Positions 1 through 64,000 of a stretch of 64,000 bases of DNA are shown here, in pieces (position 1 is the first letter of the stretch; each line of letters begins with the position of its first letter). A model generated the notes under the pieces. That model ran no database searches, was not told the origin of the DNA, and saw only the letters and a list, made by a program, of their open reading frames with translations. This DNA is from an uncultured bacterium (GTDB lineage Bacteria > Desulfobacterota > BSN033 > UBA1163), in the NCBI GenBank assembly GCA_938045955.1, contig CALIBK010000105.1, forward strand, positions 5,187-69,186. Reading direction: 5' to 3'. Position numbers and translations under genes: made by a program.

Positions 1-1242
1 AGATTTCCTGGATTCCTTCGAATCCCACTGTCCGAAATTGCAACACAGTCACCGGAAAATGCCCTTGATGAAATGGAGTATGACCTCTCTTTCGGGCAGA
101 AGGGGTTACTGATGGGGGACACCGAAAGTTTACTCTATTTACAGGAGATCTCCCCATTTTTTGGAAATGCTCTTCGACTGGAGCATGCCCGCTGGGGGAA
201 AAGAGAGTTTACAAATTATGAGGGATTGCTTCAATCAGAAGAGGTCTGTAAAATTTTACGGGATCGCTATTCGATTCTTAAGCGAACCGTCTCTCCCACC
301 CGGCTGGAAACCTATGCCTCCTGTCCTTTCCAATATCTTTTAAAGGTAGTGATGGGGATTGAGGCATTGACTGAACCCGAAAGGGAGGCCACCATCAGTT
401 CCCTTGACAGGGGGAAACTGGTTCACCACATTCTTTACACCTTTTTTACAGATCTGAAAAAGGAGAGGGGGGACTCGTTTCGATTAATTCCGGAAGATTT
501 AGAAAGGTTGATGGAGACTGCAGAAAAGAAATTTTTAGAATTTGAAGAGACAGGGATCACAGGGTATCCCATGCTCTGGGAAATGGAAAAAAGAGAGATG
601 AAGGAGCAATTGAGAGACTTCTTCGACGAGGAACTTCAGGAGACCGAGTTCATCCCGACCTATTTTGAAGTTCGATACGGGATGAACGCCCTCGATTTCC
701 AGGAGAGCGAAATTTCTACTGAAACACCGGTTTTTCTCAACGTAAAAGGTGAGACGATTCATTTACGGGGAAGGATTGACCGAATCGATCTTACCAGAGA
801 CGGGAAAAAAGGCCGTGTAAGGGATTACAAAACCGGAAAAGTCTCAGCTAAACCGAACGAATTTCAAGGAGGAAGAACACTCCAATTACCTCTCTATCTT
901 TATGCAGCCAGTCAACTCCTTGATCCCTTTTACAAAGGGATTGAAATCGAAGCTGCGGAATACTATTTTCTCAAAGAAAGAAAACGTATCCCCTTTGAAG
1001 CGTCAAGACTGGAGGAGAAGAAGGAGGAACTTCAAGAGATCCTTCAGACTCTTGCCCATGGCATTGAGAAGGGGATTTTTATTCCCCTCCCGGATAACCA
1101 GAGTTGCAGGTACCAATCCTGTGATTTCAGGAGGATCTGTGGAAGCTGGACGCGGATCCTTTTCGATCGTAAATCGAGGGACCCAAGGGTGAAGAGATTT
1201 TTGGAGGTGATTCAATCGAGGGCCCTGGAGGGTGAGGAATGA
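1..1242 (+). CDS. addB: AddB-like helicase-nuclease subunit, C-terminal part (PD-(D/E)XK nuclease with Fe-S cysteine cluster); partial, continues upstream of window
   Basis: Frame open from nt 1. RecB-family nuclease motifs GRIDRIDL and DYKTGK. Cys pattern CPFQ...CRYQSCDFRRIC typical of the AddB iron-sulfur nuclease domain. Stop overlaps the start of the following helicase gene (ATGA). Confidence 0.6.
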   Translation, partial: RFPGFLRIPLSEIATQSPENALDEMEYDLSFGQKGLLMGDTESLLYLQEISPFFGNALRLEHARWGKREFTNYEGLLQSEEVCKILRDRYSILKRTVSPTRLETYASCPFQYLLKVVMGIEALTEPEREATISSLDRGKLVHHILYTFFTDLKKERGDSFRLIPEDLERLMETAEKKFLEFEETGITGYPMLWEMEKREMKEQLRDFFDEELQETEFIPTYFEVRYGMNALDFQESEISTETPVFLNVKGETIHLRGRIDRIDLTRDGKKGRVRDYKTGKVSAKPNEFQGGRTLQLPLYLYAASQLLDPFYKGIEIEAAEYYFLKERKRIPFEASRLEEKKEELQEILQTLAHGIEKGIFIPLPDNQSCRYQSCDFRRICGSWTRILFDRKSRDPRVKRFLEVIQSRALEGEE

Positions 1243-4200
1243 CCCCTGATGAAAAGCTCATCGATCAGCACCAACGTGATCTTGCCACTGAAGACCTCTC
1301 CCAAAGTTACATCGTTGAGGCAGCGGCTGGAACCGGTAAGACTACCATTCTGATCAAACGCATTCTCAATCTGATCAGGAAAGGAGAGGCAGGACTCGAC
1401 GAGGTGGTTGCCATTACTTTTACGGAGAAAGCCGCTTCGGAATTAAAGATAAGGTTGCGTCAGGAACTTGAAAACGCCCTTTTGAAAGAGACACATCCCG
1501 ATCGAATTCAGCACATTTCGGAAGCCATATCAGACCTGGAACGAATGCAGATAACAACCATCCACTCCTTCTGTAGTTCCTTATTAAGGGAACGGCCGGT
1601 GGAGGCGAATCTCGATCCGAATTTTGAAGTGGCTGATGCCCTGATGGCACGTCTCTTACAGGGAGAGGTCTGGGAGGGCTGGCTTGAAAGGAAAATGGAG
1701 AACGATGACCCGGCACTGCGCCGAGCCTTATCCATGGGAGTTAAAACGGATCAGATTCATGAGATTGCCAGATCTCTTATTGAAAATAGGGAGATATTAG
1801 AATCTCTTTCCGTCCCTCCATCTCTGGGGAACCTGGAGAAAGCCATCCACCGATTTGTTGAGATTTTTCAAGAAAATGTAGCTTCCCTGAACTCCCTGAA
1901 ACAATACTGCAGAAAGAAGGAGGATAAGGCCTTTCTTACGATCGAAGAGTTAAACCTGAAAATGAAAAGGCTTGAGTCGATTTCAGATCGAGAAGAAAGG
2001 GAGAGGTTCCTCTATAAGGAGCTCCCACTCCCGAGCCCGAGCAAGGGGAATAAGTCGAACTGGAAGCCTGAGGATCATCTCACGAAAGTGAGAGAACATT
2101 TTGAGTTGATCCGGGAGAATCTCGAAAAGATCAAAGGAGCGATTGCAGATTCCATTCTCACAGAGATGATAGCCACTCTTCGCAGTTATCTCGATGCCTA
2201 TCAGGAGACTAAAAAGGAACGAAATCTGCTCGACTTCCATGATCTGCTCCTTTTTACCAGACAGATGCTCAAACACCATCCAGGGGTCCGAAGATATTTT
2301 CGCGATCGATACCGATTTCTGTTAGTGGACGAATTTCAAGATACCGATCCCCTTCAGGCCGAGATCATCTTCTTCCTTTCCGAAGAAGAGAGATCAGGGG
2401 CCACCGACTGGAGAACAGTTAAAGTTGCAAATAAGCGTCTCTTTCTGGTAGGCGATCCCAAACAGTCCATTTATCGTTTTCGAAGAGCAGACATCGAGAT
2501 GTATGAAGAGGCAAAAACTCGAATAGGCCAGAAACGACTCCTCACCATCTCTCAGAATTTTCGATGCGTCCCCTCAATCATTCATGTAGTAAATCGAATC
2601 TTTCAAGATCTGATCAAACCCCCTGAGGATGGTCAATACCAGCCTGGATATGTACCCCTTCACTTCGGGAGGAAGAACGAGACCATTCCTCCGGTCCACG
2701 GGATGATACTCCTCTATCCTCCCAAGGAAGAGAAGGTCCTGATCACCACAGTCGAAGAGTGCCGCTACTGGGAATCGCAGTGTATTGCCTCTTTCATTCA
2801 GAGGCTTAGAACTGAAGAGAGATGGGAGGTTTGGGATGAGGAGAACCAATCGTTCAGACCTATCATGTTCAAGGATATTGCGATCCTTATGCGAAACCAT
2901 AACCCTCTTCCTTTTCTGGAAGAGGCTCTGAGGTCTTATGGAGTGGGTTACCGGGTAGCTGGCGGAAGGTCCTTCTATCAGCGTCAGGAAGTCCAGCAGC
3001 TCCTAAACGTTCTTCAAGCCATAGATAACCCGAATGATAAGGTTGCTCTCATCGGAGCACTTCGTTCGCCCTTCTTCGGCATCTCGGATGAAGATCTCTT
3101 CCTCTTCCATGCTCGTGGAGGAGAGTTGAATTATCTGAGGGATGCTCCCCACACCGATCTGGAAGAACCCTTCAAACTTCTAAAAGAGCTTCACGAGATC
3201 CGAAATCGGGTCAGTGTTTCAATCCTTTTGCAGAAACTCTATGAAGCCACACGAGGGCTTGTCCTCTTTTTGATGAAACCTCAAGGTGAACAGAGGGTGA
3301 TGAATCTTCTCAAGATCGGTGAGGTGGCCCGGGCACTCGAAGAGAGGGGACTGATCCATTTTAGGGGGTTTGTGCGCTGGCTTTCTGAAAGACAGGAGGA
3401 GGAGGACGAAGAGGAGGAGCCTACGGCGCTTGAAAGGGGGGATGATTTTGTCCATCTCCTGACCTTCCACAAAGCTAAGGGATTGGAATTTCCAGTTGTT
3501 ATTTTGACTGATCTTGGCCATAAAGGGAGTGACCGCGCGAATCTTATCATTGACCGAAATGGAGGACGGATTGGAATTAAGATAGGGAGCGGAAAACATC
3601 CTCTCCAGACGCTCAATTTTGAAGAATTGAAGAAATGGGAAGAACAGCGAAGGGGGGCGGAGGAGAGGAGACTTCTCTATGTGGCGATGACGCGGGCAAG
3701 GGACTTTCTCGTTCTCCCTGTATTCTGGGTAAAGGATAAAAAAGGAGGGGCGAAGGAGATTCCTTCTGAAAGTTTCCTGGGATACCTTCCGTCTTATCTG
3801 ATAGATCCCGATCATGTTCCGGATGGAGAAATAGAGCAGGATATAATATTTTACGATCCCAATCGCCTCAATCTCACTCCAGAAGAGGAGGGCCCGTTCC
3901 GGTATCCAATCCACTTAGAAAAGCAAAGGGAAGAAGAAAAGGTTCAGTTATCCCTAACCCAGTTTGAGCGATGGAGAGAAGCCCAGAGAGAACTCAAGAG
4001 ACGAGGAGGGGAGGGACGTCCCATTGCGACTGCAATTGAAAAGGTGGAGGAGATTAAGGCGAATGAAGAATCGATCATTCCATTAGTGACGGGAGGCGAG
4101 GGAGCCATCTTTGGAGAGCTCGTTCACCATCTTTTTGAAAAGGTAGATTGGCATGAACCCGTACTTCTCAATGAATTAGCTGAAAATGAAGGAAAAACCC

Positions 4201-4568
4201 TCGGGGCTTCGGGTCCCATGATCAAAAGGGCAGCGGAGATGGTTCGTCGGGCCATTCGTTCTCCCACTCTTCAGCGTATTATTCACTCGGAGAATTATTA
4301 TAAAGAGGTTCCCTTCAGTTATAAAAAGAACGGGATCCTTTATGAGGGGGTAATGGATGTTGTTTTTAAGGAAAAGGATGGCCTGACCGTTCTCGATTTT
4401 AAGACGGATCTCGTCGATCCAGAGAATTTAAATTCAAAGGCTGAATCCTACAGGCCACAGGTAGAAGTCTATTCCGATGCGATTCAGAGCGTCTTTGGTA
4501 TCCCTCCAAAGGGGGTGATATTATTTTTTCTTCACCTCATGGAACCCTTTTTGATGCAACGTCATTAG
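1239..4568 (+). CDS. addA: AddA-like ATP-dependent helicase/nuclease (UvrD/REP superfamily 1 helicase with C-terminal PD-(D/E)XK nuclease)
   Basis: 1109 aa. Walker A AAAGTGKTT near N-terminus, UvrD motifs (LLVDEFQDTD, VGDPKQSIYRFRRAD), C-terminal nuclease block (VMDVVFKEKDG...LDFKTD). Translationally coupled to upstream addB-like gene. Confidence 0.8.
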   Translation: MTPDEKLIDQHQRDLATEDLSQSYIVEAAAGTGKTTILIKRILNLIRKGEAGLDEVVAITFTEKAASELKIRLRQELENALLKETHPDRIQHISEAISDLERMQITTIHSFCSSLLRERPVEANLDPNFEVADALMARLLQGEVWEGWLERKMENDDPALRRALSMGVKTDQIHEIARSLIENREILESLSVPPSLGNLEKAIHRFVEIFQENVASLNSLKQYCRKKEDKAFLTIEELNLKMKRLESISDREERERFLYKELPLPSPSKGNKSNWKPEDHLTKVREHFELIRENLEKIKGAIADSILTEMIATLRSYLDAYQETKKERNLLDFHDLLLFTRQMLKHHPGVRRYFRDRYRFLLVDEFQDTDPLQAEIIFFLSEEERSGATDWRTVKVANKRLFLVGDPKQSIYRFRRADIEMYEEAKTRIGQKRLLTISQNFRCVPSIIHVVNRIFQDLIKPPEDGQYQPGYVPLHFGRKNETIPPVHGMILLYPPKEEKVLITTVEECRYWESQCIASFIQRLRTEERWEVWDEENQSFRPIMFKDIAILMRNHNPLPFLEEALRSYGVGYRVAGGRSFYQRQEVQQLLNVLQAIDNPNDKVALIGALRSPFFGISDEDLFLFHARGGELNYLRDAPHTDLEEPFKLLKELHEIRNRVSVSILLQKLYEATRGLVLFLMKPQGEQRVMNLLKIGEVARALEERGLIHFRGFVRWLSERQEEEDEEEEPTALERGDDFVHLLTFHKAKGLEFPVVILTDLGHKGSDRANLIIDRNGGRIGIKIGSGKHPLQTLNFEELKKWEEQRRGAEERRLLYVAMTRARDFLVLPVFWVKDKKGGAKEIPSESFLGYLPSYLIDPDHVPDGEIEQDIIFYDPNRLNLTPEEEGPFRYPIHLEKQREEEKVQLSLTQFERWREAQRELKRRGGEGRPIATAIEKVEEIKANEESIIPLVTGGEGAIFGELVHHLFEKVDWHEPVLLNELAENEGKTLGASGPMIKRAAEMVRRAIRSPTLQRIIHSENYYKEVPFSYKKNGILYEGVMDVVFKEKDGLTVLDFKTDLVDPENLNSKAESYRPQVEVYSDAIQSVFGIPPKGVILFFLHLMEPFLMQRH

Positions 4569-4750
4569 GCTACCAAGCGAAAGGTATTTCCCCCAATTAA
4601 TCCAAAATCTTTGAATATGAAGATAGAAACCAATTTTATAGAGTTGAAGAAGGGTTGATATTAATTTAAAATTTTGATTAACCAGAAATTCGATTCGGGG
4701 GTTACAAAGCTTCACCTCCGTCATCCAAAGTCAAAGTCAAGGAGGAGGAT

Positions 4751-5254
4751 ATGAGAGGGAGACTCAAATTATTCTGGGTGGTTACCTTTCCTTTTATCCT
4801 ATTTTCCTGTCTTGGGGCAGGCAGGAATATTGTCTCAGAGGAACCTTTTCCGTTCATTCCTTACGATAGAGCATTTGATCTTACTTTGAAAGCTGCAAAC
4901 GAGATGCACGAAGAGTGTAGCAAAATAAATCCGATTAATTTTCCCACCGTAGTGTCTTTAGGGACAAGTAAATCGAGAGGGGTCATCACCATTCAATACA
5001 GGTTTGACCCAGAGGCTGGAAGTGTATGCAGAAAACCACCAGAAACCCTTTCATCTGTTGCAAAACGAGTTTTTGTCCCCCATTTTGGAGCTGAGTTCTT
5101 CATGCATATAAGATTTGTAAAGGAAGGGGAGGTGGCCAAAGGGGTAAAAATTGAAACCACTCAGATGAAAGGGGTCAAGAAAGAGGTCTTCGATAGAGAA
5201 ATGGAAAATCTAAAGGATTCTTATATGGCGTATTTAAAAAGATACTGGAGATAA
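4751..5254 (+). CDS. hypothetical exported protein (N-terminal signal peptide, possible lipoprotein)
   Basis: ATG at 4751 preceded by GGAGGAGG RBS; hydrophobic N-terminus MRGRLKLFWVVTFPFILFSCLGAG; no recognisable family. Confidence 0.45.
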   Translation: MRGRLKLFWVVTFPFILFSCLGAGRNIVSEEPFPFIPYDRAFDLTLKAANEMHEECSKINPINFPTVVSLGTSKSRGVITIQYRFDPEAGSVCRKPPETLSSVAKRVFVPHFGAEFFMHIRFVKEGEVAKGVKIETTQMKGVKKEVFDREMENLKDSYMAYLKRYWR

Positions 5255-5317
5255 TCTGAATCCGGGTGCTTCTGAAAAATTGATAAGGCTTGGTGACTGA
5301 AAGAGCCATGGTGAGTC

Positions 5318-5830
5318 TTAAAGGATCTTTTCCTCATTTAATCGACCTAACTGAATCTTCATTATCCTTTCATAGGGATCGGTATCTACATATTCAAAAC
5401 CAAATTTTTTATAAAGTTTGATGGCAATGAAATTGGAGAGGGGGACGGTCAGCCAGATGGATTCATAACCTAACTGGAAAGATTTCTGCAGGGCCAAACG
5501 CGTGAGTTCCGTTCCAATCCCCAGGTTTCGATGATCCTGATCTACAAAGATCACAAATTCTGCAGTCTTCCTTTTTGGATCAGGGATGAGGACTGCATGC
5601 CCGATCACTTGATCTCCCCTCCAGGCTAAAAGGTTCATTCCTATTTCCAGGAGATTATTCAACCAGCATCGGCAGACTTCGGGATCCTCGGGAGGAAGTC
5701 CTTGAGAGGCAGGTTTCGGAGAGAAGTGAAGATACATTTCGAGAAGAGACTCATAGTCTTCCGTGCAGCAGACCCCAATCGTAAAGGGATGACCTGACTT
5801 ATCGATTTTTTCAATTCGTTCGGGTTTCAT
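5318..5830 (-). CDS. GNAT family N-acetyltransferase
   Basis: 170 aa; acetyl-CoA binding-like segment (HRNLGIGTELTRLAL) typical of GNAT fold. Confidence 0.65.
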   Translation of the reverse strand: MKPERIEKIDKSGHPFTIGVCCTEDYESLLEMYLHFSPKPASQGLPPEDPEVCRCWLNNLLEIGMNLLAWRGDQVIGHAVLIPDPKRKTAEFVIFVDQDHRNLGIGTELTRLALQKSFQLGYESIWLTVPLSNFIAIKLYKKFGFEYVDTDPYERIMKIQLGRLNEEKIL

Positions 5831-5908
5831 TCAAGAGTTGGCCAAAGAGAAAAAGGCCATTTCATCAGTGAACCATTGGATCGCCCCAAACTGGCGGCAA
5901 AGAGTTTC

Positions 5909-7078
5909 TTAAAGGGCTCGGCCTGGAACTCCGATGTGTCTGGCAATGACAATCCGTTGAACTTCCGAGGTTCCTTCCCCAATGTCGAGGAGTTTCTGAT
6001 TCCGATAATGGCGCTCCACTGCGTATTCTTTCATCAATCCATACCCCCCATGGAGTTGAACGGCGTGATTGGCTACCCGGTGGTACATCTCAGAGCAAAA
6101 CATTTTTGCCATCGCTGATTCTTTGGAGAAGGGACGATGATTCTCACAGAGCCAGGTCGCCTTATACAGGATCAATCTCCCCAACTCGATCTCTGTAGCC
6201 ATATCTGCCAGTTTAAAGGCGTTAACCTGAAAAGAACCAATAGGCCTTCCGAACTGTTCCCTTTCTTTCGAATATTTAAGAGCTAATTCAAAGGCCCCCT
6301 GAGCTCCTCCCAGAGCCATGGCCGCAATGCTCAATCTCCCACCATCAAGAGTGGCCAGCATCTGCCGAAATCCATCCCCCCGTCTGCCCAGAAGATTCTC
6401 TTTGGGTACTTTGCAATCCTGGAAGTAAAGTTCTCCTGTGTTTGAGGCACGCCAGACCATTTTCCCGTGCATCGTCTTGGTGATAAAACCTGGGGTTCCG
6501 TTTGGAACCAGGATACAGGAGAGCTCATTTCTCCCGTCTTCTCGTTTTCCGGTTACGGCCTGGACCACACACACCTTACTGATGTCCGTGGTGGAATTGG
6601 TGATAAAGATCTTTGAGCCATTGATCACCCAGTAGTCTCCTTCCAGCACGGCAGTCGTCCGGGACGCCCCTGCATCGGAGCCTGCGTTGGGTTCGGTCAA
6701 TCCAAAGGAGGCCAGGGCCTTGCCCGTACAGAGATCAGGAAGCCACTGCTGTTTCTGTTCCTCGTTGCCATAGTAATAGATAGGGGAGATGCCGAGGGAG
6801 TTTCCTGCAGCAAGGGTTGCGGCCTGAGAGCCATCGATCCTTGCAATCTCCTCCACGGCAATGATATAGCTGAGGTAGCCCACATTGCTTCCACCATATT
6901 CTTCTGAAACGAAGGGACCGAAAAGGCCCAGCTCTCCCATCCGCCGGGTCAGATGGTAAGAGAACTCTTCCTTCTCATCCAGCTCCTGGGCCACCGGAGC
7001 AATCTCCTTCTCGGCAAAATTTCTGACCATTTTCCGTAGCATCTGTTGTTCTTCGGTAAGATCAAAATCGAGTGCCAT
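5909..7078 (-). CDS. acyl-CoA dehydrogenase (short/medium-chain, butyryl-CoA dehydrogenase-like)
   Basis: Start chosen at MALDFDLTEEQ (ATG at 7078) with GGAGG RBS; ACAD N-term, catalytic-base motif IGEGTSEVQ near C-terminus. Confidence 0.85.
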   Translation of the reverse strand: MALDFDLTEEQQMLRKMVRNFAEKEIAPVAQELDEKEEFSYHLTRRMGELGLFGPFVSEEYGGSNVGYLSYIIAVEEIARIDGSQAATLAAGNSLGISPIYYYGNEEQKQQWLPDLCTGKALASFGLTEPNAGSDAGASRTTAVLEGDYWVINGSKIFITNSTTDISKVCVVQAVTGKREDGRNELSCILVPNGTPGFITKTMHGKMVWRASNTGELYFQDCKVPKENLLGRRGDGFRQMLATLDGGRLSIAAMALGGAQGAFELALKYSKEREQFGRPIGSFQVNAFKLADMATEIELGRLILYKATWLCENHRPFSKESAMAKMFCSEMYHRVANHAVQLHGGYGLMKEYAVERHYRNQKLLDIGEGTSEVQRIVIARHIGVPGRAL

Positions 7079-7170
7079 AACTAACCTCCAAAAGGGATCG
7101 AGGGGACAAGGATTCAAGGAGTTAGGCTAAACCTTTTCCTCGAACCCTTGAACCCTGAGATCCTTGAATC

Positions 7171-7647
7171 CTATTTAATAGGTCTAAAATATTTGATATC
7201 TAAGATACTTCCCTCTCGTTCCTTTTTATCTTTGAAGACGGCTTCCACAGGCATGCCAAAATAGACATCTTTGAATTCCACCTCTCCGAGCCAGTGGACA
7301 AATCCCCCCTCCGTTCCATCAATTCGAATGACCGCCACAATGGAAGGAACTTCTTTCCTCACTCCATCATAGGTTTCGTAGCATTGGGTGAAGGTATGAA
7401 CCTTTCCTTTTGTCCCGACTTCGAGATAGTTTTCCTCCAGTCTTTCAAAACATTTTTCGCAATAGATTCGGGGAGGAACATAGATGAGGTTACACTGGTT
7501 GCATTTTGCTCCAAAAATCTTCCCGTTAATCATTTCACGAAAGAATTTTTCACCGGCTCTTCCAACCGTATAGATGTAACTCATCGGAATTTGCCCTTCC
7601 CAGTAAGTGACATCCGTCACCTTTTGAAATCTTTCGATCAATGCCAT
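7171..7647 (-). CDS. DUF35 family protein (Zn-ribbon + OB-fold), thiolase-associated
   Basis: 158 aa, CxxC...CxxC (CNQCNLIYVPPRIYCEKC) followed by OB-fold-like segment; GGAGGTG RBS; immediately downstream of SCP-x-type thiolase. Confidence 0.7.
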   Translation of the reverse strand: MALIERFQKVTDVTYWEGQIPMSYIYTVGRAGEKFFREMINGKIFGAKCNQCNLIYVPPRIYCEKCFERLEENYLEVGTKGKVHTFTQCYETYDGVRKEVPSIVAVIRIDGTEGGFVHWLGEVEFKDVYFGMPVEAVFKDKKEREGSILDIKYFRPIK

Positions 7648-7687
7648 ATTCTCACCTCCGTTCGTTAAATTTGAGAAAGGGTATAGA

Positions 7688-8218
7688 TTATTCGACCGGT
7701 TTAAAATATTTGATATCTGTAATCGCTCCGATTCTCTCCTCTGGTGGTTTCCAGACAGCCTTGACTCTCATCCCTCGATAGATCTTCCACGGATCTACCT
7801 CGTTAAGGAGATGAAGGATTCCCATTCCCTTGGTAGCACCATCAATTTCAATCACTGCTGGGGTGAAGGGTCTTACGCCTCCTTTGATATCAAGGCGTCC
7901 AGCTTTCCAATCCACATAACTGATGACCCAGGTATTCACGATCCCGGTATCCTTCACATAAACCCACTCCCCGGTTGGAACCCAGCAGAGTTCACAGAAC
8001 ATCCTTGGAGGAATCAAGATGCGATGACATTTATTACATTTTTTAGCAATAATCCTTCCGTTTTTTAATTCTGCCAGATAGCGTCCCAGTGCTGGTCCAT
8101 TATCCCAGGCATACTTTAAATTGGGTGTCCACTTGACAGAGAGAACTTTTCCTTTCTGTATATCTTCAGCGCTTAATTTTGTTGCGGTTTTAGCTACCAT
8201 TTTATCGGTAATTTCCAT
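7688..8218 (-). CDS. DUF35 family protein (Zn-ribbon + OB-fold), second paralog
   Basis: 176 aa, CNKCHRILIPPRMFCELC zinc ribbon; RBS GGGGAGGTG; adjacent to thiolase. Confidence 0.7.
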   Translation of the reverse strand: MEITDKMVAKTATKLSAEDIQKGKVLSVKWTPNLKYAWDNGPALGRYLAELKNGRIIAKKCNKCHRILIPPRMFCELCWVPTGEWVYVKDTGIVNTWVISYVDWKAGRLDIKGGVRPFTPAVIEIDGATKGMGILHLLNEVDPWKIYRGMRVKAVWKPPEERIGAITDIKYFKPVE

Positions 8219-8233
8219 AATTTCACCTCCCCT

Positions 8234-9391
8234 TTAGCTTCTCATTACAACCACCGTCCCCACCTGCATCAGGTCACCCCATGCCTGGGCCAAACCACAG
8301 GTGGGTTTTCCAGGGACCTGTCTTTTACCCGCCTCCCCGCGGAGCTGTAAAAAGATTTCGATAATCTTCATCAATCCCGTTGCTGATATGGGGTTACCTA
8401 CCCCCAGAGCCCCCCCAGAAGGGCAGGTTGGAAGGTTTCCATCTCTGTTGAAATATCCATCTTTCAACATTTCCACAGATTTTCCTCTCGGCGCCAGGAG
8501 AAGACCTTCGATGTGATGAAGTTCCTTGTAGGTGAAGGGATCATAAGGCTCGGCCACATGGATCTCCTTGGAAGGCTCTTTGATCCCTGCCATCTTGTAG
8601 GCCATCCTTGCAGCGACCTCCACATAGTCGGGATAATAGAGATCTCTTGTACACCAGTAGGCTGTATCAAGACACCAGCCTACTCCATCAATCCAGATGG
8701 GTTTTTCAGTCACTCTTCTTGCCACATGCTCTGCAGCCAGAACAATCGCTGCGGCCCCATCACTCGTTGGGCTAATATCGAGGCGATTCACAGGCCATGC
8801 CATGATTTCGGAATTGAGAACGTCCTGGACGGTAATCTCAGCACCCAGTTGGGCTGAAGGGTGATCCAGGGCATTCCTTTTATTTTTGACTGCGACCAAC
8901 GCAATATCCTCTTTTTTATAACCCCATGTGGTCATAAAACGATTCATTTCAATCGCAAAAATCCAGATCAGAGTAGGGTAAAGAGGTTGTTCGGTGGTGT
9001 GATCAAAGATCGTCAAAAAGGCTCCGGCAGGATGTGGATAGGCGGATGACATTTTCTCTTCAGCCACCACTAAACAGGTATCAAACATTCCCGAGGCTAC
9101 ATGGAACCAACCATGGATCGGAGAGAGGACACCTGTCCCTCCTCCCACAAAGTGTCTCATATAAGGTTTTCGATAGGCACCCGCACCATCTGCAAGATAC
9201 TCTCCTTTCATATGCACTCCATCAAAGGCATCGGGTGCTGTACCCATCACTACACAATCAATATCTGAGAGTTTCATTTCACAGGAATCAAGGGCCATCC
9301 TGGCAGCTTCGTAAGCCAATTCTTTAGGCGTTTCCTGAGCATTACGATAAAATTTAGTCAATCCAGCTCCGACGATTGCTACTCTTCTCAT
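8234..9391 (-). CDS. thiolase-like protein, SCP-x / nonspecific lipid-transfer-protein-type (DUF35-partnered)
   Basis: 385 aa, N-term MRRVAIVGAGLTKF, thiolase fold with C-terminal GGALGVGNPISATG; strong RBS. Confidence 0.8.
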   Translation of the reverse strand: MRRVAIVGAGLTKFYRNAQETPKELAYEAARMALDSCEMKLSDIDCVVMGTAPDAFDGVHMKGEYLADGAGAYRKPYMRHFVGGGTGVLSPIHGWFHVASGMFDTCLVVAEEKMSSAYPHPAGAFLTIFDHTTEQPLYPTLIWIFAIEMNRFMTTWGYKKEDIALVAVKNKRNALDHPSAQLGAEITVQDVLNSEIMAWPVNRLDISPTSDGAAAIVLAAEHVARRVTEKPIWIDGVGWCLDTAYWCTRDLYYPDYVEVAARMAYKMAGIKEPSKEIHVAEPYDPFTYKELHHIEGLLLAPRGKSVEMLKDGYFNRDGNLPTCPSGGALGVGNPISATGLMKIIEIFLQLRGEAGKRQVPGKPTCGLAQAWGDLMQVGTVVVMRS

Positions 9392-9409
9392 TTTCTCTCA
9401 CCTCCTTCT

Positions 9410-10558
9410 TTAATTACTCAATATCACCACAGTTCCTGTAGCGGTGGGTATCCCTCTCCAGCTTTGGGCAAGTCCGGTGGTGACATTCTTGATTTGATTC
9501 TTCCCTGCTTCTCCTCTCAACTGCCGCACGACCTCAAGGACTTTAAGTCCTCCGTTCAATTCATAGAGATTCCCCACTCCCAGACAACCTCCAGAGGGGT
9601 TGACTGGAAATTCTCCATTAATCTCGGTACCACCCATTGCGGTAAAGGCTCCTGCTTCTCCTTTTCTAAAGATCCTCATGGCTTCGAGGTGTTGAAGTTC
9701 TTTATAGGAGAACTCATCATTGACTTCTGCAAAGTCAATCTCCTTTCGAGGATATCGAATTCCTGCCATCTTATAGGCCATCTCTGCGGCTATCTGAGCG
9801 TAGACGGCCTCTCCCCAATTTCGGGTTTCAAGTCCGGGAGTATCGGAGCACCATCCGATGCCTCTTATCCAGATGGGCTTATCAGTAAGGGCTTTCGCGG
9901 TTTCCTCTTCCGCGAGAACCACAACCACAGCTCCATCTGAATGAGGGGCAATATCCATCTGAGTGAGTGGGTAAGAAACGACTTCAGAGTTCAGGACATA
10001 GTCGATATCCACAAGAACCCCATGGCCTGCATAGGGGTTTGTCAGAGCATTTCTTCTATTTTTTACCACCACTTGAGCAATCTGCTCTCTTGTGGTACCG
10101 GTTTCATACATAAATCTTGCCATCTCTAACCCTGCCACTGCATGAGGACTTTCCTTCAATGGTCTATTATAAATTGGATCCATTGCAAATGTGACCATTT
10201 CGGAGAGAGTAAGCATATTGGAGGCTTTACTGAGGCCCTGGACTACCGAGATGGGACCGATCCCTGAGAGAATCATCATATAGGCTGATGCCAGGGAATG
10301 GATAAAGTCTCCAGGTACGGTATAGATGGGTTTAAGCACTGCCCCTAACTGATCCGGAGAATACTCATCGGCGATGCTGTATCCCTCAAAAAAATCCTCG
10401 GCAGTGCTGACAAAAGAATCCACATCCTTAGGTTCGATGCCTGCATCCAGATAGGCCTTCATTGCCGCTTCATAGGTCAACTCGCGATAGGACACATCAG
10501 GAGTCGTTGCCCGAAATCCTGTGGTTCCTATTCCAACAATAGCCACTCGTTTAGTCAT
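9410..10558 (-). CDS. thiolase-like protein, SCP-x type, second paralog
   Basis: 382 aa, MTKRVAIVGIGTTGF..., C-terminal GGCLGVGNLYELNG; RBS GAAAGGAGGG. Confidence 0.8.
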   Translation of the reverse strand: MTKRVAIVGIGTTGFRATTPDVSYRELTYEAAMKAYLDAGIEPKDVDSFVSTAEDFFEGYSIADEYSPDQLGAVLKPIYTVPGDFIHSLASAYMMILSGIGPISVVQGLSKASNMLTLSEMVTFAMDPIYNRPLKESPHAVAGLEMARFMYETGTTREQIAQVVVKNRRNALTNPYAGHGVLVDIDYVLNSEVVSYPLTQMDIAPHSDGAVVVVLAEEETAKALTDKPIWIRGIGWCSDTPGLETRNWGEAVYAQIAAEMAYKMAGIRYPRKEIDFAEVNDEFSYKELQHLEAMRIFRKGEAGAFTAMGGTEINGEFPVNPSGGCLGVGNLYELNGGLKVLEVVRQLRGEAGKNQIKNVTTGLAQSWRGIPTATGTVVILSN

Positions 10559-10782
10559 TGTTGAATTCCCTCCTTTCGTTCCTTATTTTTAGCCTTGAGT
10601 GATCATTCATTAAAATAGCCTGTAAGTGCTTCACCTCCTTTCTCATCGGATGCGATTGACAATCCATGAAAGTCGATTAATAAAAATTCTTCCTTTCCCT
10701 TCAAAGGGGCCTAAGAATCTCTCCTGAATTCCACTTAACGTAAACTGTAAAATTAAACCAAAAAAATAGAACCCCACCCGTA

Positions 10783-11190
10783 TTACTTCCGTGGTTTAAT
10801 ATTTTCTTTGACCCATCGGACGGCTTCCTCGATGGGGGTTCCCGGGGTGAAGATGGCTTTCACGCCTGCCTGTTGGAGGGAAGGGATATCTTCTTCCGGG
10901 ATGATTCCACCTCCGAAGACGATGATATCTTCGGCTCCTTTTTCTTTGAGCAGTCGGATGACTTCCGGGAAGACGTAGTCATGAGCGCCAGAGAGGATAG
11001 ACAGTCCGATGGCGTCCACGTCTTCCTGGATGGCTGCGTTGACGATCTGTTCCGGGGTCTGGTGGAGTCCGGTGTAGATGACCTCGAAGCCTGCGTCCCG
11101 GAACCCTCGGGCGATGACTTTCGCCCCCCGGTCGTGTCCATCGAGTCCGGGTTTTCCGATAAGGATTCGAATTTTTCGTTCCGTGCTCAT
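10783..11190 (-). CDS. B12-binding small subunit of a split methylmalonyl-CoA-mutase-family acyl-CoA mutase (isobutyryl-CoA mutase small-subunit-like)
   Basis: 135 aa; cobalamin-binding DxHxxG motif ([11 protein letters not shown]), Rossmann-like B12 domain. Confidence 0.85.
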
Positions 11191-11220
11191 GGTCTCTCCT
11201 CGGGTTAAGGATTCAGGGAT

Positions 11221-12894
11221 TTAGAAGTATCCCGGGTCGGTGTATCTTCCGAAGACTTCCCTCCAGACGTCACAGATCTCCTGGATGGTGGCATACTCCC
11301 GGACGGCATTGATGATGTAGGGCATCAGGTTTTCTCCACTGATCGAGGCCCGTCGGATCTCTTCGAGGCACTGTTTGACCTTTTCGTTGTTTCGGGTTCT
11401 TTTGACTTCCTTAAGTCTTCTCAGTTGTCTTTCTTCGATTTCCGGTCTCATTCTCCAGATGGGGATAGGGGGGTGGTCGGTGACGTATTTATTTACTCCT
11501 ACGATGACCTTTTCGCCTGAGTCCACCTGTTTCTGGAATCGGTAGGCGGCCTCTGCGATCTCCATCTGGGGGTATCCCCGTTCGATCGCTTTGATCATTC
11601 CTCCCATCTCGTCGATCTTTCGGATGTATTCCCAGGCCTTCTCTTCGATCTCATTGGTGAGGGCTTCGACGAAGTAGGAGCCTGCGAGGGGGTCGATGGT
11701 ATTGGTGACTCCGGTCTCTTCGGCGAGGATCTGCTGGGTTCTCAGGGCGATCGTGACCGCTTCTTCTGTGGGGATGGCGTAGGTTTCATCGAGGGAGTTG
11801 GTGTGAAGCGACTGGGTTCCTCCGAGCACCGCGGCCAGGGCCTCGTAGGCAGTCCGGATGATGTTGTTGTAGGGTTGCTGGGCGGTGAGGGAGCATCCTG
11901 CGGTCTGGGTGTGGAAGCGGAGCATCCAGGATCTTGGGTTTTTGGCCAGAAAGCGTTCTCTCATGATCTTGGCCCACATTCTTCGGGCGGCTCGGAACTT
12001 AGCGATCTCTTCGAAGAAGTCGATGTGGGAGTCGAAGAAGAAGGAGAGTCTTGGGGCGAATTCATCGACATCGAGGCCTCGTTCCATGGCTGCTTCCACG
12101 TAGGCGATGCCATCGGCCAGGGTGAAGGCCAGTTCCTGGACGGCTGTGGCTCCTGCCTCACGGATATGGTAACCGCTGATGCTGATGGTATTCCATCGGG
12201 GGACTTCCCGGGTGCAGTATTCGATGGTATCGACGATGATTCGAAGGGAGGGTTTGGGTGGGAGCATGAAGGTCTTCTGGGCGATGAACTCTTTGAGCAT
12301 GTCGTTCTGAATCGTCCCTCCGATCTGTCTCTTGCTCACCCCCTGTTTTTCGGCGACGACGATATACATGGCGAGCAGGATAGAGGCAGGGGGATTGATG
12401 GTCATCGAGGTGGTTACTCGATCGAGGGGGATTCCTTCGAAGAGAATCTCCATATCTTTCAGGGTATCGACGGCAACCCCGCACTTTCCGACCTCTCCCC
12501 GGGCCATGGGGGAGTCACTGTCGTATCCCATCAGGGTCGGGTAATGGAAGGCGATGGAGAGCCCTGTCTCTCCGTGGTCGAGGAGGTAGTGGAAGCGTTT
12601 GTTGGTCTCTTCAGGTCCTCCGAGTCCTGAGAACATCCTCATCGTCCAGAGTCTTCCCCGATACATGGAGGGCTGGACTCCCCGGGTAAAGGGATAGATC
12701 CCTGGAAAGCCGATATCTCTCGAATAGTCCAGATCTTTGATATCCTCAGGAGTGTAGAGGGGTTTGATCTCGAGATCGGAGACGGTGGTGAATCGGGGAA
12801 GTCGCTCAGGTCTCTCACAGAGGGTCTTAGAGAGTTCTTCGTTCCATTTCTTCTTCTCCTCTTTGACCTTTTGGATCTGCTCCTCCTTAAACAT
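11221..12894 (-). CDS. acyl-CoA mutase large (substrate-binding TIM-barrel) subunit, isobutyryl-CoA-mutase-like
   Basis: 557 aa; conserved MCM-family blocks ([24 protein letters not shown]; [18 protein letters not shown]; [15 protein letters not shown]). Positions equivalent to MCM Tyr89/Arg207 read Phe/Gln by eye alignment. Confidence 0.85.
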
Positions 12895-12953
12895 ATCGTA
12901 TCACTCCTTGTGACGCTCTGGATATAACGCCAGAGCACCTTATTTGCTTATTT

Positions 12954-13478
12954 TTAGATTTCGATCCCTTCTCGGGACTGGATCCCTTTTTGATAGTAGT
13001 GTTTTCTTTCGACCATCTCCGTGACCAGATCGGCTTTTTCGAGGATCTCCGGTTTTGCGTATCTTCCCGTGAGGATGAGCTCCACGGATTCGGGTTTGGA
13101 TTCCATGAGCTCAAGAACTTCTTTGAGGGGAATCAGGCCGTAGTCCACCGCCACATTGATCTCGTCCAGGATGACGATATCATAGGCTTTGCTACGGATG
13201 GCTTCTCTGGCAAGTTCGAATCCTTTTCGGGCCAGTTCCGTATCGATCGGATCGGGATTCGTTCTGGAGACGAAGGTCTCTCTGCCCATCTGGTTGATTG
13301 TGAGGTGAGGGGAGAGCCTTTTTGAGGCCTCGAGTTCTCCGTACTGGATGTTTCCCTTCATGAACTGGATCATCAGGACTTTGAGGCCGTGGCCCGCTGC
13401 TCGAAGGGCGAGGCCCAGGGCAGCGGTTGTCTTTCCCTTTCCATCTCCTGTATAGACCTGAATGAGACCTTTTTTCAT
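12954..13478 (-). CDS. cob(I)alamin adenosyltransferase (CobA/CobO/BtuR type)
   Basis: 174 aa; P-loop-like GLIQVYTGDGKGKTTAALGLALRAAGHG characteristic of CobA-type ATP:corrinoid adenosyltransferase; sits directly upstream of the mutase genes. Confidence 0.8.
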   Translation of the reverse strand: MKKGLIQVYTGDGKGKTTAALGLALRAAGHGLKVLMIQFMKGNIQYGELEASKRLSPHLTINQMGRETFVSRTNPDPIDTELARKGFELAREAIRSKAYDIVILDEINVAVDYGLIPLKEVLELMESKPESVELILTGRYAKPEILEKADLVTEMVERKHYYQKGIQSREGIEI

Positions 13479-13485
13479 AAGATTC

Positions 13486-15420
13486 TTAACTCAGCTCTCT
13501 GATCTGGGCGATGATCTGTTCGGTTTTGAAGTGTCTCAGGCTGATGGCGCTTGAGGGGCAGGTGGCGTTACAGGCCCCGCATCCTTTGCAGAGGGCTTCG
13601 TTGACACTCATCACCTTTCGATAGGGATCGAGTCTGAGGGCACGGTATTCGCAGATCTGTTCACAGAGGCCACAGCCTGCACAGACGAGTTCATCCACGT
13701 GGGCGGTGATCGGTTCGATCTTTACCTTTCCTGCAAAAAGCGGGACCGTAGCCCTCGAGGCTGCCCCGTGAGCCTGTGAGAGGGTATCCTGGATATCCTT
13801 GGGTCCCTGACAGGTGCCGGCGAGAAAGATCCCATCGGTTGCGGTATCGAGGGGTCTCAGTTTTGGATGGGCCTCGAGGTAGAAACGATCGGGTCCCTGA
13901 GAGAGTTTAAGGAGGCTTCTCAGTCCGTCGGAGTCAGCCCTCTGGGTAAGGCCTGTGGCGAGCACCACCAGATCAGCTTCCTCTTCATAGGGTTCTCCGA
14001 GGAGTTCGTCATCGGCTCGGATGAGAAGCTTTCCATTTCTCTGGATGATCTCGGAAGGGACCCCTTTTCGATAGAGAATCCCCTTCTTCTGGACCTGTTC
14101 GTAAAACTGTTCGTATCCCTTTCCAAAGGCTCTTACATCGATATAACAGATCGTGATCCTCGCTTCTGGAAGAAGTTCTTTGGCGAGGAAGGCCTGCTTG
14201 GCCGTAAACATGCAGCACACCCTTGAGCAGTATTCATTATTGACTGTCTTATCCCGTGAGCCCACACACTGGATAAAGAAGATCCTTTCGGGTTCTTTTC
14301 CGTCGATGAGGAGTCTTCCTTTCGTGGGTCCTTCGGGGGAGAGAAGCCTTTCGAACTCAAGGGCGGTAAGGACATTTGGATAGAGGCCGTAGCCCAATTC
14401 GGGTTTCTTTTTTGGATCGAAGGGGTCATAACCCGTGGCTACAATGATGGTCCCGATGGGGATGTCGATCTCCATCCCCACCTCCTCGAACTGAACCGCT
14501 CCTTCCGGGCAGACCTCCCGGCATCGAGTGCATTCTCCTTTTCGAAGATAGAGGCAGTGTTCGGGATCGATTAGGTAACTCAATGGAAAGGCATAAGGAG
14601 AGGGCAGATAGATGGCCTTTCTGCGGTCAAGGCCCATGTTCCATTCGTTGGGAATTTCAACCGGGCAGACCTTCTCACACTCTGCGCATCGATTACACTT
14701 CAGGGGATCCACGAAGCGGGGATACTTTCTGAGCTTTACTTTGAAGTTCCCTACGAATCCCTCCACTCCCGTCACCTCACAGAGCGTTAAAACGTGAAGA
14801 GAAGGGTATTGCTTGAGTGTCTCGATTCTGGACCTCAGGATTTCTGAGGTCTCCTCAAGGTTGGGGAAGGTTCGTGAGATCTGGGTGAGATGACCACCGA
14901 TCGACGGAGCCTTCTCCACGAGATAGACCTCGAAACCCGATGAAGCGATATCCAGAGAGGCCTGAATACCCGCGATTCCGGCTCCGATGATGAGGACAGA
15001 GGGAGTCACAGGGGCCTCTTTCTCCTCAAGGGGTTCGTGAAGGGAGACCCTGGCCACTGCCGAGGCTACAAGCTCCATTGCCTTCCGGGTTGCCTCATCA
15101 CGATCCTGATGGACCCAGGAGCACTGCTCCCGGATGTTTGCCATTTCGAAGAAATAAGGATTGAGTCCGGCTGAGCGAATCGCATTTCGATAAGTGGGCT
15201 CATGCATCCGTGGAGAACAAGCCGCAACCACAATCCGGTCGAGGCCAAGGGCTTTGATATCATTCTTGATAAGATCCTGACCTGGATCGGAACACATGTA
15301 CTGATAATGACGGGCCACCTCCACATGGGGAAGGGTCATCGCAAAGGCTCTTACTCGTTCCACATCTACTGTGGCCGCTATATTGATCCCGCAATGACAG
15401 ATATAAACACCGATCTTCAT
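13486..15420 (-). CDS. hdrA: heterodisulfide reductase subunit A-like flavoprotein (HdrA)
   Basis: 644 aa; N-terminal Cys-rich HdrA block (GVYICHCGINIA...YMCSDPGQ...VVAACSPRMHE...REQCSWVH), FAD motif IIGAGIAGIQASLD, two 2x[4Fe-4S] ferredoxin-like inserts (CNRCAECEKVCP / CTRCREVCP; CAGCGLCEQICE / CKGCGACNATCP). Confidence 0.85.
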   Translation of the reverse strand: MKIGVYICHCGINIAATVDVERVRAFAMTLPHVEVARHYQYMCSDPGQDLIKNDIKALGLDRIVVAACSPRMHEPTYRNAIRSAGLNPYFFEMANIREQCSWVHQDRDEATRKAMELVASAVARVSLHEPLEEKEAPVTPSVLIIGAGIAGIQASLDIASSGFEVYLVEKAPSIGGHLTQISRTFPNLEETSEILRSRIETLKQYPSLHVLTLCEVTGVEGFVGNFKVKLRKYPRFVDPLKCNRCAECEKVCPVEIPNEWNMGLDRRKAIYLPSPYAFPLSYLIDPEHCLYLRKGECTRCREVCPEGAVQFEEVGMEIDIPIGTIIVATGYDPFDPKKKPELGYGLYPNVLTALEFERLLSPEGPTKGRLLIDGKEPERIFFIQCVGSRDKTVNNEYCSRVCCMFTAKQAFLAKELLPEARITICYIDVRAFGKGYEQFYEQVQKKGILYRKGVPSEIIQRNGKLLIRADDELLGEPYEEEADLVVLATGLTQRADSDGLRSLLKLSQGPDRFYLEAHPKLRPLDTATDGIFLAGTCQGPKDIQDTLSQAHGAASRATVPLFAGKVKIEPITAHVDELVCAGCGLCEQICEYRALRLDPYRKVMSVNEALCKGCGACNATCPSSAISLRHFKTEQIIAQIRELS

Positions 15421-15454
15421 CCACAGCCTCTCGCAACGCGCACGGTGCTAAGCG

Positions 15455-17698
15455 TTACTTTGAACCCCTCATTTTCCCTCTCGCAAGGAGGGTGCAGGCA
15501 AGAGCGGCTGCTCCGCTTGCCTGAGCCACCGTGTCCGGGATATCTTTCGGACCCTGACAGCAGCCGGCAAGAAAGATCCCCTCGACCGATGTTCTTATGG
15601 GGTCATGCCCCGGGGCCTCTGCAAAAAAACCCTCATCGGAATTCTCGAGACGAAGAATCTTTCCCAGCCACTCGCTCTCCTTTCGAGGAACGAGCCCTGA
15701 AGCGAGGACCACCAGATCTGCCTCGAGTTCGAAGGGCTCCCCAAGAAGGGTATCCTCCCCTCTGACTATGAGCTTCCCATCCCTTCGGTAGATCTCCGAG
15801 GGATTGGCCCTTCGATAGACGATATGCTCCTTCTGGACCCTCTCGTAGAACTCTTCGAATCCCTTTCCGAATGCCCTCACATCCATATATAAAACAGTAA
15901 TCCGAGCATCCGGAATCTTATCCCTCAAGAGATGAGCCTGCTTGGCCGTATACATACAACAGACCCTGGAACAGTATTCATTACCAACCGTCTTATCCCT
16001 CGATCCCACACAGTGGATAAAGACCACCTCTTTCGGTTTCTTTCCGTCGATCAGAATCTCTCCCCTGGTGGGTCCTGAGGCGGAGCATAGCCTCTCCATC
16101 TCGAGCCCATGGAGCACATTCGGATAGAGGCCGTATCCAAACTCGGGTTTCTTCTTCGGGTCAAAGGGATCAAAACCCGTGGCAAGGATAATGGCTCCAA
16201 CATGAAGCTCCACAATCTCTTCCTTCATCTCATAGTTAATGGCTCTGGGCTGGCAGTATCTCGCACACTCCCCGCAGTCCGAGCAGCCTCCACAGCTGAG
16301 ACACCTCCTGGCCTCCTCCATCGCCTCCTCTGCGCTGAGACCCGGGCCCATGGGTCTCACCATATCCGGAAGGGATTCCCGCTTATCCCTCTCCTTCTCA
16401 GGAAGCTCGCTCCGGATGGGAGAGGGTTTTTCTCTTTCAGGCTCTCTATCTTCATGGAGGTCATGACCCCTGAGGTAGCGATCGATAGAGCGAGCAGCCT
16501 TCCTTCCCTGAGCCATCGCCTCAACGATACTTCCAGGCCCCCTCACCGCATCCCCTCCAGCAAAGACCCCCTCAAGATTTGTCTGAAGTGTCACAGGATC
16601 AACCTCGATCATCCCCCTCCGATCCCTCTTCAAATCCCTGAGAGCTTTTGAGAGAGGCTCCACTCCATTTGATCCCACACCCAAAAAGATTGCCCCGTAA
16701 GAGGCTCGAATCTCCTCGAAGGAGAGATCCTTCCCTACCTCTGTATGGAGTCGAACCTCGATTCCCATCCTTTCGATGAGAGAGAGGTCTCTGCGGACAA
16801 TTTCTCGCGGAAGACGATAGGAAGGAAACCCATGGGTGAGGAGTCCTCCCAGCTCTTCCATGGATTCAAAGATCGTGACCCGATAACCCATCCTCCGAAG
16901 ATCGAAGGCCGAAACCAGCCCCGAAGGCCCTCCACCCACAATGGCGACTCTTTGAGGTCTCTCTTCGGGGAGTTCAAACTGAAACTCCGGCTCCTCCACA
17001 TGATCCACAAGAAACCTCTTCAGATCGCAGATCCTCACCGGGCGATCCACATCGATCCGCTTGCACTGCCGCTCACAGGGATGACTGCAAACATAGGCCA
17101 GGATCCCGGGGAAGGGAAGGGCTTTTCGAACCAGACTCAGAGCCTCTCGGAACTTCCCATGAGAGATTAATGCTACATATCCCTGAGCATTACAGCCGAG
17201 AGGACAGGCCGCCCGACAGGGAGGGATTCCACGTCGATCAATCGTATACTTCAAGGGAACGGCCTGAGGAAATGGAATATAGATGGCCTTCCTCATCCCG
17301 AGGCCCATATCAAACTCATTGGGAAGGGTGACAGGACACTGAGCCACACAATCCGCACAGGCCGTACATTTGTTAATATCCACGTAGCGGGGCTTCTTAC
17401 GAACCTTGACTCTAAAATCTCCCGCCCTTCCTTCGATGGAGATGATCTCTGAGTAGGTGAGCAGATTGATATTGGGATGATTGGCTGTATCCACCATCTT
17501 GGGGGTGATGATACAGGCCGAACAGTCAAGGGTGGGGAAGGTCTTATCCAGTTGGGCCATGTGACCACCGATTGAAGGCTCCTTCTCGACCAGATGGACG
17601 AGAAACCCCTTGTCTGCAATATCGAGAGCAGCCTGCATCCCGGCTATGCCCCCACCTATGACCAGAGCCTCGGGAATCGTTCTCTCTTCAAAATTCAT
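15455..17698 (-). CDS. HdrL-type large HdrA-like flavoprotein with inserted NAD(P)H-binding (GltD/NfnB-like) domain
   Basis: 747 aa; HdrA-like FAD motif VIGGGIAGMQAALD at N-term and HdrA-like C-terminal half (CVGSRD...CSRVCCMY...FLAGCCQGP). Inserted region has ferredoxin Cys motifs and a second Rossmann motif VAIVGGGPSGL...GGDAVRG. Confidence 0.8.
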   Translation of the reverse strand: MNFEERTIPEALVIGGGIAGMQAALDIADKGFLVHLVEKEPSIGGHMAQLDKTFPTLDCSACIITPKMVDTANHPNINLLTYSEIISIEGRAGDFRVKVRKKPRYVDINKCTACADCVAQCPVTLPNEFDMGLGMRKAIYIPFPQAVPLKYTIDRRGIPPCRAACPLGCNAQGYVALISHGKFREALSLVRKALPFPGILAYVCSHPCERQCKRIDVDRPVRICDLKRFLVDHVEEPEFQFELPEERPQRVAIVGGGPSGLVSAFDLRRMGYRVTIFESMEELGGLLTHGFPSYRLPREIVRRDLSLIERMGIEVRLHTEVGKDLSFEEIRASYGAIFLGVGSNGVEPLSKALRDLKRDRRGMIEVDPVTLQTNLEGVFAGGDAVRGPGSIVEAMAQGRKAARSIDRYLRGHDLHEDREPEREKPSPIRSELPEKERDKRESLPDMVRPMGPGLSAEEAMEEARRCLSCGGCSDCGECARYCQPRAINYEMKEEIVELHVGAIILATGFDPFDPKKKPEFGYGLYPNVLHGLEMERLCSASGPTRGEILIDGKKPKEVVFIHCVGSRDKTVGNEYCSRVCCMYTAKQAHLLRDKIPDARITVLYMDVRAFGKGFEEFYERVQKEHIVYRRANPSEIYRRDGKLIVRGEDTLLGEPFELEADLVVLASGLVPRKESEWLGKILRLENSDEGFFAEAPGHDPIRTSVEGIFLAGCCQGPKDIPDTVAQASGAAALACTLLARGKMRGSK

Positions 17699-17707
17699 GG
17701 GTTAAAT

Positions 17708-18862
17708 TTATTTCAGTTTTCCTATCAGTGCGGAGGCGATGGTATTTTTCTGGATCTCTTTGGTCCCTTCGTAGATCTCCATGATCTTGGCATCCCGATA
17801 GAATCGCTCCACTTCGTACTCCGTAATATACCCGTAGCCTCCAAAGATCTGGATCGCCTCATCAGCGACCTCCACTGCCACCTTCGCCGAAAACATCTTC
17901 GCCATCGAGGTGAGCTTCGGATCAATCCCTTTATGATCAAAGTTCCAGGCCGCTTTATAGGTGAGAAGCCTTGCCGTCTCCACCTTGGTTGCCATATCGG
18001 CAAGCTTGTGCTGGGTGATCTGAAACTCCACGAGCTTCCTGCCGAACTGCTCCCTCTGGCGGGCATAATCGAGAGCCCGATCGAAGGCCCCCTGGGCAAT
18101 CCCGAGGGCCTGGGCCGCGATCTCAATCCGACTTTCGTCAAAGAACTCGAGAACCTGGTAAAACCCCTTCTTCTCTTCCCCGATCAGGTTGCTCACAGGA
18201 ACCCTCACATCACTGAAGGAGAGCTCTGCCGTAGAGGTCATCCGAATCCCCATCTTCGGAGTAATCTCCGAGACCTCAAGACCCTTTACCCCCTTCTCCA
18301 CCAGAATCGTACACTGACCCCGATAGGTAGGTCTCGCCTGAGGATCGGTTTGACAGAGAACCACAAAGAAATCGGCCAGAGAACCATTGGTGATAAAGGT
18401 CTTTGTCCCATTGATCACGAAGAAGTCTCCCTCCCTCACAGCAGTCGTTGACATCAGCGTGATATCACTTCCATGATTGGGTTCTGTATAGGCCCCACCC
18501 GAGATAGACTCGCCGCGGGTTATCGGAGGAAGATACCTCTTCTTCTGCTCCTCAGAACCAAAGCGAAGAATCACCTCCGAGGAGAAGTCCGTAAGGCTGA
18601 GGGCGACTCCCACCCCCGAGTCCTTCCGACAGAACTCCTCCACGATCAGGATATTCTCCATCACTCCATATCCCTGTCCCCCATAATCCTCAGGGAAATG
18701 GATCCCTATGAATCCGAGCTTTGCTGCCTTTTTCCATATCTCAAAGGGAAAGGCATGCTCCTTCTCCCACCGGAGGATCTTCTCCTTATCATACTCCCCT
18801 TCCATAAACTCACGGGCTGCCTTCTGAATATCCCTCTGCTCCTCGGTCAACTCAAAGTCCAT
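17708..18862 (-). CDS. acyl-CoA dehydrogenase (butyryl-CoA dehydrogenase-like)
   Basis: 384 aa; ACAD fold, catalytic motif IYEGTKEIQ; RBS GGAGGAGG; immediately upstream of hdrL and downstream of etfAB. Confidence 0.85.
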   Translation of the reverse strand: MDFELTEEQRDIQKAAREFMEGEYDKEKILRWEKEHAFPFEIWKKAAKLGFIGIHFPEDYGGQGYGVMENILIVEEFCRKDSGVGVALSLTDFSSEVILRFGSEEQKKRYLPPITRGESISGGAYTEPNHGSDITLMSTTAVREGDFFVINGTKTFITNGSLADFFVVLCQTDPQARPTYRGQCTILVEKGVKGLEVSEITPKMGIRMTSTAELSFSDVRVPVSNLIGEEKKGFYQVLEFFDESRIEIAAQALGIAQGAFDRALDYARQREQFGRKLVEFQITQHKLADMATKVETARLLTYKAAWNFDHKGIDPKLTSMAKMFSAKVAVEVADEAIQIFGGYGYITEYEVERFYRDAKIMEIYEGTKEIQKNTIASALIGKLK

Positions 18863-18880
18863 GAATCCTCCTCCGAACCT

Positions 18881-19858
18881 CTATTTTTTCATCTCTTTGA
18901 TCTTATCCTTGATGACCGGGACGATCTTGAAGAGATCGCCCACGATCCCGTAATGGGCGACGCTGAAGATCGGGGCCTTTGGATCCTTATTGATCGCAAT
19001 GATCGTCCCCGAACCCTTCATCCCTGCCACATGCTGAAAGGCACCGCTGATCCCGATGGCAATATAGACCTTGGGCTTTACGGTCTTTCCCGACGTCCCC
19101 ACCTGACAGGACTTGGGAAGCCACTTCTTATCCACCACAGGCCTTGAACAGGCCAGAGCCCCTCCAATCGAGTCCGCGAACTCCTTGACCAGAGGGATGT
19201 TTTCTGCGTCCTTGATCCCCCTTCCTACAGCAACCAGAATATCGGCCTGCGTGATATCGACCTCTCCCACCGAAGCCTCGACATACTCAATAAATCGCCT
19301 TCCCAGAACCTCATCACTGAGAGGGGAGGAGGTTGTGACAATCTCCCCCTCAATGGGCTTCTTCTCTTCCACCGAAAAGGCTCCCGATCGAAGAGTCACA
19401 AGATAAGGAGCCTTCCGAACAAAGGAGACCTCTGCATTGATCTTCCCTCCATAGATCTGACGGATAAGAGTAAAAGAATCATCTTTTGGTTCTATTCCGA
19501 TACAGTCGGTCGCAAGTGGCCAACCGAGCCTGATTGCTAAGGCAGGGACAAAATCCATTCCCTGAGCCGTGTGGCCGATTAGCGTAAGAAAGGGCTTTTT
19601 CTCTGAAAGAAACTGAAAGAGAACCCTCTCATAGGTCTCCGAATTGTAGAACTCGAGTCGATCGTCTTCGATGAGATAGACCCGATGGGCTTTTGATCGA
19701 AGGGCCTCTGCAAAAGGCTTTACGCCTTTTCCTAAAAGAACGACCGAAAGAGTCCCTTCCATAGCCTCGGCAAGCGATCTTCCCTTCGAGAGCATCTCCC
19801 AGGTGATATCCCTCAACTCCCCTCGACGATGTTCAGCGACCACCATGATCTCTTTCAT
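18881..19858 (-). CDS. etfA: electron transfer flavoprotein alpha subunit (EtfA)
   Basis: 325 aa; ETF-alpha FAD-binding C-terminal domain (PKVYIAIGISGAFQHVAGMKGSGTIIAINKDP...); start overlaps etfB stop (ATGA). Confidence 0.85.
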   Translation of the reverse strand: MKEIMVVAEHRRGELRDITWEMLSKGRSLAEAMEGTLSVVLLGKGVKPFAEALRSKAHRVYLIEDDRLEFYNSETYERVLFQFLSEKKPFLTLIGHTAQGMDFVPALAIRLGWPLATDCIGIEPKDDSFTLIRQIYGGKINAEVSFVRKAPYLVTLRSGAFSVEEKKPIEGEIVTTSSPLSDEVLGRRFIEYVEASVGEVDITQADILVAVGRGIKDAENIPLVKEFADSIGGALACSRPVVDKKWLPKSCQVGTSGKTVKPKVYIAIGISGAFQHVAGMKGSGTIIAINKDPKAPIFSVAHYGIVGDLFKIVPVIKDKIKEMKK

Positions 19859-20649
19859 CAGACAAGCCCTCCTTTATCCTTCAGAATCTCAAAGACCTTC
19901 GCTGCGACCTCCTCAGGTTTCCCCTCAAGTATCTGAGCCCCCTCCCCAACCAGAGGGAGAAAGAGCCTCTCAAGCCCGATATCCGAACCCTTAAGCCCAA
20001 CCTCCTCCTCTTTAAGCCCGAGATCAGAAAGCCCCCAAACCTTGATCTCCTTCTTTGCGACCTTCCGGATCCCCATAATCGAGACATACCGGGGCTCATT
20101 GATCCCTGTCTGAATGGTAAGAAGTGCTGGAAGCTTAACCTCCACCACCTCCTCCAATCCTCCCTCAAGCTCCCGATGAGCCCTGATCTTCCCATCCTCC
20201 ATTTCAACTCGGGTTACAATTGCCACATGAGAAAGACCGAGGAGCCTGGCGACCATCACCCCCACCTCTCCAAACCCATCATCCTCAGCCTGTGTTCCGG
20301 TAAGAATCAAATCATAAGGAAGCCTGCGGATTGCCTGTGCAAGAACCTTTGCTGTCGCAAACCCATCAGAACCCGAAAAGGCAGGATCCGTAAGCCGGAT
20401 CGCCTCATCCGCTCCCATGGCCAGACACTTCCTTAAAGACTCATTCGTATCCTCCCCTCCCATGGAGAGAACCGTCACCGTCCCCCCGAACCTCTCCTTG
20501 AGAAGAATCGCCTCCTCGATGGCATAACTGTCCCACTCATTGAGATCAAAGGCCAGTCCCGTCTTCTCAATATCTCGGCCCGATCGATCAATCGCAAGAT
20601 CCGCATCCGCCGTGTCCGGAACCCTCTTGATACAGACAATGATATTCAT
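19858..20649 (-). CDS. etfB: electron transfer flavoprotein beta subunit (EtfB)
   Basis: ORF track starts at a TTG (20655); the ATG at 20649 giving MNIIVCIKRVPDT matches the canonical ETF-beta N-terminus and has GAGGAGG RBS. Confidence 0.85.
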   Translation of the reverse strand: MNIIVCIKRVPDTADADLAIDRSGRDIEKTGLAFDLNEWDSYAIEEAILLKERFGGTVTVLSMGGEDTNESLRKCLAMGADEAIRLTDPAFSGSDGFATAKVLAQAIRRLPYDLILTGTQAEDDGFGEVGVMVARLLGLSHVAIVTRVEMEDGKIRAHRELEGGLEEVVEVKLPALLTIQTGINEPRYVSIMGIRKVAKKEIKVWGLSDLGLKEEEVGLKGSDIGLERLFLPLVGEGAQILEGKPEEVAAKVFEILKDKGGLV

Positions 20650-20668
20650 CACCAAGACCTCCTCTTTA

Positions 20669-23173
20669 TTATGAAATCTTCCCCCTCTTCGTTTCGATTC
20701 TTACCCACTTCGGCTCCCTTTCAGGATCCAAAGGGTGTGGAGAATAGAGTAAAAGAACCCCGGGCGATGGATTCCTTGAGAGATGAACCATAAACTCCAT
20801 CTCCCCTCCATCCGATGATAAAACCTTAACCCAATCCCCCTCCTCAATCCCGAGACTCCGGGCCTCCTCAGGGTTCATCTCCAAAACAGGTCTCTCCATG
20901 ACCTTTCGGAGATGCTCACTCCTCAGGCTCAAACTCCCCGACTGAAAGAGTGAAGGCCTCTCGATCAAGACATAAGGATATCCTTCAGGAGGAGCCTTCG
21001 TCTCAGGAGGAGAAAGAGGAACCAATCTTCGGAAAGGAAAATCCTCGATGGAGAGAAACCTCGCCCCTCGAGGCCACTGCCTCCCATCCTCAATCCCCTG
21101 ATAATACGAAACCTCCCTTTTTATCCCCTCCAGTACCTCAGATGGAGTCTCCCCCGGAAGAGAGACCTCAAAACGTTTCAGAAGATCCCGAAAGATCTCA
21201 AAGTCTGAACGAGACTGCCCCAGGGAAGCCCTGATGGGATGAAGTCCCTGAACCCTCCGCTCAAGACTCGTATAACTGCCCTCCTTCTCAACAAAAGAAG
21301 AGACCGGAAGCACGAGATCCGCCCTCTCAAGAAGGGCATTTGCGAAGAGATCCTGGACCACCAGAAACTCAAGCCCCTCCAATGAAGAAATGGGCCTTTC
21401 TCCAACCGCATAAAGCCCCTTGATCTGACCTCGAGAGATCTTCGATTCCATCTCCCGAAGACCCCCTCGAAGAAAAGGAATCTTCATATCCATTAATCCC
21501 TGAGTATTGCACCTCTCTAAAAGAAGAAGAATCCCCGTAGCCTCCCTTCCCAGATGCCCGGTGAGAAGAGCGAGATTCCCACAGAGAGTTCCTATCTGCC
21601 GGGCATAGGAATAAGACCACGAACCTGGACAGATAAGAATCATCGCACTTTTCGCCCGGGAAAGGCTCCTTACCGCCTCCCCGAGCAACTCCCTTGACTC
21701 AGGAGAAAGCCCGTTAAGAATTCTCAGATACTCATCCTTCCTCTCAAAAAGAGTCTCAAACCCTTCTGTATGATTATGAATAAACCCTACGTCCTGAAGC
21801 CCTTCCTCAAGAATCAAACCCACCATCCCGACGAGCAGTCTTACCTCCTCTCCTGGTCTGGAGGAGAGAAAGATCGAAGGAGGCTGAAGAGGGGAGAGCC
21901 GGGTCTTCTCACTAAGGGCAATGTCATAGCTTCCAAGGACAATAAGACGGGCACGATTCCTGCGAATCGCAAGATGCATCTCATTCTTCACAATCGGATG
22001 GGTCAGGGAAGGATCTCCCCCTACCACCAAAACCACATCCGAGCCACGAATCTCACCGATAGAGTTTGTCGAAACTCCATAACCTAAGACCTCAGAAAGT
22101 CCGTCCGAAAGACCAAAACCCGAAACCCCTCCATCCAGAACAATCTCACCAGTCCCTAATGTCTCAACAAAAAGCTTCCTGAAAAGATAATACTCCTCAT
22201 TGGTCAAACGAGAAGAGAGAAGAACTCCAATCCCTTCAGCTCCATGGCGCTCGCTAATCGATTCAAGACGGTGATAAACTACCCCCAAGGCCTCCTCCCA
22301 GGAGACCTCCCTGAGACTCCCATTGACCCTGAGAAGAGGGGATCTGAGCCTTTGAGAGGAATTCACAAAATCCCAGCCAAAACGACCCTTCACACAGAGA
22401 TTCCCATCATTGGAGCCTAAAAGAGGATCCGAATAAACCCTCTTAATCTCCCCTCCCTTGGAAGCGATCGTCAACAAACAGCCACAACCACAATAAGGAC
22501 AGGGAGTCGTCGTCTCCAGACACTCCCAGAGCTTCGTCCCATAATCAAAACACTCCGACGTAATGGCCCCAACCGGACAGGTATCCAGACACTGACCACA
22601 GAACTCACACCGAAGAGGACGATGGAAATCCGTATCAATCACACACCGAATCCCCCGACGGGTGAAAGAGAGCTCCCCAACCCCCTGAACCTCCTCACAG
22701 ATCCTCACACATCGACCACAAAGAATACACTTATTCCCATCCCGAAAAAGAAGTGGGGAGGAATCATCCACCGGATATCTGATCGGCTCCCAGGGATACT
22801 GAGTCTCCTGTAGACCATACTCATAGAGGAGCCTCTGAAGCTCACACTCCCCCTCCCTCTCACACCTCGGACAGATCATTGGATGATTAAGAAGAATGAG
22901 TTGAAGCTGAAGCCTGCGAGCATCCAGAACCCTCGGGGAATGAGTATAAACCTCCATCCCATCCCCTACAGGTGTAAAACAGGAAGGAAGAAGCTCAGAA
23001 CCCCCCTTTACCTCCACCACACAGAGCCGACAGGCCCCAAAAGGCAGAAGCCTCCTATCATCACAGAGAGTCGGAATCCGAATACCCACTGAACGGGCCA
23101 CCTCAAGAATCGTCCGACCCCTCTTTGCCTCCACCTCCATCCCGTCAATTATGAGCTTAATGCTCCCGGCCAT
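20669..23173 (-). CDS. NuoG-like 75-kDa-type subunit: N-terminal [2Fe-2S]/[4Fe-4S] ferredoxin domains fused to a molybdopterin-oxidoreductase-like domain (formate-dehydrogenase-alpha fold, apparently without catalytic Cys/Sec)
   Basis: 834 aa; N-term IKLIIDGMEVEAKRGRTILE...TLCDD..GACRLC (2Fe-2S), CxxCxxxC motifs, then MopB-like block DVVLVVGGDPSLTHPIV. Region aligning to the FDH Sec/Cys (CARVUHG) reads LDGGVSGFG, by eye only. Confidence 0.7.
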   Translation of the reverse strand: MAGSIKLIIDGMEVEAKRGRTILEVARSVGIRIPTLCDDRRLLPFGACRLCVVEVKGGSELLPSCFTPVGDGMEVYTHSPRVLDARRLQLQLILLNHPMICPRCEREGECELQRLLYEYGLQETQYPWEPIRYPVDDSSPLLFRDGNKCILCGRCVRICEEVQGVGELSFTRRGIRCVIDTDFHRPLRCEFCGQCLDTCPVGAITSECFDYGTKLWECLETTTPCPYCGCGCLLTIASKGGEIKRVYSDPLLGSNDGNLCVKGRFGWDFVNSSQRLRSPLLRVNGSLREVSWEEALGVVYHRLESISERHGAEGIGVLLSSRLTNEEYYLFRKLFVETLGTGEIVLDGGVSGFGLSDGLSEVLGYGVSTNSIGEIRGSDVVLVVGGDPSLTHPIVKNEMHLAIRRNRARLIVLGSYDIALSEKTRLSPLQPPSIFLSSRPGEEVRLLVGMVGLILEEGLQDVGFIHNHTEGFETLFERKDEYLRILNGLSPESRELLGEAVRSLSRAKSAMILICPGSWSYSYARQIGTLCGNLALLTGHLGREATGILLLLERCNTQGLMDMKIPFLRGGLREMESKISRGQIKGLYAVGERPISSLEGLEFLVVQDLFANALLERADLVLPVSSFVEKEGSYTSLERRVQGLHPIRASLGQSRSDFEIFRDLLKRFEVSLPGETPSEVLEGIKREVSYYQGIEDGRQWPRGARFLSIEDFPFRRLVPLSPPETKAPPEGYPYVLIERPSLFQSGSLSLRSEHLRKVMERPVLEMNPEEARSLGIEEGDWVKVLSSDGGEMEFMVHLSRNPSPGVLLLYSPHPLDPEREPKWVRIETKRGKIS

Positions 23174-23179
23174 CTCCTC

Positions 23180-25030
23180 TTACTCTATCGCCCCGAATCT
23201 GCAGGCCGTAATACAGGAACGACACCGAATACAACGCTCCGGATCAATCCTCGCAGGCTCCTTCTTCTCCCAGCTGATCGCCTCCACAGGACAGGCCTTC
23301 TTGCAAAGCCCACACATCTTACACTTCTCAGAATTGACCCTGAACCTGATCAGATTCACACAGACCAACGCAGGACAGCGCTTCTCCTCTATATGAGCCT
23401 CATACTCGGACCGAAAGTACCGAATCGTAGAAAGCACAGGATTGGGAGCCGTCTTTCCCAGTCCACAATGGGAAGTCTCTTTAATATGGTTTCCAAGACG
23501 CTCCAGAAGATCGATATCCTCAGCCCTTCCATCCCCGGAGACAATCCGATTCAAGAGATTGAGCATCACCTTCATCCCCACCCGACAGGGAACACACTTC
23601 CCACAGGACTCATCCACAGAAAACTCCGTGAAAAACCTCGCCGTATCCACCATACAGGTTCGATCATCCATCACCACCAGTCCCCCAGAACCCATCATCG
23701 CCCCAGCCTCATCGAGAGAATCAAAATCCACCTCCGTATCTAACAGAGATTCAGGCAAACAGGCCCCGGATGGACCCCCAATCTGAATTGCCTTAAACTG
23801 CCTCTTCTCCGGGATCCCCCCTCCTATTTCATAAATAATCGTTCGAAGCGTCGTTCCCATAGGAACCTCAATCAGACCCACATTTTGAACCGCCCCGGTC
23901 AGAGCAAAAACCTTCGTCCCCTTCGAACCCTTCGTCCCGAGCTCCGAAAACCACTTCCCCCCGTGAAGAAGAATACTCGGAACATTGGCAAACGTCTCCA
24001 CATTGTTGAGCACCGTAGGCTGCCCCCAGAGCCCTGCCTCTGTCGAACGAGGAGGCTTGATCCTCGGCATCCCACGCCTCCCCTCAAGCGAATACATCAG
24101 AGCCGTCGACTCCCCACAGACAAAAGCCCCGGCCCCCGGATAGATCTCAATATCAAAATCAAACCCCGCTCCCAAAATATCCCTCCCCAACACACCCCAC
24201 TTCCTTGCCTGATCAATCGCAATCGTAAGCCGATGAATCGCCAGAGGATACTCCGCCCGCACATAGATATAACCCTGATGAGAATCAATCGCATAACCAC
24301 AAATGATCATCCCTTCCAGAACCGCATGAGGATCCGCCTCAAGTATAGAACGATCCATAAAGGCACCCGGATCGCCCTCATCCCCATTGCAGATCACATA
24401 CTTCGGAAACGAAGCATACCTGCGTCCCTCCTCCCACTTCCTCCCGGTCGGAAAACCCGCACCCCCACGACCCCTCAGACCCGAAACCTTTACCTCCTCG
24501 ATCACCTCCTCAGGCCTCATCGAAGAAAGAACCTTCGCAAGCGCCGCATAGCCATCCCTCGCAATATAGTCCTCAATCCTCTCAGGATTGATCAAACTCC
24601 TATTCCTGAGCGCCCTCAAGACCTGATGACGAAAAAACGGAATCTCACCCATCAATGAGATCTTACTCTTCGACCGAGGATCTATATAAAGAAAATCCTC
24701 AACCGGCTTGCCCTTCACAAAATGCTCCTCCACCAGACGAGAAACATCCTCGGGTCTTAACTTCCGATAAAAGATCCCCTCAGGGTAAACCACCAGAATA
24801 GGACCCTCCGCACAAAAACCATTACACCCGGAGATAAAAACCCTCACCCTCTCCGTTAACCCACGACGATCAAGCTCCTCCTCAAGCCTTCTGCGAACCT
24901 TCAGAGAATTACAGGCAACACAGCCCGTACCCGCACAAACCATCAACCCATACTGACCCTCCCCCAAAACAAATGAAGGAGTAAGCGTTTTCCTCACCTC
25001 CGAAAGATTCTCGATCGTTAGGCGAACCAT
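23180..25030 (-). CDS. NuoF-like NADH-binding 51-kDa-type subunit with N-terminal thioredoxin-like [2Fe-2S] domain and C-terminal 2x[4Fe-4S] ferredoxin
   Basis: 616 aa; FMN/NADH motifs (GLRGRGGAGFPTGRKWEEG; CGESTALMYSLEG), [4Fe-4S] SxxC...CGKCVPCR, C-terminal CKMCGLCKKACP / CIRCRSCITACR. Confidence 0.85.
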   Translation of the reverse strand: MVRLTIENLSEVRKTLTPSFVLGEGQYGLMVCAGTGCVACNSLKVRRRLEEELDRRGLTERVRVFISGCNGFCAEGPILVVYPEGIFYRKLRPEDVSRLVEEHFVKGKPVEDFLYIDPRSKSKISLMGEIPFFRHQVLRALRNRSLINPERIEDYIARDGYAALAKVLSSMRPEEVIEEVKVSGLRGRGGAGFPTGRKWEEGRRYASFPKYVICNGDEGDPGAFMDRSILEADPHAVLEGMIICGYAIDSHQGYIYVRAEYPLAIHRLTIAIDQARKWGVLGRDILGAGFDFDIEIYPGAGAFVCGESTALMYSLEGRRGMPRIKPPRSTEAGLWGQPTVLNNVETFANVPSILLHGGKWFSELGTKGSKGTKVFALTGAVQNVGLIEVPMGTTLRTIIYEIGGGIPEKRQFKAIQIGGPSGACLPESLLDTEVDFDSLDEAGAMMGSGGLVVMDDRTCMVDTARFFTEFSVDESCGKCVPCRVGMKVMLNLLNRIVSGDGRAEDIDLLERLGNHIKETSHCGLGKTAPNPVLSTIRYFRSEYEAHIEEKRCPALVCVNLIRFRVNSEKCKMCGLCKKACPVEAISWEKKEPARIDPERCIRCRSCITACRFGAIE

Positions 25031-25033
25031 CTC

Positions 25034-25513
25034 TTACGAAAAACTCCGAATCGCCTCAAGGGCCTTCCTTAAATCGAGGCCCCCGAAGGTCTCCTGCCCA
25101 ACCGCCATCACCGGTGCAAGCCCACAGGCCCCAAGACAACGAACCGCCTCGAGAGAAAACCTCCGATCCCTCGTCATCCCCCCAACCTCCACCTCCAACT
25201 CTCGCTGCAAACCCTCCAGAATCTCCTTCGACCCTCGAACATAACAGGCCGTCCCTAAACAGACCCGAATCACATGCCTCCCCCTCGGATGAGTCGTAAA
25301 AAAAGAATAAAAAGAGACGACCCCGAATACCTGAGACGAAGAAAGATGAAGCCCCTCGGCCACCCTCTGCTGAACCCTCCGAGGAAGATACCCACAGATG
25401 TCCTGAACCTCCTTAAGAACCGGGATCAACGCCCCAGGCCTCCCCCGATACCGAGAAATCACCTGCTCAACCCTCTCCCACTCCTCCTTCGAAATCGTCT
25501 CAACCCACCTCAT
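25034..25513 (-). CDS. NuoE-like 24-kDa-type [2Fe-2S] thioredoxin-like ferredoxin subunit
   Basis: ATG at 25513 (track shows an upstream TTG) overlaps the stop of the preceding gene (ATGA); motif HVIRVCLGTACYVRGS...CLGACGLAPV. Confidence 0.8.
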   Translation of the reverse strand: MRWVETISKEEWERVEQVISRYRGRPGALIPVLKEVQDICGYLPRRVQQRVAEGLHLSSSQVFGVVSFYSFFTTHPRGRHVIRVCLGTACYVRGSKEILEGLQRELEVEVGGMTRDRRFSLEAVRCLGACGLAPVMAVGQETFGGLDLRKALEAIRSFS

Positions 25514-26661
25514 CAACCCACCACCTCAGCCAGTAACTCCACCAGATCCATCACCCGAACCCTATCCTCATAACCAGAAGTCTTCACCGCATCCTCCAGA
25601 GTCAATACACAAAGAGGACAGGCCGTAACCAATACCTCAGCCCCTAAGGCCACTGCATCCTGAACCCGCAACTCCGCAAGCCTCTGCCCCACGTCAGAAG
25701 AAGACTCCACCCACATCTTCCCCCCTCCACCCTCACAACAGAGACTCCTCTCCCTCGAACGATCCATCTCACGAAACTGAATCCCAGGAATAGAAGCTAT
25801 AAGCTCACGGGGAGGATCAAAAAGACCATTCTGCTTACCCAAAAAACAGGGATCATGATAGGTTACCACCTTCCTCAACTCACGATCAAAACGAATCTTC
25901 CCTTCCCGAAACGCACGAAGAAGAATCTCAGAACTATGAAAAACCTCAAACCTCCCCTGAGGATACTCATTGCGAAACGTATTCAACCCATGAGGACAGG
26001 TCGTAAAAAGCCGCTTCACCCCATAAGCCTCGAACACCTCGAGATTCCCATCCCGCAACTCCTCAAATAATCCCGCCTCCCCCATCCTCCGAATCTCATT
26101 ACCACAACACTGCTCCTCAATACCCAGAATCCCAAAATCGACCCCCGCACGATCCAAAAGAAAGACCATCGAGCGCGCAACCTCCTGAATCCGAGGATCC
26201 GAAGAAGCCGTACAACCCACAAAATAAAGATACTCCGCCCGCTCCCCACGGGAGAAATCCTTCACCCTCAATCCCTCCGGCAACTCCCTCAACCACTCCG
26301 TCCTCTTACTCTTCGACTTGCCCCACGGATTGCGATGCTTATAAGCATTCTCCATCGCCTCAATCAACGTCTTCGGAATCCTACCCTCCTCAACCAACAC
26401 CCCCCTTAATCCAATCACTAAATCCATGGGCTTAAGCCCACGAGGACACCGAAGCGTACACGTTTTGCACGTCGTACAATCCCAGATCTCCTCCCTCTCC
26501 CCAACCCGATCCAGAACCCTCCCCAAAACCCCCTCAATCATCAAACGACGAATATTTAACCTCGACTTCATCGCCACAGGACAACCCCCCGTACACTTCC
26601 CACACTGATAACAACCATAAAGATCATACTGCTGAGCAAAAGTGATTTTGTTGGGTTCCAT
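25513..26661 (-). CDS. HdrD/GlpC-like Fe-S oxidoreductase (2x[4Fe-4S] + two CCG cysteine-rich domains), soluble
   Basis: 382 aa; CYQCGKCTGGCP and CTTCKTCTLRCP ferredoxin motifs followed by two CCG repeats (CCGNE...CPHG; CFLGKQNG...CCEGGGG...CPLC); no predicted TM helices; RBS AAGGAG. Confidence 0.75.
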   Translation of the reverse strand: MEPNKITFAQQYDLYGCYQCGKCTGGCPVAMKSRLNIRRLMIEGVLGRVLDRVGEREEIWDCTTCKTCTLRCPRGLKPMDLVIGLRGVLVEEGRIPKTLIEAMENAYKHRNPWGKSKSKRTEWLRELPEGLRVKDFSRGERAEYLYFVGCTASSDPRIQEVARSMVFLLDRAGVDFGILGIEEQCCGNEIRRMGEAGLFEELRDGNLEVFEAYGVKRLFTTCPHGLNTFRNEYPQGRFEVFHSSEILLRAFREGKIRFDRELRKVVTYHDPCFLGKQNGLFDPPRELIASIPGIQFREMDRSRERSLCCEGGGGKMWVESSSDVGQRLAELRVQDAVALGAEVLVTACPLCVLTLEDAVKTSGYEDRVRVMDLVELLAEVVG

Positions 26662-26726
26662 TCAGATTAGACTCCTTCAAATTGGATTGCGATTTTATTC
26701 ACAATCTCATTCGTAACAAATTTATA

Positions 26727-27872
26727 TTATCCTTTCAATATTTCTCTCGAGATTACGATTCGCTGGACTTCTGAAGTTCCTTCGTAAAGGGTTGTTCCGA
26801 TAATATCTCTTAAATAGCGTTCCACGGGATAATCCTTTGTGTAGCCATAACCCCCCAACATCTGAACTGCCCGGATAGCAACGTTTCTTGCGGTCTCCGT
26901 AGCAAAGAGTTTGGCCATGGAGGCTTCCTTGGTAAAGGGCAATTTATTCTCCTTCAGATAGGCTGCCCGGAGGACAAGAAGTTGGGCTGCCTCTAACTCT
27001 GTGTAGGAATCTGCAATCATCCACTGAATCGCTTCAAAAGAAGAGAGGGGTTTCCCGAAGGCCTCACGCTCTTTCACGTATTCGGTGGCAAAATCGATGG
27101 CTGCAAATCCAACCCCAACAGCTAATGAACCAATGCCAATCCTTCCTCCATCAAGTTCCATCATGGCAATCTTAAATCCCTCTCCCTCCTTTCCAAGGAG
27201 ACAGTTCGCGGGTATGACGCAGTTGTCAAAGATCAATTCATTCGTTAAGGAGGCTCGGTGTCCCATCTTTTCTTCAGCTTTTCCTACAATAAAACCCGGA
27301 GTTCCCTTTTCTACCACAAAGGCGCTTATGCCTTTTCCTTTTTTGGCATTCCGATCCGTCACTGCCCAGGTGACGGTGACCCCTGAAGCTTCTCCACTTG
27401 TAATCAAGGTCTTTGACCCATTAAGAATATAGGTCTCCCCTTTGCGGACAGCGGTGGTTCGAATATTGGCAGCATCTGATCCTGTGTGAGGTTCTGTGAT
27501 GGCAAAAGAGCCCGCAGGATACTCTCCACTGCATAACTTTTTTACATGCTTCCTTTTTATCTCTTCCTCCCCGAATTCATAAATGACTTCAGCCACCATA
27601 TTGGTGACAGAGGTCGTGACTGCATGTGAAGCACATCCCTTTGCAATCTCTGTGATGGCCAGACTATAGGCAATCACTCCCACTTCGGAGCCCCCGTATT
27701 CCACAGGAATATTCATTCCCATTAATCCCAGCTCTGCCATCCGCTTTAGATTTTCATAGGGAAAAGTTTTCTCTTCGTCGTAGAGGGCAGCAACGGGTTT
27801 GATGTTCTTCTCCGTAAACTCCCTCACCATATCCCGAATCATTTCCTGCTCTGAAGTGAGCCTGAAATCCAT
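26727..27872 (-). CDS. acyl-CoA dehydrogenase (butyryl-CoA dehydrogenase-like)
   Basis: Start set at MDFRLTSEQEM (ATG 27872; an alternative upstream ATG at 27902 exists); motif LYEGTSEVQRIV. Confidence 0.8.
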   Translation of the reverse strand: MDFRLTSEQEMIRDMVREFTEKNIKPVAALYDEEKTFPYENLKRMAELGLMGMNIPVEYGGSEVGVIAYSLAITEIAKGCASHAVTTSVTNMVAEVIYEFGEEEIKRKHVKKLCSGEYPAGSFAITEPHTGSDAANIRTTAVRKGETYILNGSKTLITSGEASGVTVTWAVTDRNAKKGKGISAFVVEKGTPGFIVGKAEEKMGHRASLTNELIFDNCVIPANCLLGKEGEGFKIAMMELDGGRIGIGSLAVGVGFAAIDFATEYVKEREAFGKPLSSFEAIQWMIADSYTELEAAQLLVLRAAYLKENKLPFTKEASMAKLFATETARNVAIRAVQMLGGYGYTKDYPVERYLRDIIGTTLYEGTSEVQRIVISREILKG

Positions 27873-27980
27873 CTTTTTATTCAAAAGGGTCCGAGGATGC
27901 AAGGGTCAATGGATTCAAGTAGCAGCACCCTATAGAGATTTTTCTCTTGACCCCCTGGAGCCTCGACTCCTTAACCCCTT

Positions 27981-28829
27981 TCAGTATTGATAGAAGCCTC
28001 TACCTGTCTTACGCCCGAGGTAGCCTGCATCGACATACTTTTTTAGAAGAGGGCAGGGGCGATATTTAGGGTCTCCAAAACCTTTATAAAGGACTTCCAT
28101 AATTGCTAAACAGGTATCCAGACCAATCAAATCAGCAAGGGCAAGCGGTCCCATGGGATGATTCATTCCGAGTTTCATTACCGTATCAATCGCCTCGGGT
28201 GTGCCCACCCCTTCAAAAAGGGCATAGATGGCTTCGTTAATCATTGGCATCAGAATCCTATTAGATATGAAACCGGGAAAGTCATTCGCCTCAACAGGGG
28301 TCTTTCCCAATCTCTCAGCAAGAGATTTTACGAGATCGAAGGTTTCCTGGGAGGTTTGAAGCCCCCGGATGATTTCCACGAGTTGCATCACAGGAACCGG
28401 ATTCATAAAATGCATCCCGATGACCTGAGAGGGTCTTCCGGTGACGGAGGCAATTCTGGTAATCGAGATAGAGGAGGTATTGGTCGAAAGGATGACCTCT
28501 TTACGGCAGATTTGATCCAGCTCTTTAAAGAGATTTAATTTAAGAGACTCGTTTTCAGTGGCTGCCTCCACAACAAAATCTACCTCGGCCATCTCTTTGA
28601 TTTGAATCGTTCCTTTGATTCTACCGACGATTTCACCCTTTTTTTCGGATGTGATTTTTCCCTTCTCTACCAAACGATCCAGATTTTTTGAGATACTGGA
28701 GAGTCCTTTTTGGATGAAGGCATCCGCAATGTCATTCATGATCACTTGAAAACCAGATTGGGAGGCAACCTGAGCGATACCACTTCCCATCTGTCCTGCA
28801 CCCACTACCCCGATGGTCTTGATTTCCAT
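27981..28829 (-). CDS. 3-hydroxyacyl-CoA (3-hydroxybutyryl-CoA) dehydrogenase
   Basis: NAD motif [16 protein letters not shown] at N-terminus, C-terminal dimerisation domain; ATG at 28829 (track begins at an adjacent TTG); RBS GGAGGG. Confidence 0.85.
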
Positions 28830-28865
28830 CAAACCCTCCGTGAAAAGATTATTGCAAAGTTAACA

Positions 28866-30044
28866 TCATATTTGCTCAACGATGAGGCTGACTGCTTCTG
28901 CTCCGCCCAAACAGAGGGAAGCCAGTCCTCTGCGTGCTCCTCTTTCCTTCATTGCATAAAGTAGAGTAGTAAGGATTCTTGCCCCACTCGCTCCAATGGG
29001 ATGTCCCAGGGCGACCGCTCCCCCACGGACGTTTACTTTTTCTTTGTCGATTCCAAGGGTTTTAATGATCGCCACGGTAGTTGCGGAAAAGGCCTCATTG
29101 ATTTCGAAGAGGTCTATGTCGTTAAGATTTAATCCTGCCTTTTTCAGGACTTTTGGAATAGAATAGATTGGAGCGATCAATACATCCTCAAGTTCCACGC
29201 CAGCCGAAGCCTGGGCCACCACTCTTGCCATGGGTTTTAATCCCAGGGCAAATGCCTTCTCCTTTGACATTACGACCAGAGCACTTGCACCATCACTGAT
29301 CTTTGAGGAATTGCCTGCTGTGACCACCCCTCCTTCTTTAAAAACAGGTTTGAGCTTTGCCAGGGCCTGAAGATCTGGATCCCGGGGCCCTTCATCGGTG
29401 TCAAAAAGTATCTGTTCCCCCTTTTTTGAAGGAATGGGGATCGGGAGGATCTCCTCTCTAAATCTTCCTTCTCGAATGGCTTTCATGGCTTTAAGATTCG
29501 ATTCGAAAGCGAATTGGTCCTGTTCTTCACGGGTAATATTAAATTTTTCAGACTGGATTTCGGCGGTATACCCCATATGGTAATCATTCACAATATCCCA
29601 GAGTCCATCATGAACCATTCCATCAACCAATTTCCCATCCCAGAGTCGATAACCCGTTCTCGCATTCTCAAGGTAGTACGGAGCTCGACTCATGCTTTCC
29701 ATTCCACCCGCCACAATCGCCTCTGCGTCCCCTGCGATAATCACCTGGGCAGCCAGCATCACAGCTTTGAGCCCGGAGCCGCAGACCTTATTGATCGTCA
29801 ATGCCCCTGCCTCCATGGGGAGTTTAGCTTTAATCATTGCCTGGCGCGCGGGGTTCTGACCCAACCCAAAAGGAAGAACATTCCCCATAATCACTTCATC
29901 CACCTCTTCCTTTTTGAGATGGGAACGTTTGACAGCCTCTTCAATGACCATCCCACCAAGTTCGGTGGCAGTAAAGGAACTCAGGGAACCTAAAAAATTA
30001 CCGATGGGGGTTCGAACGGCGCTTGTGATGACCACCTCTCGCAT
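28866..30044 (-). CDS. acetyl-CoA C-acetyltransferase (thiolase II)
   Basis: 392 aa; MREVVITSAVRTPIG, active-site Cys region NKVCGSGLKAV, C-terminal GGAVALGHPIGASGAR and CLGGAEAV motifs. Confidence 0.9.
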   Translation of the reverse strand: MREVVITSAVRTPIGNFLGSLSSFTATELGGMVIEEAVKRSHLKKEEVDEVIMGNVLPFGLGQNPARQAMIKAKLPMEAGALTINKVCGSGLKAVMLAAQVIIAGDAEAIVAGGMESMSRAPYYLENARTGYRLWDGKLVDGMVHDGLWDIVNDYHMGYTAEIQSEKFNITREEQDQFAFESNLKAMKAIREGRFREEILPIPIPSKKGEQILFDTDEGPRDPDLQALAKLKPVFKEGGVVTAGNSSKISDGASALVVMSKEKAFALGLKPMARVVAQASAGVELEDVLIAPIYSIPKVLKKAGLNLNDIDLFEINEAFSATTVAIIKTLGIDKEKVNVRGGAVALGHPIGASGARILTTLLYAMKERGARRGLASLCLGGAEAVSLIVEQI

Positions 30045-30471
30045 CCTTTTTTTCTCCTTCCTGAGAGTCCATTTCCATATTTAATTTTTGCTGGATCTTT
30101 TCTTGATAGGATAGGATCTCTTTTTTTAATTTGGTAAGAGTATGGATCCGTTCGTCAATTTTTTGAGCATGATGATCGAGTAATTCAAGAAGTCTGGGGA
30201 GCACCTTTCGATTGGTGCGGTGAATTTGATAGATGGCTTCGAGTTCATGCATTTCAGAAAGGGAAAGCCCAAGGTGTTTAAGTCGTTGAATAAATCTAAG
30301 GCGCTGGAGATCCTTGTCCGTGTAAACTCGTTTTCCCCCTTCGATCCGCTTCACAGAATTCAGCAATCCAATCTCTTCATAGTAGCGAATCGTTCGAGGG
30401 CTGATGTTTAAAAGATTAGCAAGCTCCCCAATCTGATAGTATTTTAATCCCTCGATTTCCATTTCACCCAT
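29998..30471 (-). CDS. MerR family transcriptional regulator
   Basis: HTH YQIGELANLLNISPRTIRYYEEIGLL plus coiled-coil region; 3' end overlaps thiolase start by about 47 nt. Start may instead be the MEIEG ATG at 30462. Confidence 0.7.
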   Translation of the reverse strand: MGEMEIEGLKYYQIGELANLLNISPRTIRYYEEIGLLNSVKRIEGGKRVYTDKDLQRLRFIQRLKHLGLSLSEMHELEAIYQIHRTNRKVLPRLLELLDHHAQKIDERIHTLTKLKKEILSYQEKIQQKLNMEMDSQEGEKKDARGGHHKRRSNPHR

Positions 30472-31149
30472 TTATACCGAAGGCCATCTGCCAATGGAGA
30501 GAACGTCGTAGCCTGCCTTTTCTAATTCTTTGACGACCTCTTGAACGTCTTCGGTCTGAAGACGCATGGCTGCGATTCGCTTTCCTTCCACCATAAATGA
30601 AGGGGTCACGACACTGATGAGGTTGATATTATGTTTTTTCAGGATTTCGAGAGCCCCCGCGAGAGAACCAGGCTTATCCTCGAGAGTAATGGTTATACGC
30701 GTCCCTTTCTGGTTTAGACCAAAAATATCAACCAGATGATCGAGGGCATCGGTTTCTGTAAATATTCCATAAAGCTTATCCCCTTCGACCACAGGAAGAC
30801 AACCAATCTTATGATCCCGCATCAACTTAACGGCCTCTTCAATCAGGGTATCCGGAGTGATCGTAATGAGTTTCTCCTTCGGAGTCATAAAGGCTGAGAC
30901 TTTCAATTTTCCTAAAAGATAATTTAATTCCTGGACACTGAGCAGGGTTGCATCCGAAGGGGCGGCTTCCCGGATATCCCGATCAGTCACAATCCCAAGT
31001 AATCGATTCTCTTTGTCCACAACGGGTAAGTGACGAATTCCCTTTTCATGGATGAGATTTCGAGCCTCAAAGAAGTTTGCATCTGGCCCGATGGTGATCG
31101 GATTTTTACGAATCTTTTCCCTCATGAACCCTTTGTAATGAATTTTCAT
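30472..31149 (-). CDS. CBS-pair + ACT domain protein (AcuB-like regulatory protein)
   Basis: 225 aa; two CBS motifs (HLPVVDKENRLLGIVTDRDI; CLPVVEGDKLYGIFTETD) and C-terminal ACT-like segment; RBS GAGGAGG. Confidence 0.7.
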   Translation of the reverse strand: MKIHYKGFMREKIRKNPITIGPDANFFEARNLIHEKGIRHLPVVDKENRLLGIVTDRDIREAAPSDATLLSVQELNYLLGKLKVSAFMTPKEKLITITPDTLIEEAVKLMRDHKIGCLPVVEGDKLYGIFTETDALDHLVDIFGLNQKGTRITITLEDKPGSLAGALEILKKHNINLISVVTPSFMVEGKRIAAMRLQTEDVQEVVKELEKAGYDVLSIGRWPSV

Positions 31150-31208
31150 CGTCTCTCCTCCTCTCTTTCTTTTTCAATTAGAAGATATTCTTCCCATCCC
31201 TCCTTTGT

Positions 31209-32504
31209 CTATTCCCAGGTTCTCTGATCATCGATTATTTTAGCTCCCTCAGGAATCGTCCCCCTGGGCAGGAATTGAACTTCCCCTCTCAACTTCATCA
31301 CCTCTCGAATCGATTTTTCGATCTCTTCCTTTAACCTCTCAGATGGGGGTACTTCTTCTTTAAGCTCAATGCGAAGAATCATTTCATCCTTATTTTCCTT
31401 TCTTGTGACGATCATCTGGCATCGTTCAATCTGAGGATGTTTGGAGGCTACCTCGCTGACCTGACCGGGGTGGATAAAGAGACCCCGAACTTTTGTCACC
31501 TGATCCACCCTCCCTAAAATTTTTATGAGTCGAGGCGAGGTTCTTCCACATGGACAGGGTGTTTCGGTCAGAACCGAAAGATCTCCTGTACCGAAACGGA
31601 TAAGGGGATAAACTTTATTAAAAGTCGTTGCTACGACCTCCCCTGTTTTTCCTGGTTCTAAGGATTGTCCGGTCTGGGGATCCACGATCTGGACAATCTT
31701 ATCATCAGGAACATGCATCCCGTTCTTTTTAAGACATTCATAGCCCAGACATCCAATATCTGCGGTTCCATAAGTCTGTCGAATCACCATTTCGAATTTC
31801 TCTTCGAGTTTCGTCCGGAGGGATTCCGGGAGCATTTCAGCAGCAACAAAGCCCACCTTAAGATTGAGATCTTTTTTCAGATCCAATCCCATCTCTTCCG
31901 CCTTCTCGGCAATTGCATGAAGAAAACTCGGAGTTCCACAAAATCCCGTCACTTTAAAAGTCTTCAGGATATTGACCTGCTGCTCCGTATTTCCCACTCC
32001 GGTGGGAATCACAATACATCCGATTCGATGAAGGGAATTATCGACCATATGGAGTGCGAAGGGAACCATATGATAGCTAAAGGTATTGATCACAATATCC
32101 CCAGGTCGAAAACCACAGGCATACATCCCCTGGGCCCATCCCAATTCTTGATATTCCATTTCTCCAGGCTCATAGATCGGTCCTGGAGAGACGTAAATTC
32201 TTCTTAATTCCGACAGAGGAACCCCTTCAAATCCCCCAAAAGGGGGATTTTTCTTCTGAAGCTCCACGAGATCAGCCTTTTTGGTAATTGGAATTCTATC
32301 TAAATCCTTGATGGTTCGGATATCTCTTGGTTTTATTCCCACGGAATCCAGTTTCTCTTTAAAAGCAGGAGAGTTTCGATATGCATACTGGACGATTCCT
32401 CTCAATTTTTGATTCAAATATTCCAGACGTTTTTTAGGAGGCATAGTTTCAAGACTTTTTTTAAGAAAACCAGAAGTGCGATCCATTAGATTTGATTTGG
32501 GCAT
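31209..32504 (-). CDS. phenylacetate-CoA ligase family (PaaK-like / coenzyme F390 synthetase-like) aryl- or acyl-CoA ligase
   Basis: 431 aa; PaaK-family N-terminal region (RLEYLNQKLRGIVQYAYRNSPAFKEKL...DLDRIPITKKADL) and adenylation core; RBS AAGGAG. Confidence 0.8.
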   Translation of the reverse strand: MPKSNLMDRTSGFLKKSLETMPPKKRLEYLNQKLRGIVQYAYRNSPAFKEKLDSVGIKPRDIRTIKDLDRIPITKKADLVELQKKNPPFGGFEGVPLSELRRIYVSPGPIYEPGEMEYQELGWAQGMYACGFRPGDIVINTFSYHMVPFALHMVDNSLHRIGCIVIPTGVGNTEQQVNILKTFKVTGFCGTPSFLHAIAEKAEEMGLDLKKDLNLKVGFVAAEMLPESLRTKLEEKFEMVIRQTYGTADIGCLGYECLKKNGMHVPDDKIVQIVDPQTGQSLEPGKTGEVVATTFNKVYPLIRFGTGDLSVLTETPCPCGRTSPRLIKILGRVDQVTKVRGLFIHPGQVSEVASKHPQIERCQMIVTRKENKDEMILRIELKEEVPPSERLKEEIEKSIREVMKLRGEVQFLPRGTIPEGAKIIDDQRTWE

Positions 32505-32591
32505 TGAAAGGCTCCTTTTATCTCCTCACCCTCTCCTCAATGATGGGAGAGGGTGAGAGAGATCAGAAAGGAAGAGAGGAAAATATTCTCG

Positions 32592-33161
32592 TTACTTCTT
32601 TGGAAATATCCCTTCGAATGGGACGAAAACGTCTCCTTTTTCGGTATTAAATACTGCCATTCCCTCAGAGACTTTAATCTTAAATGCAAAATCTCCAATT
32701 TTGGAGTACCATCCTTTGATCAACTCAGGGATATTCAAATTCCATTCATTTACTTTTGGGGCTTGTGCGACCAAAAGGGTTAAACGAATAGTGGCGGAAT
32801 CGATCACGCTCACAATACGGTACTGGCTTGTAGTATTGGGTGGGAAAAAGATTTGATCGTAGTTGGTAGGAGTGGCAATTTCAATATACTTTTCTGGTGC
32901 CGCTTCGAAAGAGACAGTGAATTTAATATTATCTAATTTAATATTATATCCACTCGGATTTTGAATATTAAAAACGAATCCAAGGGCAAGAGGGGTTCGA
33001 GCGGGTAGATCCACCCAGGGGAAATAACTCATGACTTCTATTCGATCTAAGGTCACCTTTGGTTTCCCAGCCTCCTCTGTGGGAAGGAGACCTGGTTTAC
33101 AAGAGGTCAATCCCCAGATTGTTAAGGATATTATCATCATGAATATAAATAGTTTACGCAT
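32592..33161 (-). CDS. hypothetical lipoprotein
   Basis: Start set at MRKLFIF (ATG 33161) with AAAGGAGG RBS; lipobox LTSC after hydrophobic signal; no clear family. Confidence 0.5.
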   Translation of the reverse strand: MRKLFIFMMIISLTIWGLTSCKPGLLPTEEAGKPKVTLDRIEVMSYFPWVDLPARTPLALGFVFNIQNPSGYNIKLDNIKFTVSFEAAPEKYIEIATPTNYDQIFFPPNTTSQYRIVSVIDSATIRLTLLVAQAPKVNEWNLNIPELIKGWYSKIGDFAFKIKVSEGMAVFNTEKGDVFVPFEGIFPKK

Positions 33162-33281
33162 AGCAAACCTCCTTTCAATGGTTACTTGACTATCTGCAAT
33201 GGTCGAAACCAATATTTCATGTCCAATGAAGAATCAAAAAATGAATTAGTCATTGATCACAAATTTTTAAAATGGATTCGT

Positions 33282-34097
33282 TTATGTGAGCCATCTCTTC
33301 CGACGTTTATAATGTTTGACCTGTCGAAAACTCTTTCTTTCACCGAGGTCTGAGAGACCCAGATAGAAATCCCGAATATCTGGATTCTCTTTCAACTTCT
33401 CTGAGGTATCATGCATCACAAGTCTTCCATTTTCGAGCACATAGGCATAAGGAGCTACGGTAAGGGCCAATTTCACATTTTGTTCGACTAAAAGGAGGGG
33501 AATTTTCTCTTCTTTATTCAGCTTCGTGATAATCTCAAAAATCTCTTTGATGAGAAGAGGGGCCAATCCCATCGAAGGCTCATCGAGGAGCATAAGTTTA
33601 GGCTGTGCCATCAGGGCTCGCCCGATCACTGTCATCTGTTGTTCTCCACCGCTGATAAAACCAGCCATCACGTTTTTCCGCTCAATCAATCTCGGGAAAT
33701 AATGATAAACCATCTCAAGTCTTTCTTTTATGGCTGAGCCATTTCCCCTTAGATGTGCCCCGACTCGAAGGTTCTCCTCGACGGTGAGATGTTCAAAGAC
33801 CCTTCTTCCTTCAATGATTTGGATAATCCCCCTTTTGGCAATCTCCTCGGCAGAGAGATGATGGATCTGTTCTCCCATAAATTCGATAGACCCATCGGTG
33901 ACCTCCCCATCCTCATGCTTCAAAAGGCCAGAGATGGACTTCAGGGTCGTTGATTTTCCTGCCCCATTGGCGCCCAGGAGGGCGACAATCCCCCCTTTGG
34001 GTATATCGATAGAGACGCCCTTGAGGACCAGGATGACCTCATGATACATGACCTCGATGTTATTGAGCTTAAGAATAATCTCTGATGATTGTTCCAA
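33282..34097 (-). CDS. branched-chain-amino-acid-type ABC transporter ATP-binding protein (LivF-like)
   Basis: Walker A GANGAGKST, ABC signature SGGEQQM, Walker B LLLDEP; begins at a TTG (34097) preceded by AGGAGG; no in-frame ATG upstream of the conserved N-terminus. Confidence 0.8.
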   Translation of the reverse strand: MEQSSEIILKLNNIEVMYHEVILVLKGVSIDIPKGGIVALLGANGAGKSTTLKSISGLLKHEDGEVTDGSIEFMGEQIHHLSAEEIAKRGIIQIIEGRRVFEHLTVEENLRVGAHLRGNGSAIKERLEMVYHYFPRLIERKNVMAGFISGGEQQMTVIGRALMAQPKLMLLDEPSMGLAPLLIKEIFEIITKLNKEEKIPLLLVEQNVKLALTVAPYAYVLENGRLVMHDTSEKLKENPDIRDFYLGLSDLGERKSFRQVKHYKRRKRWLT

Positions 34098-34110
34098 GGT
34101 TCATCCTCCT

Positions 34111-35367
34111 TTACCATCCGAGCCAGGAATCCCATTTGTCCGGGAATTTTGCCTTCATGTCAATTTCACCCACAGTTTGGGGTTTTCCTTTAATGACTCT
34201 CCCAACCCTCACGACAGAACTATATCGATGGTCAGTGGGGGTAATGGTCACCAGTTGCCCTCCGAACTTTTTAAGACCATCCCAATTTCGGAAGGATTCA
34301 AAGGCGTCTTTGATCCCTGGTCCATTTAATTTCCCGGCCTTATCGGCAATTTTCATCGCCTCTACAGCTAAAGTCACCTTCACCCAACCTTGGACGGTTC
34401 TTATCAATCTGTTCTCGAGTGGAACACCAGGATTCAGTTTTTTACAATATTCGATTACTGTTTTCTTTGCTGGATATTCATCAATGAAAAGAGCACAGGC
34501 GAGCAAACCCATAGCCCCTTCAGCCGCAGGTCCCGCCAGTTTAGGAAGGTTCTCATCAAATCCCCAGTTATTGATGATGTGATCCGCCCCAAGACCTAAT
34601 GCATAAGCATCTTTTAAAGCAGCGGAGACTGACATTGTCGTATTTCCATGCCACACCAGATTGGCTCCAAATGCTTTAGCTGCAATCACCTGACTTTTTG
34701 TATCCAAAGCGGTTAAAGCGACATGCTGATCAGGTCCAATTTCAAAACCCAAAATAGTTGCCTGATCTTTAATCGCTTTGATTGGAGCGGTAGCATAAGG
34801 AGAAGCCGTATCCATAAAACATACGAATTTGGGCTTCACCCCTTTTTCTCTCAATTCCTTCCATTTTGGGTCTTTCTTCCAAACTTCCTCATACCAGTAT
34901 GTAATTGCTCCGCGAGCATTCGTTGAGTAATCGGTTCCATAAACAAAGTTGTAAGGAGTCTTTTTGGGGTCACAAAGATGACCGGAAAAGGAGCTCGAGA
35001 GGTAAGGCATTTTATCAGCGTTAATCGTCGGAGAGAGAGCTTCTGTATCACCGGTACCCCATCCCAAGACCATCACGACTTTGTCGTAGTCTCTAAATCT
35101 TTTGTAGGTGGTGATAGCCTCAGGAACTCGATATCCATAGTCGTATTGGAAGAGACGAATCTTTTTACCATTGATCCCTCCCATATCATTATAATACTGG
35201 ACTGCTTCTCGAACTCCTAAGGCTTCATCCTTTCCAACATCCGATGTGGCGCCGGTTGTATCCTGAAGTGCGCCGAGTCTTACTTCTTGTGCAAAACTGA
35301 GCATTCCAAAAGGACCCAAGATCATCAATGTTACAATGACTATTAGATTGATTCTTTTTTTCATCAT
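34111..35367 (-). CDS. ABC transporter periplasmic substrate-binding protein (LivK/Leu-Ile-Val-binding family fold)
   Basis: 418 aa with signal peptide MMKKRINLIVIVTLMILGPFGMLSFA; type-I periplasmic binding fold; RBS AGGAGGTG. Confidence 0.8.
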   Translation of the reverse strand: MMKKRINLIVIVTLMILGPFGMLSFAQEVRLGALQDTTGATSDVGKDEALGVREAVQYYNDMGGINGKKIRLFQYDYGYRVPEAITTYKRFRDYDKVVMVLGWGTGDTEALSPTINADKMPYLSSSFSGHLCDPKKTPYNFVYGTDYSTNARGAITYWYEEVWKKDPKWKELREKGVKPKFVCFMDTASPYATAPIKAIKDQATILGFEIGPDQHVALTALDTKSQVIAAKAFGANLVWHGNTTMSVSAALKDAYALGLGADHIINNWGFDENLPKLAGPAAEGAMGLLACALFIDEYPAKKTVIEYCKKLNPGVPLENRLIRTVQGWVKVTLAVEAMKIADKAGKLNGPGIKDAFESFRNWDGLKKFGGQLVTITPTDHRYSSVVRVGRVIKGKPQTVGEIDMKAKFPDKWDSWLGW

Positions 35368-35532
35368 TTTTTCACCTCCTATTTAATTTCCTTATAGCCT
35401 TGATCATTCTTTCACCTGCCATCCACTTGACGAGCATCACCTCCTTTTTTAGTGATGGTGATCGTAATTGTGATGGAGTTAAAAATTTTACTCTATCACC
35501 CACACCATTCACTCTCGTTACCATTCTAAATG

Positions 35533-36627
35533 TTAATAGGAAAATGGCCAGAGATTAAAGTAATTCTTTATCTGCCACCACCGATATGAAAGTCCATTCG
35601 GTTCATAAATCAAGAAAAAAGCAATGGCTAACCCGAAGGCTGCCTCTTTGACATATAGAAACTTTTCGAGCAAATGAGGTAAAAAAGGCATAAGATTTAC
35701 GAAAAAGGGACTCTGGGTTAAGAAGAAGATCAAAAATTTTAGGCCTTCTGGGATAAGGGTCATAAATAAAGAGCCAAAGATGGTTCCGTAGATACTTCCC
35801 ACCCCTCCAATGAGGATCACTCCAACTAACCAAAGTGACCATCCAAAATGGAAATGCTCGGGACTGACCGCAGCCAGGGAGGTGATCCAAAAGGCTCCTG
35901 CTATTCCTCCAAAGAATCCAGCAACAAAGAAAGCAAGAAGTTTATATAGAACAATATTCACTCCCATCGTTTCGGCAGCAATGTCATTGTCCCGAATGGC
36001 AATCCAGGCCCTACCAACCTTGGATCGAAGCAGATTCGCCATGGCCAACGTGCAAAGAACTACCAATATAACCATAAGATAATAGACATCTCTATCTGTC
36101 TTGATCACCCAGGGCCCGATTTTGATCGTTCCTGGAGGGATTGAGAATGCCACCCCTCGTCCTCCAATTTGACTTATATATTGTGTGATGAAGAATTCTA
36201 CCGTGATGAATTGGGCTGCCATCGTGGTCATAATCAAATAAAATCCTTTCACACGGGCGGATGGAAGACCAAATAGAACACACCATAGCCCACCCACCAA
36301 TCCCCCGATAATCATAGCAATCAAAAAGGGGATATGAAGCTGAAGCATCAAAAGGGTACAGGTATAGGCACCTACTGCGAGAAAGGCCGCATGTCCTAAA
36401 GTTATCTGCCCACAATATCCAATAAGAAGTTGAACTCCCATGGCTGCGAGGATGGTATAACCTACCACATTGGCTACAGAGATAAGATACATCCCTGCAA
36501 ATTGGGGAATAAGATAGAAGATGGTAATAAAAAGGAGAGTCATTTTTCCCCAGACAAATTTGGTCTGCCACCAGGCGTGATCCTGACTATAATATTGATG
36601 ATAAACACCACATGGTCGATAACCCAT
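35533..36627 (-). CDS. ABC transporter permease (LivM-like)
   Basis: 364 aa polytopic membrane protein; LivM-family hydrophobic profile; RBS AGGAGG. Confidence 0.75.
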   Translation of the reverse strand: MGYRPCGVYHQYYSQDHAWWQTKFVWGKMTLLFITIFYLIPQFAGMYLISVANVVGYTILAAMGVQLLIGYCGQITLGHAAFLAVGAYTCTLLMLQLHIPFLIAMIIGGLVGGLWCVLFGLPSARVKGFYLIMTTMAAQFITVEFFITQYISQIGGRGVAFSIPPGTIKIGPWVIKTDRDVYYLMVILVVLCTLAMANLLRSKVGRAWIAIRDNDIAAETMGVNIVLYKLLAFFVAGFFGGIAGAFWITSLAAVSPEHFHFGWSLWLVGVILIGGVGSIYGTIFGSLFMTLIPEGLKFLIFFLTQSPFFVNLMPFLPHLLEKFLYVKEAAFGLAIAFFLIYEPNGLSYRWWQIKNYFNLWPFSY

Positions 36628-36694
36628 CTATTAACCTCCTTGTTAATTCCAAAATTAACAATGGGAATTTAGCAATTTCTTTTTGTAATTTGCA

Positions 36695-37579
36695 TTATAC
36701 TCTTTCGATTCTAATCCAGCCCCAAAGTCCGTAAGGTTTGAAAAGCAAAATGATGACCATCACAAAAAATGGAAAGACGTCTTTTACACCTCCCGGCGTA
36801 TAACGACTCAAATAACCGTCTGCAAGATTTTGAATGACCCCGATAACTAACCCTCCCACGATTGCCCCGGGGACAGAATTGAGTCCCCCCAGAACCACCG
36901 CAGGAAGAACCAATAGACCGAGATAGCCAACCGAAATATTCAAACCATTAATATTTCCAAGGAGGGTACCTCCCACCCCTGCTGCCATAAAGGCAATAGC
37001 CCAGGCAAGGGCATAGACGACCTTTGCATTCACTCCTAAGGATAAAGCTGCCATTTCATCATCCGCGGTGGCCTGCATGGAGAGACCCCATTTTGTATAT
37101 TTAAAGAATGAGACAAATGCTAAGAGAAGAATAATAGAGGCGATAAAAGCCCAGAGATAGACTTGGCCAATTACAATCTTCCCAAGAAAGATAGGTTCTA
37201 TGGGAAAGACGGGTGGAGAGAAAACAACTGTATCCGTTCCCCAAATCAATTCCACCATTCCTTTAAAGAAAAATGATAGACCTACAGTGACCATTATTAC
37301 ACTTAAGACAGGTTCCCCAACCATGGGGCGAAGGAAAACGACTTCGGTGAGAATCCCTAAAGCAAATCCAATAGCCAGGGTAATCAAAAGAGCAAGAATA
37401 AAAGGAATATGCCAATGGTATAAGGTGAGACAGACATAGGCCCCGATGAGGGTGAGTTCCCCCATCGCAAGATTTAGCACTCCAGAACATTTATAAATAA
37501 GCGTCCAACCCAGTGCCACCAAAGCGTAGATACTTCCAACCAGAATCCCTGTAATTAAGAGTTGTAAAAAAAGTTCCAT
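36695..37579 (-). CDS. ABC transporter permease (LivH-like)
   Basis: 294 aa polytopic membrane protein, LivH-like; RBS AGGAGG. Confidence 0.75.
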   Translation of the reverse strand: MELFLQLLITGILVGSIYALVALGWTLIYKCSGVLNLAMGELTLIGAYVCLTLYHWHIPFILALLITLAIGFALGILTEVVFLRPMVGEPVLSVIMVTVGLSFFFKGMVELIWGTDTVVFSPPVFPIEPIFLGKIVIGQVYLWAFIASIILLLAFVSFFKYTKWGLSMQATADDEMAALSLGVNAKVVYALAWAIAFMAAGVGGTLLGNINGLNISVGYLGLLVLPAVVLGGLNSVPGAIVGGLVIGVIQNLADGYLSRYTPGGVKDVFPFFVMVIILLFKPYGLWGWIRIERV

Positions 37580-37616
37580 GAAAACCTCCTAAAAATAAGT
37601 TAAATAGCAAAATTAG

Positions 37617-37663
37617 CGATGCAAAATTAACAATTTGAAATGTTTATTTTGCATCGATTTTTT
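37617..37663 (-). promoter_or_regulatory. intercistronic perfect 11-bp palindromic hairpin between the acyl-CoA synthetase and the livH-like permease gene, flanked by T/A-rich runs (attenuator/terminator-like or RNA-stability element)
   Basis: CGATGCAAAAT (37617-37627) and ATTTTGCATCG (37646-37656) are exact reverse complements, 18-nt loop; T-run ATTTTTTATT follows on + strand and TAATTTTGCTATTT on - strand. Confidence 0.35.
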
Positions 37664-39596
37664 ATTGAGGCACCTCCATCACTCGAAGGTCTGTTTTGAT
37701 ATGGACCACCCGTCCATCCTCATAGGTGATGGTCGTGTCCATATGGATATTCTGGGTATCTGAATAGAGTCCGTTTACGATATCCTTATAGCGATTTTCC
37801 ACAAAGGCCCTTCGGAGTTTTCGAGTTCGGGTTAATTCATCATCATCGGCATCAAATTCTTTATAGAGATTCACGAACTTGCGAATTCGAGCGGCTGGGG
37901 GTAAATCCCGGTTCATTTTAACGATCTCTTTTTTAACCAATTCATAAACCTCAGGCTTCTGAGAAAGCTCTGGATAACTGGTATAAGGAATATTGCGATC
38001 TTCAGCCCACTTCCCCACCACCCCATAATCGATACAGATTACCCCGGTTACGTAAGGACGGTTATCCCCGATGGCCCAAACATCCTTAATATAGGGGCTG
38101 AATTTCAATCGACTCTCCAGATACTGGGGGGCAAATTTGGTCCCATCACTCAGGGTCATCACATCCTTGGTTCGGTCAAAAACCACCAGATGACCGTCGG
38201 CGTCAATAAAACCGGTATCCCCGGAATGAAGCCATCCATCCCGAAGGGTTTTTGCTGTTTCTTCTGGCATCTTATAGTACCCCTGAAAGACCGACGGACT
38301 CTTTGAAATAATCTCTCCATCCGGAGTGATCTTCACCTCTGTTTCAGGGATGGGACGTCCTACCGTATCGAATTTGATATCATCATCCCGGTGAAGCACG
38401 GAGATACCGGCGATCTCTGTCTGACCATAGATCTGTTTAAGATTGACCCCCAAGGCATGGAAGAATCGGAAATGGTCGGGCCCCATTGCAGCTCCACCGG
38501 TATAGGTATAGCGAATTCTCGAGAGTCCCAAGTGATCCTTCAATTTTTTATGCACCCCTAAATAGGCAAGATAGTGTAAAACCTTCCAGTACCAGGGGAT
38601 AGGGGTTTTGGAGAACTTTAACTCTGCCACGTGGTATCCAATCTTCATCGCCAGCTCATAGGCCTTCCGTTTTGTCCAGGTAGAATCGAGGTATTTGACC
38701 TGGACATTTCGAACCATCTGTTCATAGATTCGTGGAGGAGCAAACATCACATGAGGACCGATTTCACGAATATTTTCCTGGGCGGTCTCGGGTTCTTCTG
38801 GAAAGTTAAGGGTAAAGCCTGCCTGAATCCCACAGGAGATGGACATCATCTGCTCACCGATCCAGGCAAAAGGAAGATAGGAAACAAAATCGTCAGTTTC
38901 AAAGTAAGGATCGACCCGCATCAGGTTTCTTCCCATGGTTAACATATTGTAATGGGTAAGAAGCGCTCCTTTTGGAAGGGCTGTCGTTCCTGAGGTATAG
39001 AAGAGGAGACAGATTTCATCTCCTTTACCTTTAGAGATCATGTCTTCAAAGAGGCCGGGCTCTTTTTTATCCACCTCTTCTCCAATTTTCATCACTTCCT
39101 TGATACTGATAAGAATGGGATCGTCATAAGCTCTCATTCCCTTTGGGTCATCCCAGAGCATCTTCTTGAGCTTTGGACATTTATCCTTAATCATCAGACA
39201 TTTATCAACCTCTTCCTGTCCTTCTCCAACCATGAGCTTTGCATCTGAATGGTCAATGATATATTGAACCTCATCAATGAGGGAGTCCTGGAATAACCAG
39301 ACTCCCACAGCCCCCACACACATGGCAGCCATTTCGCACCAGAGGGCTTCTGGGCGATTATCTCCAATCATGGCGACCTTGTCTTCACGCTCCAATCCCA
39401 GAGCCACCATCCCAAGGGCAATCTTCTTGACATTTTCATAATACTGTTTCCAGGTAATGGGAATCCAGATTCCAAATTCCTTCTCTCTCATGGCGACCTT
39501 TTTATCCCAGTACTTCTTGGCCATCTGAAGCCAGAGTTTCGGGATGGTTAAATCTTTGGTAATCTCGATCTCTTTCCAGTTAGCGCCTTGTGACAT
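37662..39596 (-). CDS. AMP-forming acyl-CoA synthetase (long-chain-fatty-acid--CoA ligase family) embedded in ABC transporter operon
   Basis: ATG at 39596 (track starts at an upstream TTG) with GGAGGA RBS. AMP-binding motifs YTSGTTALPKGALLTH, GYGQTE-like YGQTEIAG, and a C-terminal domain. Overlaps the livG-like gene by 17 nt. Confidence 0.8.
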   Translation of the reverse strand: MSQGANWKEIEITKDLTIPKLWLQMAKKYWDKKVAMREKEFGIWIPITWKQYYENVKKIALGMVALGLEREDKVAMIGDNRPEALWCEMAAMCVGAVGVWLFQDSLIDEVQYIIDHSDAKLMVGEGQEEVDKCLMIKDKCPKLKKMLWDDPKGMRAYDDPILISIKEVMKIGEEVDKKEPGLFEDMISKGKGDEICLLFYTSGTTALPKGALLTHYNMLTMGRNLMRVDPYFETDDFVSYLPFAWIGEQMMSISCGIQAGFTLNFPEEPETAQENIREIGPHVMFAPPRIYEQMVRNVQVKYLDSTWTKRKAYELAMKIGYHVAELKFSKTPIPWYWKVLHYLAYLGVHKKLKDHLGLSRIRYTYTGGAAMGPDHFRFFHALGVNLKQIYGQTEIAGISVLHRDDDIKFDTVGRPIPETEVKITPDGEIISKSPSVFQGYYKMPEETAKTLRDGWLHSGDTGFIDADGHLVVFDRTKDVMTLSDGTKFAPQYLESRLKFSPYIKDVWAIGDNRPYVTGVICIDYGVVGKWAEDRNIPYTSYPELSQKPEVYELVKKEIVKMNRDLPPAARIRKFVNLYKEFDADDDELTRTRKLRRAFVENRYKDIVNGLYSDTQNIHMDTTITYEDGRVVHIKTDLRVMEVPQ

Positions 39597-40389
39597 AGAT
39601 TTCCTCCGCTTCTCCAAGATAGGCTTTAATTACGTGAGGATTGTTTTGAACCTCTGGGGGAGTCCCTTCGGCAATCTTTTCCCCGAAATTCAGTGCCATC
39701 ACCCGATGGGAGATATCCATCACGACTCCCATATCGTGCTCGACTAACACACAGGTCGTTTGCCATCGTTCCTCTTCATTGATATCCAGGATGAATCGGG
39801 CCATATCCTCCACTTCTTCCAAATTCAGTCCCGCGAGAGGTTCGTCAAGAAGAATAATCTTAGGGTTAAGAGCCAGGGCCCTTGCCAATTCAACACGCTT
39901 TTGAAGCCCATAGGGGAGCATCCCGACGATCTTATCCCGGATATGTTCGATTTCAAGGAGGTCGATAATCTCCCTTTCGATAAAGTCTCGATGCTCTACT
40001 TCCTCCCGTGCAGTCTTTCCAAAATAGATGGCTCCACTGAGAAGGCCGGATTTGAGATGGATGTGGCGACCGAGTCGGATATTGTCGAGAACGGTTGCTC
40101 CTTTAAAGAGCTCGATCTTCTGAAAGGTTCGTGAGATTCCTAACTGGGCCCTTTGATAGGGTTTCAATTTGGTAATCTCTTTACCTTCGAAAAAGATCCT
40201 CCCTTTCTGAGGATGATAAAGGCCATTGATACAGTTTAGCATGACGGTCTTTCCCGCTCCATTTGGACCTATGATAGAAAAGATTTCGCCTTTTTTGACT
40301 TCAAAACTGACTCCCATCAGGGCTTGAACCCCTCCAAAGGCCATATGGATATTTTCGACCTTCAATTGGATCTCATCAGTAAGCACCAT
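39580..40389 (-). CDS. branched-chain-amino-acid-type ABC transporter ATP-binding protein (LivG-like)
   Basis: Walker A GPNGAGKT, signature LPYGLQKRVELARAL, Walker B ILLDEP; RBS AAGGAG. Confidence 0.85.
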   Translation of the reverse strand: MVLTDEIQLKVENIHMAFGGVQALMGVSFEVKKGEIFSIIGPNGAGKTVMLNCINGLYHPQKGRIFFEGKEITKLKPYQRAQLGISRTFQKIELFKGATVLDNIRLGRHIHLKSGLLSGAIYFGKTAREEVEHRDFIEREIIDLLEIEHIRDKIVGMLPYGLQKRVELARALALNPKIILLDEPLAGLNLEEVEDMARFILDINEEERWQTTCVLVEHDMGVVMDISHRVMALNFGEKIAEGTPPEVQNNPHVIKAYLGEAEEIYVTRR

Positions 40390-40540
40390 CCAGAGACTCC
40401 TTTCTCAAGAAGGGTATAATGAAAAATGAATTTTTTATTTCCTACATCTTACAGAGTCTAAAATTTTTTTTGAATCATAAGGAGGGAGAATGAGCTAAAA
40501 TCCATTCATCATTGAAAACTGTTATTCTCTTACCAGAACC

Positions 40541-40565
40541 AATTTTTTTTGTCAAGAAAAAAATT
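40541..40565 (-). promoter_or_regulatory. A/T inverted repeat containing TTGACA (minus strand) upstream of the liv-like/ligase transporter operon; shares a 15-nt core with the TAXI-TRAP upstream region
   Basis: AATTTTTTT-TGTCAAG-AAAAAAATT; core TTTGTCAAGAAAAAA (40548-40562) is repeated exactly at 48711-48725 upstream of the TAXI operon. Minus-strand reading gives TTTTTTCTTGACAAA (-35-like box with upstream T-tract). Confidence 0.3.
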
Positions 40566-40649
40566 GCCAGTTTACGTAAAATGTGAAAAAATTCTCTTAT
40601 AATTTGAATTTAAAGTGATTTTGATAAATTATAAACGAGGATAAGGAAT

Positions 40650-41477
40650 TTAAATATCGAAGAGAATCCTTTGGGCATTCCTGTATAGGATGGCCTCAAT
40701 CGCCTTCTCGCTCAGGGGAAGATCCTTGATGGCTTCGATGTTGGCTCGAATGCTTGTGGGCATGGTGGGCCAGTCTGACCCAAATACTACCTTTTCGGAA
40801 TTCTTTTCAAGCTCCGGAAAGTATCGAAGAAGGTTTTGCGGAGGAAGACCGGTGATGTCCATGTAGAGGTTTCTATGAAGGCGGGAGAGTGAAAAGCAGT
40901 CTTCATACCAGAACCCTCTCCCACTGTGAGCCATAATCATCTTTAAATCAGGGAAGTCTACCGCTACATCATCCAGATAGATGGGATCACAATACTTCAG
41001 CCTCGTACCTTTGAAGATAGAGGTTCCAATGTGAAAGACGATGGGGATTCTTAATTCCTGGGCTTTCTGATAAAGGGGATAGAGTCTTGCCTCATTGGGG
41101 TAGAAAAATTGATAGGAGGGGTGAAGCTTCAGTCCTTTTACCCCTCCTATCTTTACATATTCCTCAAGCCGCTGTGCGATATCTTCATGGACGTTTGGAT
41201 TGATCGAAGCAAAAGGAATGAGGGTCTCATGGCCTCGACAATAATCGATCACCTCTTCCGTCGGGACATATCCACTGGTCGCAGGGGCACACTCGGGAAG
41301 AACCACAGCATACCTGACCCCCTCTGTTTTTAAATGGGCAACTACGAGTTCAGGGTGCTCACTGAATTCATCCATCTTAGAAAAGAATTCAGGGTTAATC
41401 GATTCTAAATAGTTTAACCAGGTGGGATTAAGCAATTCCTTCTTGACATAATGGATATGGAAATCGATCACATCCAT
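40650..41477 (-). CDS. amidohydrolase-2 family metal-dependent hydrolase/decarboxylase (ACMSD/LigW-like TIM barrel)
   Basis: 275 aa; N-terminal metal-binding VIDFHIHY, later HSGRGFWYED and FGSDWP motifs typical of amidohydrolase_2; RBS AAGGAG. Confidence 0.65.
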   Translation of the reverse strand: MDVIDFHIHYVKKELLNPTWLNYLESINPEFFSKMDEFSEHPELVVAHLKTEGVRYAVVLPECAPATSGYVPTEEVIDYCRGHETLIPFASINPNVHEDIAQRLEEYVKIGGVKGLKLHPSYQFFYPNEARLYPLYQKAQELRIPIVFHIGTSIFKGTRLKYCDPIYLDDVAVDFPDLKMIMAHSGRGFWYEDCFSLSRLHRNLYMDITGLPPQNLLRYFPELEKNSEKVVFGSDWPTMPTSIRANIEAIKDLPLSEKAIEAILYRNAQRILFDI

Positions 41478-41487
41478 TTAGCGCTCC

Positions 41488-41760
41488 TTATCCTCCGGCA
41501 AGCATTAAGACCAGATGAATTTCGTCACCGTCTTTCACGGGTTTGAGGAGTTCATCCGGGTAGGCACTCGCATGATTGAGGTAGACCTCCACATGATTGA
41601 GGAGTTTCCCCTTTTTCGCAAACAGGGCTTTTTCCATGGCGGGGTATTGGTGGATGAGATGCTCCAGACATTCACCCACCGTTTGCCCTTCCACTTCCAC
41701 CACTTCCGCTCCATTTGTAAATTGCCGATGTGTGGTATGAATATGAACTTTCACGCCCAT
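41488..41760 (-). CDS. MoaD/ThiS-family ubiquitin-like sulfur-carrier protein (C-terminal Gly-Gly)
   Basis: 90 aa ending ...HLVLMLAGG; beta-grasp-like size; directly downstream of the ThiF/MoeB-like gene (4-nt gap). Confidence 0.6.
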   Translation of the reverse strand: MGVKVHIHTTHRQFTNGAEVVEVEGQTVGECLEHLIHQYPAMEKALFAKKGKLLNHVEVYLNHASAYPDELLKPVKDGDEIHLVLMLAGG

Positions 41761-41763
41761 CCT

Positions 41764-42507
41764 TTACTCCTTCGATGGGATAGATCCACAATGATCACAA
41801 TCTGGGTTTCGCTCCACAGCAAATTCATTGAATGTAAGTTCTAATCCGTCATAGAGAAGGAACCGATTGGTCAGCAGTGTCCCAATGCCCAGTAAATATT
41901 TAATGGCTTCTGTGGCCTGGATGCAACCGATTACCGCAGGAACCACTCCAATGACTGGAAATTTCTCCGGAGGAAGGGTCCCCCGATAGAGACATCTCAG
42001 ACAAGCCGATTTTCCGGGAAGAACGGTCATCACCCTTCCTTCAAACCCATATACCGCCCCATGAATGAATGGGATTCCCTTTTCTATCGAACATCGATTG
42101 AGCACATATCGAGTGGGGAGATTATCCATCGCATCGAGGATGGCATCACACCCTTCAAAAAGAGCCGAGGCATTGGTTTCGTTAATAGTTTCTGCAATGG
42201 CTTCGATTTGAATGGTGGAGTTCAATTTTTCTAACTTCCATTTTGCGGAGTCTACTTTTTTTCGACCGATATCTTCTTCCCAATGTAAAATTTGCCGATT
42301 AAGATTACTCAGGGTAACCTCATCATGATCAATGATCCGTAGTTTTCCAATCCCGGCAGCCGTAAGATAAAAAGCAATGGGAGAACCCAACCCCCCTGCA
42401 CCTGCAATGGCCAGGCACGAACGCTTGAGTTTCTCCTGTCCCTCTGTTCCAATCTCCCCGATCATGATCTGACGGTCATATCTTTCTCGTTCTCCACGTG
42501 TAAGCAT
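41764..42507 (-). CDS. ThiF/MoeB/HesA-family E1-like adenylyltransferase
   Basis: 247 aa; RYDRQIMIGEIG...LAIAGAGGLGSPIAFYLTAAGIGKLRIIDHDEVTLSNLNRQILH nucleotide-binding block; CxxC...CxxC zinc motif (CLRC...CDHC). Confidence 0.8.
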   Translation of the reverse strand: MLTRGERERYDRQIMIGEIGTEGQEKLKRSCLAIAGAGGLGSPIAFYLTAAGIGKLRIIDHDEVTLSNLNRQILHWEEDIGRKKVDSAKWKLEKLNSTIQIEAIAETINETNASALFEGCDAILDAMDNLPTRYVLNRCSIEKGIPFIHGAVYGFEGRVMTVLPGKSACLRCLYRGTLPPEKFPVIGVVPAVIGCIQATEAIKYLLGIGTLLTNRFLLYDGLELTFNEFAVERNPDCDHCGSIPSKE

Positions 42508-42545
42508 CCTTCTCGCTCTTCCTCTCTATCCTAAAATTTTTTGAC

Positions 42546-43028
42546 TCATCTGCCTGGCCTCAAAAAATCGGCTATCCGTTTGGCGGCCTCTCGTTTTCTT
42601 TCTACATTTATAAGGTCTGCGTCTATGTAGCTCACAGCCTTTGGATTACAAAAAAGAACACACTGGGGATTGCCATCACAATAGTCACATTTACAGGTGA
42701 CCCGGTCGATAGGATCAAAGAAGGGGTGCCCGAAAGGACAGGCCATGATGCAAGTTTTGCATCCGATACATTTCTTGGGATCGATGACGACCCTTCGGTT
42801 TTCAAGATCTTTGTGACAGGCCTTGGTAGGACAGACCTCCGTGCAAATAGGTGTTTCACAGTGCTGGCAAACCATGGGGAGATAGAGTCCAACCTCTTCC
42901 CATTTAAGGATACGAATCCTTGAGCGGGTGGGATTGCTCACCCCGCTGTGGAAGACCGAACAAACCATCTCACAGTTTCGACATCCTGTGCATTTTTCAG
43001 GATCTACAAAAAGCACTTTTCCATGCAT
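42546..43028 (-). CDS. 4Fe-4S multi-cluster ferredoxin (DmsB/PsrB/HybA-type electron-transfer subunit, no Tat signal)
   Basis: 160 aa with four Cys clusters (CTGCRNCEMVC, CQHCETPICTEVCP, CIGCKTCIMACP, CKCDYCDGNPQCVLFC). Confidence 0.75.
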   Translation of the reverse strand: MHGKVLFVDPEKCTGCRNCEMVCSVFHSGVSNPTRSRIRILKWEEVGLYLPMVCQHCETPICTEVCPTKACHKDLENRRVVIDPKKCIGCKTCIMACPFGHPFFDPIDRVTCKCDYCDGNPQCVLFCNPKAVSYIDADLINVERKREAAKRIADFLRPGR

Positions 43029-43091
43029 GGGTTTACTCCGGATCTTAAACTAAATCGGCCGTTCTCTTATAAAGCGAACCCCCAGAGCAGT

Positions 43092-44117
43092 CTATTTCTC
43101 TTTTAGACTTAGACGCCCCAAAAGATGTTGAGCCTCGATCCATCTCTCCATCGGAATCTGGTTCTTTACACCTGCCATGAGAATTCCGTAACGGAGGAGA
43201 AGTCCTCCAAGGAGAAGGGAGATCCCAGCAAACCAGACGAGAGCGGGATATTCAGGGAATCTGGAGAAAAAGGATTCCAGAATGAAAGGGAAGAGGAATC
43301 CCGAGAAGACGATCCCTAACCAGAAAAGAAGTTTCAGCTCCCCTTTTAAAAGAAGAGAGACGGAAAGTCCTCCCTGTGCCCCCTGATCATTTGTTTGATT
43401 CACCCGGTAAAGATAAAGGACCAGAACGATCCCTTCGATAATGATCAGAATCTGTTCGACTCCCATTAAAAATTTTATGAGTGAAGAAGAAAAGATTCCT
43501 TGAAGAAGGGTTCTTCCCATCCCAAGGATAAGCATCAATAGACTCATTGAACCGGTAGAAAGAGCGGAAATAAGGAAAAGCAATGGAAGGAGATAGGTGT
43601 TCCATAGAGCTACATGTTTTACCGATTTGAGGAGGATTCCTGTATAGAGGGCCGTCGCGAAAGCAAGGATCAAGGCAACCGTTTCCAGTCCCCTTATCCC
43701 ATCTGTTCCTATATAAGTTCTTAAGTCAGGGGAGAGGGAAAGGATCAGACTGATCAATCCAAATAGAATGAATGAGGAAAGGATGAGAAAACCCCTTGCG
43801 ACCCAGGAGGTTTTGGGATTTAAACAGGCGTAAAGAAATCTCCGTTTTATTCCGAGGTCGAGAATGAGGAAAGGGGCCCCGATTGCAACCAGAACAGGAC
43901 CCCAGAGAAGGGTGGCTTTGGCAATATCCAACTGGAGGGTGAACGGACGGATCTCCATAAGCTTCGTTGAGCCCGTAAACCAATGGATCAATGTCCCGAT
44001 GATGAATGAACCAGCTCCCATCCCTGCCAGGTAGAGATAAATTGCAATGATCCAGCCCCAGTGATGCTGAGGCTTTAGATGTCTTCCGATTCTTGAAGAA
44101 TTGAAAGACCCCGTCAT
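43092..44117 (-). CDS. NrfD/PsrC-family polytopic membrane protein (quinone-interacting anchor)
   Basis: Start set at MTGSF (ATG 44117, AAGGAG RBS); an upstream ATG at 44147 lacks an RBS. About 8-9 predicted TM helices, NrfD-like N-terminal WGWIIAIYLYLAGMGAGS. Confidence 0.65.
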   Translation of the reverse strand: MTGSFNSSRIGRHLKPQHHWGWIIAIYLYLAGMGAGSFIIGTLIHWFTGSTKLMEIRPFTLQLDIAKATLLWGPVLVAIGAPFLILDLGIKRRFLYACLNPKTSWVARGFLILSSFILFGLISLILSLSPDLRTYIGTDGIRGLETVALILAFATALYTGILLKSVKHVALWNTYLLPLLFLISALSTGSMSLLMLILGMGRTLLQGIFSSSLIKFLMGVEQILIIIEGIVLVLYLYRVNQTNDQGAQGGLSVSLLLKGELKLLFWLGIVFSGFLFPFILESFFSRFPEYPALVWFAGISLLLGGLLLRYGILMAGVKNQIPMERWIEAQHLLGRLSLKEK

Positions 44118-44291
44118 TTTTGATTCCACTCCTTTAGAGCTTCCCATTCAAGTTCTTCCCAATGAACAGGCAAATTATCTTTAAAATAATAGCATATCTC
44201 ATTATCTTGTCAAGATTAAATAACCTGTTAATTCCCAGTTAAACCTGATTTGACAATTCAATTGAAATCGGGTATTCTTAATTTGTTCAAT

Positions 44292-45071
44292 ATGATGAAC
44301 AGGCTTAAAAAGACCATCTATTCTGCTCCATCGGTGAAAAAGGCCTTCCGGATCCTAAAGGCCATAGCCGATTCTCCATCAAGACTTGGGGTAAGTGAGT
44401 TATCGAAACAGCTCAAGATAGGTAAAAGTACGGTCCATGGGATCACTATTGCGCTGGAGGAGTTGGGGGTCCTGGTAAGGGATCCCATCGATAAAAAATA
44501 CAGTATTGGATACCGGCTGATAGAACTCGGGAGAAAGGCTTATGGAAGAATCGAATTGAGAGAGATAGCAAGAATCCCTTTAGAAAGATTGGTTGAGGAG
44601 ATTGGGGAAACCGTATTTTTAGGAATCATGGATGGAGATCATATCCTGATTCTGGACGTGGTGGAGCCTCCCAGTGAAATGAAGATTACCTCTCCACCCG
44701 GCACAAGGCTTCCCCTTTTAGCAGGCGCCACAGGAAAGGCCTTTCTCAGTCTCCTTGAAGAAGAGAAGGCAAAAGATATTGTTCAAAAGATCGGGTTAAG
44801 AGGTTATACCCATAAGTCGATCACCGACCCCAAGCGGTATTTAAAGGAGGTTAAAGAGACGAAAGAGAGAGGCTATGCGATTGATGATGAGGAGTACTTG
44901 ATCGGTGTTCGAGCCATTGCGGCTCCTTTACCTATACCTTCCTCTCCTCTTTCAGCCATCTGGCTCGTTGGATTCTCCTCGCGACTGACTGACCAAAAGA
45001 TGGAGAAGGCCATAAAAGAGATCCTTAAGACCGTCCAAGAAATCATCCATTCCTTTGAGATCTACTCCTGA
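44292..45071 (+). CDS. IclR family transcriptional regulator
   Basis: HTH LGVSELSKQLKIGKSTVHGITIALEELGVL followed by an IclR effector-binding domain; the ORF opens with a TTG at 44250, and ATG ATG at 44292 is a plausible start. Start uncertain. Confidence 0.7.
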   Translation: MMNRLKKTIYSAPSVKKAFRILKAIADSPSRLGVSELSKQLKIGKSTVHGITIALEELGVLVRDPIDKKYSIGYRLIELGRKAYGRIELREIARIPLERLVEEIGETVFLGIMDGDHILILDVVEPPSEMKITSPPGTRLPLLAGATGKAFLSLLEEEKAKDIVQKIGLRGYTHKSITDPKRYLKEVKETKERGYAIDDEEYLIGVRAIAAPLPIPSSPLSAIWLVGFSSRLTDQKMEKAIKEILKTVQEIIHSFEIYS

Positions 45072-45103
45072 GGAGCTCCTAACGAACCTTTATGGCCTTC
45101 TCC

Positions 45104-45136
45104 CCTCACCGATTGAGGGATTATAAGTTTTTTAAG
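45104..45136 (+). terminator. candidate intrinsic terminator after iclR-family gene (convergent with TRAP permease gene)
   Basis: Stem CCCTCA/TGAGGG (45104-45109 / 45115-45120), loop CCGAT, followed within 8 nt by GTTTTTT. Confidence 0.3.
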
Positions 45137-47084
45137 TTTCCTTGGCTCTTCTTCCTATGAAAGGAATAGAAATCTTAACATATTTTTGACTTAATAATCC
45201 TAATCCAATTAAACCTAATCCAATTAGATCTGAAATTCCAGAGGGATGGAGGACTCCCAATCCCCCTGCGAAAAAAAGGACTCGTTCTAAGGGTGTAGTA
45301 GGTTTTAAAAAATGTCCCATGACAGATGCTTCAAGAGGGAACATAGCCAAAATAGCTAAGATGGCCATTCGAATCACATCTAATGGATGTCCCTTCATTA
45401 AAAAGACTGGATAGAAAACAAAAAAGAAGGGCATGATATAGCCTCCGATCCCTAATCGAATCGAAATCCAGGCGGTTCGTAGCCAATTGGAACCAGCAAT
45501 CGCAGCAGCCGTAAAGACCGCGATACATACCGGAGGGGTAAGACCTGATTTGATGGCAAACCAGAAAATAAAAAGATGGCCGGCAAGAGGAGGGAGCCCC
45601 AATCCTTCAAGGGCAGGGCCTAACACTGCGGCTGCAATCACATAAGCAGCGGTTGTCGTCATCCCCATCCCTAAGATGATGGCACAGATCATAGTGGCTA
45701 AGAGGGCAAGGAAGATATTGACTCCAGCAAGAGACATAATAATCTCGGAAATCTTTACACCAAAGCCCGTCAATGAGATCATGGTAACAGCCATCTGCAC
45801 ACAGCTCATCATAACCATAAGCCAGGCGAGTGCCGAAGTGATTCCTCTAAAATAGGCTTCCGATATAATTTTAATCCTCTCCCAGGCATTTTTGAGTGTT
45901 AAAGGGCCTCCAAGGAACATAAATAAGATCATGGCTGCTATCAATGACCAGGCGGCACAGATTTGCGGGGGGATGTACATAAGGAGAAGGATAATAAGTA
46001 TTCCGATTGGTATGAACACAATCACCAATTGCTTAGGAGCAAAGACTTCCCTAAACTTTGGGATGAGCTCACGAGGCAGTTTGCCTAACCCATACCTTTT
46101 TGCTTCCACATAGATTCCTGCCCATACACCCGCATAATAGACTAGGGCAGGAATCACAGCAGCAAGCATGACCTCAAGGTAGGGGATATTGAGAAATTCT
46201 GCCATTACAAAGGCGCCAGCCCCCATAATTGGAGGGGTAATCTGACCTCCGGAGGATGCCGAAGCCTCAATGGCTCCTGCAAACTCTGGTTTATAGCCCA
46301 CCTTTTTCATTGTAGGAATGGTGAAGGAACCCGTCGTTGCAACATTGGCTACCGAGGAACCCGATAGCATTCCGAAAAAGGCACTTGAGACCACAGCAAT
46401 CTGCCCTGCTCCTCCTGTAAAACGACCCCCTGTAAATTTAGCAATATCCATGAATCCTTTACCTACACCCACAGCAAATAGAACAGGACCGAAAATAACA
46501 AAAAGTGCGATGACTCGGCTGGTGAGATCGGTAAGTAATCCCCAAATCCCTTCGGTCATTAGGTAGAGTTGATAAAAAATTTCAGCATAGTGATACCCAG
46601 CATGACCAAAAAAGCCCGGAATATACTGTCCTGTGAGGGCATACACCAGAAAAAGGAGGACAAGAATTGGAATAGCTTTACCCAGTGCCCGTCTCGTTCC
46701 TTCAAGGAGAAGGATAATTAATATGATCCCTAAAACCAATTGATAATTTTCGTAGCGTCCAACTGCACGGGCTACCGCTTCCCATGAAATCATAATATAG
46801 ATGCAAGGGATTACAGAAAGGATCAGAAATAAGATATCCATCCAAGAGGGGGAGTCTTTGGTGCCATAGAGAAATCTATCTTTCCATGAGGTGGCTTTTT
46901 CTGGTAGATGTCTACTATTGATTGGATAGAGGAGAAAGACAAGGGCCAATCCAAAGGCCAGAGAGACTCCTCCTTGAAGAAGAGGGTGGAGGGCAATGGT
47001 AAGAGCCGTATAAAGTAGAAAGATTGACCAGCAACCGACCAGTATAGAAGCCAGTATTTTCCATCCTCTTGAAAGCTCCCTCAT
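45132..47084 (-). CDS. TRAP transporter fused permease (4TM/12TM fusion, TAXI type)
   Basis: 650 aa, about 16 TM helices; RBS AAGGAG; lies between a TAXI solute receptor gene and an IclR regulator gene. Confidence 0.8.
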   Translation of the reverse strand: MRELSRGWKILASILVGCWSIFLLYTALTIALHPLLQGGVSLAFGLALVFLLYPINSRHLPEKATSWKDRFLYGTKDSPSWMDILFLILSVIPCIYIMISWEAVARAVGRYENYQLVLGIILIILLLEGTRRALGKAIPILVLLFLVYALTGQYIPGFFGHAGYHYAEIFYQLYLMTEGIWGLLTDLTSRVIALFVIFGPVLFAVGVGKGFMDIAKFTGGRFTGGAGQIAVVSSAFFGMLSGSSVANVATTGSFTIPTMKKVGYKPEFAGAIEASASSGGQITPPIMGAGAFVMAEFLNIPYLEVMLAAVIPALVYYAGVWAGIYVEAKRYGLGKLPRELIPKFREVFAPKQLVIVFIPIGILIILLLMYIPPQICAAWSLIAAMILFMFLGGPLTLKNAWERIKIISEAYFRGITSALAWLMVMMSCVQMAVTMISLTGFGVKISEIIMSLAGVNIFLALLATMICAIILGMGMTTTAAYVIAAAVLGPALEGLGLPPLAGHLFIFWFAIKSGLTPPVCIAVFTAAAIAGSNWLRTAWISIRLGIGGYIMPFFFVFYPVFLMKGHPLDVIRMAILAILAMFPLEASVMGHFLKPTTPLERVLFFAGGLGVLHPSGISDLIGLGLIGLGLLSQKYVKISIPFIGRRAKET

Positions 47085-47125
47085 TTTTTTCTCCTTTCCT
47101 TTTCATGGCCCCTGTCTAAAATGAT

Positions 47126-47530
47126 TTATGGAATCACACTGATGTTAAAAGTGGCCATACTCCCTTTATTCCCCATTGCGGTAATTTTATAGTTCCCCTT
47201 GGGGGTTTTAACAGGAATTCCAGATTTCACTTCGAATGCTCCCTTATCATTGGCTACGATGACATCTTCTTTTTCGGTCCCTAAGCTATGGTGAACCTCA
47301 CCCACGGTCATGATCACCTCCACTTCTTCGCCAGGGAGAAATTGGTAGCCACTGATAAAAATGACCGCACCGGCTTGGGCGGTGGTGGGCATTACTGAAA
47401 GGGCTGCCTGTCGTTCTTTTGGTTCTTTTTGTTCTTTTGGTGCTTTTGGAACACAGGCGAAAAGATAAAGCAGAATAAAACAAAAGATGATAGCCATTCC
47501 CCTGTAGATCCAATTATATTTTTTTTGCAT
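47126..47530 (-). CDS. small membrane-anchored/exported protein of unknown function (possibly the DUF1850-type accessory protein often found with TAXI-TRAP systems)
   Basis: 134 aa; single N-terminal TM/signal (AIIFCFILLYLFACV), strong RBS GGAGGGAGG; position between TAXI receptor and permease. Confidence 0.35.
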   Translation of the reverse strand: MQKKYNWIYRGMAIIFCFILLYLFACVPKAPKEQKEPKERQAALSVMPTTAQAGAVIFISGYQFLPGEEVEVIMTVGEVHHSLGTEKEDVIVANDKGAFEVKSGIPVKTPKGNYKITAMGNKGSMATFNISVIP

Positions 47531-47574
47531 AATAAGCCTCCCTCCTTTCTATAAAATAGAACCTCAACTCTTAA

Positions 47575-48579
47575 TTATTTTACTTCCGGTGGGATTAACT
47601 CAGGTGGTATATTTTGCCCTATCTCACGATAAAATTTCACAGCCCCGGCATGAAAAGGAACTTTCAGGCCAAATTTAATGGCATTTCCTACCATATCATC
47701 AAATTTTCCTTCTTTAAGTGTAGCGAGAGGAGCCACCATAGCGGCCCGGTTTTCCCATATCGCCTTCACAATTTTATAGACCACATCATCAGGGACATCC
47801 TTACGGACAAAATCACTAATCACGTAGGCATAACTGAGCTGGTCCTGAGTGACCGCTTTAAATAATCCTGCTGGAATCGTCATACTTCGATGTAAACCCG
47901 GCTGGACTTTTTCGGCTTTTTCCATAAGTTCCTTTGTCACAGGGACAATTGTAATTTCCATGGCAGCTTCAATGTCAAGAATTGCCGCATCTTTAAAACC
48001 TGCTTTAAACCAACCATCGACTACACCCGCTTTCATGGCATCTGGACTTGCTCCTAAACCCATCAGTTTGTAGTTAGGTTTGATCCCAATAGCTTGCATA
48101 AAATACTCCATATGCCATCCAGAAGTGGTACCTGGGTTCATGGCAAAGGTTCTACCCTCGAAATCTTCCACTCTTTTAATTCCGCTTTTTTTGCTGGCAA
48201 CTAAATGAATCGGGGTAAAGTAACCTCCCCATAAGGTCCTCAAGTTTTTATCCGGTTTATCTTTCCAATCCAATATGCCTAAATAACTGGCTGCACCAGC
48301 CCCGGTACTTGCGGGACCAGCATGAATTGTTCCTCTTCGGAGTCTCTCGAGGTTTTCCACATATCCACCCGTCTCAACGACGGTCACGATGATATCCCCG
48401 GGATAAGCCTTATTAATAATCCCGGCCATAGCGACTGTGTTAGCATAAAGTCCTGATCGGACACTGGTGGAACCGAATTTAAAACGGAAAGGGGCTGCGT
48501 TTACGTCCGAAAAATGGAATACAATAACTATGAAAATTGATAAGCTTAATATACAAAAAATAAAATTTTTCTTTACCAT
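47575..48579 (-). CDS. TAXI-family TRAP transporter solute-binding protein
   Basis: 334 aa with signal peptide; TAXI-type fold hallmarks (GSTSVRSGLYANTVAMAGIINKAYP...VVETGGYVENLERLRRG); RBS GAAAGGAGG. Confidence 0.8.
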   Translation of the reverse strand: MVKKNFIFCILSLSIFIVIVFHFSDVNAAPFRFKFGSTSVRSGLYANTVAMAGIINKAYPGDIIVTVVETGGYVENLERLRRGTIHAGPASTGAGAASYLGILDWKDKPDKNLRTLWGGYFTPIHLVASKKSGIKRVEDFEGRTFAMNPGTTSGWHMEYFMQAIGIKPNYKLMGLGASPDAMKAGVVDGWFKAGFKDAAILDIEAAMEITIVPVTKELMEKAEKVQPGLHRSMTIPAGLFKAVTQDQLSYAYVISDFVRKDVPDDVVYKIVKAIWENRAAMVAPLATLKEGKFDDMVGNAIKFGLKVPFHAGAVKFYREIGQNIPPELIPPEVK

Positions 48580-48710
48580 TTTACTTTCCTCCTTTCTAAT
48601 ACAGAATTTAATTTTTTATAATTAAAATTTTTTAGGCAAATTCACCTCCTTTATTATTTTTGTTTTGGGTAATGAAAACTCATTTACTTATTCGATATTA
48701 AATTTAATAA

Positions 48711-48727
48711 TTTGTCAAGAAAAAATT
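48711..48727 (-). promoter_or_regulatory. second copy of TTTGTCAAGAAAAAA motif upstream of TAXI-TRAP operon (putative shared promoter -35/UP element or operator)
   Basis: Exact 15-mer shared with 40548-40562; both lie in AT-rich regions immediately upstream (minus-strand sense) of transporter operons. Confidence 0.3.
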
Positions 48728-48757
48728 CTTGAATTTCTGTAACTCATCATTAAGAGA

Positions 48758-51034
48758 TTACCTCTCTCTCTTTTCAAGGGCTTCGAGAACCTTATCCGGG
48801 GTCACGGGAAGGGTCTTAAACCTCACTCCTATTGCATCGTAGATGGCGTTCACGATAGCTGGAGCTGGAGAAAGCTGAGTTCCTTCTCCCGATTCCTTTG
48901 CTCCAAAAGGGCCTTCAGGATCATTTGTCTCCACCTCAATGGATTCAATTGAGGGAATCTCCATGGCCGTGGGGATTCCATAATCGAGGAAATTCGGATT
49001 GAGGACCTGGCCTTTCTCCATGATTATATTCTCATAAAGAGCCTGACCCATTCCTCCAACGACAGAGCCTTCTAACTGTCCTTCCACAAGCATTGGATTG
49101 ATCGCCTTTCCACAGTCGTGGGCAGTCACCATCTTTAAAACTCTAACTCTTCCCGTTTTTGGATCCACCTCTACCTCTGCGGCTTGGGTCATAAAGGAAT
49201 AAGCGGGGGAGAAGTTTCCATCCTCGTGAAGAAGGGTGGTTGGTTCCTTAGCCGGTGGAAAGTAGGATCCCCTTCCAATGATGGGCATGGGGCGATCGGA
49301 GTATTGATAGATCTTAATAGCCTCCTCAAATGAGAAACCACGATCAGGGTTCTCCCTCAAAAAGATTCTTCGATTCTTCATCTCAAGCTCGCCTGGACTT
49401 ACTTCCATCTTCTCTGCAATCGCTTCGAGAAGTTTCTCCTTTGCTGCCCGGGCTGCCATTCGGGCGGCATTTCCGGCCCTCAATGTAACACCGCTCCCAA
49501 AGGTTCCTGGATCGAGAGGAGTAATCTCTGTATCGGCCGCGGTAATTCGAATATCCTCAATTCGGACCCCTAACTCCTCAGCTACAATCTGGGAGATCAC
49601 CGTCTCTGCTCCCTGGCCAATATCCGCTGCCCCTGTTAGTAAAGTAACGGAACCATCTCTCTCGATCTTGACAATAGCGCCAGAGGAGATATGACTCATA
49701 TTGCTCACACCGCTTGGAAAACTGGCTCCAGCCAGACCCACTCCCCGTCCGAAAGGAAGTTTTCCTCTCTTTTCCCTCCACCCGATGGCCTCTGCGGCCT
49801 TCTTTAAGGTCTCACTGAACCCACAACTCTGAACCAGGAGTTTTGCTGGGTGAGGTTCTCCAGCCTGAAAGGCATTCTTTAGCCTGAGCTCAAGAGGATC
49901 GATCCCTATCTTTTCGGCGATGATATCGAGCTGAGTTTCTACCGCAAATCGAACCTGTGGAATTCCATGTCCCCTCATAGCTCCTCCGACAGGTTTATTC
50001 GTATAGACATGATACCCCTCAAAGAGAAGATTTTCGATACGATATGGAAGCATGATGAAGAAACAGGCCAGCGTGATCATCAGGGGGGCTGTGCTGTTAT
50101 AGGCTCCTCCGTCGGCAATGACTCTAAATTGCTGCGCAAGGATGGTCCCATCTTTTTTCACTCCCGTCTTTAAGTAGATATACATAGGATGACGTTGACG
50201 GGTACAGGTGAAGACTTCCTCTCGGTCATAGACAAACTTCACAGGCCTTCCGGTTCTCATGGCAAAGAAGGCTGCACAGAAGTCTTTGGCATAAAGATCA
50301 ATCTTCTGACCAAACCCCCCTCCCACTTTGGGTTTGATAATTCTCACTTTACTTTCCGGGAGATCGAGGGTGGTTGCCAGGTTCCTCCTGAGAAAGAAGG
50401 GAATCTGGGTAGAAGACCAGAGGGTGACTTTTCCAAAATGGTCCACCATGGCCAGAGCAGCCTGAGGCTCCATCGGGCAGTGATTCACAGGCTGAGTTTC
50501 AAAATGGTCCTCAAAAATAAAGTCAGAGTCTTTAAAGGCTTTCGCCACATTTCCAAATTCCTTTCGAATGGTGGCGCTCACATTATCAGGAACCTCTTCG
50601 TGAATGATGGGGGCCCCTGGTTTCATTGCCTCCAGAGGATCAAAGACCGCCGGGAGTTCTTCATATTCGACTTTTATCCTGGAGATGGCTTCTTCGGCTG
50701 CTTCAGGAGAGGTGGCTACCACCGCTGCCACTTCGTCCCCAATATAGCGAACCTTTTCAATCGCAAGGGCATACTCATCCTTTGCCTTCGGGACGATTCC
50801 ATATTTTCGTTTAGGGATGTCTCTGCCACTGATCGCATCTTTCACACCCGGAACTTTTAAGGCTTCTGTAAGGTCGACTTTAAGGATTTTGGCATGGGGC
50901 AGGGGGCTTCGAAGAATCTTTCCAAAGAGCATTCCCGGTAATGAAAGATCATCGGTATATTTTGCTTTTCCGGTTGCCTTTTCCCATGCATCAAGCATGG
51001 GTTCTCGTTTTCCAACCACATTAAACTCGCTCAT
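48758..51034 (-). CDS. xanthine dehydrogenase-family molybdopterin-binding large subunit (aldehyde oxidoreductase / 4-hydroxybenzoyl-CoA reductase alpha-like)
   Basis: Start chosen at MSEFNVVGKREPMLDA (ATG 51034, AGGAG RBS), the canonical family N-terminus. Family motifs GGGFGQK, AHDCGKAINP, and a C-terminal glutamate region. Confidence 0.8.
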   Translation of the reverse strand: MSEFNVVGKREPMLDAWEKATGKAKYTDDLSLPGMLFGKILRSPLPHAKILKVDLTEALKVPGVKDAISGRDIPKRKYGIVPKAKDEYALAIEKVRYIGDEVAAVVATSPEAAEEAISRIKVEYEELPAVFDPLEAMKPGAPIIHEEVPDNVSATIRKEFGNVAKAFKDSDFIFEDHFETQPVNHCPMEPQAALAMVDHFGKVTLWSSTQIPFFLRRNLATTLDLPESKVRIIKPKVGGGFGQKIDLYAKDFCAAFFAMRTGRPVKFVYDREEVFTCTRQRHPMYIYLKTGVKKDGTILAQQFRVIADGGAYNSTAPLMITLACFFIMLPYRIENLLFEGYHVYTNKPVGGAMRGHGIPQVRFAVETQLDIIAEKIGIDPLELRLKNAFQAGEPHPAKLLVQSCGFSETLKKAAEAIGWREKRGKLPFGRGVGLAGASFPSGVSNMSHISSGAIVKIERDGSVTLLTGAADIGQGAETVISQIVAEELGVRIEDIRITAADTEITPLDPGTFGSGVTLRAGNAARMAARAAKEKLLEAIAEKMEVSPGELEMKNRRIFLRENPDRGFSFEEAIKIYQYSDRPMPIIGRGSYFPPAKEPTTLLHEDGNFSPAYSFMTQAAEVEVDPKTGRVRVLKMVTAHDCGKAINPMLVEGQLEGSVVGGMGQALYENIIMEKGQVLNPNFLDYGIPTAMEIPSIESIEVETNDPEGPFGAKESGEGTQLSPAPAIVNAIYDAIGVRFKTLPVTPDKVLEALEKRER

Positions 51035-51115
51035 CTTAGATACTCCTGTATGGGTGATAAAGATTGTCATGAAGGACAGTGAATGATAAGAATTCACTCT
51101 TATTCACAATAGCCC

Positions 51116-51592
51116 CTATTCACCTCTCGATTCTCTCCCGCTTGCTGATAAAATGGCTTCGACAATCTTCACATAACCGGTGCATCGACAAAGGTTTCCA
51201 GAAATCGCCCTCTTTACCTCTTCCTCTGAGGGATGAGGATTTTCTTCTAAGAAGGCCTTTGCCGTAAGAATCATCCCTGGGGTACAGAAGCCACATTGGA
51301 TTGCTCCTTTTTCAATAAAAGCGTTTTGGAGAGGGTGAAGCTTACCATTCTGTGCCAGACCCTCAATGGTGGTGATCTTTTTCTTTTCCACAGCCACGGC
51401 CAGGGTAAGACAAGAAAGCCATGGCCTTCCATCCACAAGAACGGTACAGGCCCCGCAGGTCCCAAGATCGCATCCTCTTTTTGTTCCTGTCAGGCCAAGA
51501 TCCTCTCTTAAGACTTCGAGAAGGGTTTTATGACCTTCAACCAGGATTTCCAAATCCTCTCCATTTACGTTGAGTTTAAGAATACGTTTCAT
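51116..51592 (-). CDS. [2Fe-2S]-binding small subunit of XDH-family enzyme (CoxS/HcrC-like)
   Basis: ATG 51592 (MKRILKLNVNGE) with AGGAG RBS; plant-type ferredoxin motif CDLGTCGACTV and second cluster motif CGFCTPG...CRCTGY. Confidence 0.85.
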   Translation of the reverse strand: MKRILKLNVNGEDLEILVEGHKTLLEVLREDLGLTGTKRGCDLGTCGACTVLVDGRPWLSCLTLAVAVEKKKITTIEGLAQNGKLHPLQNAFIEKGAIQCGFCTPGMILTAKAFLEENPHPSEEEVKRAISGNLCRCTGYVKIVEAILSASGRESRGE

Positions 51593-51662
51593 AATCACTC
51601 CTGTATTTTCTCTCTTTCCCCATTCCTGTTCACTCTTAGTGTTTAAAATTTCGTTTCGAATT

Positions 51663-52640
51663 TCAATTTATCCACTTGAGTCTATCAAGCCCTTCTCGTA
51701 AAAGTATTCCGGCCATCTTTCTTTTATAGGCCGGGGAGTAGATAGACGTCCTCATAGGAGAAACCGTTTGAGGAACCTCCCGGGATAGAGAATCTATGAT
51801 GGAATCATCGAGGGTTTTTCCGATAAGCATCTTTTCAATTCCAGAAGCTTCTACTGGACCCTCTCCCACTCCGCTGAAGACCACCCTTGCCAGGCTTATC
51901 TTATTATCTTCTTTTTCAATATAAAGAGCTAATGAGACGATCGGGAATTCAATCGATCCTCTCCATCTCCATTTGAGGTAAACTCCTTTCCCGGAGGATT
52001 GAGGCACTATGACTTCTTTAATGATCTCTCCTTTCCTTAAGGAGAGGGGTTTTTTACCATTAAAAGAATAGAGTCTTTTTAGAGGAAAGATCCTTTCCCC
52101 TTGAGGACCTAAAACTTTAACCCGCGCACCCATTGCAATGAGAGCGGGAGCCAGATCTCCGCAATAGGTGGAATGACATTCCCTGGGCTTTTTTATGACA
52201 TGGCAGATCTCTCCTCCCGCCTTGAAGCAAGGGGGTCTTACGCTTCGCCAGAAAGGAGACTGATTATAGAAACGACATCGGTTCCCCTGACATAGGTTTC
52301 CTCCGACCGTTCCCATGACCTGATGGGCATAGGCTCCGACCTCTCTGGCTGCGTGAGAAAGAATCGAAAATTTTTCCTGAATCAAGGGGGAGGTATATAG
52401 ATCGCGAAGAGAGGTGAGTACCCCGATTCTTATCGCTTCTTTCTCTTCAATTATGTAAGAAAGTTTTGGAATGGATTTGAGATGAATAATTCTTGCGGGC
52501 GTTATGACTCCGAATTTCATATTCACCAGAAGATCTGTTCCTCCAGCCAAAAGGTAGGTTCCTGATGGATCAGCGGAAAGATTCTTTACCGCTTCTTTCA
52601 AGGATTTCGGTTCAATATATTCAAATTTTGGAAGTCGCAT
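51663..52640 (-). CDS. FAD-binding subunit of XDH-family enzyme (CoxM/HcrB-like) with Cys-rich insertion
   Basis: 325 aa; FAD-binding domain LLAGGTDLLVNMK; unusual six-Cys insertion GNLCQGNRCRFYNQSPFWRSVRPPCFKAGGEICHVIKKPRECHSTYCG. Confidence 0.8.
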   Translation of the reverse strand: MRLPKFEYIEPKSLKEAVKNLSADPSGTYLLAGGTDLLVNMKFGVITPARIIHLKSIPKLSYIIEEKEAIRIGVLTSLRDLYTSPLIQEKFSILSHAAREVGAYAHQVMGTVGGNLCQGNRCRFYNQSPFWRSVRPPCFKAGGEICHVIKKPRECHSTYCGDLAPALIAMGARVKVLGPQGERIFPLKRLYSFNGKKPLSLRKGEIIKEVIVPQSSGKGVYLKWRWRGSIEFPIVSLALYIEKEDNKISLARVVFSGVGEGPVEASGIEKMLIGKTLDDSIIDSLSREVPQTVSPMRTSIYSPAYKRKMAGILLREGLDRLKWIN

Positions 52641-52664
52641 CTTTTCTCTCCCAGAAGATTTAAA

Positions 52665-53966
52665 TCATTTGATTAAATTTGGCAAAATGAGGGCGAGTTT
52701 CGGGAAGAGGATTAATATTCCCGCATTAATCAACAGGGCTACCAGAAAAGGGAAGATCCCTTTAAAGATCGTCTCCAGAGGTATCTCGGGGGCAATTCCC
52801 TTGATGACATAGACATTGACTCCTACCGGCGGTGTAATCACACCCATCTCACTTACAAGCACAATAATCACACCAAACCAGATCGGATCAAATCCGAGCC
52901 TGAGCACGACAGGGAAAATCACCGGCACGGTGAGAACCACCAGGGCCATCGCATCCATAAAACAGCCCCCGATGAGATAAATCAGGATGATGACCCCCAT
53001 AATGGCAACAGGATGGAGAGGGAGCCCAGCAATCCAGTCCGCCAGAATAAAAGGGATCGTCGAGACTGCCATGAAGTGGCCGAATACCGTAGCCCCGGCA
53101 ATCACACAAAGAACCATGCAGGAGGTTCTCAGCCCATCCAGGGTTGAATCGATGAACCCCCTCAAACGGATCTCCCTCCTCATCAAGCCAATCCCCAAGG
53201 CTCCAGCAGCCCCAATCCCCCCGGCCTGGGTGGGTGTAAACCAACCGAGAAAGAGGCCTCCGATTACCAAACAGAAAAGAACCAGAGCTTCCCCTATCCC
53301 AATAAGAGCCTTCATCTTCTCTCTGAGAGTGGTCGAAGGACCTGCAGGAGCACATTCCGGCTTTCGCCAGCAGAGGATCCCCACCGTAAGAATGAAAAGA
53401 AAGACGAGGATTATCCCTGGAATGATTCCAGCCACGAAGAGCTTCCCGATGGATTGCTCCGTAATAATCCCATAGACCAGAAAGATTGTGCTCGGAGGGA
53501 TGAGAATCCCCAGTGTCCCCGCACTTGCCACACACCCTGTGGCCAGCGTATCATCATATTTATACTTTTTCATCTCCGGGAGGGCCATCTTCCCGATGGT
53601 AGCCGCAGTGGCAGAGGTTGAGCCACAAATCGCTGCAAAGAACCCACAGGCGACCACCGTGGCCATCGTTAATCCCCCACGAAGCCCTCCCAAGATCGTA
53701 TAGGCGGCTTCATAGAGCCTCCTGCCAATCCCTGAGGCAAAGGCAAAAGAACCCATGAGAATAAACATCGGAATTGCACTTAAAGGAAAGCTGAAAAACT
53801 GCTCGAAGAAATCTCGGGCAAGAAGTCTAAGCCCTGCCTTCAAGGTAGAAAGATACGAGAAACCCAGGAACCCCACAAAGGCCATTGCAAAGGCCACAGG
53901 CATTCGAATGAGAAAGAGCAAAACAAGCAAAAGGATTCCAAAGATACCCACATTAACGGGATCCAT
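52665..53966 (-). CDS. dctM: TRAP transporter large permease (DctM)
   Basis: ATG at 53966 (MDPVNVGIFGILLLVLLFL) matches the DctM N-terminus; the track begins at an upstream TTG. 12-TM profile. Confidence 0.85.
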   Translation of the reverse strand: MDPVNVGIFGILLLVLLFLIRMPVAFAMAFVGFLGFSYLSTLKAGLRLLARDFFEQFFSFPLSAIPMFILMGSFAFASGIGRRLYEAAYTILGGLRGGLTMATVVACGFFAAICGSTSATAATIGKMALPEMKKYKYDDTLATGCVASAGTLGILIPPSTIFLVYGIITEQSIGKLFVAGIIPGIILVFLFILTVGILCWRKPECAPAGPSTTLREKMKALIGIGEALVLFCLVIGGLFLGWFTPTQAGGIGAAGALGIGLMRREIRLRGFIDSTLDGLRTSCMVLCVIAGATVFGHFMAVSTIPFILADWIAGLPLHPVAIMGVIILIYLIGGCFMDAMALVVLTVPVIFPVVLRLGFDPIWFGVIIVLVSEMGVITPPVGVNVYVIKGIAPEIPLETIFKGIFPFLVALLINAGILILFPKLALILPNLIK

Positions 53967-54441
53967 CTCCAAAGACCTCAAAAAGGGATTCGATCGTCTC
54001 TATAAAGAAGACCAGACAGACAGGAAGGCAACAGAAGGCTATGAAGTAGGCAAATGGATAGTAGGGAAGGTGAGAGGTTGAACCGATCTCCCCAGCCTCT
54101 TGAAGAGACCTCCCGTAGAGAAGACTCTGCCAGAGAAGAAATACAAAAAGGATCAATGAAAGGAAAGAGCTGAAGCCACTGATCCCGGCCCGAATTCGCC
54201 TTGGAAAACGATCGAGAATAAATTCGACCCGAATATGTCGACCCATAAGAAGGGCCATGGCGATGGTCGAAGCAATCGCCATAATTTGAGAAAAACCGAT
54301 GAGCTCCGTCGCCCCGGGGACGGGCCAAAGAAAAAGTTTCGCCCCAATCACATCGATCAGATTCACCAGGAACATTAAAAGGAGCCCGATCAATCCCACC
54401 CATTCGAGGGATTGACTGAACCTCCTGGTCCACCCTTCCAT
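53953..54441 (-). CDS. dctQ: TRAP transporter small permease (DctQ)
   Basis: 162 aa, 4 TM helices, positioned between dctP and dctM; overlaps dctM start. Confidence 0.7.
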   Translation of the reverse strand: MEGWTRRFSQSLEWVGLIGLLLMFLVNLIDVIGAKLFLWPVPGATELIGFSQIMAIASTIAMALLMGRHIRVEFILDRFPRRIRAGISGFSSFLSLILFVFLLWQSLLYGRSLQEAGEIGSTSHLPYYPFAYFIAFCCLPVCLVFFIETIESLFEVFGDGSR

Positions 54442-54526
54442 GAATGAAACCTCTTGATAGAGGATTCTTGTAGCCTTTCCCTTTCTCCTTTCTTGCTACA
54501 AGGAGAAAGGGAAAGAATCGCGATGA

Positions 54527-55594
54527 TTATTTGATGCGAACTTCGGAAGGACCGGTTGAGGATTTCACTCCCAACTCTTTCTGCTTCTTCGTCCAATACT
54601 CGATCCGCATTCGAGCATAATTGATCAACTCCCGGGTCTCTTTCTCCGAATATCCCGCTGCCACCATCGATTTCACATACTTGTCCAATACAGGCTCCAC
54701 CGCCTTTTTCCACTTGGTAATCTCCTCACTCGGAAGCTCAATGAATTGCAGACCCTTTTCCTTTCCATACTGCTTTCCATCAATGTCCACCTCATTCCAC
54801 ATCGTCGCCAGCTTCTCCTCAAAAGGATATTCACTCAATATCTTTTTCAGCTCCGGTGAAAGTTTGTTCCAGGCCTCCTTATTCATAATCAAATAAAAGG
54901 TATAGACCTGACCGATCGGCCAACACTCCGTTACATATTTAGCCACCTCTGCATACCGAAAAGCCCTCATCGTCTCCATCGGAATCATTAATCCATCGAT
55001 CACCTTCTTCTGCATCGCTTCATAGGCTTCAGGGGTAGGAATGGGTCGAGGGGTTGCCCCCAGGGCTGTGACCACTTCTGCTATAAAACCCAGGCCCCTT
55101 AACGTCATCCCTTTTAGATCCTCCATCTTGTAGACTGGCTTTGTGGCTGAAAGGACGACATTGACAGGACTTGTATGCATCGAAAGTATATGAACCTTAT
55201 CCCATTCCTTCGGCTTAAATTCTCTGATAAAATCATTGGCCACATGATTAGCCACCCAGGCATTCGGAAACCCCAGAGGGAGATCCAGGGTTTCGGTCAT
55301 CCGGAAGCGCCCAAAGGTATAACCAATGTTGGAGAAGCCAATGTCCGCAATCCCTTCAACCACCCCATCATACATTTTCGGGGCCGTCAACAGGGTCCCT
55401 GCCGGAAAATAACGAATCTTTAATTCTCCTTTGGAGCGGGCCTCCAGATCCTTGATGAATTCCTCACAGATCTTGGACTGCCGAGCAGGAATCGGAAAAT
55501 AATTGCAGAATTTTAACTCCACGGCTCCCCAAACAAAGGAAGGCAAAACCATCACGAAAAGAATGAATCCAACGAGCAGTCTCTCCTTTTTCAT
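54527..55594 (-). CDS. dctP: TRAP transporter solute-binding protein (DctP family)
   Basis: Start set at MKKERLLVGFILFVMVLPSFVWGA (ATG 55594, AAGGAGGTG RBS); DctP-family fold. Confidence 0.8.
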   Translation of the reverse strand: MKKERLLVGFILFVMVLPSFVWGAVELKFCNYFPIPARQSKICEEFIKDLEARSKGELKIRYFPAGTLLTAPKMYDGVVEGIADIGFSNIGYTFGRFRMTETLDLPLGFPNAWVANHVANDFIREFKPKEWDKVHILSMHTSPVNVVLSATKPVYKMEDLKGMTLRGLGFIAEVVTALGATPRPIPTPEAYEAMQKKVIDGLMIPMETMRAFRYAEVAKYVTECWPIGQVYTFYLIMNKEAWNKLSPELKKILSEYPFEEKLATMWNEVDIDGKQYGKEKGLQFIELPSEEITKWKKAVEPVLDKYVKSMVAAGYSEKETRELINYARMRIEYWTKKQKELGVKSSTGPSEVRIK

Positions 55595-55955
55595 ATGAAA
55601 TCCACCTCCTTTTTGAATTTTATCCATCCTAAAAATTTTTAATTCGTAATCTTATTCCTCCTCACCTCCTTTCCGGATAAAGGCCTGTTCAATAACCCAC
55701 AAATCATTGTGAGACAGGATTTCGCAGGGACATCAATTTTTTATTTATCGCAGTCTGTCATTCCGTGCTGGACACGGATTCCAGGGCTTCCCATGAAAAC
55801 GGGAATCCAATTCCTAATATTTCCCTGACTTCGCACCTCGTACTTGATACGGGGCTGAATTCCTGCTCCCTGCTTAAGACCTGCAGTGACAATTTTCACA
55901 GGAATGACGCCTTAAACCCCCTCTGTTATTGGAAACCTCAGAGAAGGTTTCCTCC

Positions 55956-57647
55956 TTAGGGTTTGATTTTTCCTTCTTGAATCAACTTTTCCGTGATGAT
56001 CTGCTTCAACCTTTTTTTATCCACTTTTCCAACGTTGGTCAAGGGGAATTCGTTCAGAATTTCAATTCGTTCAGGGAGATAGATCACGGAAGTTTTCTTA
56101 TCCTTTAAGAAGGAGATGATCTCTTCAAAAGTGATCGTTTCCTCCGTTCGGGGTTTGATGAAGGCACAGATTCGTTCCCCAAGGATAGGATCGGGCATGG
56201 GAACCACCGCCACTTGCTCGATCTTGGGATGGCCGATCATTAAATTCTCCACTTCTTTTGCACTGATATTCTCCCCGCCTCGAATGATGATCTCCTTCTT
56301 CCGACCTGTAATGATCAAATGACCTTCCCGATCAAATTTCGCAATGTCCCCGGTTCGATAAAACCCGTCGGGGGTAAAGGCCTCTCGATTTTCCTCTTCA
56401 GATTTATAATAACCTCGAAAGATACAGGGCCCTCTGGCCACCAGCTCTCCCTCTGTTTCGGGCGGGAGGAGATTTCCATGGGAATCGATCACTTTAAATT
56501 CATCATAGGGGCAGATGGGCCACCCTACCGTGTGAAGGACGATCTCTTCCGGGTCTTCCAATCGGGTCTGAGAGCATGGACCTTCGGAGCTGCCATAGAC
56601 ATTATAAAATTTACATTTTAATTTTTTATAAATTTTTTTAATCGTTTCAGGAGGGATAGAAGAGCCTCCGGTAGCGATCACATGAAGAGAGGATAGATCG
56701 TACTGGTCGAGTTCAGGTGAATCCACAATCTGTTGGACCTGAGCCACTGCGAGGATGGTCGTCGTAATCCTCTCCCTCTCAATGGTCTCCAGTATGTCTT
56801 TAGGATGGGTGGAGGGAATGATGACCACTTTTCCCCCCGTAAGGAGGGTGGGATTTAAGGAAACCTCGATGGCCATGTTATGAGTGAGGGGGGTTGCAAT
56901 TAGGGTAATATCGTGAGGGCTCCGCTGCCATGCCTTAGCCCGGTATTCTATATTGCAATAAAAATCGTTATGGGTCCTCGGGACTAATTTTGGAAATCCA
57001 GTCGTTCCCCCGGTAGGCATCAAATGACATATTTCATTCGGGTCGGGTTTAAAAGATTCAAGATAATCCTCTGGATATTTGCTCGGATCGACTTCGGCTA
57101 AAATTTTATTGAAGGATATTGTTCCCTCGGGGATCGATTTCCCTTTCTCCTGAGATGAGTCGATGACTAAAATATATTTTAATGAATAAGGATGAGATTT
57201 TATGGCAGAAATGATGGGTTGATAATCTATCTTTTCAAACCGAAGGGGAACGATCCAGGCCTTCGCCTCAGTGATTTCGCAGAAATATTCTATCTCCCTC
57301 TGAGAAAATCGAGGAATACACATGACAGGAATTGCCCCGATTTTGTGAAGCCCATAATATGCAAAAACAAATTCGGGCCAGTTCGGGATCTGAAGAAGGA
57401 CTCGGTCAAATTTCTCGATGCCTAACTCGAGAAAGGCAAGGGCTGTGCGGTTGACCTTTTCTTGAAGTTCCCGATAGGTGAGTCGAACGCTGCCGGCGAC
57501 AAGGGCCTCCTTATAAAAATAGAGATCGGCACTCCGGTCAAGCATTTCTCCGAGAGTGATTCCCAACCACCAGTGATTTTTGTAGTATCGCTCAACAAAT
57601 TCTTCTGGAAATGGAATGGTTCCGGGTAAGGTCATCGAAGTGACCAT
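55956..57647 (-). CDS. AMP-dependent synthetase/ligase (aryl-CoA ligase-like; 2,3-dihydroxybenzoate-AMP ligase / cyclohexanecarboxylate-CoA ligase family)
   Basis: 563 aa; AMP-binding motifs MPTGGTTGFPKLVPRTH, YGSSEG, and a C-terminal lysine region (GKVDKKRL). Confidence 0.8.
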   Translation of the reverse strand: MVTSMTLPGTIPFPEEFVERYYKNHWWLGITLGEMLDRSADLYFYKEALVAGSVRLTYRELQEKVNRTALAFLELGIEKFDRVLLQIPNWPEFVFAYYGLHKIGAIPVMCIPRFSQREIEYFCEITEAKAWIVPLRFEKIDYQPIISAIKSHPYSLKYILVIDSSQEKGKSIPEGTISFNKILAEVDPSKYPEDYLESFKPDPNEICHLMPTGGTTGFPKLVPRTHNDFYCNIEYRAKAWQRSPHDITLIATPLTHNMAIEVSLNPTLLTGGKVVIIPSTHPKDILETIERERITTTILAVAQVQQIVDSPELDQYDLSSLHVIATGGSSIPPETIKKIYKKLKCKFYNVYGSSEGPCSQTRLEDPEEIVLHTVGWPICPYDEFKVIDSHGNLLPPETEGELVARGPCIFRGYYKSEEENREAFTPDGFYRTGDIAKFDREGHLIITGRKKEIIIRGGENISAKEVENLMIGHPKIEQVAVVPMPDPILGERICAFIKPRTEETITFEEIISFLKDKKTSVIYLPERIEILNEFPLTNVGKVDKKRLKQIITEKLIQEGKIKP

Positions 57648-57657
57648 TCACTTTTGT

Positions 57658-58737
57658 CTATTTAAAGGTGGATTTTACAATATCACCGGGGCTGAAGTCG
57701 TTTCCTTCCACTCTCTTTGCAATGGCAGCATCGACCCCGAAGAGTTCTTGAACTCTTACTAAACCCTTAAGTCTTCCCGTCGTCCAACCAAGGGAGAGGT
57801 GAGTAGTGGGATGAATGATCTCCTTTCCAGGCTCATAGACCTCAAGATGGTCTCCTACCCGAAGCCCCGAGAGCTTCCCTGCGTTAAGGAAGAGGGTTTC
57901 TCCTTCGATCTTTGCAATGGTCGTACTCCATTCAAGATAATCTAAATATCTCAGGAGGCCATCCAGGGTGTCTTCAAGGGCGAAATCAATCGCTTTCGTT
58001 ACCGCTTTGCTCCGGCTATACTCTCCGGTTTCTTTCGTTCCAAAGATGGGACTTCGTCCAATAAAGGTTTTTAGAAGATTTCCTGTGGAGGCATCGACCA
58101 GCCGAACCTCTACCTTGGCCGTTGCAAAAGAGACCTCTTCTTCAGAAGCTTCAGAGGTTTTTGAGGAAAGAAGGCTAACGTCCATCACTGATCCATAAAG
58201 GACGGCCTGGATTCCATAGGAGCGATGGGCTCGTTTAATAAATTCAAGATTCGAGAGGCTTTCAAAAGAGAGTCCCTCTCGACGAAGCATCTCTAATATT
58301 GCATTTCGATCTATCAGAACTACTCTCTGGGAAGCTTCCAGTTTGTCGGAGAGTCGTTTGGCTACGGTTTCGCCAATCTTCTCTTCTTTATAGGTGGTTT
58401 TATTTTCAAAGTCTAAAATAATGACCTTTTTCTTTAAACCCATCTGAAAGTAAGGAAGGGGAGATCCATAGAAGGGACGACTCGGAATAGATGCGATCTT
58501 TGAATCAGGTTCTTTCCTGATTGGTGGAGGAGGAGAGGGTTTGCTCGGAGGAGGAGTTTCGGCGATCTGAGGATTCACCCCTTTAATCGTTTCCAATCCT
58601 TCAACCCTGACGGTTTTACCCTCCGGAAGTTTTTCTTCTGACCTCTTTTTCCCGATCAATGGAAGATTTGCACAGCCATTTAGAAAAAAAATTAAAAAAA
58701 GAGAGATTACAAAAACTTCAACAATTCTATTTTTCAT
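57658..58737 (-). CDS. CsgG-family-like outer-membrane lipoprotein with Pro-rich linker and extra C-terminal domain
   Basis: Lipobox FFLNGC; Pro-rich PPPSKPSPPPPIRKEP; CsgG-like block KKVIILDFENKTT...VAKRLSDKLEASQRVVLIDRNAILEM; RBS AAGGAG. Confidence 0.5.
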   Translation of the reverse strand: MKNRIVEVFVISLFLIFFLNGCANLPLIGKKRSEEKLPEGKTVRVEGLETIKGVNPQIAETPPPSKPSPPPPIRKEPDSKIASIPSRPFYGSPLPYFQMGLKKKVIILDFENKTTYKEEKIGETVAKRLSDKLEASQRVVLIDRNAILEMLRREGLSFESLSNLEFIKRAHRSYGIQAVLYGSVMDVSLLSSKTSEASEEEVSFATAKVEVRLVDASTGNLLKTFIGRSPIFGTKETGEYSRSKAVTKAIDFALEDTLDGLLRYLDYLEWSTTIAKIEGETLFLNAGKLSGLRVGDHLEVYEPGKEIIHPTTHLSLGWTTGRLKGLVRVQELFGVDAAIAKRVEGNDFSPGDIVKSTFK

Positions 58738-58983
58738 GAAATCTCCTTTTAATAAGGTTCCCTTCTTAAAAATTATCCTCCTTTGAGGACCTCGTCCTAA
58801 TCTAAGAGAAAAGCTAATTTCATTGCAATATTACCAATTTTATAAAATAAGTCAAGCAAAGGGGGTACTGTCTCGCAATCCATCGGTCAGGATTGGGGAA
58901 TAGGCCTGATAGGGATGCACTGACCCCAAACGCGGTCTAAGGGTTTATTAAAGCATCCGGGGTAAAAGGGATGAAATAAAGAA

Positions 58984-59012
58984 TTGACGGAGATAAGGAT
59001 ATTTGATATAAA
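58984..59012 (+). promoter_or_regulatory. putative sigma70-type promoter for the DUF2267-TctC gene
   Basis: TTGACG (58984-58989), 17-nt spacer, TATAAA (59007-59012); about 120 nt upstream of ATG at 59136. Confidence 0.35.
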
Positions 59013-59135
59013 ATGCTTGGGTTTTGTTCATTCTATCCTGATTCGGAGCGGATTTCGTTTCATATCGTAATCAGAAATCTCCCTTTCTCATCGATTTCTT
59101 CAGGAATCATTTTTTTAAAAAGAGGAGGTTAGGAG

Positions 59136-60203
59136 ATGATGACCCGAAAGGAATTTCTTGAGCAGGTCATGAAGATGGCAAATCTTCGGGATTTAAAACA
59201 GGCGGACGAGGCTACACGGGCGGTGATTTCACTTACTAAATTAATTATTGGACCAAAGCTATCTCAGAAGATTGCAGAAGTTTCTCCCCCCGATCTCAGG
59301 ATAGGATGGGAAGCCATTCAGCCTGCCTACCCGAAGAAATCCATCAAGATTATTACAGGTCCCGGGGGTGAGGATGAAGATATTCGGCAGGTGGTTCCCT
59401 ATCTTCAAAAATACCTCGGGGTAGAGGTGGTCATTGAACATATTGTTGGTTTCTGGGGAAGGATTCCTTTCGAAAAATTTCAGACCACTGATCCTGATGG
59501 ATATACCTTAATGTGCTATACCTTCCCGAGGAGTATCATGATTGAACTTACGGGGGAAAGCCATTTTAAGACCAGAGAGTTTACCCCCATTTTTGCCTGG
59601 TCCTCTGGAAATCAATTCTTAGTGGTTCCCTCTGAGAGGTTTAAAACGTTTGATGAATTTATAAAGGAAGCTAAAACCCGGAGGTTTTCCGCAGCCATTC
59701 CTGTTAAAAGGGGGATCAGCCATTTGTCTGGATTATTGTTTTCCGAAGGGTTGGGGATTCAGGTGGATTGGATCCCTTACGGGGGATTGGCTTCAAGTAT
59801 GGCCGCCCTGAATCGGGGAGAGGTTGATTTTATGATCTCCTTGGCGAATGCTCTTCCTACTTATATGAAAACGGGCAGGATAAAGGTCCTTGCGATGCTT
59901 CCTGAAAAGTCAGGGAAACGATGCCCTTATTTTCAACATATTCCTTCCATTAAGGAACTCGGATACGATATTCCGATGATCACAGTTCGACACGTGTTGG
60001 AGGCTCCACCCAATACTCCCGCTCATATTGTAATGGTTCTCGAAGGGGCGCTCAAGCGGGCGATTCAAGGACCTACCTATCTGGAGTGGGCGAAGAGGAA
60101 CTTCGTCAATATTGAGCCTCTGGACGTTAGGGCTTTTTCACAGGAGAAGGAGGAAGCCTATACTAAGATAGAAAGAGTGAAAGAGAAGTTCGGAGAGGAG
60201 TAG
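59136..60203 (+). CDS. cytoplasmic fusion protein: DUF2267-like N-terminal helical segment + TctC/Bug-family (tripartite tricarboxylate transporter receptor-like) domain, no signal peptide
   Basis: ATG ATG at 59136 with AGAGGAGG RBS and upstream sigma70-like promoter. N-term MMTRKEFLEQVMKMANLRDLKQADEATRAVISLTKLI resembles the DUF2267 consensus. Residues about 65-355 carry TctC hallmarks (YPKKSIKIITGPGG..., TDPDGYTL). Confidence 0.55.
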   Translation: MMTRKEFLEQVMKMANLRDLKQADEATRAVISLTKLIIGPKLSQKIAEVSPPDLRIGWEAIQPAYPKKSIKIITGPGGEDEDIRQVVPYLQKYLGVEVVIEHIVGFWGRIPFEKFQTTDPDGYTLMCYTFPRSIMIELTGESHFKTREFTPIFAWSSGNQFLVVPSERFKTFDEFIKEAKTRRFSAAIPVKRGISHLSGLLFSEGLGIQVDWIPYGGLASSMAALNRGEVDFMISLANALPTYMKTGRIKVLAMLPEKSGKRCPYFQHIPSIKELGYDIPMITVRHVLEAPPNTPAHIVMVLEGALKRAIQGPTYLEWAKRNFVNIEPLDVRAFSQEKEEAYTKIERVKEKFGEE

Positions 60204-60226
60204 GTATTGATTCGAAGGAGATGAGA

Positions 60227-62281
60227 TTATAGGGATGGATCTTCCATTGCCTTTTCCAAAAGTTCAGCTATATCATAAACCTTCACGGAATCCTCCTTTC
60301 TTCTGGCCTTGAGGCCATCCTCGAGCATCGTTAGACAATAGGGGCAGGCTGTGATAATCTGATCAGGTTTAAGAGCCAGTGCCTGATCCACACGCATTTC
60401 ATTGATCCGCTTCCCGAGATGTTCCTCCATCCACATCCTGCCCCCTCCGCCTCCGCAGCAGAAGCTTTTAGAGCGAGTCCTTTCCATTTCCTGAAGTCTT
60501 ATTCCGTGGAGGGTGGTTAGGATTTTCCTCGGTTCTTCATAGATTCCATTATATCGACCCAGATAACAAGAATCATGATAGGTGACAGTGATCGGACTTC
60601 CCTTTTTTAGGGAGAGCCTTTCTTCCTGAAGGAGCCGGGCGAGATACTCTGTGTGATGGATGATTTCAAAAGAACCCCCAAATTGTGGGTATTCATTCTT
60701 TAAGGTATTGAAACAGTGGGGACAGGAAGTAAGAATCTTCTTCACCCCGTATTGTCTCAAGGTCTGAATATTGGCCTCTGCCAAATTTTTAAAGAGATAT
60801 TCATTGCCGATCCTCCGGACGGATTCACCACAACATCCTTCTTCTTTACCCAGAATTCCAAACTTCACCCCTGCACGCTTAAGGATTCGAGAAAGCGAGA
60901 TGGCCACCTTTTTACTTCGGTCATCATAACTCTTGAAACATCCGGGGAAGTAGAGGATCTCCACCTCTGGATCCTCAGGAAAGGATTTTACTCCTAATAG
61001 GGAAGCCCAATCTGAACGAAGATGCCTTTCGGCACCCCATGGATTGCTCCTCCTTTCCAGATTTTTGAATACCTCCCTTACTTCTGTGGGATACCGAGAT
61101 TCCATCAGGACCAGATATCGTCTCACCTCTATAATTTTGTCATAAGCAGAAATAAAAACCGGACATTGTTCGTAACAATTGAGGCAGAACGTGCATGCCC
61201 AGAGAGCCTCTTCAGAAAGGAGTTCATTGAGAGAAGGATCCTCTGTTGCAGAAAAGGAAGGATTCCAGAGAAGCCTCCTTCCTTTTTCATGGAGAAGGGT
61301 TCTAAGGTCTTGAATAACCTTTTTGGGAGACAGGGGCTTTTGGCTCAGATAGGCAGGGCAGTGCTCCTGACATCGTCCACAATTGGTACAGGCCTCAAGA
61401 TCCAAAAGTTGCTTCCAAGAAAATTCAAAGAGGTTTTTCACCCCGTAAGTCTCGGCCTCCTCGAAATCAGGAATGGGAGAGAGGGCTCCTTTCAGGGTGA
61501 GAGGGCGGAAAAATATATTGAGAGGAGATAAGAAGAGATGCTGGAGAGAGGAGTGGCTGAGGGTAATATAGAAGAACAGGAATAGAGCAGGAAGGGCATG
61601 GATGAAGATTCGATGCCATATAAAAAGTTCATTCAAAAGGTCTGTTGAAAAAACAGGGAGGAGACGGGAGATGGGATAACTAAGGGGTGCCCAGGAGAGC
61701 CACTCGGGAGGGGGAAGAGATCCAGCTACAGCCATTCGGTACCCCTTTATGAGAAACCCTGTGATCAAAATTCCAAAACCCCAGAGGAAGATCAAGGTCC
61801 TATCGGGTTGGGTTTCCAGACGATAAGGTCTAAAAAGGTACCTACGAATTACGGCAAGAGCACCCCCAATGAGAACCAGCCCCCCTCCCATCTCGGAAAC
61901 AAAGGAGGAGTATAAAAATATGGATTGAGGGGGATCGGTTAATCCAAATGGGAGAGAGAAGAGCCTGATAAATTTACCTAAAAAGATGAGCATCATTCCC
62001 CAGAAGATTAAAATATGCATGAGTCCAGAATATCCTTTTTTCCAGAATCGGGAATGGGTCAGGGTAGTCATGAGAAGGGTTTTAAGTCTGAAAGCTACAT
62101 CGCCTGTTCTCCTCTCATCCTTTCCAGAGTGCCAGAGTCGATAATGGAATTTCCAGAAAAAGAAAAGAAAGAAAGCCATCAAAAAAGGGAGAAGGATTAG
62201 AAAACCGAGGAGAATCGGGGAAAATATCTCCTTGATATAAAAATGTTGAATTTTCCAGAATTGAAGCGTCGAGCCTTCCAT
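60227..62281 (-). CDS. membrane-bound Fe-S oxidoreductase: N-terminal polytopic cytochrome-b-like (HdrE/NarI-like) domain fused to 2x[4Fe-4S] + double CCG (HdrD-like) domain
   Basis: 684 aa; about 6 TM helices with conserved His (LMHILIFWG; IWHRIFIHALPA), then CTNCGRCQEHCP / CTFCLNCYEQCP and CCG domains (CPHCFNTLKNEYPQ; DSCYLGRYNG; CCGGGGGRMW; CPYCLTM). Confidence 0.75.
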   Translation of the reverse strand: MEGSTLQFWKIQHFYIKEIFSPILLGFLILLPFLMAFFLFFFWKFHYRLWHSGKDERRTGDVAFRLKTLLMTTLTHSRFWKKGYSGLMHILIFWGMMLIFLGKFIRLFSLPFGLTDPPQSIFLYSSFVSEMGGGLVLIGGALAVIRRYLFRPYRLETQPDRTLIFLWGFGILITGFLIKGYRMAVAGSLPPPEWLSWAPLSYPISRLLPVFSTDLLNELFIWHRIFIHALPALFLFFYITLSHSSLQHLFLSPLNIFFRPLTLKGALSPIPDFEEAETYGVKNLFEFSWKQLLDLEACTNCGRCQEHCPAYLSQKPLSPKKVIQDLRTLLHEKGRRLLWNPSFSATEDPSLNELLSEEALWACTFCLNCYEQCPVFISAYDKIIEVRRYLVLMESRYPTEVREVFKNLERRSNPWGAERHLRSDWASLLGVKSFPEDPEVEILYFPGCFKSYDDRSKKVAISLSRILKRAGVKFGILGKEEGCCGESVRRIGNEYLFKNLAEANIQTLRQYGVKKILTSCPHCFNTLKNEYPQFGGSFEIIHHTEYLARLLQEERLSLKKGSPITVTYHDSCYLGRYNGIYEEPRKILTTLHGIRLQEMERTRSKSFCCGGGGGRMWMEEHLGKRINEMRVDQALALKPDQIITACPYCLTMLEDGLKARRKEDSVKVYDIAELLEKAMEDPSL

Positions 62282-62292
62282 TTTTTCCTTGA

Positions 62293-62526
62293 TCAGAGAA
62301 CATGATGTAAGCGTGGGTAGAATGTAAACAGATGGGCGATCAGAAAGGAAAGAACCATTCCCCCAATAATCAGTAAGGAGATCCTTAAAAATTTTTTATA
62401 TTTTGGGTCCAACCCGAGGTCAAAAAGGATGAGTCTGATAGCCACAAGAAAGGAGTATAAAAAGGCCGTCAGTAAGATTAATTCCAAAGATATAGCCAGA
62501 GGTCTAATAACATCCTCCGTCATCAT
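62293..62526 (-). CDS. small two-TM membrane protein (HmcD-like position)
   Basis: 77 aa, two hydrophobic helices; start overlaps stop of upstream NrfD-like gene. Confidence 0.4.
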   Translation of the reverse strand: MMTEDVIRPLAISLELILLTAFLYSFLVAIRLILFDLGLDPKYKKFLRISLLIIGGMVLSFLIAHLFTFYPRLHHVL

Positions 62527-63716
62527 GATTGCTCCGTGATTGCCTTGGGATCTTCCTTTTCAATGAGAGGAAGGAGTTCCAAATACCTCAATCCAAGGAC
62601 AAAAAACAAACCCATCATAGAGAATATTCCCAGACACAGGAAAAGTTCAATAACGGTGATAGGAAAGATTCCTGCTTGACCCCACACCCCTTCGATCCTT
62701 CCGGGATAGAAAGGCATCGGAAGGGCCGTCCCCGGGATCACCAATGTATATCTCTCAAAGAAGATCCCGATAACGATTAAAGAGGAAGCTACCATCAGAC
62801 CTTTTATTGTTTTTCGAACTTCAGGAAGACTTAATAATAAAATGGGGAGAATGTACCCGCATCCCACCTGGAATCCCCAGAATAATCGGGCAAAGGGACC
62901 TGTAAGAAGCCAGAGAGTTGGTTCTCGATGGGGGGAGTAAAGGTGGGTTAATTTATCTATCAGGACGAAGACGACTAACGTGATCGTCAACCCTAAAAGT
63001 AATTTAGCCAGGGAGAAAAAGGGTTCTTTCCAGTATCGTCTTTTTGCAAAATGGAAGGCGGAGATGACGACGATCATCAGAAGGGCCAATCCGGAAGCCA
63101 TGGCTGCAGCCACAAATTCGAAGGGTTTTATGGGAGAATAAAAAATCGGCCTGGCTATAATAAAGCCAAAGATTGCTCCAGTACCCATATGGACCATGGA
63201 AGCCCAGATGATGGCCAATATCCCTATCTTTTTAGCCCACTTTTGATTGTTCGCCAGAATGAACCCAAAATAAAGAAAGCTTATCACAAAGTATCCTCCA
63301 TACAGGATCCCATTGAGAGCGAACATCGAGCGCATATTATTTAAGACAAAAAACATGAAGAGACGCCACATCTTTTCAGGTCTTCCGAGATCCATGGAAA
63401 TTCCGACCATAGCTCCGAAGATCAGGACAATGGCAAGAAAGACAGCAATCCGCGAGATCAGGCGATATTCTTCTCGACCAAAAACATAGGTCAAAGAAGA
63501 GAGAATGAGAGATCCTGCGCTCAAGCCGATGAGAAAGATAGTCATGATGATGGGCATCCCCCAGGGGATCCGATTACTCATTCCGAAGACCTGATGCCCA
63601 TGAATATAACTGACCACAAAGCAAACGAATCCTATAATCGAAAGAGCTGAAAGAATTACCAGAACCAGATAGTAATTTCGAGACTGGAATTCAACAGGAG
63701 TATAGATCAGTTTCAT
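62523..63716 (-). CDS. NrfD/HmcC/DsrP-family polytopic membrane protein
   Basis: 397 aa, about 10 TM helices, NrfD-like N-terminus; directly downstream of a 4Fe-4S protein gene. Confidence 0.65.
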   Translation of the reverse strand: MKLIYTPVEFQSRNYYLVLVILSALSIIGFVCFVVSYIHGHQVFGMSNRIPWGMPIIMTIFLIGLSAGSLILSSLTYVFGREEYRLISRIAVFLAIVLIFGAMVGISMDLGRPEKMWRLFMFFVLNNMRSMFALNGILYGGYFVISFLYFGFILANNQKWAKKIGILAIIWASMVHMGTGAIFGFIIARPIFYSPIKPFEFVAAAMASGLALLMIVVISAFHFAKRRYWKEPFFSLAKLLLGLTITLVVFVLIDKLTHLYSPHREPTLWLLTGPFARLFWGFQVGCGYILPILLLSLPEVRKTIKGLMVASSLIVIGIFFERYTLVIPGTALPMPFYPGRIEGVWGQAGIFPITVIELFLCLGIFSMMGLFFVLGLRYLELLPLIEKEDPKAITEQS

Positions 63717-63726
63717 TCAAATTCCC

Positions 63727-64000
63727 TTATCTTGTCAGGTAGTAGACCTTTGGCTTGGTCTCGAGCTCGTCTCGAAGTCTGAACCAGATCCGTGATGAGA
63801 GGAGACGGCAAACCTCGCTCGTTAGATCGTCTAAATCTCCAAATGTTCTTGCGCAGGAAGGGCAGCTCTCCACACAGGCCGGCACAATTTCTATTCCAAT
63901 CTTTTTTCCTTCCTTTATCCCCTGATCGATTCGATGGAAACAGAAATTACACTTTTCCACCACCCCATGGGTCCGCTTTGGGAAGGGCCAGCTCCCTCGA
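63727..64000 (-). CDS. 4Fe-4S ferredoxin-type protein (HmcB/DsrO/HybA-like), C-terminal part; partial, continues beyond window end
   Basis: Frame remains open to nt 64000; C-terminal motifs CNFCFHRIDQG and CVESCPSCARTF. Confidence 0.6.
   Translation of the reverse strand, partial: RGSWPFPKRTHGVVEKCNFCFHRIDQGIKEGKKIGIEIVPACVESCPSCARTFGDLDDLTSEVCRLLSSRIWFRLRDELETKPKVYYLTR

Follow-up and report, generated by a model that had tools for sequence, protein, structure and literature searches.

HdrA-based electron bifurcation is increasingly seen as modular and as reaching far beyond the methanogens. HdrA proteins that carry a GltD insert and stand in tandem with, or are fused to, a second HdrA have been published as HdrL (PMC2702500), Moorella HdrA (PMC9430772) and type III HdrA (PMC12054007). 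In HdrL of Desulfobacterium autotrophicum and Syntrophobacter fumaroxidans, a GltD-like module with [4Fe-4S] clusters and FAD lies inside the inserted ferredoxin domain of HdrA (PMC2702500, PMC5947623); the same interruption is found in type III HdrA of ANME-1 and Bathyarchaeia and in the N-terminal half of Moorella thermoacetica HdrA (Moth_1194), where the second HdrA is in tandem or fused (PMC12054007, PMC9430772). These proteins have been described with an NAD(P)H-binding site, to which the family owes its name and its discussion in the literature, and the Moorella HdrA oxidises NADH (PMC9430772). In their loci MvhD follows, and the gene context is of the dsr, mvh, fdh or metFV kind.

Two other systems are close to the locus described here. 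The GltD-like domain of NfnA/StnC (NfnABC/StnABC; PDB 9BOV, 9N5U, 8OH5) sits in a NuoG-like subunit, retains an NADPH domain, which is where NADP(H) binds, and has as partners the NuoE/NuoF-like BfuC/BfuB and the NuoG-like iron-sulfur chain. The class II benzoyl-CoA reductase BamB-I of Geobacter metallireducens contains a HydBC/Bfu-type NuoE/F/G module (BamGHI) and a fused HdrA dimer, BamE, in which only one unit shows the full hallmarks of bifurcation, with a Cys59-Cys62 pair; ETF docks on the HdrD-like BamD, takes the high-potential electron and can reduce crotonyl-CoA via BCD (bioRxiv 10.64898/2026.04.10.717634). ETF also docks on the HdrD-like domain of EMO.

In the 64-kb stretch of DNA analysed here (the window), an open reading frame with an ATG start encodes a 747-aa HdrL-like protein (Table 1). 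All the motifs quoted in the initial annotation were located in it: VIGGGIAGMQAALD (residues 13-26), CVGSRD (563-568), CSRVCCMY (576-583), FLAGCCQGP (709-717) and, in the insert, VAIVGGGPSGL (251-261) and GGDAVRG (381-387). Pairwise alignment with PDB 5ODC_A (E = 1e-152) placed residues 10-156 on 5ODC_A 145-291 and residues 472-743 on 5ODC_A 293-570. Between them lies one clean insertion inside the inserted ferredoxin domain of HdrA, bounded by CTACADCVAQCP (111-122) and CSDCGECARYC (472-482). By its sequence, the protein is thus the thioredoxin-reductase-like core of HdrA split by a GltD-like module, as the initial annotation had proposed; the insert measures 315 residues (157-471) rather than the suggested 250 or so. 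An AF2 model (pLDDT 90.7) was obtained from a 55-sequence alignment to which 50%-identity representatives had been added; 30 close homologues alone gave 57.8, and that model was discarded. When the model was compared with known structures by Foldseek, HdrA chains came first (target-normalised TM-score 0.95), followed by NfnABC/StnABC/NfnB/GltD, which is the likeness that had been anticipated.

Table 1. Features of the HdrL-like protein and of its operon in the window. Residue numbers are those of the HdrL-like protein.
Feature	Positions	Strand	Description
Whole HdrL-like ORF	15455-17698 (end coordinate counts the stop codon)	-	HdrA core and truncated GltD-like insert; alignment, AF2 model, Foldseek
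HdrA core, N-terminal part, residues 10-156	17231-17671	-	FAD GxGxxG 15-20; Cys59/Cys62 pair; first CxxCxxCxxxCP 111-122
Insert part 1, residues 157-244	16967-17230	-	GltD-type alpha-helical domain, two [4Fe-4S]; Fer4_20 PF14691, E = 2.7e-15; alignment to 9BOV_A, 8OH5_C, 5JCA_L
Insert part 2, residues 245-344	16667-16966	-	N-terminal half of GltD FAD-binding domain; aligned to NfnA, StnC, NfnB, GltD, DPD
Deletion junction, residues 345-357	16628-16666	-	13-14 residues replacing the NAD(P)H-binding Rossmann subdomain (~150-160 aa)
Insert part 3, residues 358-412	16463-16627	-	C-terminal half of GltD FAD-binding domain, VFAGGDAVRGP...AMAQGRKAA
Insert part 4, residues 413-471	16286-16462	-	Charged linker, then EEARRCLSCG ('RCLxC' cluster-ligand segment)
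HdrA core, C-terminal part, residues 472-743	15470-16285	-	Second ferredoxin Cys motif; E535, K586; C713/C714
Partner HdrA, 644 aa	13486-15420	-	Canonical domain order; downstream of HdrL-like gene
Acyl-CoA dehydrogenase (ACAD)	17708-18862	-	Domain/profile matches
EtfA	18881-19858	-	Domain/profile matches
EtfB	19858-20655	-	Domain/profile matches
NuoG-like/formate-dehydrogenase-like subunit, BfuA-like scaffold, 834 aa	20669-23173	-	
NuoF-like subunit, HydB/BfuB-type	23180-25030	-	FMN/NADH site, N-terminal [2Fe-2S], C-terminal 2x[4Fe-4S]
NuoE-like subunit	25034-25516	-	
Soluble HdrD-like protein	25513-26661	-	2x[4Fe-4S] domain and two CCG domains
Upstream beta-oxidation genes, same tightly packed operon	26727-30044	-	ACAD, 3-hydroxyacyl-CoA dehydrogenase, thiolase
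Downstream conserved genes	10783-13478	-	ATP:corrinoid adenosyltransferase, methylmalonyl-CoA-mutase-family large subunit, B12-binding subunit

The core is about 60% identical to that of the type I HdrA of methanogens (PDB 5ODC, 8RVU, 7BKB; pairwise alignment) and shares with it the FAD site, the CxxC pair, the Glu/Lys signature, the core [4Fe-4S] and both Cys motifs of the inserted ferredoxin domain. In contrast to type I HdrA, it lacks the N-terminal, MvhD-like domain (HdrA residues 1-140) and the C-terminal 2x[4Fe-4S] ferredoxin domain, and has gained the insert; its FAD motif begins already at residue 15 and its C-terminus coincides with the end of the core. Glu356 and Lys409 of M. thermolithotrophicus HdrA serve as the criterion for a bifurcating flavin (PMC9430772). 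Their aligned counterparts here, E535 and K586, are invariant among 120 family members, as are C59 and C62, the GxGxxG and CxxCxxCxxxCP motifs of the N-terminal part and the core cluster ligands C563, C576, C580 and C581. The family comprises at least 120 clusters (90% identity) from NCBI, JGI, ENA and Logan that have the same length and architecture and are 73-87% identical to the window protein; consequently, the architecture is not an assembly artefact. The nearest relatives come from MAGs labelled Syntrophaceae, Syntrophorhabdus, Thermodesulfobacteriota or delta proteobacterium.

Within the insert, Pfam recognised Fer4_20 (159-236), which scored above its cut-off, and Pyr_redox_2 (245-398). 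In the helical part, Cys161, 165, 169, 204, 208, 212 and 224 align with ligands of NfnA/StnC/NfnB and are 98-100% conserved in the 120 family members, and the RCLSC segment of a two-[4Fe-4S] domain of this type is also present. The best matches of the insert were NfnA/StnC (E = 4.5e-73 to 2.9e-64), with NfnB of NfnI at E = 1.5e-51. NfnA/StnC and the insert also share one permutation: the 'RCLxC' segment, which is N-terminal in NfnB, stands after the GltD module as 'EA-RCLxC' (insert query 271-315 aligned with 5JCA_L 2-45 and insert query 292-327 with 9BOV_A 543-577). The linker that precedes it is modelled with pLDDT below 50 (residues 426-442). Unlike NfnA/StnC, the window protein has the module in an HdrA core, is accompanied by a separate NuoG-like subunit and has no NADPH domain.

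The loss of this domain was apparent against every GltD-family structure, since the insert aligned in two pieces and about 150 target residues that include the second GxGxxG were skipped (9BOV_A 102-287 and 442-577; 5JCA_L 50-250 and 399-471). As a positive control, the insert of one full-length relative covered the same structures in one stretch. The junction measures 14 residues in the HdrL-like protein versus 158-167 residues (GGGNxA...YRRSR) in 17 full-length relatives, and neither GGGNxA nor YRRSR was found in it by alignment and motif comparison with those relatives. It is modelled as a short helix (pLDDT > 90) and is the most variable segment of the family, with 0 of 13 positions invariant in 120 members. 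By contrast with the missing second Rossmann domain of the GltD/NfnB/DPD family, the FAD-binding domain is predicted to be intact and to hold a FAD site: GGGPSG (255-260), GGLL (284-287), YRLP (294-297), GGD (381-383) and G398/R399 are invariant and E278, the acidic residue at the end of beta-2, is 97% conserved (120 members).

The initial annotation had taken VAIVGGGPSGL for a second Rossmann motif able to bind a pyridine nucleotide, so that NAD(P)H would have a dedicated way in through the HdrL-like protein in addition to NuoF. Generic Rossmann models do match the insert (Pyr_redox_2 profile positions 139-291; Pyr_redox PF00070 at residues 250-285), and the full-length HdrL, type III and Moorella HdrA are thought or have been shown to use NAD(P)H (PMC2702500, PMC12054007, PMC9430772). 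However, family-specific alignments put residues 245-344 on the FAD site, the NADPH subdomain has disappeared as a whole, including the GGGNxA loop and the YRRSR 2'-phosphate motif, and the protein contains only two GxGxxG motifs, those of the HdrA FAD and the GltD FAD. We assign the motif to the GltD FAD site; thus the dedicated entry point is not supported, and a functional pyridine-nucleotide site in the insert appears very improbable. The HdrL-like protein is predicted to be unable to oxidise NAD(P)H itself. Since this copy has lost the NAD(P)H-binding part, the predicted fatty-acid-linked electron-bifurcating complex probably handles NADH at the NuoF-like subunit alone. For the truncated HdrL subfamily, a Rossmann motif read as an NAD(P)H site is an annotation pitfall that names the wrong substrate site.

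Full GltD inserts with the NAD(P)H subdomain occur in relatives of about 900 aa from Anaerolineae and archaea. Among the top 150 representatives (50% identity), about 57 have the full insert and about 15-18 a truncated one, a number that varies with the scoring of diverged cases; about 30 of the insert-bearing proteins are fused to a second HdrA. With the design published as well, the arrangement is not unusual, contrary to the initial annotation, and what is possibly new is the truncated variant together with a conserved operon without MvhD. That the truncated form arose by deletion from a full, NAD(P)H-binding HdrL belongs to our best explanation, which as a whole has about even chances.

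The adjoining HdrA is canonical, as annotated: its N-terminal domain, core, inserted ferredoxin domain and C-terminal ferredoxin domain are all present and co-linear, and residues 2-643 match positions 1-640 of NF040770 (830 bits). On the two bifurcation sites suggested in the initial annotation, the residues point both ways: both proteins have the Glu/Lys signature; the CxxC pair beside the flavin exists only in the HdrL-like protein, the partner having TFPNLEETSEI instead. Fusions of an HdrL-type to an HdrA-type unit among the top 150 representatives, the Moorella HdrA (PMC9430772) and the fused dimer BamE support a heterodimer of the HdrL-like protein with the adjacent HdrA, a pairing that belongs to the same best explanation.

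The gene order is HdrD-NuoE-NuoF-NuoG-like-EtfB-EtfA-ACAD-HdrL-HdrA, with intergenic gaps of -4 to 78 bp in the operon. The NuoF-like subunit has GRGGAGFPTG and CGKCVPCR and the extra [2Fe-2S] and 2x[4Fe-4S] of the Bfu type (PMC9304861). A search of the whole 834-aa NuoG-like protein for a Cys/Sec-His active-site motif returned none, and we rejected the notion that it is a formate dehydrogenase and formate a third substrate. Together, the NuoE/NuoF pair (HydC/HydB-type) and a NuoG-like scaffold without a catalytic Mo/W site correspond to the Bfu part of a Bfu-HdrA supercomplex. For EtfAB, the best PDB match was the non-bifurcating W3A1 ETF, followed by the bifurcating CarD. The B12-related genes downstream also lie beside HdrA in other loci (L002-L015, L036, L049, L077).

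The operon therefore encodes counterparts of BamGHI, the HdrA pair, the HdrD-like BamD and ETF of BamB-I. The two loci differ in several respects: the HdrA units are separate genes in the window, one of them with a truncated GltD insert that is unreported for BamE; ETF and an ACAD are encoded within the operon; and the tungsten BamBC output module and the MvhD-like BamF belong to BamB-I only. No MvhD/FlpD was found in the window (HMM from 6 MvhD sequences, and tblastn), no DsrC, TusA or MvhD in the HdrL-HdrA operon, and no AOR-type gene (or BamBC) among the scanned ORFs, which extend to 58.7 kb of the window. Thus the locus also differs from those of HdrL, type III and Moorella HdrA, both in having no adjacent mvhD and in its NuoEFG-Etf-ACAD context.

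The HdrA pair, the HdrD-like gene and the ETF genes are all present with conserved adjacency; complex formation is proposed from gene order only. The genes might instead be co-transcribed while their products form no supercomplex, with HdrL/HdrA/HdrD acting on a thiol/disulfide or other carrier, NuoEFG forming a separate NADH/ferredoxin module, and EtfAB/ACAD delivering electrons to a membrane ETF:quinone oxidoreductase encoded elsewhere. DsrC has been discussed as a partner of sulfate-reducer HdrL clusters (PMC5947623), similar proposals exist for Flx-Hdr, and the established Syntrophus route is the membrane-bound EMO. Yet the gene set is contiguous, with gaps of -4 to 34 bp, in many MAGs, HdrD-EtfB-EtfA adjacency, and with it the HdrD-EtfBA-HdrA core, is conserved across three phyla (Thermodesulfobacteriota, Anaerolineae and Bacillota), and the window operon offers no DsrC, TusA or MvhD. 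We therefore regard separate action of these products as unlikely.

We compared the gene contexts of the relatives. NuoE-NuoF-NuoG is upstream in 9/9 informative loci of the truncated clade, versus 0 of about 85 full-insert loci; in three of the latter (L066, L114, L117), a Nuo-like gene or fusion of some sort lies at another place in the locus. A further metagenome scan, used as an added negative control for NuoEF next to full inserts, gave almost only full-insert fused proteins among the matches listed. NuoE/NuoF was found in 0/5 of the insert-less orthologous operons (L012, L014, L015, L036, L049). Because these operons lack both the insert and NuoEFG, the insert is dispensable for the Etf/ACAD/HdrD/HdrA core. 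Outside the window clade, contexts were taken from exact-sequence look-ups, four contigs too short being left out. In an independent truncated lineage (P0122, 46% identity), the locus reads NuoE-NuoF-NuoG-HdrC-HdrB-[HdrL::HdrA]-MvhD; MvhD adjoins other truncated lineages, unlike the window locus. No NuoEFG was seen near the truncated P0144 (MetFV-type cluster) and P0219 (TusA/DsrE-type cluster), nor upstream of P0205. Truncation is consequently not tied to NuoEFG in general, the rule that a truncated insert always accompanies NuoEFG was rejected, and the link between the two in the window clade goes back to one evolutionary event. In four further proteins (L054, L079, L158, L060), a split HdrA core holds the N-terminal iron-sulfur domain of NuoG, fused in at the region where the insert lies.

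These data bear on whether the insert still works. It may be an evolutionary remnant of structural value only, on its way to full loss, with NuoEFG feeding the N-terminal MvhD-like and C-terminal ferredoxin domains of the partner HdrA. In the core tree, full-insert outgroups are followed by truncated and insert-less forms mixed within one Thermodesulfobacteriota clade. The insert is the faster-evolving part, with 21-41% of its positions invariant against 53-62% in the core (120 members). The FAD motif is degenerate in some other truncated lineages (GSGPTA in P0138, GSGAGA in P0219) and absent from P0169. In class II benzoyl-CoA reductase, BamE has a second FAD that plays a structural role, and the Bfu arm joins via the MvhD-like BamF and the C-terminal ferredoxin domain. 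Against this, cluster ligands and FAD-motif residues are 97-100% conserved in the window family (120 sequences) despite the faster evolution of the insert, which argues for selection on its cofactor sites; an MvhD adaptor is missing from the window; L054-type proteins have NuoG iron-sulfur domains fused in at this region; and insert and NuoEFG co-vary inside the clade. A mere remnant is, in our judgement, rather unlikely.

We instead favour, at even chances, an operon product that is an NADH-linked bifurcating complex. NADH would be handled at the FMN of the HydB/BfuB-type NuoF, and electrons would pass along the NuoG-like iron-sulfur chain to the truncated insert (its FAD and/or two clusters), from which they would reach the HdrL flavin by way of the split ferredoxin domain with its two clusters. 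This flavin has the full set of bifurcation residues, Cys59/Cys62, Glu535 and Lys586. The wiring of the insert to NuoEFG is supported by the locus co-occurrence, the P0122 locus and the NuoG fusions in split HdrA cores, as well as by NfnA/StnC, where a GltD-like domain is wired to a NuoG-like chain in one polypeptide. The high-potential branch may run from HdrD via EtfAB and acyl-CoA dehydrogenase to enoyl-CoA/acyl-CoA; the conserved HdrD-EtfB-EtfA adjacency and the docking of ETF on BamD and EMO support the HdrD-to-ETF step. The low-potential branch may lead through the free ferredoxin domains of the partner HdrA to ferredoxin. The net, reversible reaction would be equivalent to that of Bcd-EtfAB (2 NADH + Fd(ox) + enoyl-CoA <-> 2 NAD+ + Fd(red) + acyl-CoA), and in a syntrophic fatty-acid oxidiser it would run in the direction of acyl-CoA oxidation. 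Should NuoEFG work as a genuine confurcating module of the Bfu type and hand on electrons at about -400 mV, bifurcating them again with ETF (about 0 mV) on the high-potential side would call for an acceptor of very low potential, for which the operon shows no candidate.

More tentatively, the truncated GltD module might be a built-in adaptor that replaces MvhD and docks the Bfu-type NuoEFG on the HdrL/HdrA heterodimer, with an interface homologous to the GltD-NuoG contact inside the NfnA/StnC polypeptide. The outcome would be a soluble two-stage bifurcating/confurcating machine coupling acyl-CoA/enoyl-CoA (ETF, HdrD) to NAD(H) and ferredoxin.

One transcription unit, conserved in many uncultured Syntrophaceae-like Thermodesulfobacteriota, thus unites ETF, acyl-CoA dehydrogenase, an HdrD-like protein, two HdrA units and a Bfu-type NADH module, and its logic parallels that which structural work has established for class II benzoyl-CoA reductase. 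HdrL orthologues with a full insert, with an insert minus its NADPH domain and with no insert, along with the split forms fused to NuoG, make up a natural series in which electron-input modules are exchanged at one site of HdrA, the inserted ferredoxin domain. Electrons from acyl-CoA oxidation are at about -10 mV, and how syntrophs lift them to the potential of NADH, H2 or formate is an old question, for which the sole established answer, to our knowledge, is a membrane-bound ETF:menaquinone oxidoreductase. If the adaptor arrangement is true, the machine would let syntrophic fatty-acid oxidisers take their thermodynamically hardest step in the cytoplasm, as an alternative to the EMO route at the membrane.

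The initial annotation had described an HdrL-type HdrA paralog with an NAD(P)H-binding insert, and all the motifs it quoted were found in exactly one ORF (ATG start, 747 aa), whose coordinates stood and whose strand was corrected to minus. In a phmmer search of the PDB, the best match was HdrA of Methanothermococcus thermolithotrophicus (5ODC_A, E = 1e-152). Because it aligns in two co-linear pieces (HdrL 10-156 with HdrA 145-291, HdrL 472-743 with HdrA 293-570), the HdrA-like halves are confirmed, and what separates them is one insertion with clean edges, 315 residues long (157-471), not about 250 as first estimated. It lies between the two CxxCxxCxxxC motifs of HdrA's inserted ferredoxin domain; neither the N-terminal domain of HdrA nor its C-terminal ferredoxin domain (2x[4Fe-4S]) is present. 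The 747-aa architecture recurs, at 73-87% identity, in more than 120 clusters (90% identity level) drawn from four public sources, and HdrL is therefore no assembly artefact. In its core, Glu535 and Lys586 occupy the positions of E356 and K409, two residues by which the literature recognises bifurcating HdrA flavins (PMC9430772, after Appel et al. 2021). A Cys59/Cys62 pair is kept as well; in BamE, a class II benzoyl-CoA reductase subunit, the disulfide of the equivalent pair marks a catalytic state (bioRxiv 10.64898/2026.04.10.717634).

In the insert, Pfam recognised Fer4_20 (159-236) and Pyr_redox_2 (245-398). The GltD, NfnB, YgfK and PRK12771-type models of NCBIfam each matched in two stretches because the NADPH-binding Rossmann subdomain is absent. 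When the insert alone was searched against the PDB, insert positions 5-189 and 199-327 aligned with 102-287 and 442-577 of Caldicellulosiruptor NfnA (9BOV_A, NfnABC), and 5-190 and 183-256 with 50-250 and 399-471 of P. furiosus NfnI (5JCA_L); StnC, Thermotoga NfnB, GltD and DPD likewise aligned in two pieces. The roughly 150 target residues passed over make up the Rossmann subdomain that binds NADPH and carries the second glycine-rich loop, and no HMMER placement of the insert's single Rossmann motif on that subdomain succeeded (scores near 0). As a positive control, the full-length insert of locus L017 matched 9BOV_A, 8OH5_C and 4YLF_B in one unbroken stretch. In relatives of about 900 aa recovered from genomes of Anaerolineae/Chloroflexota, Thermoplasmatota, Hadarchaeota and Heimdallarchaeota, the positions of HdrL residues 344 and 358 enclose 158-167 residues, among them GGGN(V/T/A)A(I/L)D and YRRSR..EMPA, against 14 in the window protein and its family. 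An AF2 model (55-sequence alignment; pLDDT 90.7, pTM 0.86) forms the deletion junction (343-352) as a short, well-ordered helix and confines disorder to the charged linker 426-442. In Foldseek, HdrA chains came top (target-normalised TM-score 0.95 to 8RWN_A, a 428-residue core chain), followed by NfnABC, StnABC, NfnB, GltD and DPD.

Given this absence and the one-stretch control, VAIVGGGPSGL, followed by FES...GGLL..G.P.YRLP, is the GltD/NfnB FAD site and not the pyridine-nucleotide site for which it had been taken; GGDAVRGP...AMAQGRKAA is the FAD motif at the C-terminal side. Of the two-dinucleotide-binding fold, the half that binds NAD(P)H has been excised. Since the insert has no NAD(P)H site, HdrL does not provide the dedicated second entry point beside NuoF that had been proposed. 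Judged from its sequence, the protein is HdrL-like by architecture and fails in HdrL's defining functional feature, the NAD(P)H site of the insert. Among solved structures, NfnA and StnC come closest to the insert, through their GltD-like domain (E = 4.5e-73 to 2.9e-64; NfnI, 1.5e-51). Like the insert, NfnA and StnC carry an 'EA-RCLxC' ligand segment after the flavin domain, whereas NfnB has it N-terminally; full-length inserts share this permutation, so it characterises HdrL inserts generally.

The overall design is already in print: as HdrL, a 'heterodisulfide reductase/glutamate synthase fusion' with tandem hdrL/hdrA at one locus (PMC2702500; also PMC5947623), as Moorella HdrA (PMC9430772), and as 'type III HdrA', whose ferredoxin-reducing domain holds the GltD insertion (PMC12054007). 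The tandem of two HdrA-type flavoproteins is consequently not the unusual arrangement it had seemed. The best 150 matches from a full scan of 1.84 billion representatives were classified by segment-wise HMMs. About 57 of these 150 carry a full GltD insert (in about 25 of them joined to another HdrA unit; 1470-1530 aa, Moorella type), 48 are double HdrAs without insert (BamE/S. ovata type) and 16 are plain HdrA. The HMMs found no NADPH subdomain in roughly 15-18, of which inspection of domain spacing left about 13-14 clear truncated cases, a few others being merely diverged NADPH domains. The truncated proteins are stand-alone, N-terminally extended or joined to a second HdrA (1320-1350 aa). 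No description of this variant was found in the literature searched, which did not take in the Appel 2021 review; the general HdrL design is known, and the truncated variant appears to be new. When the core sequences were placed in a crude neighbour-joining tree, truncated forms turned up at several distinct points among the full ones, a scatter that suggests recurrent loss of the NADPH subdomain. The window family lies beside insert-less orthologues (about 440 aa) of one Thermodesulfobacteriota clade, all outgroups being full, so that full, truncated and insert-less forms look like a reductive series.

The HdrL operon is tightly packed (gaps of -4 to 78 bp) and encodes, in order, thiolase, 3-hydroxyacyl-CoA dehydrogenase, acyl-CoA dehydrogenase (ACAD), HdrD-like protein, NuoE, NuoF, NuoG-like protein, EtfB, EtfA, a second ACAD, HdrL, HdrA and the adenosyltransferase-mutase-B12 trio. 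The HdrD-like protein has 2x[4Fe-4S] and two CCG domains. NuoF carries the N-terminal [2Fe-2S] and C-terminal 2x[4Fe-4S] domains typical of HydB/BfuB (PMC9304861). Matches of the NuoG-like protein are to NAD-dependent formate dehydrogenases and NuoG, but it has no Cys-His or Sec-His anywhere along its length and is a scaffold, as in NuoG, BamI, StnC and NiFe-Bfu. The best PDB hit for EtfAB is the non-bifurcating W3A1 ETF, with bifurcating CarD next. No MvhD/FlpD gene occurs anywhere in the 64-kb window. A MerR-family regulator, which may control the operon, overlaps the annotated thiolase start by 47 nt; the true start of the thiolase is probably a codon further on. The trio after HdrA is also kept at L002-L015, L036, L049 and L077. 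Together with the thiolases next to it, it looks like a carbon-skeleton-rearranging acyl-CoA pathway of isobutyryl or alkylsuccinyl type (7171-13478). Elsewhere in the window lies a three-subunit molybdoenzyme of the xanthine-dehydrogenase family with a 4-hydroxybenzoyl-CoA-reductase-like FAD subunit; the TRAP transporters and CoA ligases on either side of it hint at aromatic-acid catabolism.

Coordinates of the window features and of loci in relatives
Feature	Sequence	Position	Details
Two SCP-x-type thiolases	window	7171-10558	with DUF35/OB-fold partners
MCM-type genes	window	10783-13478	directly downstream of HdrA; corrinoid adenosyltransferase, MCM-family mutase large subunit, B12-binding subunit
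Partner HdrA	window	13486-15420	next gene downstream of HdrL; 644 aa, complete type I HdrA domain order
HdrL-like ORF	window	15455-17698	minus strand
Annotated thiolase	window	28866-30044	
MerR-family regulator	window	29998-30471	
NrfD-like membrane protein, 4Fe-4S dicluster protein, ThiF-family protein	window	41764-44147	in a row
Xanthine-dehydrogenase-family molybdoenzyme, three subunits	window	48758-52640	779-aa MoCo-binding, 160-aa [2Fe-2S], 325-aa FAD
Insert-less HdrA-core paralog	related Thermodesulfobacteriota MAGs	about 9900-11300	about 440 aa; replaces HdrL
Split HdrA-core paralog	L054	6472-10831	
NuoF/GltD-like fusion	L114	8342-11425	1028 aa
P0219 cluster	L168	60-7046	
Fer4_20 and FAD-domain protein	L127	9974-11248	stand-alone
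Histidine-kinase/truncated HdrL fusion (P0160)	L167	847-4194	

Gene order was compared at 80 genome loci. The truncated loci (L001-L011, L077) always have the same neighbours, and NuoE-NuoF-NuoG is present in all nine with enough upstream sequence. The five insert-less orthologous operons (L012, L014, L015, L036, L049) have no NuoEFG and read HADH-ACAD-HdrD-EtfB-EtfA-ACAD-shortHdrA-HdrA-CobA-MCM. No NuoE/NuoF pair was found in about 33 full-insert genome loci (for example, HdrL-HdrD-HdrA-EtfB-EtfA in Anaerolineae), a single NuoE-like gene downstream at L066 being a partial exception. About 55 further full-insert metagenome loci likewise lack the pair, except L117, with NuoG-like and NuoF-like genes downstream, and L114, where one protein joining NuoF to a complete GltD-like module adjoins a NuoG-fused double HdrA. 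Because the truncated genome loci are one clade, other truncated lineages were looked up by exact sequence, four contigs too short to judge not being counted. P0122 (46% identity) has NuoE-NuoF-NuoG-HdrC-HdrB-[HdrL::HdrA]-MvhD; P0144 lies in a MetF-HdrC-HdrB-[HdrL::HdrA]-MvhD-MetV-MetF cluster, P0219 in TusA-MvhD-HdrL-HdrA-HdrC-HdrB-DsrE, and P0205 has unrelated upstream genes. The NuoEFG association is therefore recurrent, not obligatory. The P0219 HdrL, in its sulfur-trafficking context, has a degenerate FAD motif (GSGAGA). At L127, a protein lacking the NADPH subdomain stands beside a fused double HdrA; in P0160, a histidine-kinase ATPase domain is joined to truncated HdrL beside a response regulator, which may reflect a redox-sensing use of the fold.

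In four Anaerolineae MAGs (L054, L079, L060, L158), the HdrA-core paralog is encoded in two parts, divided behind its first ferredoxin Cys motif. A 147-aa ORF with the FAD beta-alpha-beta unit and this motif is followed by nuoE, a Bfu-type nuoF and an ORF fusing the NuoG N-terminal [2Fe-2S]/2x[4Fe-4S] domain to the remaining core, at L158 also to a second HdrA. Thus, the inserted-ferredoxin-domain region of this HdrA paralog is the attachment place for electron-input modules: complete GltD, NuoG or, in the window, truncated GltD.

Among 120 family members, 21-41% of insert positions are invariant, versus 53-62% in the HdrA core, and none of 13 at the deletion junction. Nevertheless, Cys161, 165, 169, 204, 208, 212, 224, 466 and 469, and G255/G257/G260, E278, G284/G285, R295, GGD 381-383 and G398/R399, are 97-100% conserved. 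This argues for retained cofactor binding, from which we infer that the insert still binds two [4Fe-4S] clusters and FAD. The main rival reading is that the truncated insert is a structural remnant and NuoEFG connects elsewhere. Insert-less orthologues show that the Etf/ACAD/HdrD/HdrA core can do without the insert, but the conserved ligands speak for a working one.

The partner HdrA keeps the Glu and Lys, but has TFPNLEETSEI where HdrL has TFPTLDCSACI, and no CxxC pair beside its FAD motif (residues about 183-196). This asymmetry is kept in all bacterial Etf-linked loci examined and absent in archaeal HdrA/HdrL tandems; it suggests that the HdrL unit alone may be a complete bifurcating site. 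Many relatives fuse HdrL-type and HdrA-type units, which argues that the window pair would form a heterodimer.

Bifurcation by HdrA flavins is established in other systems. In EMO, the membrane-bound ETF:menaquinone oxidoreductase, as in class II benzoyl-CoA reductase, ETF docks on domains of the HdrD/HdrB type that hold non-cubane clusters. In the benzoyl-CoA reductase, a fused HdrA dimer with one bifurcating flavin is fed by BamGHI, a NuoEFG module of Bfu type, and BamD-reduced ETF can drive BCD reduction of crotonyl-CoA (bioRxiv 10.64898/2026.04.10.717634). By analogy, with a functional insert, NADH would be oxidized at the NuoF FMN and electrons would pass along the NuoG-like iron-sulfur chain, the truncated insert (FAD and/or two clusters) and both clusters of the ferredoxin domain that the insert splits to the HdrL FAD. 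From there, the high-potential electron would reach ACAD through HdrD and EtfAB, and the low-potential electron ferredoxin through the partner's ferredoxin domains. The path would be reversible: in a fatty-acid-oxidising syntroph, electrons from acyl-CoA and reduced ferredoxin would be confurcated onto NAD+. Its energetics are a weak point should NuoEFG be a confurcating module for NADH and ferredoxin in its own right, since the operon shows no acceptor of very low potential. With ETF and acyl-CoA dehydrogenase at its centre, the operon would be the counterpart of class II benzoyl-CoA reductase in uncultured, syntroph-like Thermodesulfobacteriota. It is of more interest than HdrL itself. It makes a soluble acyl-CoA-linked bifurcation or confurcation route directly testable.

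Follow-up and report, generated by a model that had tools for sequence, protein, structure and literature searches.

In the window (the whole 64 kb stretch of DNA analysed here) we identified a five-gene operon that we read as a mosaic of three modules, at a probability of roughly 0.6: a cytoplasm-facing NrfD-type membrane plug for a tungsten oxidoreductase, a pair of cofactor helpers, and an amidohydrolase passenger. A membrane protein with an Fe-S "wire" beside tungsten enzymes in uncultured anaerobes would be an apparently undescribed membrane connection; in the literature searched we found no description of an NrfD-type membrane link for AFOR-family tungsten enzymes. Our evidence is wholly computational and draws on a comparison set of 49 genomes at species level and some 85 metagenome loci, all from metagenome-assembled genomes.

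Operon, predicted operator motif and genomic linkage to tungsten enzymes

Genes for an NrfD-family protein, a four-cluster Fe-S protein, a ThiF/MoeB-like protein, a MoaD/ThiS-like protein and an Amidohydro_2 protein follow one another in the same direction on the minus strand, separated in that order by 63, 38, 3 and 10 nt, with an IclR gene divergent from them (Table 1). These identities had been proposed in a sequence-only reading, and a Pfam profile search bore them out, all five products passing the gathering score; the divergent IclR gene and the gaps of 3–63 nt were as that reading had described them. It was also right that the operon has no catalytic molybdo- or heme subunit; a tungsto-subunit is likewise absent, and neither MoaE nor ThiG was present among the window ORFs scanned. 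The likely true NrfD start is ATG 44117 (341 aa), preceded by AAGGAG and agreeing with the end that the sequence-only reading gave the operon, while the iclR ORF opens at TTG 44250, with ATG 44292 as its likely start (259 aa as called in the source contig).

Table 1. Genes, promoters and predicted operators of the operon and its surroundings (positions in the window)
Feature	Position	Strand	Details
Liv-type ABC transporter genes and 651-aa AMP-forming ligase	33282..40389	-	Pfam; conserved amidohydrolase partner
Amidohydro_2	40650-41477	-	275 aa; PF04909, 121.3 bits
ThiS/MoaD	41488-41760	-	90 aa, GG end; PF02597, 34.9 bits
ThiF	41764-42507	-	247 aa; PF00899, 254.5 bits
Four-cluster ferredoxin	42546-43028	-	160 aa; Fer4_11 and other Pfam models
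NrfD	ORF 43092-44147; likely gene 43092..44117	-	PF03916, 119.9 bits
Predicted operator O1, minus-strand GTTCATTGGGAAGAAC	44152..44167	.	motif GTTCA-N6-[TA]GAAC
Sigma-70-like NrfD-operon promoter, TTGACA-16-TGnTATTAT	44186..44213	-	11/12 matches, extended -10
Sigma-70-like iclR promoter, TTGACA-17-TATTCT	44250..44278	+	10/12 consensus matches; consensus match only
Predicted operator O2, GTTCAATATGATGAAC	44285..44300	.	motif GTTCA-N6-[TA]GAAC
IclR-family regulator	44292..45071	+	HTH_IclR and IclR_C domains

The conserved core is the IclR gene with the divergent NrfD–Fe-S pair. IclR was divergent from NrfD in 39 of the 47 genome loci with sufficient upstream sequence, and the co-conservation expected of the operon held for these three genes, which occur together in nearly all loci, but not for the rest: ThiF was joined to the NrfD operon in 15/49 genomes and MoaD in 19/49, both lying elsewhere beside a tungsten AFOR operon, and the amidohydrolase was present in 3/49.

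The motif GTTCA-N6-[TA]GAAC occurs only twice in the 64 kb window, both times in the IclR–NrfD intergenic region. Upstream of NrfD we found it at least once in 48/55 loci and at least twice in 43/55 (background frequency 0.08 per 500 nt), and loci that have no IclR also have no motif; from this distribution we infer that IclR binds it as an operator. The predicted O1 follows the -10 element and precedes the NrfD ribosome-binding site, and the predicted O2 overlaps the iclR start and promoter-proximal region, a position that suggests autoregulation. At the NrfD-operon promoter the block ATCTTGACAA...TATGCTATGATTA is conserved among loci, and for the iclR promoter a TTGACAA element is kept in 41 of 45 intergenic regions. 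Where motif sites stand just 5' of other genes in related loci, 46 of 51 precede AFOR operons, usually as pairs (38 at small-protein/AFOR/WorS operons and 8 at Fer4/AFOR-503/DmsC-like operons).

The neighbourhoods point the same way. An AFOR gene is present in 32/49 genome loci (median distance 2.4 kb), and among loci flanked on each side by 8 kb or more an AFOR operon lies within 10 kb in 17/19; the background rate, in amidohydrolase-anchored loci of similar organisms, is 2/49. The reciprocal test placed IclR–NrfD within 10 kb on 3/3 AFOR-anchored long contigs, and in four Chloroflexi loci (L038, L049, L050 and L053) the AFOR gene is immediately upstream of NrfD–Fer4 on the same strand. In relatives the tungsten operon encodes a small Zn-ribbon protein, a 646-aa AFOR that resembles AOR (1aor, 3.9e-90) and WorS, and lies 0–9 kb off. 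Judged by this linkage and the shared operator motif, the catalytic partner missing from the operon is, in relatives, predicted to be this AFOR-family enzyme. A tblastn search of the window's 64 kb returned no AFOR gene, nor was there one in the 2.4 kb of contig past its end at 64000; in the window's lineage the tungsten operon would have to be elsewhere in the genome or lost.

The Fe-S protein and its predicted membrane partner

With 16 invariant Cys, the Fe-S protein could ligate four [4Fe-4S] clusters. The first of its Cys motifs starts as early as residue 13, leaving it without a Tat signal, as the sequence-only reading had it; a Tat signal was found in 0 of 75 Fe-S homologues and in none of the AFOR proteins. 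The best PDB matches were 9mqx_E (2e-37) and AorA (8c0z_C, 8e-35), followed by the WOR5 small subunit (1.5e-23), BamC (3.7e-16) and, at only 3e-13, PsrB, so that by homology the protein appears most like the WorS/AorA polyferredoxin subunits of tungsten aldehyde oxidoreductases. NrfD-adjacent Fe-S proteins are monophyletic with AFOR-adjacent WorS as their sister clade, the two being close paralogues (55–58% identity), and the Fe-S protein is the predicted partner of NrfD. The WorS/AorA type of this protein and the relatives' AFOR-family partner with its common operator motif had both gone unnoticed in the sequence-only reading.

The NrfD protein is an NrfD/PsrC-family integral membrane subunit with eight predicted TM helices. 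No solved NrfD-like chain matched it at the sequence level; the best matches of its AF2 model (pLDDT 69.5) were ActC of alternative complex III and PsrC. Across the family, K+R on the side of the conserved loops averages 20.4 (minimum 16) and on the other side 4.1 (maximum 8), whereas the same two sides of the E. coli controls show a weak reverse bias (6 vs 10 in NrfD, 8 vs 10 in HybB). The partners of E. coli NrfD and HybB carry Tat signals, in the canonical NrfD topology. The opposite charge bias suggests that NrfD here probably faces the cytoplasm, and the loops thereby assigned as cytoplasmic are the conserved ones (column identity 0.91 and 0.84). The window also has another Fer4_11/NrfD pair that lacks a Tat signal; its charges are not clearly inverted, so the absence of a Tat signal is not always tied to inversion. 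A review of NrfD proteins reports a TM2 Ser conserved in quinone-binding subunits; in a comparison made for TM2 as a whole, our family alignment has no invariant Ser or Thr, so that quinone binding by this NrfD is only putative.

We propose that the NrfD-like protein and the WorS/AorA-type polyferredoxin would form a cytoplasm-facing membrane electron-transfer unit (module A). In it, NrfD would lie the other way round from E. coli NrfD and HybB, and the Fe-S protein would dock on its conserved, positively charged loops in the cytoplasm. The unit would tie a cytoplasmic AFOR-family WorL with its own WorS Fe-S chain to the membrane, most likely to the menaquinone pool, and so act as a membrane "plug" in the role of AorC or WorABC in the known soluble WOR nanowires. 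This picture presumes physical contact between NrfD, the Fe-S protein and WorS, coupling to quinone, a direction of electron flow and a substrate for the enzyme. A point against it is energetic, as aldehyde oxidation at about -500 mV by menaquinone would waste much energy without ion-translocation coupling.

The NrfD/Fe-S pair might instead work by itself as a ferredoxin:quinone oxidoreductase (or one that is driven by ferredoxin and translocates ions), re-oxidising soluble ferredoxin from tungsten enzymes and others without being joined to the WorL–WorS wire. The shared operator fits this equally well, the AFOR operon has a WorS of its own, and neither the window's copy of the pair nor those of L032 and L036 (~10 kb of flank on each side in these two loci) has an AFOR nearby. 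We nevertheless think this unlikely, given that the Fe-S protein is a paralogue of AFOR-bound WorS and not of the NrfC/PsrB type, that in Chloroflexi the genes for AFOR, Fe-S protein and NrfD stand in a single string, and that chaining is known for WorS/AorA subunits. It is less probable still that in the window's lineage the module and ThiF/MoaD serve a 4-hydroxybenzoyl-CoA-reductase-like molybdenum enzyme (48758-52640) and not a tungsten AFOR: the window, which lacks an AFOR gene, does have HcrABC-like genes 4.6 kb upstream, and ThiF-like genes adjoin XDH-family genes in L075, L076, L086 and L103, but the association is much weaker than that with AFOR (7 vs 32 of 49 genome loci), the operator motif is absent upstream of the hcr genes, and the Fe-S protein is WorS-like.

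The amidohydrolase and the ThiF/MoaD pair

The amidohydrolase is an Amidohydrolase_2 TIM-barrel metalloenzyme in which H7, H9, H149, H184 and D235 are invariant; its fold is closest to 3irs (function unknown) and next to LigJ, gamma-resorcylate decarboxylase, LigW and ACMSD (12–20% identity). Its orthologues (66–79% identical) adjoin Liv-type ABC transporter/AMP-ligase genes or DctPQM and DHDPS genes, and in only 3/49 amidohydrolase-anchored loci is MoaD adjacent. In L064, L079, L081 and L094 the orthologue is followed by Liv/ligase genes 88–96% identical to those of the window, with no NrfD, ThiF or MoaD upstream. The Liv transporter/ligase genes are outside the NrfD module, and this distribution marks the amidohydrolase as a putative lineage-specific passenger, probably co-transcribed here and linked evolutionarily with the downstream transporter and ligase. 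In the mosaic it would be a catabolic enzyme going with the downstream ABC-transporter/CoA-ligase genes, its fusion to the operon restricted to the window's lineage (module C).

The sequence-only reading had instead suggested that all five proteins might form a single system for sulfur transfer or (de)carboxylation with a redox link, in which the membrane module moves electrons for the chemistry of the carrier and an ACMSD/LigW-type amidohydrolase_2. The tight packing, the identical five-gene order in six related loci (L002, L003, L007, L008, L042 and L061) and the ACMSD/LigW/LigJ fold with its metal ligands are consistent with such coupling; however, the scarcity of the amidohydrolase beside the NrfD module, its orthologues away from NrfD, ThiF and MoaD, the shifting of ThiF and MoaD between NrfD and AFOR operons, and the lack of an operator motif in front of the amidohydrolase leave a single system very improbable, the operon dividing into three modules.

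ThiF is an E1-like adenylyltransferase of the ThiF/MoeB type that lacks a rhodanese domain and has a GAGGLG motif and two CxxC (residues 169 and 237); GxGGxG and both CxxC recur in 23/23 homologues, and a C-terminal GG in 33/35 MoaD-like homologues, in agreement with the Gly-Gly carrier and Zn-motif E1 read earlier from the sequence. The nearest NCBIfam model for ThiF was MoeB (288.5 bits, 6.1e-86, under its cutoff of 449), UbaA, a SAMP-activating E1, also scoring below cutoff (5.4e-71), and the MoaD-like protein scored slightly under the cutoffs of SAMP1 (2.8e-12) and archaeal MoaD. In published systems the MoaD-like maturation genes AorD/AorE lie within the aor operon (PMC6365974), and WOR genes are adjoined by the ThiS-like WorX and thiF (PMC13328260). 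Our pair matches these WorX/thiF (AorD/E) proteins as putative cofactor-maturation accessories, which brings Mo/W-cofactor sulfuration, offered earlier as an alternative, near the truth. The E1 (module B) would adenylate the Gly-Gly carrier, which would become thiocarboxylated and donate the dithiolene sulfur of the pyranopterin in the tungsten (or molybdenum) cofactor. That the two are a ubiquitin-like (SAMP-type) conjugation pair, or a sulfur source for a thiolated metabolite or tRNA and not for a pterin cofactor, is highly improbable despite the sub-cutoff SAMP1 and UbaA matches, given the higher MoeB score, the genomic link to AFOR genes in many loci and the published precedents; incidental inspection of these loci showed no JAMM protease or other conjugation gene.

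Comparison with known systems

The closest solved relatives of the window's Fe-S protein are the four-[4Fe-4S] subunits of AorABC (Aromatoleum aromaticum) and WorABCSL (Acetomicrobium mobile), representing WOR classes III and IV. As here, those operons contain or adjoin genes for MoaD-like and ThiF accessory proteins; the relatives' AFOR resembles AOR, and electrons leave the WorS chain via a terminal module, as is proposed here. WorS/AorA nanowires end in an AorC or WorABC cap, a soluble FAD (AorC) or BfuABC-type (WorABC) module, whereas in the arrangement proposed here that place would be taken by an NrfD-type membrane protein accompanied by a WorS paralogue of its own; in further contrast, the tungsten-enzyme catalytic gene is absent from the operon and from the whole 64 kb. 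The ThiF/MoaD pair likewise resembles WorX/thiF, AorD/AorE and MoeB–MoaD in combining a Gly-Gly protein of ThiS/MoaD fold with a Zn-motif E1-like adenylyltransferase, genomically linked to WOR, but follows the membrane module and not a catalytic gene; it has no MoaE nearby, and both its proteins fall under NCBIfam equivalog cutoffs.

Class V WORs (YdhV/YdhY type, clade 41) are AFOR-family enzymes proposed to be linked to the respiratory chain by membrane subunits (PMC13328260). Theirs is a periplasmic arrangement, with a Tat signal or TM segment in WorS, confined to clade 41, whereas here the Fe-S proteins and AFOR are Tat-less and the NrfD-family anchor is predicted to face the cytoplasm. PsrABC and NrfABCD share with the window's pair a PF03916 membrane subunit, a PsrC/ActC-like predicted fold and an adjacent four-[4Fe-4S] subunit, but their Tat-exported partners dock on the periplasmic side, while here Tat signals are absent and the charge bias is reversed. 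SoeC is the sole NrfD-like subunit proposed as cytoplasm-facing (PMC8076601), and the SoeABC sulfite:quinone oxidoreductase is alike in its NrfD-like anchor, its Tat-less four-cluster Fe-S subunit and the proposed inversion of the anchor with cytoplasmic peripheral subunits (PMC8076601). It differs in that its catalytic subunit belongs to the Mo-bisPGD DMSO reductase family and its Fe-S subunit is of the SoeB/DmsB type, where the arrangement proposed here would join an AFOR-family enzyme to a WorS-type Fe-S protein.

Operon structure and gene setting

Pfam profile matches bore out the identities and order of the five genes put forward in the sequence-only reading, all of them on the minus strand and separated by gaps of 63, 38, 3 and 10 nt along the operon. 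The true start of the NrfD gene is likely the ATG at 44117, which is preceded by an AAGGAG ribosome-binding site and agrees with the operon end coordinate (44117) of that reading. A regulatory gene encoding both HTH_IclR and IclR_C domains is divergent from the operon. The window gave no Rfam hit at gathering score, a search of 40300-44400 relaxed to E≤1 added nothing of relevance, and a Moco or other riboswitch in the operon was therefore rejected.

Genes of the operon, with their positions in the window and Pfam matches
Gene	Position	Strand	Product and profile match
NrfD-family gene	43092-44147	-	351 aa ORF; PF03916, 119.9 bits (cutoff 25.8), residues 27-327
Four-cluster ferredoxin	42546-43028	-	160 aa; Fer4_11 and others
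ThiF	41764-42507	-	247 aa; PF00899, 254.5 bits
ThiS/MoaD	41488-41760	-	90 aa; PF02597, 34.9 bits (cutoff 22.5)
Amidohydro_2	40650-41477	-	275 aa; PF04909, 121.3 bits

The window is part of a metagenome contig of 70.7 kb (ENA ERZ6863514), and its gene setting is one of anaerobic catabolism of aromatic or alicyclic acids. Upstream of the operon are a TAXI-TRAP transporter, a 4-hydroxybenzoyl-CoA-reductase-like molybdenum enzyme (48758-52640), DctPQM and an AMP-forming ligase; downstream are a Liv-type ABC transporter and a 651-aa AMP-forming ligase, beyond which lies a Bam(D-I)-like/ETF/acyl-CoA dehydrogenase cluster. The molybdenum enzyme is encoded by three subunit genes, and as its alpha subunit scored 777 bits against a TIGR03194 cutoff of 994 it is a related XDH-family enzyme rather than an equivalog; seven of the 49 genomes have orthologues of these genes (83-92% identity) at the NrfD locus. 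The cluster at 13486-26661 combines BamD-I- and ETF-like genes without any BamB/AFOR gene (HdrD-like, NuoE-, NuoF- and NuoG/FdhA-like proteins, EtfAB, an acyl-CoA dehydrogenase, a 747-aa GltD-like flavoprotein and a 644-aa HdrA-like protein), and its GC content and GC skew depart from the remaining window. At its edge (11221-13478), a 557-aa methylmalonyl-CoA-mutase-family large subunit adjoins a 174-aa ATP:corrinoid adenosyltransferase.

Conserved neighbours, the amidohydrolase and the carrier pair

NrfD homologues were aligned and 49 loci were taken from species-representative genomes, all metagenome-assembled and mostly of Thermodesulfobacteriota (labelled Syntrophaceae or Syntrophorhabdus) with a few Dehalococcoidales or Chloroflexia; their ORFs were BLAST-mapped and clustered. 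The ferredoxin gene directly follows NrfD in all loci with enough downstream sequence, and a divergent IclR gene is found in 39 of the 47 with enough upstream sequence. Near NrfD there is also a gene of the tungsten aldehyde ferredoxin oxidoreductase (AFOR) family, in 32/49 loci overall and, among those with 8 kb or more of sequence on each side, in 17/19; its median distance from NrfD is 2.4 kb. The background frequency, from loci anchored on amidohydrolase orthologues in similar organisms, was 2/49. In four Chloroflexi loci the AFOR gene is directly upstream of NrfD-Fer4 on the same strand, and reciprocally, three AFOR homologues picked solely for their long contigs all had IclR-NrfD within 10 kb. 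The window itself contains no AFOR-family gene by tblastn, and neither do the 2.4 kb of contig past its high-coordinate end.

The remaining operon members are less constant (MoaD-like gene in 28/49 loci, ThiF in 20/49, amidohydrolase in 3/49). A single machine coupling a redox anchor, a sulfur carrier and the amidohydrolase, as proposed from the sequence alone, finds no support in gene co-conservation, since the amidohydrolase is so rarely present and its junction with MoaD occurs in just 3 of the 49 amidohydrolase-anchored loci. Several other genes recur in these neighbourhoods. An isocitrate/isopropylmalate-dehydrogenase-family gene lies upstream of, and convergent with, iclR in 19/49 loci (including L004, L011 and L020); its 357-aa product has a tartrate/D-malate-dehydrogenase-like N-terminus, and the gene is often accompanied by a DHDPS-family gene and a TAXI-TRAP transporter. 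LysX/ArgB/ArgC/ArgD-like genes found between MoaD and AFOR in some loci were judged to be unrelated neighbours belonging to LysW-type amino-acid synthesis.

By its AF model (pLDDT 89.5) the amidohydrolase is a predicted TIM-barrel metalloenzyme of the ACMSD/LigW/LigJ/LigI superfamily, with invariant metal ligands of the HxH/His/His/Asp type (H7, H9, H149, H184 and D235). The protein had no NCBIfam match; its nearest structure was an uncharacterised protein (3irs, 20% identity), followed by LigJ hydratase, gamma-resorcylate decarboxylase, LigW and ACMSD at 12-20% identity, with the decarboxylases and LigJ scoring much alike (12-18%). Orthologues (66-79% identity) are abundant and are found after DctPQM and a DHDPS-family gene, or, most often, adjoining Liv-type ABC and AMP-ligase genes. 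Some of the latter share 88-96% identity with the genes downstream of the operon in the window, yet NrfD, ThiF and MoaD are all missing upstream of them. These neighbourhoods thus mark the amidohydrolase as a predicted passenger from the adjacent uptake and activation module.

ThiF has a nucleotide-binding Gly motif (GAGGLG, at residue 36) and two CxxC motifs of a predicted Zn site, CLRC at 169 and CDHC at 237, and the MoaD-like carrier has a C-terminal Gly-Gly, shared by 33 of 35 homologues. Neither member of the pair reached an equivalog-level NCBIfam cutoff, the best model for ThiF being NF006444 (MoeB; 288.5 bits, below the cutoff of 449). In the studied loci the pair either extends the NrfD operon or lies next to the AFOR operon; the genomic association of MoaD-like and AFOR genes holds in the relatives, not in the window itself. 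In A. aromaticum two MoaD-like genes, aorD and aorE, close the aor operon and are regarded as tungsten-cofactor maturation factors (PMC6365974), and a 2026 classification of tungsten oxidoreductases (WORs) names a ThiS-like WorX and takes the worX and thiF genes found next to WOR genes as probably serving pterin biosynthesis (PMC13328260). Based on these precedents and on the placement of the pair, we read ThiF/MoaD as a putative dedicated sulfur-carrier system for the pyranopterin cofactor. Another E1-like gene travels with a pterin enzyme downstream of amidohydrolase orthologues (loci L075, L076, L086 and L103), where a ThiF-like gene ~44% identical to the window ThiF adjoins XDH-family Mo-enzyme genes.

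Orientation of NrfD and affinities of its ferredoxin

The NrfD protein has eight hydropathy peaks. Because its sequence gave no match to solved structures even at E≤10, a fold search was needed; with an AF2 model of moderate confidence (pLDDT 69.5), the top Foldseek matches were ActC (8k9e_C, 6f0k_C) and PsrC (2vpw_C) with TM-scores of 0.44-0.58, and the model confirms a predicted eight-helix fold like theirs. With regard to a possible quinone or quinol site, the family alignment showed no invariant Ser or Thr in TM2. Charge was very unevenly distributed between the two sides of the membrane: the side made up of loops 2-3, 4-5 and 6-7, together with the stretch ahead of TM1 and the C-terminal tail, carries a mean of 20.4 Lys+Arg across the family (minimum 16), versus 4.1 (maximum 8) for the opposite side, and the K/R-rich loops (residues 97-119 and 173-188) are also the conserved ones (column identity 0.91 and 0.84). 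The homologous segments of E. coli NrfD and HybB, whose Fe-S partners both carry Tat signals, gave 6 vs 10 and 8 vs 10, respectively, a bias so weak that it lends support to an inversion rather than proof. Aligning these two controls overturned our first topology reading, in which canonical NrfD proteins were N-in and a Tat-less partner was a paradox. The reversed bias, taken with the E. coli controls, is most simply read as a predicted inversion of this NrfD family relative to canonical NrfD proteins, placing its conserved face in the cytoplasm. A review of NrfD proteins proposes a cytoplasm-facing orientation only for SoeC (PMC8076601).

Canonical NrfD proteins have a Tat-exported Fe-S partner that docks in the periplasm. 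Here, the Cys motifs of the ferredoxin begin as early as residue 13, too near the N-terminus for a Tat signal to fit, and no Tat motif was found in 75 ferredoxin homologues or in the AFOR proteins. Hitch-hiking of the Fe-S protein on a Tat substrate was rejected, as neither the AFORs nor the DMSO-reductase-type neighbour nor any conserved neighbour begins with a Tat-like sequence. The same contig holds a second NrfD-type module (60227-64000, continuing in L141:2039-6225) composed of a 684-aa HdrD/DsrK-like protein with Fer4 and two CCG domains (60227-62281), a 397-aa NrfD with ~10 TM helices (62523-63716), a 77-aa ORF, and a 228-aa Fer4_11 protein that has no Tat signal and starts beyond the window end; the charge bias of this second NrfD is not clearly inverted (10 vs 13).

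The closest solved relatives of the ferredoxin are the WorS/AorA chains, the small Fe-S subunits of tungsten oxidoreductases. Its best matches were 9mqx_E (2e-37) and AorA of Aromatoleum aromaticum (8c0z_C, 8e-35), with further matches to the WOR5 small subunit (6x6u_B, 1.5e-23) and BamC (4z3w_E, 3.7e-16), and just 3e-13 for PsrB, the classical NrfD partner. WorS/AorA proteins have four [4Fe-4S] Cys motifs in ~150-190 aa, as does this 160-aa ferredoxin, whose 16 Cys (13, 16, 19, 23, 54, 57, 62, 66, 87, 90, 93, 97, 114, 117, 123 and 127) are arranged for four [4Fe-4S] clusters. WorS is expected to be encoded beside the catalytic WorL, but this ferredoxin follows NrfD in the window and in most loci, the exceptions being Chloroflexi. 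Related loci usually encode two such paralogues, 55-58% identical, one after NrfD and one after AFOR; the 16 Cys are invariant in both groups, and in a neighbour-joining tree the NrfD-adjacent ferredoxins form one clade beside the AFOR-adjacent WorS clade.

The neighbouring AFOR matched Pyrococcus furiosus AOR over its full length (3.9e-90), and a BamB identity was rejected, as that match was much poorer (1.8e-56) and confined to the N-terminal two-thirds. Across the same 22 loci mean pairwise identity was 89% for AFOR against 66% for NrfD, and the 646-aa AFOR is 84-99% identical across lineages whose NrfD proteins share 50-87%. Its length is exactly 646 aa (L005:10710-12650) and its identity 86-97% across the top 120 database clusters (P0241-P0360); a ~100-aa Zn-ribbon-like protein always precedes it and a 440-aa protein with a weak radical-SAM match often does. 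In one locus (L146:1364-6832) benzoyl-CoA lower-pathway genes lie directly beside the AFOR/WorS/MoaD/Fer4/NrfD/IclR block, among them had (TIGR03201, 471 bits) and oah/bamA (TIGR03200, 540 bits), both above the NCBIfam equivalog cutoff, together with an enoyl-CoA hydratase, an SDR and a cyclohexanecarboxyl-CoA-dehydrogenase-like gene. These neighbours in a single locus hint at a role for the AFOR in aromatic or alicyclic acyl-CoA metabolism. A putative second membrane-bound tungsten enzyme is encoded on the other side of iclR in further loci (L016, L017, L019, L029, L037, L039, L045 and L055), e.g., at L029:5498-8883. It combines a 157-aa Fer4 protein with a shorter AFOR of ~503 aa and a polytopic protein of 292 aa that weakly matches DmsC, and all three lack a Tat signal.

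A shared predicted operator and a possible membrane-linked tungsten enzyme

Cross-locus alignment of the IclR-NrfD intergenic regions revealed a conserved -35, an extended -10 and two copies of GTTCA-N6-[TA]GAAC, a predicted operator that a simple inverted-repeat search of the region had failed to match. At least one copy is present in 48/55 loci and at least two in 43/55, over a background of 0.08 sites per 500 nt; the window copies, at 44152-44167 and 44285-44300, are the sole ones in 64 kb. The motif is absent in loci without IclR, and the combination of both IclR domains with a palindrome near divergent promoters is as expected of IclR-family regulators. In other parts of the related loci the motif directly precedes a gene start at 51 sites, of which 38 are in front of the small-protein/AFOR/WorS operon and eight in front of the operon for Fer4, the 503-aa AFOR and the DmsC-like membrane protein; the hcr, TAXI and isocitrate-dehydrogenase-family genes have no site in front. 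From this distribution, the NrfD operon and the tungsten-enzyme operons look like one predicted IclR regulon, and the operator and this tight regulon (iclR, the nrfD operon and the AFOR operons) offer concrete experimental handles.

WorS/AorA subunits chain into nanowires capped by AorC or WorABC. We propose that the WorS paralogue would bind NrfD from the cytoplasmic side and connect to the WorS-WorL unit of the AFOR enzyme. The module would move electrons between the tungsten site and the membrane, with menaquinone as the most likely acceptor and ion translocation as a possible accompaniment. Uncultured Thermodesulfobacteriota (Syntrophaceae- and Syntrophorhabdus-like) and some Dehalococcoidales may carry a hitherto unclassified tungsten oxidoreductase complex, in which a highly conserved cytoplasmic AFOR and its WorS wire would plug through a dedicated WorS paralogue into an inverted NrfD. 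The complex would couple a very low-potential tungsten-catalysed step either to ion translocation or to the quinone pool, and in some loci this step is placed among benzoyl-CoA pathway genes (had, oah and a cyclohexanecarboxyl-CoA-dehydrogenase-like gene); we give this reading as a whole a little over one chance in three. If true, the anaerobic degradation of aromatic or alicyclic acids would include a membrane-energised step, and both a new WOR class and a new type of NrfD complex would be added. The electron balance in benzoyl-CoA-type pathways is still debated, and the organisms concerned, syntrophs and degraders of aromatics without oxygen, live on very narrow energy margins. An NrfD module that faces the cytoplasm and is tied to an AFOR would be a new way to wire very low-potential tungsten chemistry to the membrane.

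In the literature searched for a link of NrfD to tungsten, AOR or BamB, no tungsten oxidoreductase is described as connected to an NrfD protein, and tungsten enzymes are absent from the partners catalogued for NrfD-type complexes. Tungsten oxidoreductases have been sorted into five classes, of which the sole membrane-linked one is periplasmic and Tat-dependent. This class V, defined by a Tat signal or TM segment in WorS and a periplasmic orientation (PMC13328260), has the membrane link in common with the module described here, whose WorS proteins carry neither of these features and which lacks the periplasmic arrangement of clade 41. Classes III and IV share the WorS wire and WorX/thiF with it, but have a soluble capping module that is missing here. 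SoeABC, finally, has a Mo-bisPGD catalytic subunit for which there is no counterpart in our module, while the predicted cytoplasm-facing NrfD is common to both.

Follow-up and report, generated by a model that had tools for sequence, protein, structure and literature searches.

A putative cytoplasmic molybdenum-flavin-iron-sulfur enzyme of the 4-hydroxybenzoyl-CoA reductase class, from a separate clade of uncultured Syntrophales

[quoted passage not shown] The adjoining TRAP systems would import an aromatic carboxylate, from which the adjoining DhbE-like ligase would make the CoA thioester; at the Mo centre, the ring would then lose by reduction a substituent (most likely a hydroxyl, perhaps an amino group) that stands ortho or para to the thioester. 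Electrons would travel "backwards", from a low-potential donor through the [4Fe-4S] loop, FAD and two [2Fe-2S] clusters to Mo. The single most likely substrate is 4-hydroxybenzoyl-CoA, a tentative choice that we hold to be possible rather than probable. What is new is an enzyme built like Hcr that belongs to a separate clade from uncultured bacteria, here uncultured Syntrophales, and differs in its substrate pocket.

The original prediction placed a three-subunit enzyme of the XDH family on the minus strand of the window (the whole 64-kb stretch of DNA analysed). The ORF check finds the three genes at the positions claimed (Table 1), and 1RM6 is the best solved relative of all three subunits. 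The predicted sizes of 759, 158 and 325 aa, said to match those of Hcr, are also correct, apart from a trivial off-by-one in the large subunit. Other starts give other lengths: the Mo subunit has 779 aa as a mechanical ORF and 770 aa according to public gene callers, and the [2Fe-2S] subunit has 160 aa if its ORF is opened mechanically at an upstream GTG. The gene order is B-C-A, unlike that of Thauera and Geobacter, which counts against our reading.

Table 1. Features of the locus (positions within the window)
Feature	Position	Strand	Remarks
Polyferredoxin	42546-43028	minus	160 aa, four-cluster, without Tat signal; Pfam Fer4_11; NCBIfam DmsB/HydN/PadI-like
NrfD-like membrane protein	43092-44147	minus	Pfam NrfD
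IclR-family regulator	44250-45071	plus, divergent	Pfam HTH_IclR and IclR_C
TAXI-TRAP fused permease	45132-47084	minus	DctM domain
Small lipoprotein-like ORF of TAXI-TRAP set	47126-47530	minus	
TAXI-family TRAP binding protein	47575-48579	minus	TIGR02122, NMT1_3
HcrA-like Mo-cofactor large subunit	48758-51034	minus	758 aa from ATG after AGGAG
2x[2Fe-2S] subunit	51116-51592	minus	158 aa from ATG after AGGAG
FAD subunit, HcrB-like medium subunit with [4Fe-4S] loop	51663-52640	minus	325 aa; GGGAGA ribosome-binding site upstream
Cys-rich insertion	52158-52301	minus	FAD-subunit residues 114-161, GNLCQGNRCRFYNQSPFWRSVRPPCFKAGGEICHVIKKPRECHSTYCG
DctM	52665-53966	minus	TRAP transporter, Pfam DctM
DctQ	53953-54441	minus	TRAP transporter, Pfam DctQ
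DctP	54527-55627	minus	TRAP transporter, Pfam DctP
Aryl-acid adenylating enzyme / putative aryl-CoA ligase	55956-57647	minus	563 aa, DhbE/salicylate-AMP-ligase-like

The FAD subunit has 1rm6_B as its best PDB match (E=4e-56) and its top Foldseek match (TM 0.77), the [2Fe-2S] subunit matches 1rm6_C at E=8e-54, and the Mo subunit matches 1rm6_A at E about 4e-165 to 2e-165. Identity to Thauera Hcr is 39% for alpha, 34% for beta and 58% for gamma. Eight [2Fe-2S] cysteines (41, 46, 49, 61, 100, 103, 135 and 137) occupy the same positions as in Thauera HcrC. In the Mo subunit, Q210 aligns with the conserved Gln (CoxL Gln240), R352-G-H354 with the CODH active-site loop and E717 with the catalytic Glu (CoxL Glu763, Thauera Glu726). 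As far as alignment can tell, the cofactor-binding features of Thauera 4-HBCR are thus shown to be all present in the predicted enzyme.

The FAD subunit was also said to contain a segment that CoxM-type proteins lack. Indeed, six CoxM-type chains (1ffv_C, 1n5w_C, 4zoh_B, 7dqx, 1t3q_C and 3hrd_C) align only with residues of about 1-120 and 160-317; compared with them, the FAD subunit thus carries an insertion of some 40 residues. Alignment to HcrB, proposed as a check on the original prediction, places the insertion exactly at the HcrB loop with the four ligand cysteines kept, and the Cys-rich segment searched alone gives a gapless match to HcrB residues 113-173 (E=1e-18). Judged by this match, it is not a chance Cys-rich stretch. 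It holds six cysteines (117, 122, 138, 146, 155 and 160), among which C122, C138, C146 and C155 are the predicted [4Fe-4S] ligands and C117 and C160 would be additional. All 152 sequences aligned keep the four predicted ligands: the query itself, Thauera HcrB, and the representatives of the 150 nearest clusters at 50% identity. C117 is largely conserved in the family; C160 reaches at least 90% conservation within the clade of the query, but the family at large has C, S, H or Q in its place.

HcrB is not, as the original prediction supposed, alone among characterised members in having such a loop. A [4Fe-4S] motif of four cysteines is also present in the FAD subunit of PaoABC, a periplasmic aldehyde oxidoreductase that works oxidatively (PMC13404670), and the alignments of PaoB (5g5g_B) and of Methylobacillus aldehyde oxidase (5y6q_B) run through this site as well. 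The loop is therefore not unique to Hcr, being found in oxidative PaoABC-type enzymes, while all 150 of the nearest FAD-subunit clusters carry the four cysteines; by itself it is no proof of a reductive direction. Sequence cannot tell in which direction the enzyme works, and this counts against our reading.

Hence one has to consider an oxidative Mo hydroxylase or dehydrogenase of the PaoABC or furoyl-CoA-dehydrogenase type, acting on an aldehyde, on an N- or O-heterocyclic acid or on its CoA ester, in which electrons would leave through the [4Fe-4S] loop for ferredoxin or an NrfD/polyferredoxin module. XO-family enzymes are mostly oxidative, and anaerobes use XO-family hydroxylases with ferredoxin as acceptor. 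The syntenic NrfD and cytoplasmic polyferredoxin would suit electron delivery to quinone, and in relatives this module is followed by a gene for aldehyde:ferredoxin oxidoreductase, the AOR-family gene near the operon being nearer to true aldehyde oxidoreductase than to BamB. We nevertheless find such an enzyme unlikely. The loop is of the HcrB type over a 50-residue gapless alignment, whereas the loops of PaoB and 5y6q align to it only with several gaps (E=0.09). The alpha subunit scores 554 bits against Hcr and at most 381 bits against any oxidative member, and the PaoC and PaoA models stay far under their cut-offs (337 bits of 1180 and 164 of 322). The small subunit has neither an N-terminal extension nor a Tat signal, so the enzyme should be cytoplasmic, unlike PaoABC. 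Finally, the recurrent CoA-ligase neighbourhood matches the logic of Hcr.

If reduction of an aryl-CoA is accepted as the preferred reading, the special case that the enzyme is 4-HBCR proper deserves attention, and we regard it as possible, if rather doubtful. 4-HBCR is the closest characterised homologue of all three subunits, the TIGR0319x Hcr models rank top or near top (TIGR03195 is the top NCBIfam model for the FAD subunit), and members of the clade already go by the names of 4-HBCR alpha and beta in JGI/KEGG-style pipelines; NCBI calls them only "molybdopterin-dependent oxidoreductase". 4-Hydroxybenzoate, derived from lignin, phenol and tyrosine, is common in the habitats of the MAGs (peat, soil, groundwater), and a conservation of about 84% within the clade is compatible with a common substrate. 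However, all three equivalog cut-offs are missed by wide margins (TIGR03194 777 bits of 995 for the Mo subunit, TIGR03195 269 of 405 for the FAD subunit, TIGR03193 204 of 258). True HcrA proteins of several phyla, with Alpha-, Beta- and Gammaproteobacteria at one end and Actinomycetota MAGs at the other, share at least 74% identity with the HcrA of Thauera; identity is 78-84% within each clade and about 39% between them, and the query clade is found only in uncultured Syntrophaceae/Thermodesulfobacteriota MAGs. The operon of Geobacter, a strict anaerobe, is identically organised and of "high similarity" to that of Thauera (PMC1924859); therefore, the 39% is not accounted for by strict anaerobiosis. 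Of the 150 cluster representatives in the FAD-subunit tree, 75 lie nearer to the query than Thauera HcrB does.

The residues differ between the clades in 131 of the 318 columns conserved in both, concentrated in pocket-forming motifs. Among them are the flanks of the catalytic Glu and positions that align with substrate-binding residues of related enzymes, such as Trp331 and Tyr545/Ala546 of Qor. The query has F512/G513 where true Hcr has Y521/S522, P317 in place of I321, QKI rather than ART after GGGFG, and TQ rather than ML after the catalytic Glu. Going by these alignments, the enzyme belongs to a distinct paralogous clade with a pocket differing from that of true Hcr. Identity with 4-HBCR itself is thus not established, and the evidence sides rather with the hedge in the original prediction, "or a related reductive reaction".

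Domain searches bear out the neighbours named earlier: DctPQM, TAXI-TRAP, the aryl-acid ligase, and, also in the flanks, a PaaK-like ligase and IclR and MerR regulators. The dctM gene ends 24 bp upstream of the hcrB-like gene, and the DctPQM arrangement recurs in related loci L001, L010, L011 and L027. The aryl-acid ligase, encoded upstream of the operon, matches 1md9 (DhbE, E=2e-122) and 5wm2 (salicylate-AMP ligase, E=4e-113) and gives 422 bits against the TIGR02275 cut-off of 724; it is syntenic only in the window's subclade. The IclR regulator is syntenic and 62-71% identical in L006-L009, L019, L020, L023, L026, L028, L030 and L031. The CoA ligases adjoining the operon are non-orthologous, DhbE-like in the window, L010, L011 and L027 and PaaK-like in L006/L023, L007, L017 and L018, and a fused enoyl-CoA hydratase/3-hydroxyacyl-CoA dehydrogenase adjoins it in L008, L017, L020 and L031. 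This recurrence points to a CoA-ester substrate. Since only one subclade has the ligase and TRAP genes, they are less informative on the substrate of the whole clade. The context of ligase, TRAP and IclR genes supports the proposal that an aromatic acid is taken up, activated with CoA and reductively stripped of a ring substituent, with 4-hydroxybenzoyl-CoA as one candidate substrate only.

The same context bears on whether the substrate might be a free phenolic, dehydroxylated without a CoA ester as by urolithin C 9-dehydroxylase (UcdCFO/Ucdh), the second XO-family enzyme known to work reductively. In several members of the clade, no ligase is encoded within 10 kb, and the closest characterised relative of Ucd is again 4-HBCR. 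We consider this very unlikely: most loci whose flanks are long enough have ligases or CoA-ester enzymes beside the operon, UcdC has no [4Fe-4S] loop and takes NADH as donor, and the sole relative recovered from the Clostridiales shows 37% identity in alpha and 26% in beta.

As to the electron supply of an aryl-CoA reductase, the NrfD/polyferredoxin pair is syntenic with the operon in 9 of the 14 related loci that extend far enough downstream, and it may serve the enzyme as an electron-transfer module. The polyferredoxin is the sole ferredoxin-like gene near the operon, where no dedicated small ferredoxin was found, a point against our reading. HdrA-, NuoEFG- and ETF-like modules in the window could serve as a low-potential electron source. 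The host lineage is of a strictly anaerobic type. Genes for benzoyl-CoA reductase, dch/had/oah and pps/ppc are absent from the 64-kb window, which counts against our reading, as does the greater closeness of the relatives' AOR-family gene to true aldehyde oxidoreductase than to BamB.

Among known systems, the Hcr references (Thauera aromatica HcrABC, PDB 1RM6/1SB3; Rhodopseudomonas palustris HbaBCD; Geobacter metallireducens Gmet_2134-2136) share with the window enzyme the three-subunit architecture and sizes, the cytoplasmic location, the association with an aromatic-acid CoA ligase, the [4Fe-4S] loop of the same length and Cys spacing, the eight [2Fe-2S] Cys positions, the conserved Gln, the Arg-Gly-His loop and the catalytic Glu. 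They differ in clade, in hosts and gene order, and in a ligase of the HbaA/HcrL type rather than the DhbE type. PaoABC (E. coli, PDB 5G5G) and Methylobacillus 5Y6Q are likewise XO-family heterotrimers with a four-Cys motif at the same site; PaoABC, however, is oxidative, periplasmic and Tat-exported, the loops of both differ in length and sequence (gapped, E=0.09 vs 1e-18), and the alpha subunit is far more distant from this group (235 bits vs 554 bits for Hcr). UcdCFO/UcdhABC of Enterocloster, also of the XO family, is a reductive dehydroxylase removing an OH para to an electron-withdrawing carbonyl, but it comes from gut Clostridia, depends on NADH and uses no CoA ester.

A parallel in components is Desulfatiglans anilini, a strict anaerobe of the Desulfobacterota like the host, with Hcr-like genes beside PaaK-like and 2,3-DHB-AMP-type ligases (phenol cluster H567DRAFT_02049-02059; ani and hcr genes 03875/03876 and 03202/03203). 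Its phenol-induced cluster (PMC6114531) combines a ligase of the PaaK type and a 2,3-DHB-AMP ligase, itself induced by phenol and of unknown function, with small and medium "CODH" subunits and the alpha subunit of a 4-HBCR; the window has the same set of components, a likeness that also speaks for 4-HBCR proper. No D. anilini protein is among the best 120 matches listed (alpha at least 72% identical), so its Hcr-like proteins are not close orthologues. Its Hcr-like paralogues are induced by aniline and 4-aminobenzoate and were proposed to form a 4-aminobenzoyl-CoA reductase (PMC7500099). Given induction on either phenol or aniline/4-aminobenzoate, the family serves more than one aryl-CoA.

In our opinion it is fairly probable that the Hcr-like operon at 48758-52640 of the window (minus strand) encodes a reductive aryl-CoA enzyme, when the question is asked at the level of the enzyme class. 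The three minus-strand reading frames of the original prediction are borne out by our ORF calls, and their features are collected in the table below. The length of the Mo subunit has been given differently by a mechanical ORF call (779 aa), by public gene calls (770 aa) and by the original prediction (759 aa). [quoted passage not shown]

Positions of the subunits, the cysteine-rich segment and the related operons with a distant alpha subunit
Feature	Position	Strand	Remarks
FAD subunit (beta)	start 52640	-	325 aa; start backed by ribosome-binding site and homology
[2Fe-2S] subunit (gamma)	ATG at 51592	-	158 aa; start backed by ribosome-binding site and homology
Mo subunit (alpha)	ATG at 51034	-	758 aa; start backed by ribosome-binding site and homology
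Cys-rich segment of beta	52158-52301	-	beta residues 114-161; Cys 117, 122, 138, 146, 155, 160
Putatively swapped operon, related locus L002	10001-15575		GCA_040961015.1
Putatively swapped operon, related locus L003	1430-7004		GCA_040961035.1

Indeed, the alpha subunit matches 1rm6_A with E=4e-165 (554 bits), the runner-up chain being CoxL (381 bits). Alignments via CO dehydrogenase and quinoline oxidoreductase (Qor) place alpha Q210 on CoxL Gln240, E717 falls on CoxL Glu763 and Thauera Glu726, and R352-G-H354 lies at the active-site loop, where AYRCSFR of CO dehydrogenase is aligned with AMRGHG. All eight [2Fe-2S] cysteines of gamma are at positions identical to those of HcrC. The Hcr-type cofactor and catalytic scaffold is thus predicted to be complete, since the gamma cysteines, Q210, the AMRGHG loop and E717 all align.

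The original prediction rested on a six-cysteine insertion in the FAD subunit. CoxM-type FAD subunits in PDB align only to beta residues 1 to about 120 and about 160 to 317, and because they skip the segment in between, some 40 residues of beta can be regarded as an insertion. The best solved relative of beta is the Thauera 4-HBCR beta chain (1rm6_B, E=4e-56), whose alignment is gapless across the loop; the loop segment alone, used as a query, finds HcrB 113-173 with E=1e-18. Insertion position and cysteine spacing therefore agree with the HcrB loop, as had been proposed. Cys122, 138, 146 and 155 fall on identically numbered cysteines of Thauera HcrB, which we take to be its [4Fe-4S] ligands; the numbering is said to go back to Unciuleac et al. 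2004. The assignment of ligands depends on this numbering and on the exact match in spacing. All six cysteines are indeed there, and they read as four predicted ligands plus two accessory residues: C117 is usually kept across the family, and C160 is kept in the clade of the window operon and variable elsewhere.

When 1.84 billion cluster representatives were searched exhaustively for homologues of the FAD subunit, 591 fell at E<=1e-30. The four cysteines occur in 152/152 sequences, namely the window protein, Thauera HcrB and the best 150 of the 591 representatives (50%-identity clusters), a sample biased to loop-bearing proteins as the loop adds to the search score; loop length is exactly equal in 119 of these 152. 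The features of the broad Hcr-like family, a FAD subunit of about 320-340 aa and a 50-residue GGNxC...C...C...C...C...GD segment with four invariant cysteines, are all found in beta. An AlphaFold2 model of beta has a confident FAD-binding core, and its top Foldseek match is again 1rm6_B (TM 0.77). As a check of loop geometry the model was uninformative for the cluster site (pLDDT 23-43 at residues 103-161).

The statement that HcrB is the sole characterised member with such a loop is outdated, given that the FAD subunit of PaoABC has a four-Cys [4Fe-4S] motif (PMC13404670), and the loop by itself is therefore no marker of reductive catalysis. This leaves room for the rival reading of an oxidative enzyme, which we consider unlikely; on the other side, all three subunits are Hcr-type by best matches, and the family-level assignment made originally was essentially correct. 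The operon belongs to a known enzyme type, and some pipelines already give it the automatic annotation 4-HBCR.

It is a different matter whether it is 4-HBCR in the strict sense. The NCBIfam equivalog models for 4-HBCR rank first for alpha and beta and second for gamma among model matches, and all three scores are below the cut-offs: 777 bits against 994.55 for alpha (TIGR03194), 269 against 404.55 for beta (TIGR03195) and 204 against 257.8 for gamma (TIGR03193). BLASTP identity to the Thauera proteins is 39% for alpha, 34% for beta and 58% for gamma, which places the window alpha outside the tight alpha clade of validated 4-HBCR enzymes. With Thauera HcrA as a query, at least 120 proteins are found, 74-94% identical among the matches listed; these are spread over Alpha-, Beta- and Gammaproteobacteria and reach as far as Actinomycetota MAGs, and their NCBI name is 4-HBCR alpha. 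With the window alpha as a query, again at least 120 proteins are found (72-100% identical among the matches listed), for which NCBI gives only the name 'molybdopterin-dependent oxidoreductase' and JGI pipelines give 4-HBCR. Mean alpha identity is 84% within this clade, 78% within the true Hcr clade around Thauera HcrA, and 39% between the two (range 36-41%). The divergence is not explained by a strictly anaerobic lifestyle. When FAD subunits are placed in a neighbour-joining tree, the window protein and Thauera HcrB belong to different sub-clades, and 75 of the 150 representatives are nearer to the former than Thauera HcrB. Looked up by cluster, the nearest ones gave generic pipeline names only and no cultured organism. 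Judging from these comparisons, the operon is not a clear Hcr orthologue.

The two clades also differ at alpha positions aligned with pocket residues of related enzymes. In 318 columns both clades show conservation of 95% or more, and in 131 of these columns the residues differ; the discriminating columns cluster in parts of the protein that build the active site elsewhere in the family. The positions aligned with Qor Trp331 and Tyr545/Ala546, those of the GGGFG motif and those flanking the catalytic Glu are fixed within each clade and different between clades. The roles of these Qor residues were reportedly described by Bonin et al. 2004. With positions placed by alignment, the comparison is suggestive of a reshaped substrate pocket.

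Segments of the alpha subunit that discriminate the two clades, by alignment
Region	Clade of the window operon	True Hcr clade
After catalytic Gln	STQIPFFLRRNL	TTQVPYYVHLKV
GGGFG motif	GGGFGQKI	GGGFGART
Aligned with Qor Trp331	NSTAPLMITL (P317)	AGYGIITILY (I321)
Aligned with Qor Tyr545/Ala546	DPGTFGSG (F512/G513)	DNGSYSSR (Y521/S522)
Catalytic Glu flank	SGEGTQL	ASEGMLA

A 70.7-kb metagenomic contig carries the exact proteins of the window too. When one genome per GTDB species was scanned, 22 close relatives (alpha 82-96% identical) came up, all of them uncultured 'Syntrophaceae', Thermodesulfobacteriota or Deltaproteobacteria MAGs with no isolate among them; to judge from their isolate labels, the sources include peat, soil, groundwater and deep mines or deep subsurface. 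Gene order is B-C-A throughout the clade, and the syntenic block runs from a FG-GAP protein, a 562-aa unknown and a 359-aa lipoprotein through a variable slot, the hcrB-C-A-like genes and a second variable slot to a divergent IclR regulator, followed by a NrfD-like membrane protein with a 160-aa polyferredoxin and sometimes then by an aldehyde:ferredoxin oxidoreductase (AOR). What fills the slots differs among the related loci (numbered L002 to L031 here): a DhbE-like ligase with DctPQM in the window, L010, L011 and L027; a fused enoyl-CoA hydratase/3-hydroxyacyl-CoA dehydrogenase in L008, L017, L020 and L031; PaaK-like ligases in L006/L023, L007, L017 and L018; and in other cases Liv-type ABC or TAXI-TRAP transporters or a FdhA-like molybdoenzyme. 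Because non-orthologous CoA ligases and CoA-ester enzymes recur beside the operon, we argue for a CoA-thioester substrate. The same recurrence speaks against the rival reading of a reductase of free phenols, which we hold to be very improbable.

Returning to an aryl-CoA substrate, the 563-aa ligase of the window matches DhbE with E=2e-122 and salicylate-AMP ligase with E=4e-113. In DhbE, the residues that hold the ring hydroxyls are Asn235 and Ser240, with the Asn on the ortho-hydroxyl. The window ligase keeps the Asn aligned with Asn235 and differs at the equivalents of Tyr236 and Ser240, hence we describe it no more narrowly than as a putative aryl-acid activator. Genes of the bcr, bam, dch, had, oah, pps and ppc types were absent from the 64-kb window.

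As to the substrate itself, 4-hydroxybenzoyl-CoA is possible, and we name it tentatively as the likeliest single candidate; another hydroxy- or aminobenzoyl-CoA is to us nearly as possible. It is likewise only a tentative proposal that the genes of this clade encode a different aryl-CoA reductase, one that acts as a dehydroxylase or deaminase. In that case, an ortho-hydroxylated benzoate would be indicated by the Asn that the ligase retains, and electrons would come from the syntenic NrfD-type protein and the cytoplasmic polyferredoxin, not from a soluble ferredoxin. Reductive dehydroxylation of gentisyl-CoA is known as an oxygen-sensitive, possibly membrane-associated activity without a characterised enzyme (PMC3727088).

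For the reductive aryl-CoA enzyme as a class, an aromatic carboxylate would be taken up and then CoA-activated, and a ring substituent of the aryl-CoA would be removed reductively at Mo. A low-potential donor would supply the electrons, which would reach Mo, as in 4-HBCR, by way of the [4Fe-4S] loop, FAD and the two [2Fe-2S] clusters. The enzyme is predicted to be cytoplasmic, with a tightly linked TRAP transporter and an aryl-acid ligase upstream. A stand-alone small ferredoxin (CxxCxxCxxxCP) was not found within the window. Near the operon, nothing but the syntenic four-cluster polyferredoxin is ferredoxin-like; its gene adjoins that of NrfD, and the protein has no Tat signal. The HdrA-, NuoEFG- and ETF-like modules of the window could be a source of reduced ferredoxin. 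We rejected the Hdr/Nuo/ETF/acyl-CoA-dehydrogenase cluster (13-27 kb) as a conserved partner, as it never lies within 10 kb of the operon in related loci; it is only a possible generic source.

That cluster deserves a description of its own. On the minus strand at 13486-28832 we find an HdrA2-like protein of 644 aa (scoring 830 bits against the HdrA2 model), a GltD/HdrA-like protein of 747 aa, an acyl-CoA dehydrogenase, ETF alpha and beta, NuoG/FdhA-like (834 aa), NuoF-like and NuoE-like proteins, an HdrD-like CCG protein, a second acyl-CoA dehydrogenase and a 3-hydroxyacyl-CoA dehydrogenase. GC skew there is strongly negative (-0.2 to -0.4). The gene content resembles that of a supercomplex that oxidises acyl-CoA with flavin-based electron bifurcation or confurcation. 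A module for the degradation of branched or side-chain acyl-CoA lies beside it at 5909-13478 (minus strand). It comprises an acyl-CoA dehydrogenase and two SCP-x-type thiolases, with which two DUF35/ChsH2-type OB-fold proteins are paired; a B12-binding subunit accompanies a methylmalonyl-CoA-mutase-like large subunit, and an ATP:corrinoid adenosyltransferase is also encoded. An AddAB-type pair, a PD-(D/E)XK nuclease (389 aa) and a UvrD-like helicase-nuclease (1109 aa), is encoded at 73-4568 on the plus strand. At 60227-63716 (minus strand) a second NrfD-like membrane protein has as its neighbour a 684-aa protein in which an N-terminal QmoC-like membrane part is fused to a 4Fe-4S dicluster and two CCG domains (HdrD/TfrB-like); the arrangement is syntenic in L010 and L011.

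Further neighbours are seen in the related loci. In L006 (15024-22280), L007 (17623-22146), L023 and L030, the NrfD-like protein and four-cluster polyferredoxin are followed by a 646-aa tungsten-type AOR, and the three may form a membrane-anchored AOR complex; the window is without this AOR and has a MoeB-like gene (41764-42507) in its place. A link to class II benzoyl-CoA reductase was discarded, as the 646-aa protein is nearer to 1aor (E=1.6e-94) than to BamB 4z3w (E=5e-60), judged on PDB matches as NCBIfam is without a BamB model. In L004, L005, L007, L012 and L018 a FdhA-like protein of the DMSO-reductase family lies directly downstream of the hcrA-like gene and convergent to it; it has 666-686 aa and looks cytoplasmic, and its 398 bits against the model for formate dehydrogenase alpha fall short of the cut-off. 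It could be an electron-donating partner or unrelated.

The 359-aa protein at 57658-58737 was dismissed as a fourth subunit in view of its lipoprotein signal (...FLNGC) and a faint CsgG-like match, which assign it to an envelope module. In the window and in L004/L007/L008, this lipoprotein (lipobox LNGC) sits with the FG-GAP/CsgG-like protein and with a 510-560-aa protein that has a faint outer-membrane-barrel match. The module is probably unrelated to the operon, and we attribute its synteny to the narrow taxonomy of the clade. A 134-aa ORF with a lipoprotein-like N-terminus (...LFAC) lies at 47126-47530 (minus strand) between the TAXI binding protein and the fused permease; it had no family match and is not conserved in related loci.

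Two related loci, L002 and L003, have beta and gamma subunits as close to those of the window as other clade members (63% and 78%), combined with an alpha of 795 aa that is only 45-48% identical, its best model still being Hcr alpha (680 bits). Given close B and C and a distant A, we suppose that one electron-transfer module serves more than one kind of catalytic subunit, and the two loci suggest, by identity values, that the catalytic subunit has been swapped on a conserved module. A FadD/malonyl-CoA-synthetase-like ligase and an adenine-deaminase-like amidohydrolase flank these operons.

The operon is widespread in uncultured Syntrophaceae/Thermodesulfobacteriota MAGs and represents a distinct, strongly conserved Hcr-like clade, seen only in uncultured bacteria, with a pocket that may well be unlike that of true Hcr. 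Hundreds of 50%-identity clusters carry the HcrB-type [4Fe-4S] loop, and biochemistry is known only for the Thauera-type clade; automatic pipelines give all of these clusters the label '4-hydroxybenzoyl-CoA reductase', which probably over-assigns one substrate to the family. The loop-bearing family may cover several long-known, gene-less anaerobic dehydroxylation and deamination activities. Once the substrate of the clade is defined, the turnover of aromatic and lignin-derived carbon in anoxic soils and sediments could be read better from metagenomes.

Compared with named systems, the operon differs from PaoABC in lacking a Tat-exported small subunit: its gamma aligns from HcrC residue 1, without extension or Tat signal, and PaoA aligns only from its residue 63. 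It is also below the PaoABC cut-offs (337 against 1180 bits for PaoC, 164 against 322 for PaoA). Aerobic CO dehydrogenase (CoxLMS) has the loop VAYRCSFR with the Cu-binding Cys388, whereas AMRGHG of the window alpha is without Cys, and this alpha is far below the cut-off of CoxL models. The urolithin dehydroxylase Ucd is the second reductive enzyme of the xanthine-oxidase-type family and uses NADH as a donor; UcdC is without the [4Fe-4S] loop that the window operon has (PMC11760930; bioRxiv 10.1101/2025.01.17.632430). In Desulfatiglans anilini, growth on aniline and 4-aminobenzoate induces Hcr-like paralogues that have been proposed to be a 4-aminobenzoyl-CoA reductase (PMC7500099). A different, phenol-induced cluster of this organism combines a PaaK-like ligase with 'CODH' small and medium subunits, a 4-HBCR alpha and a 2,3-DHB-AMP ligase, likewise phenol-induced, to which no function was assigned (PMC6114531), and this set of components equals that of the window locus.
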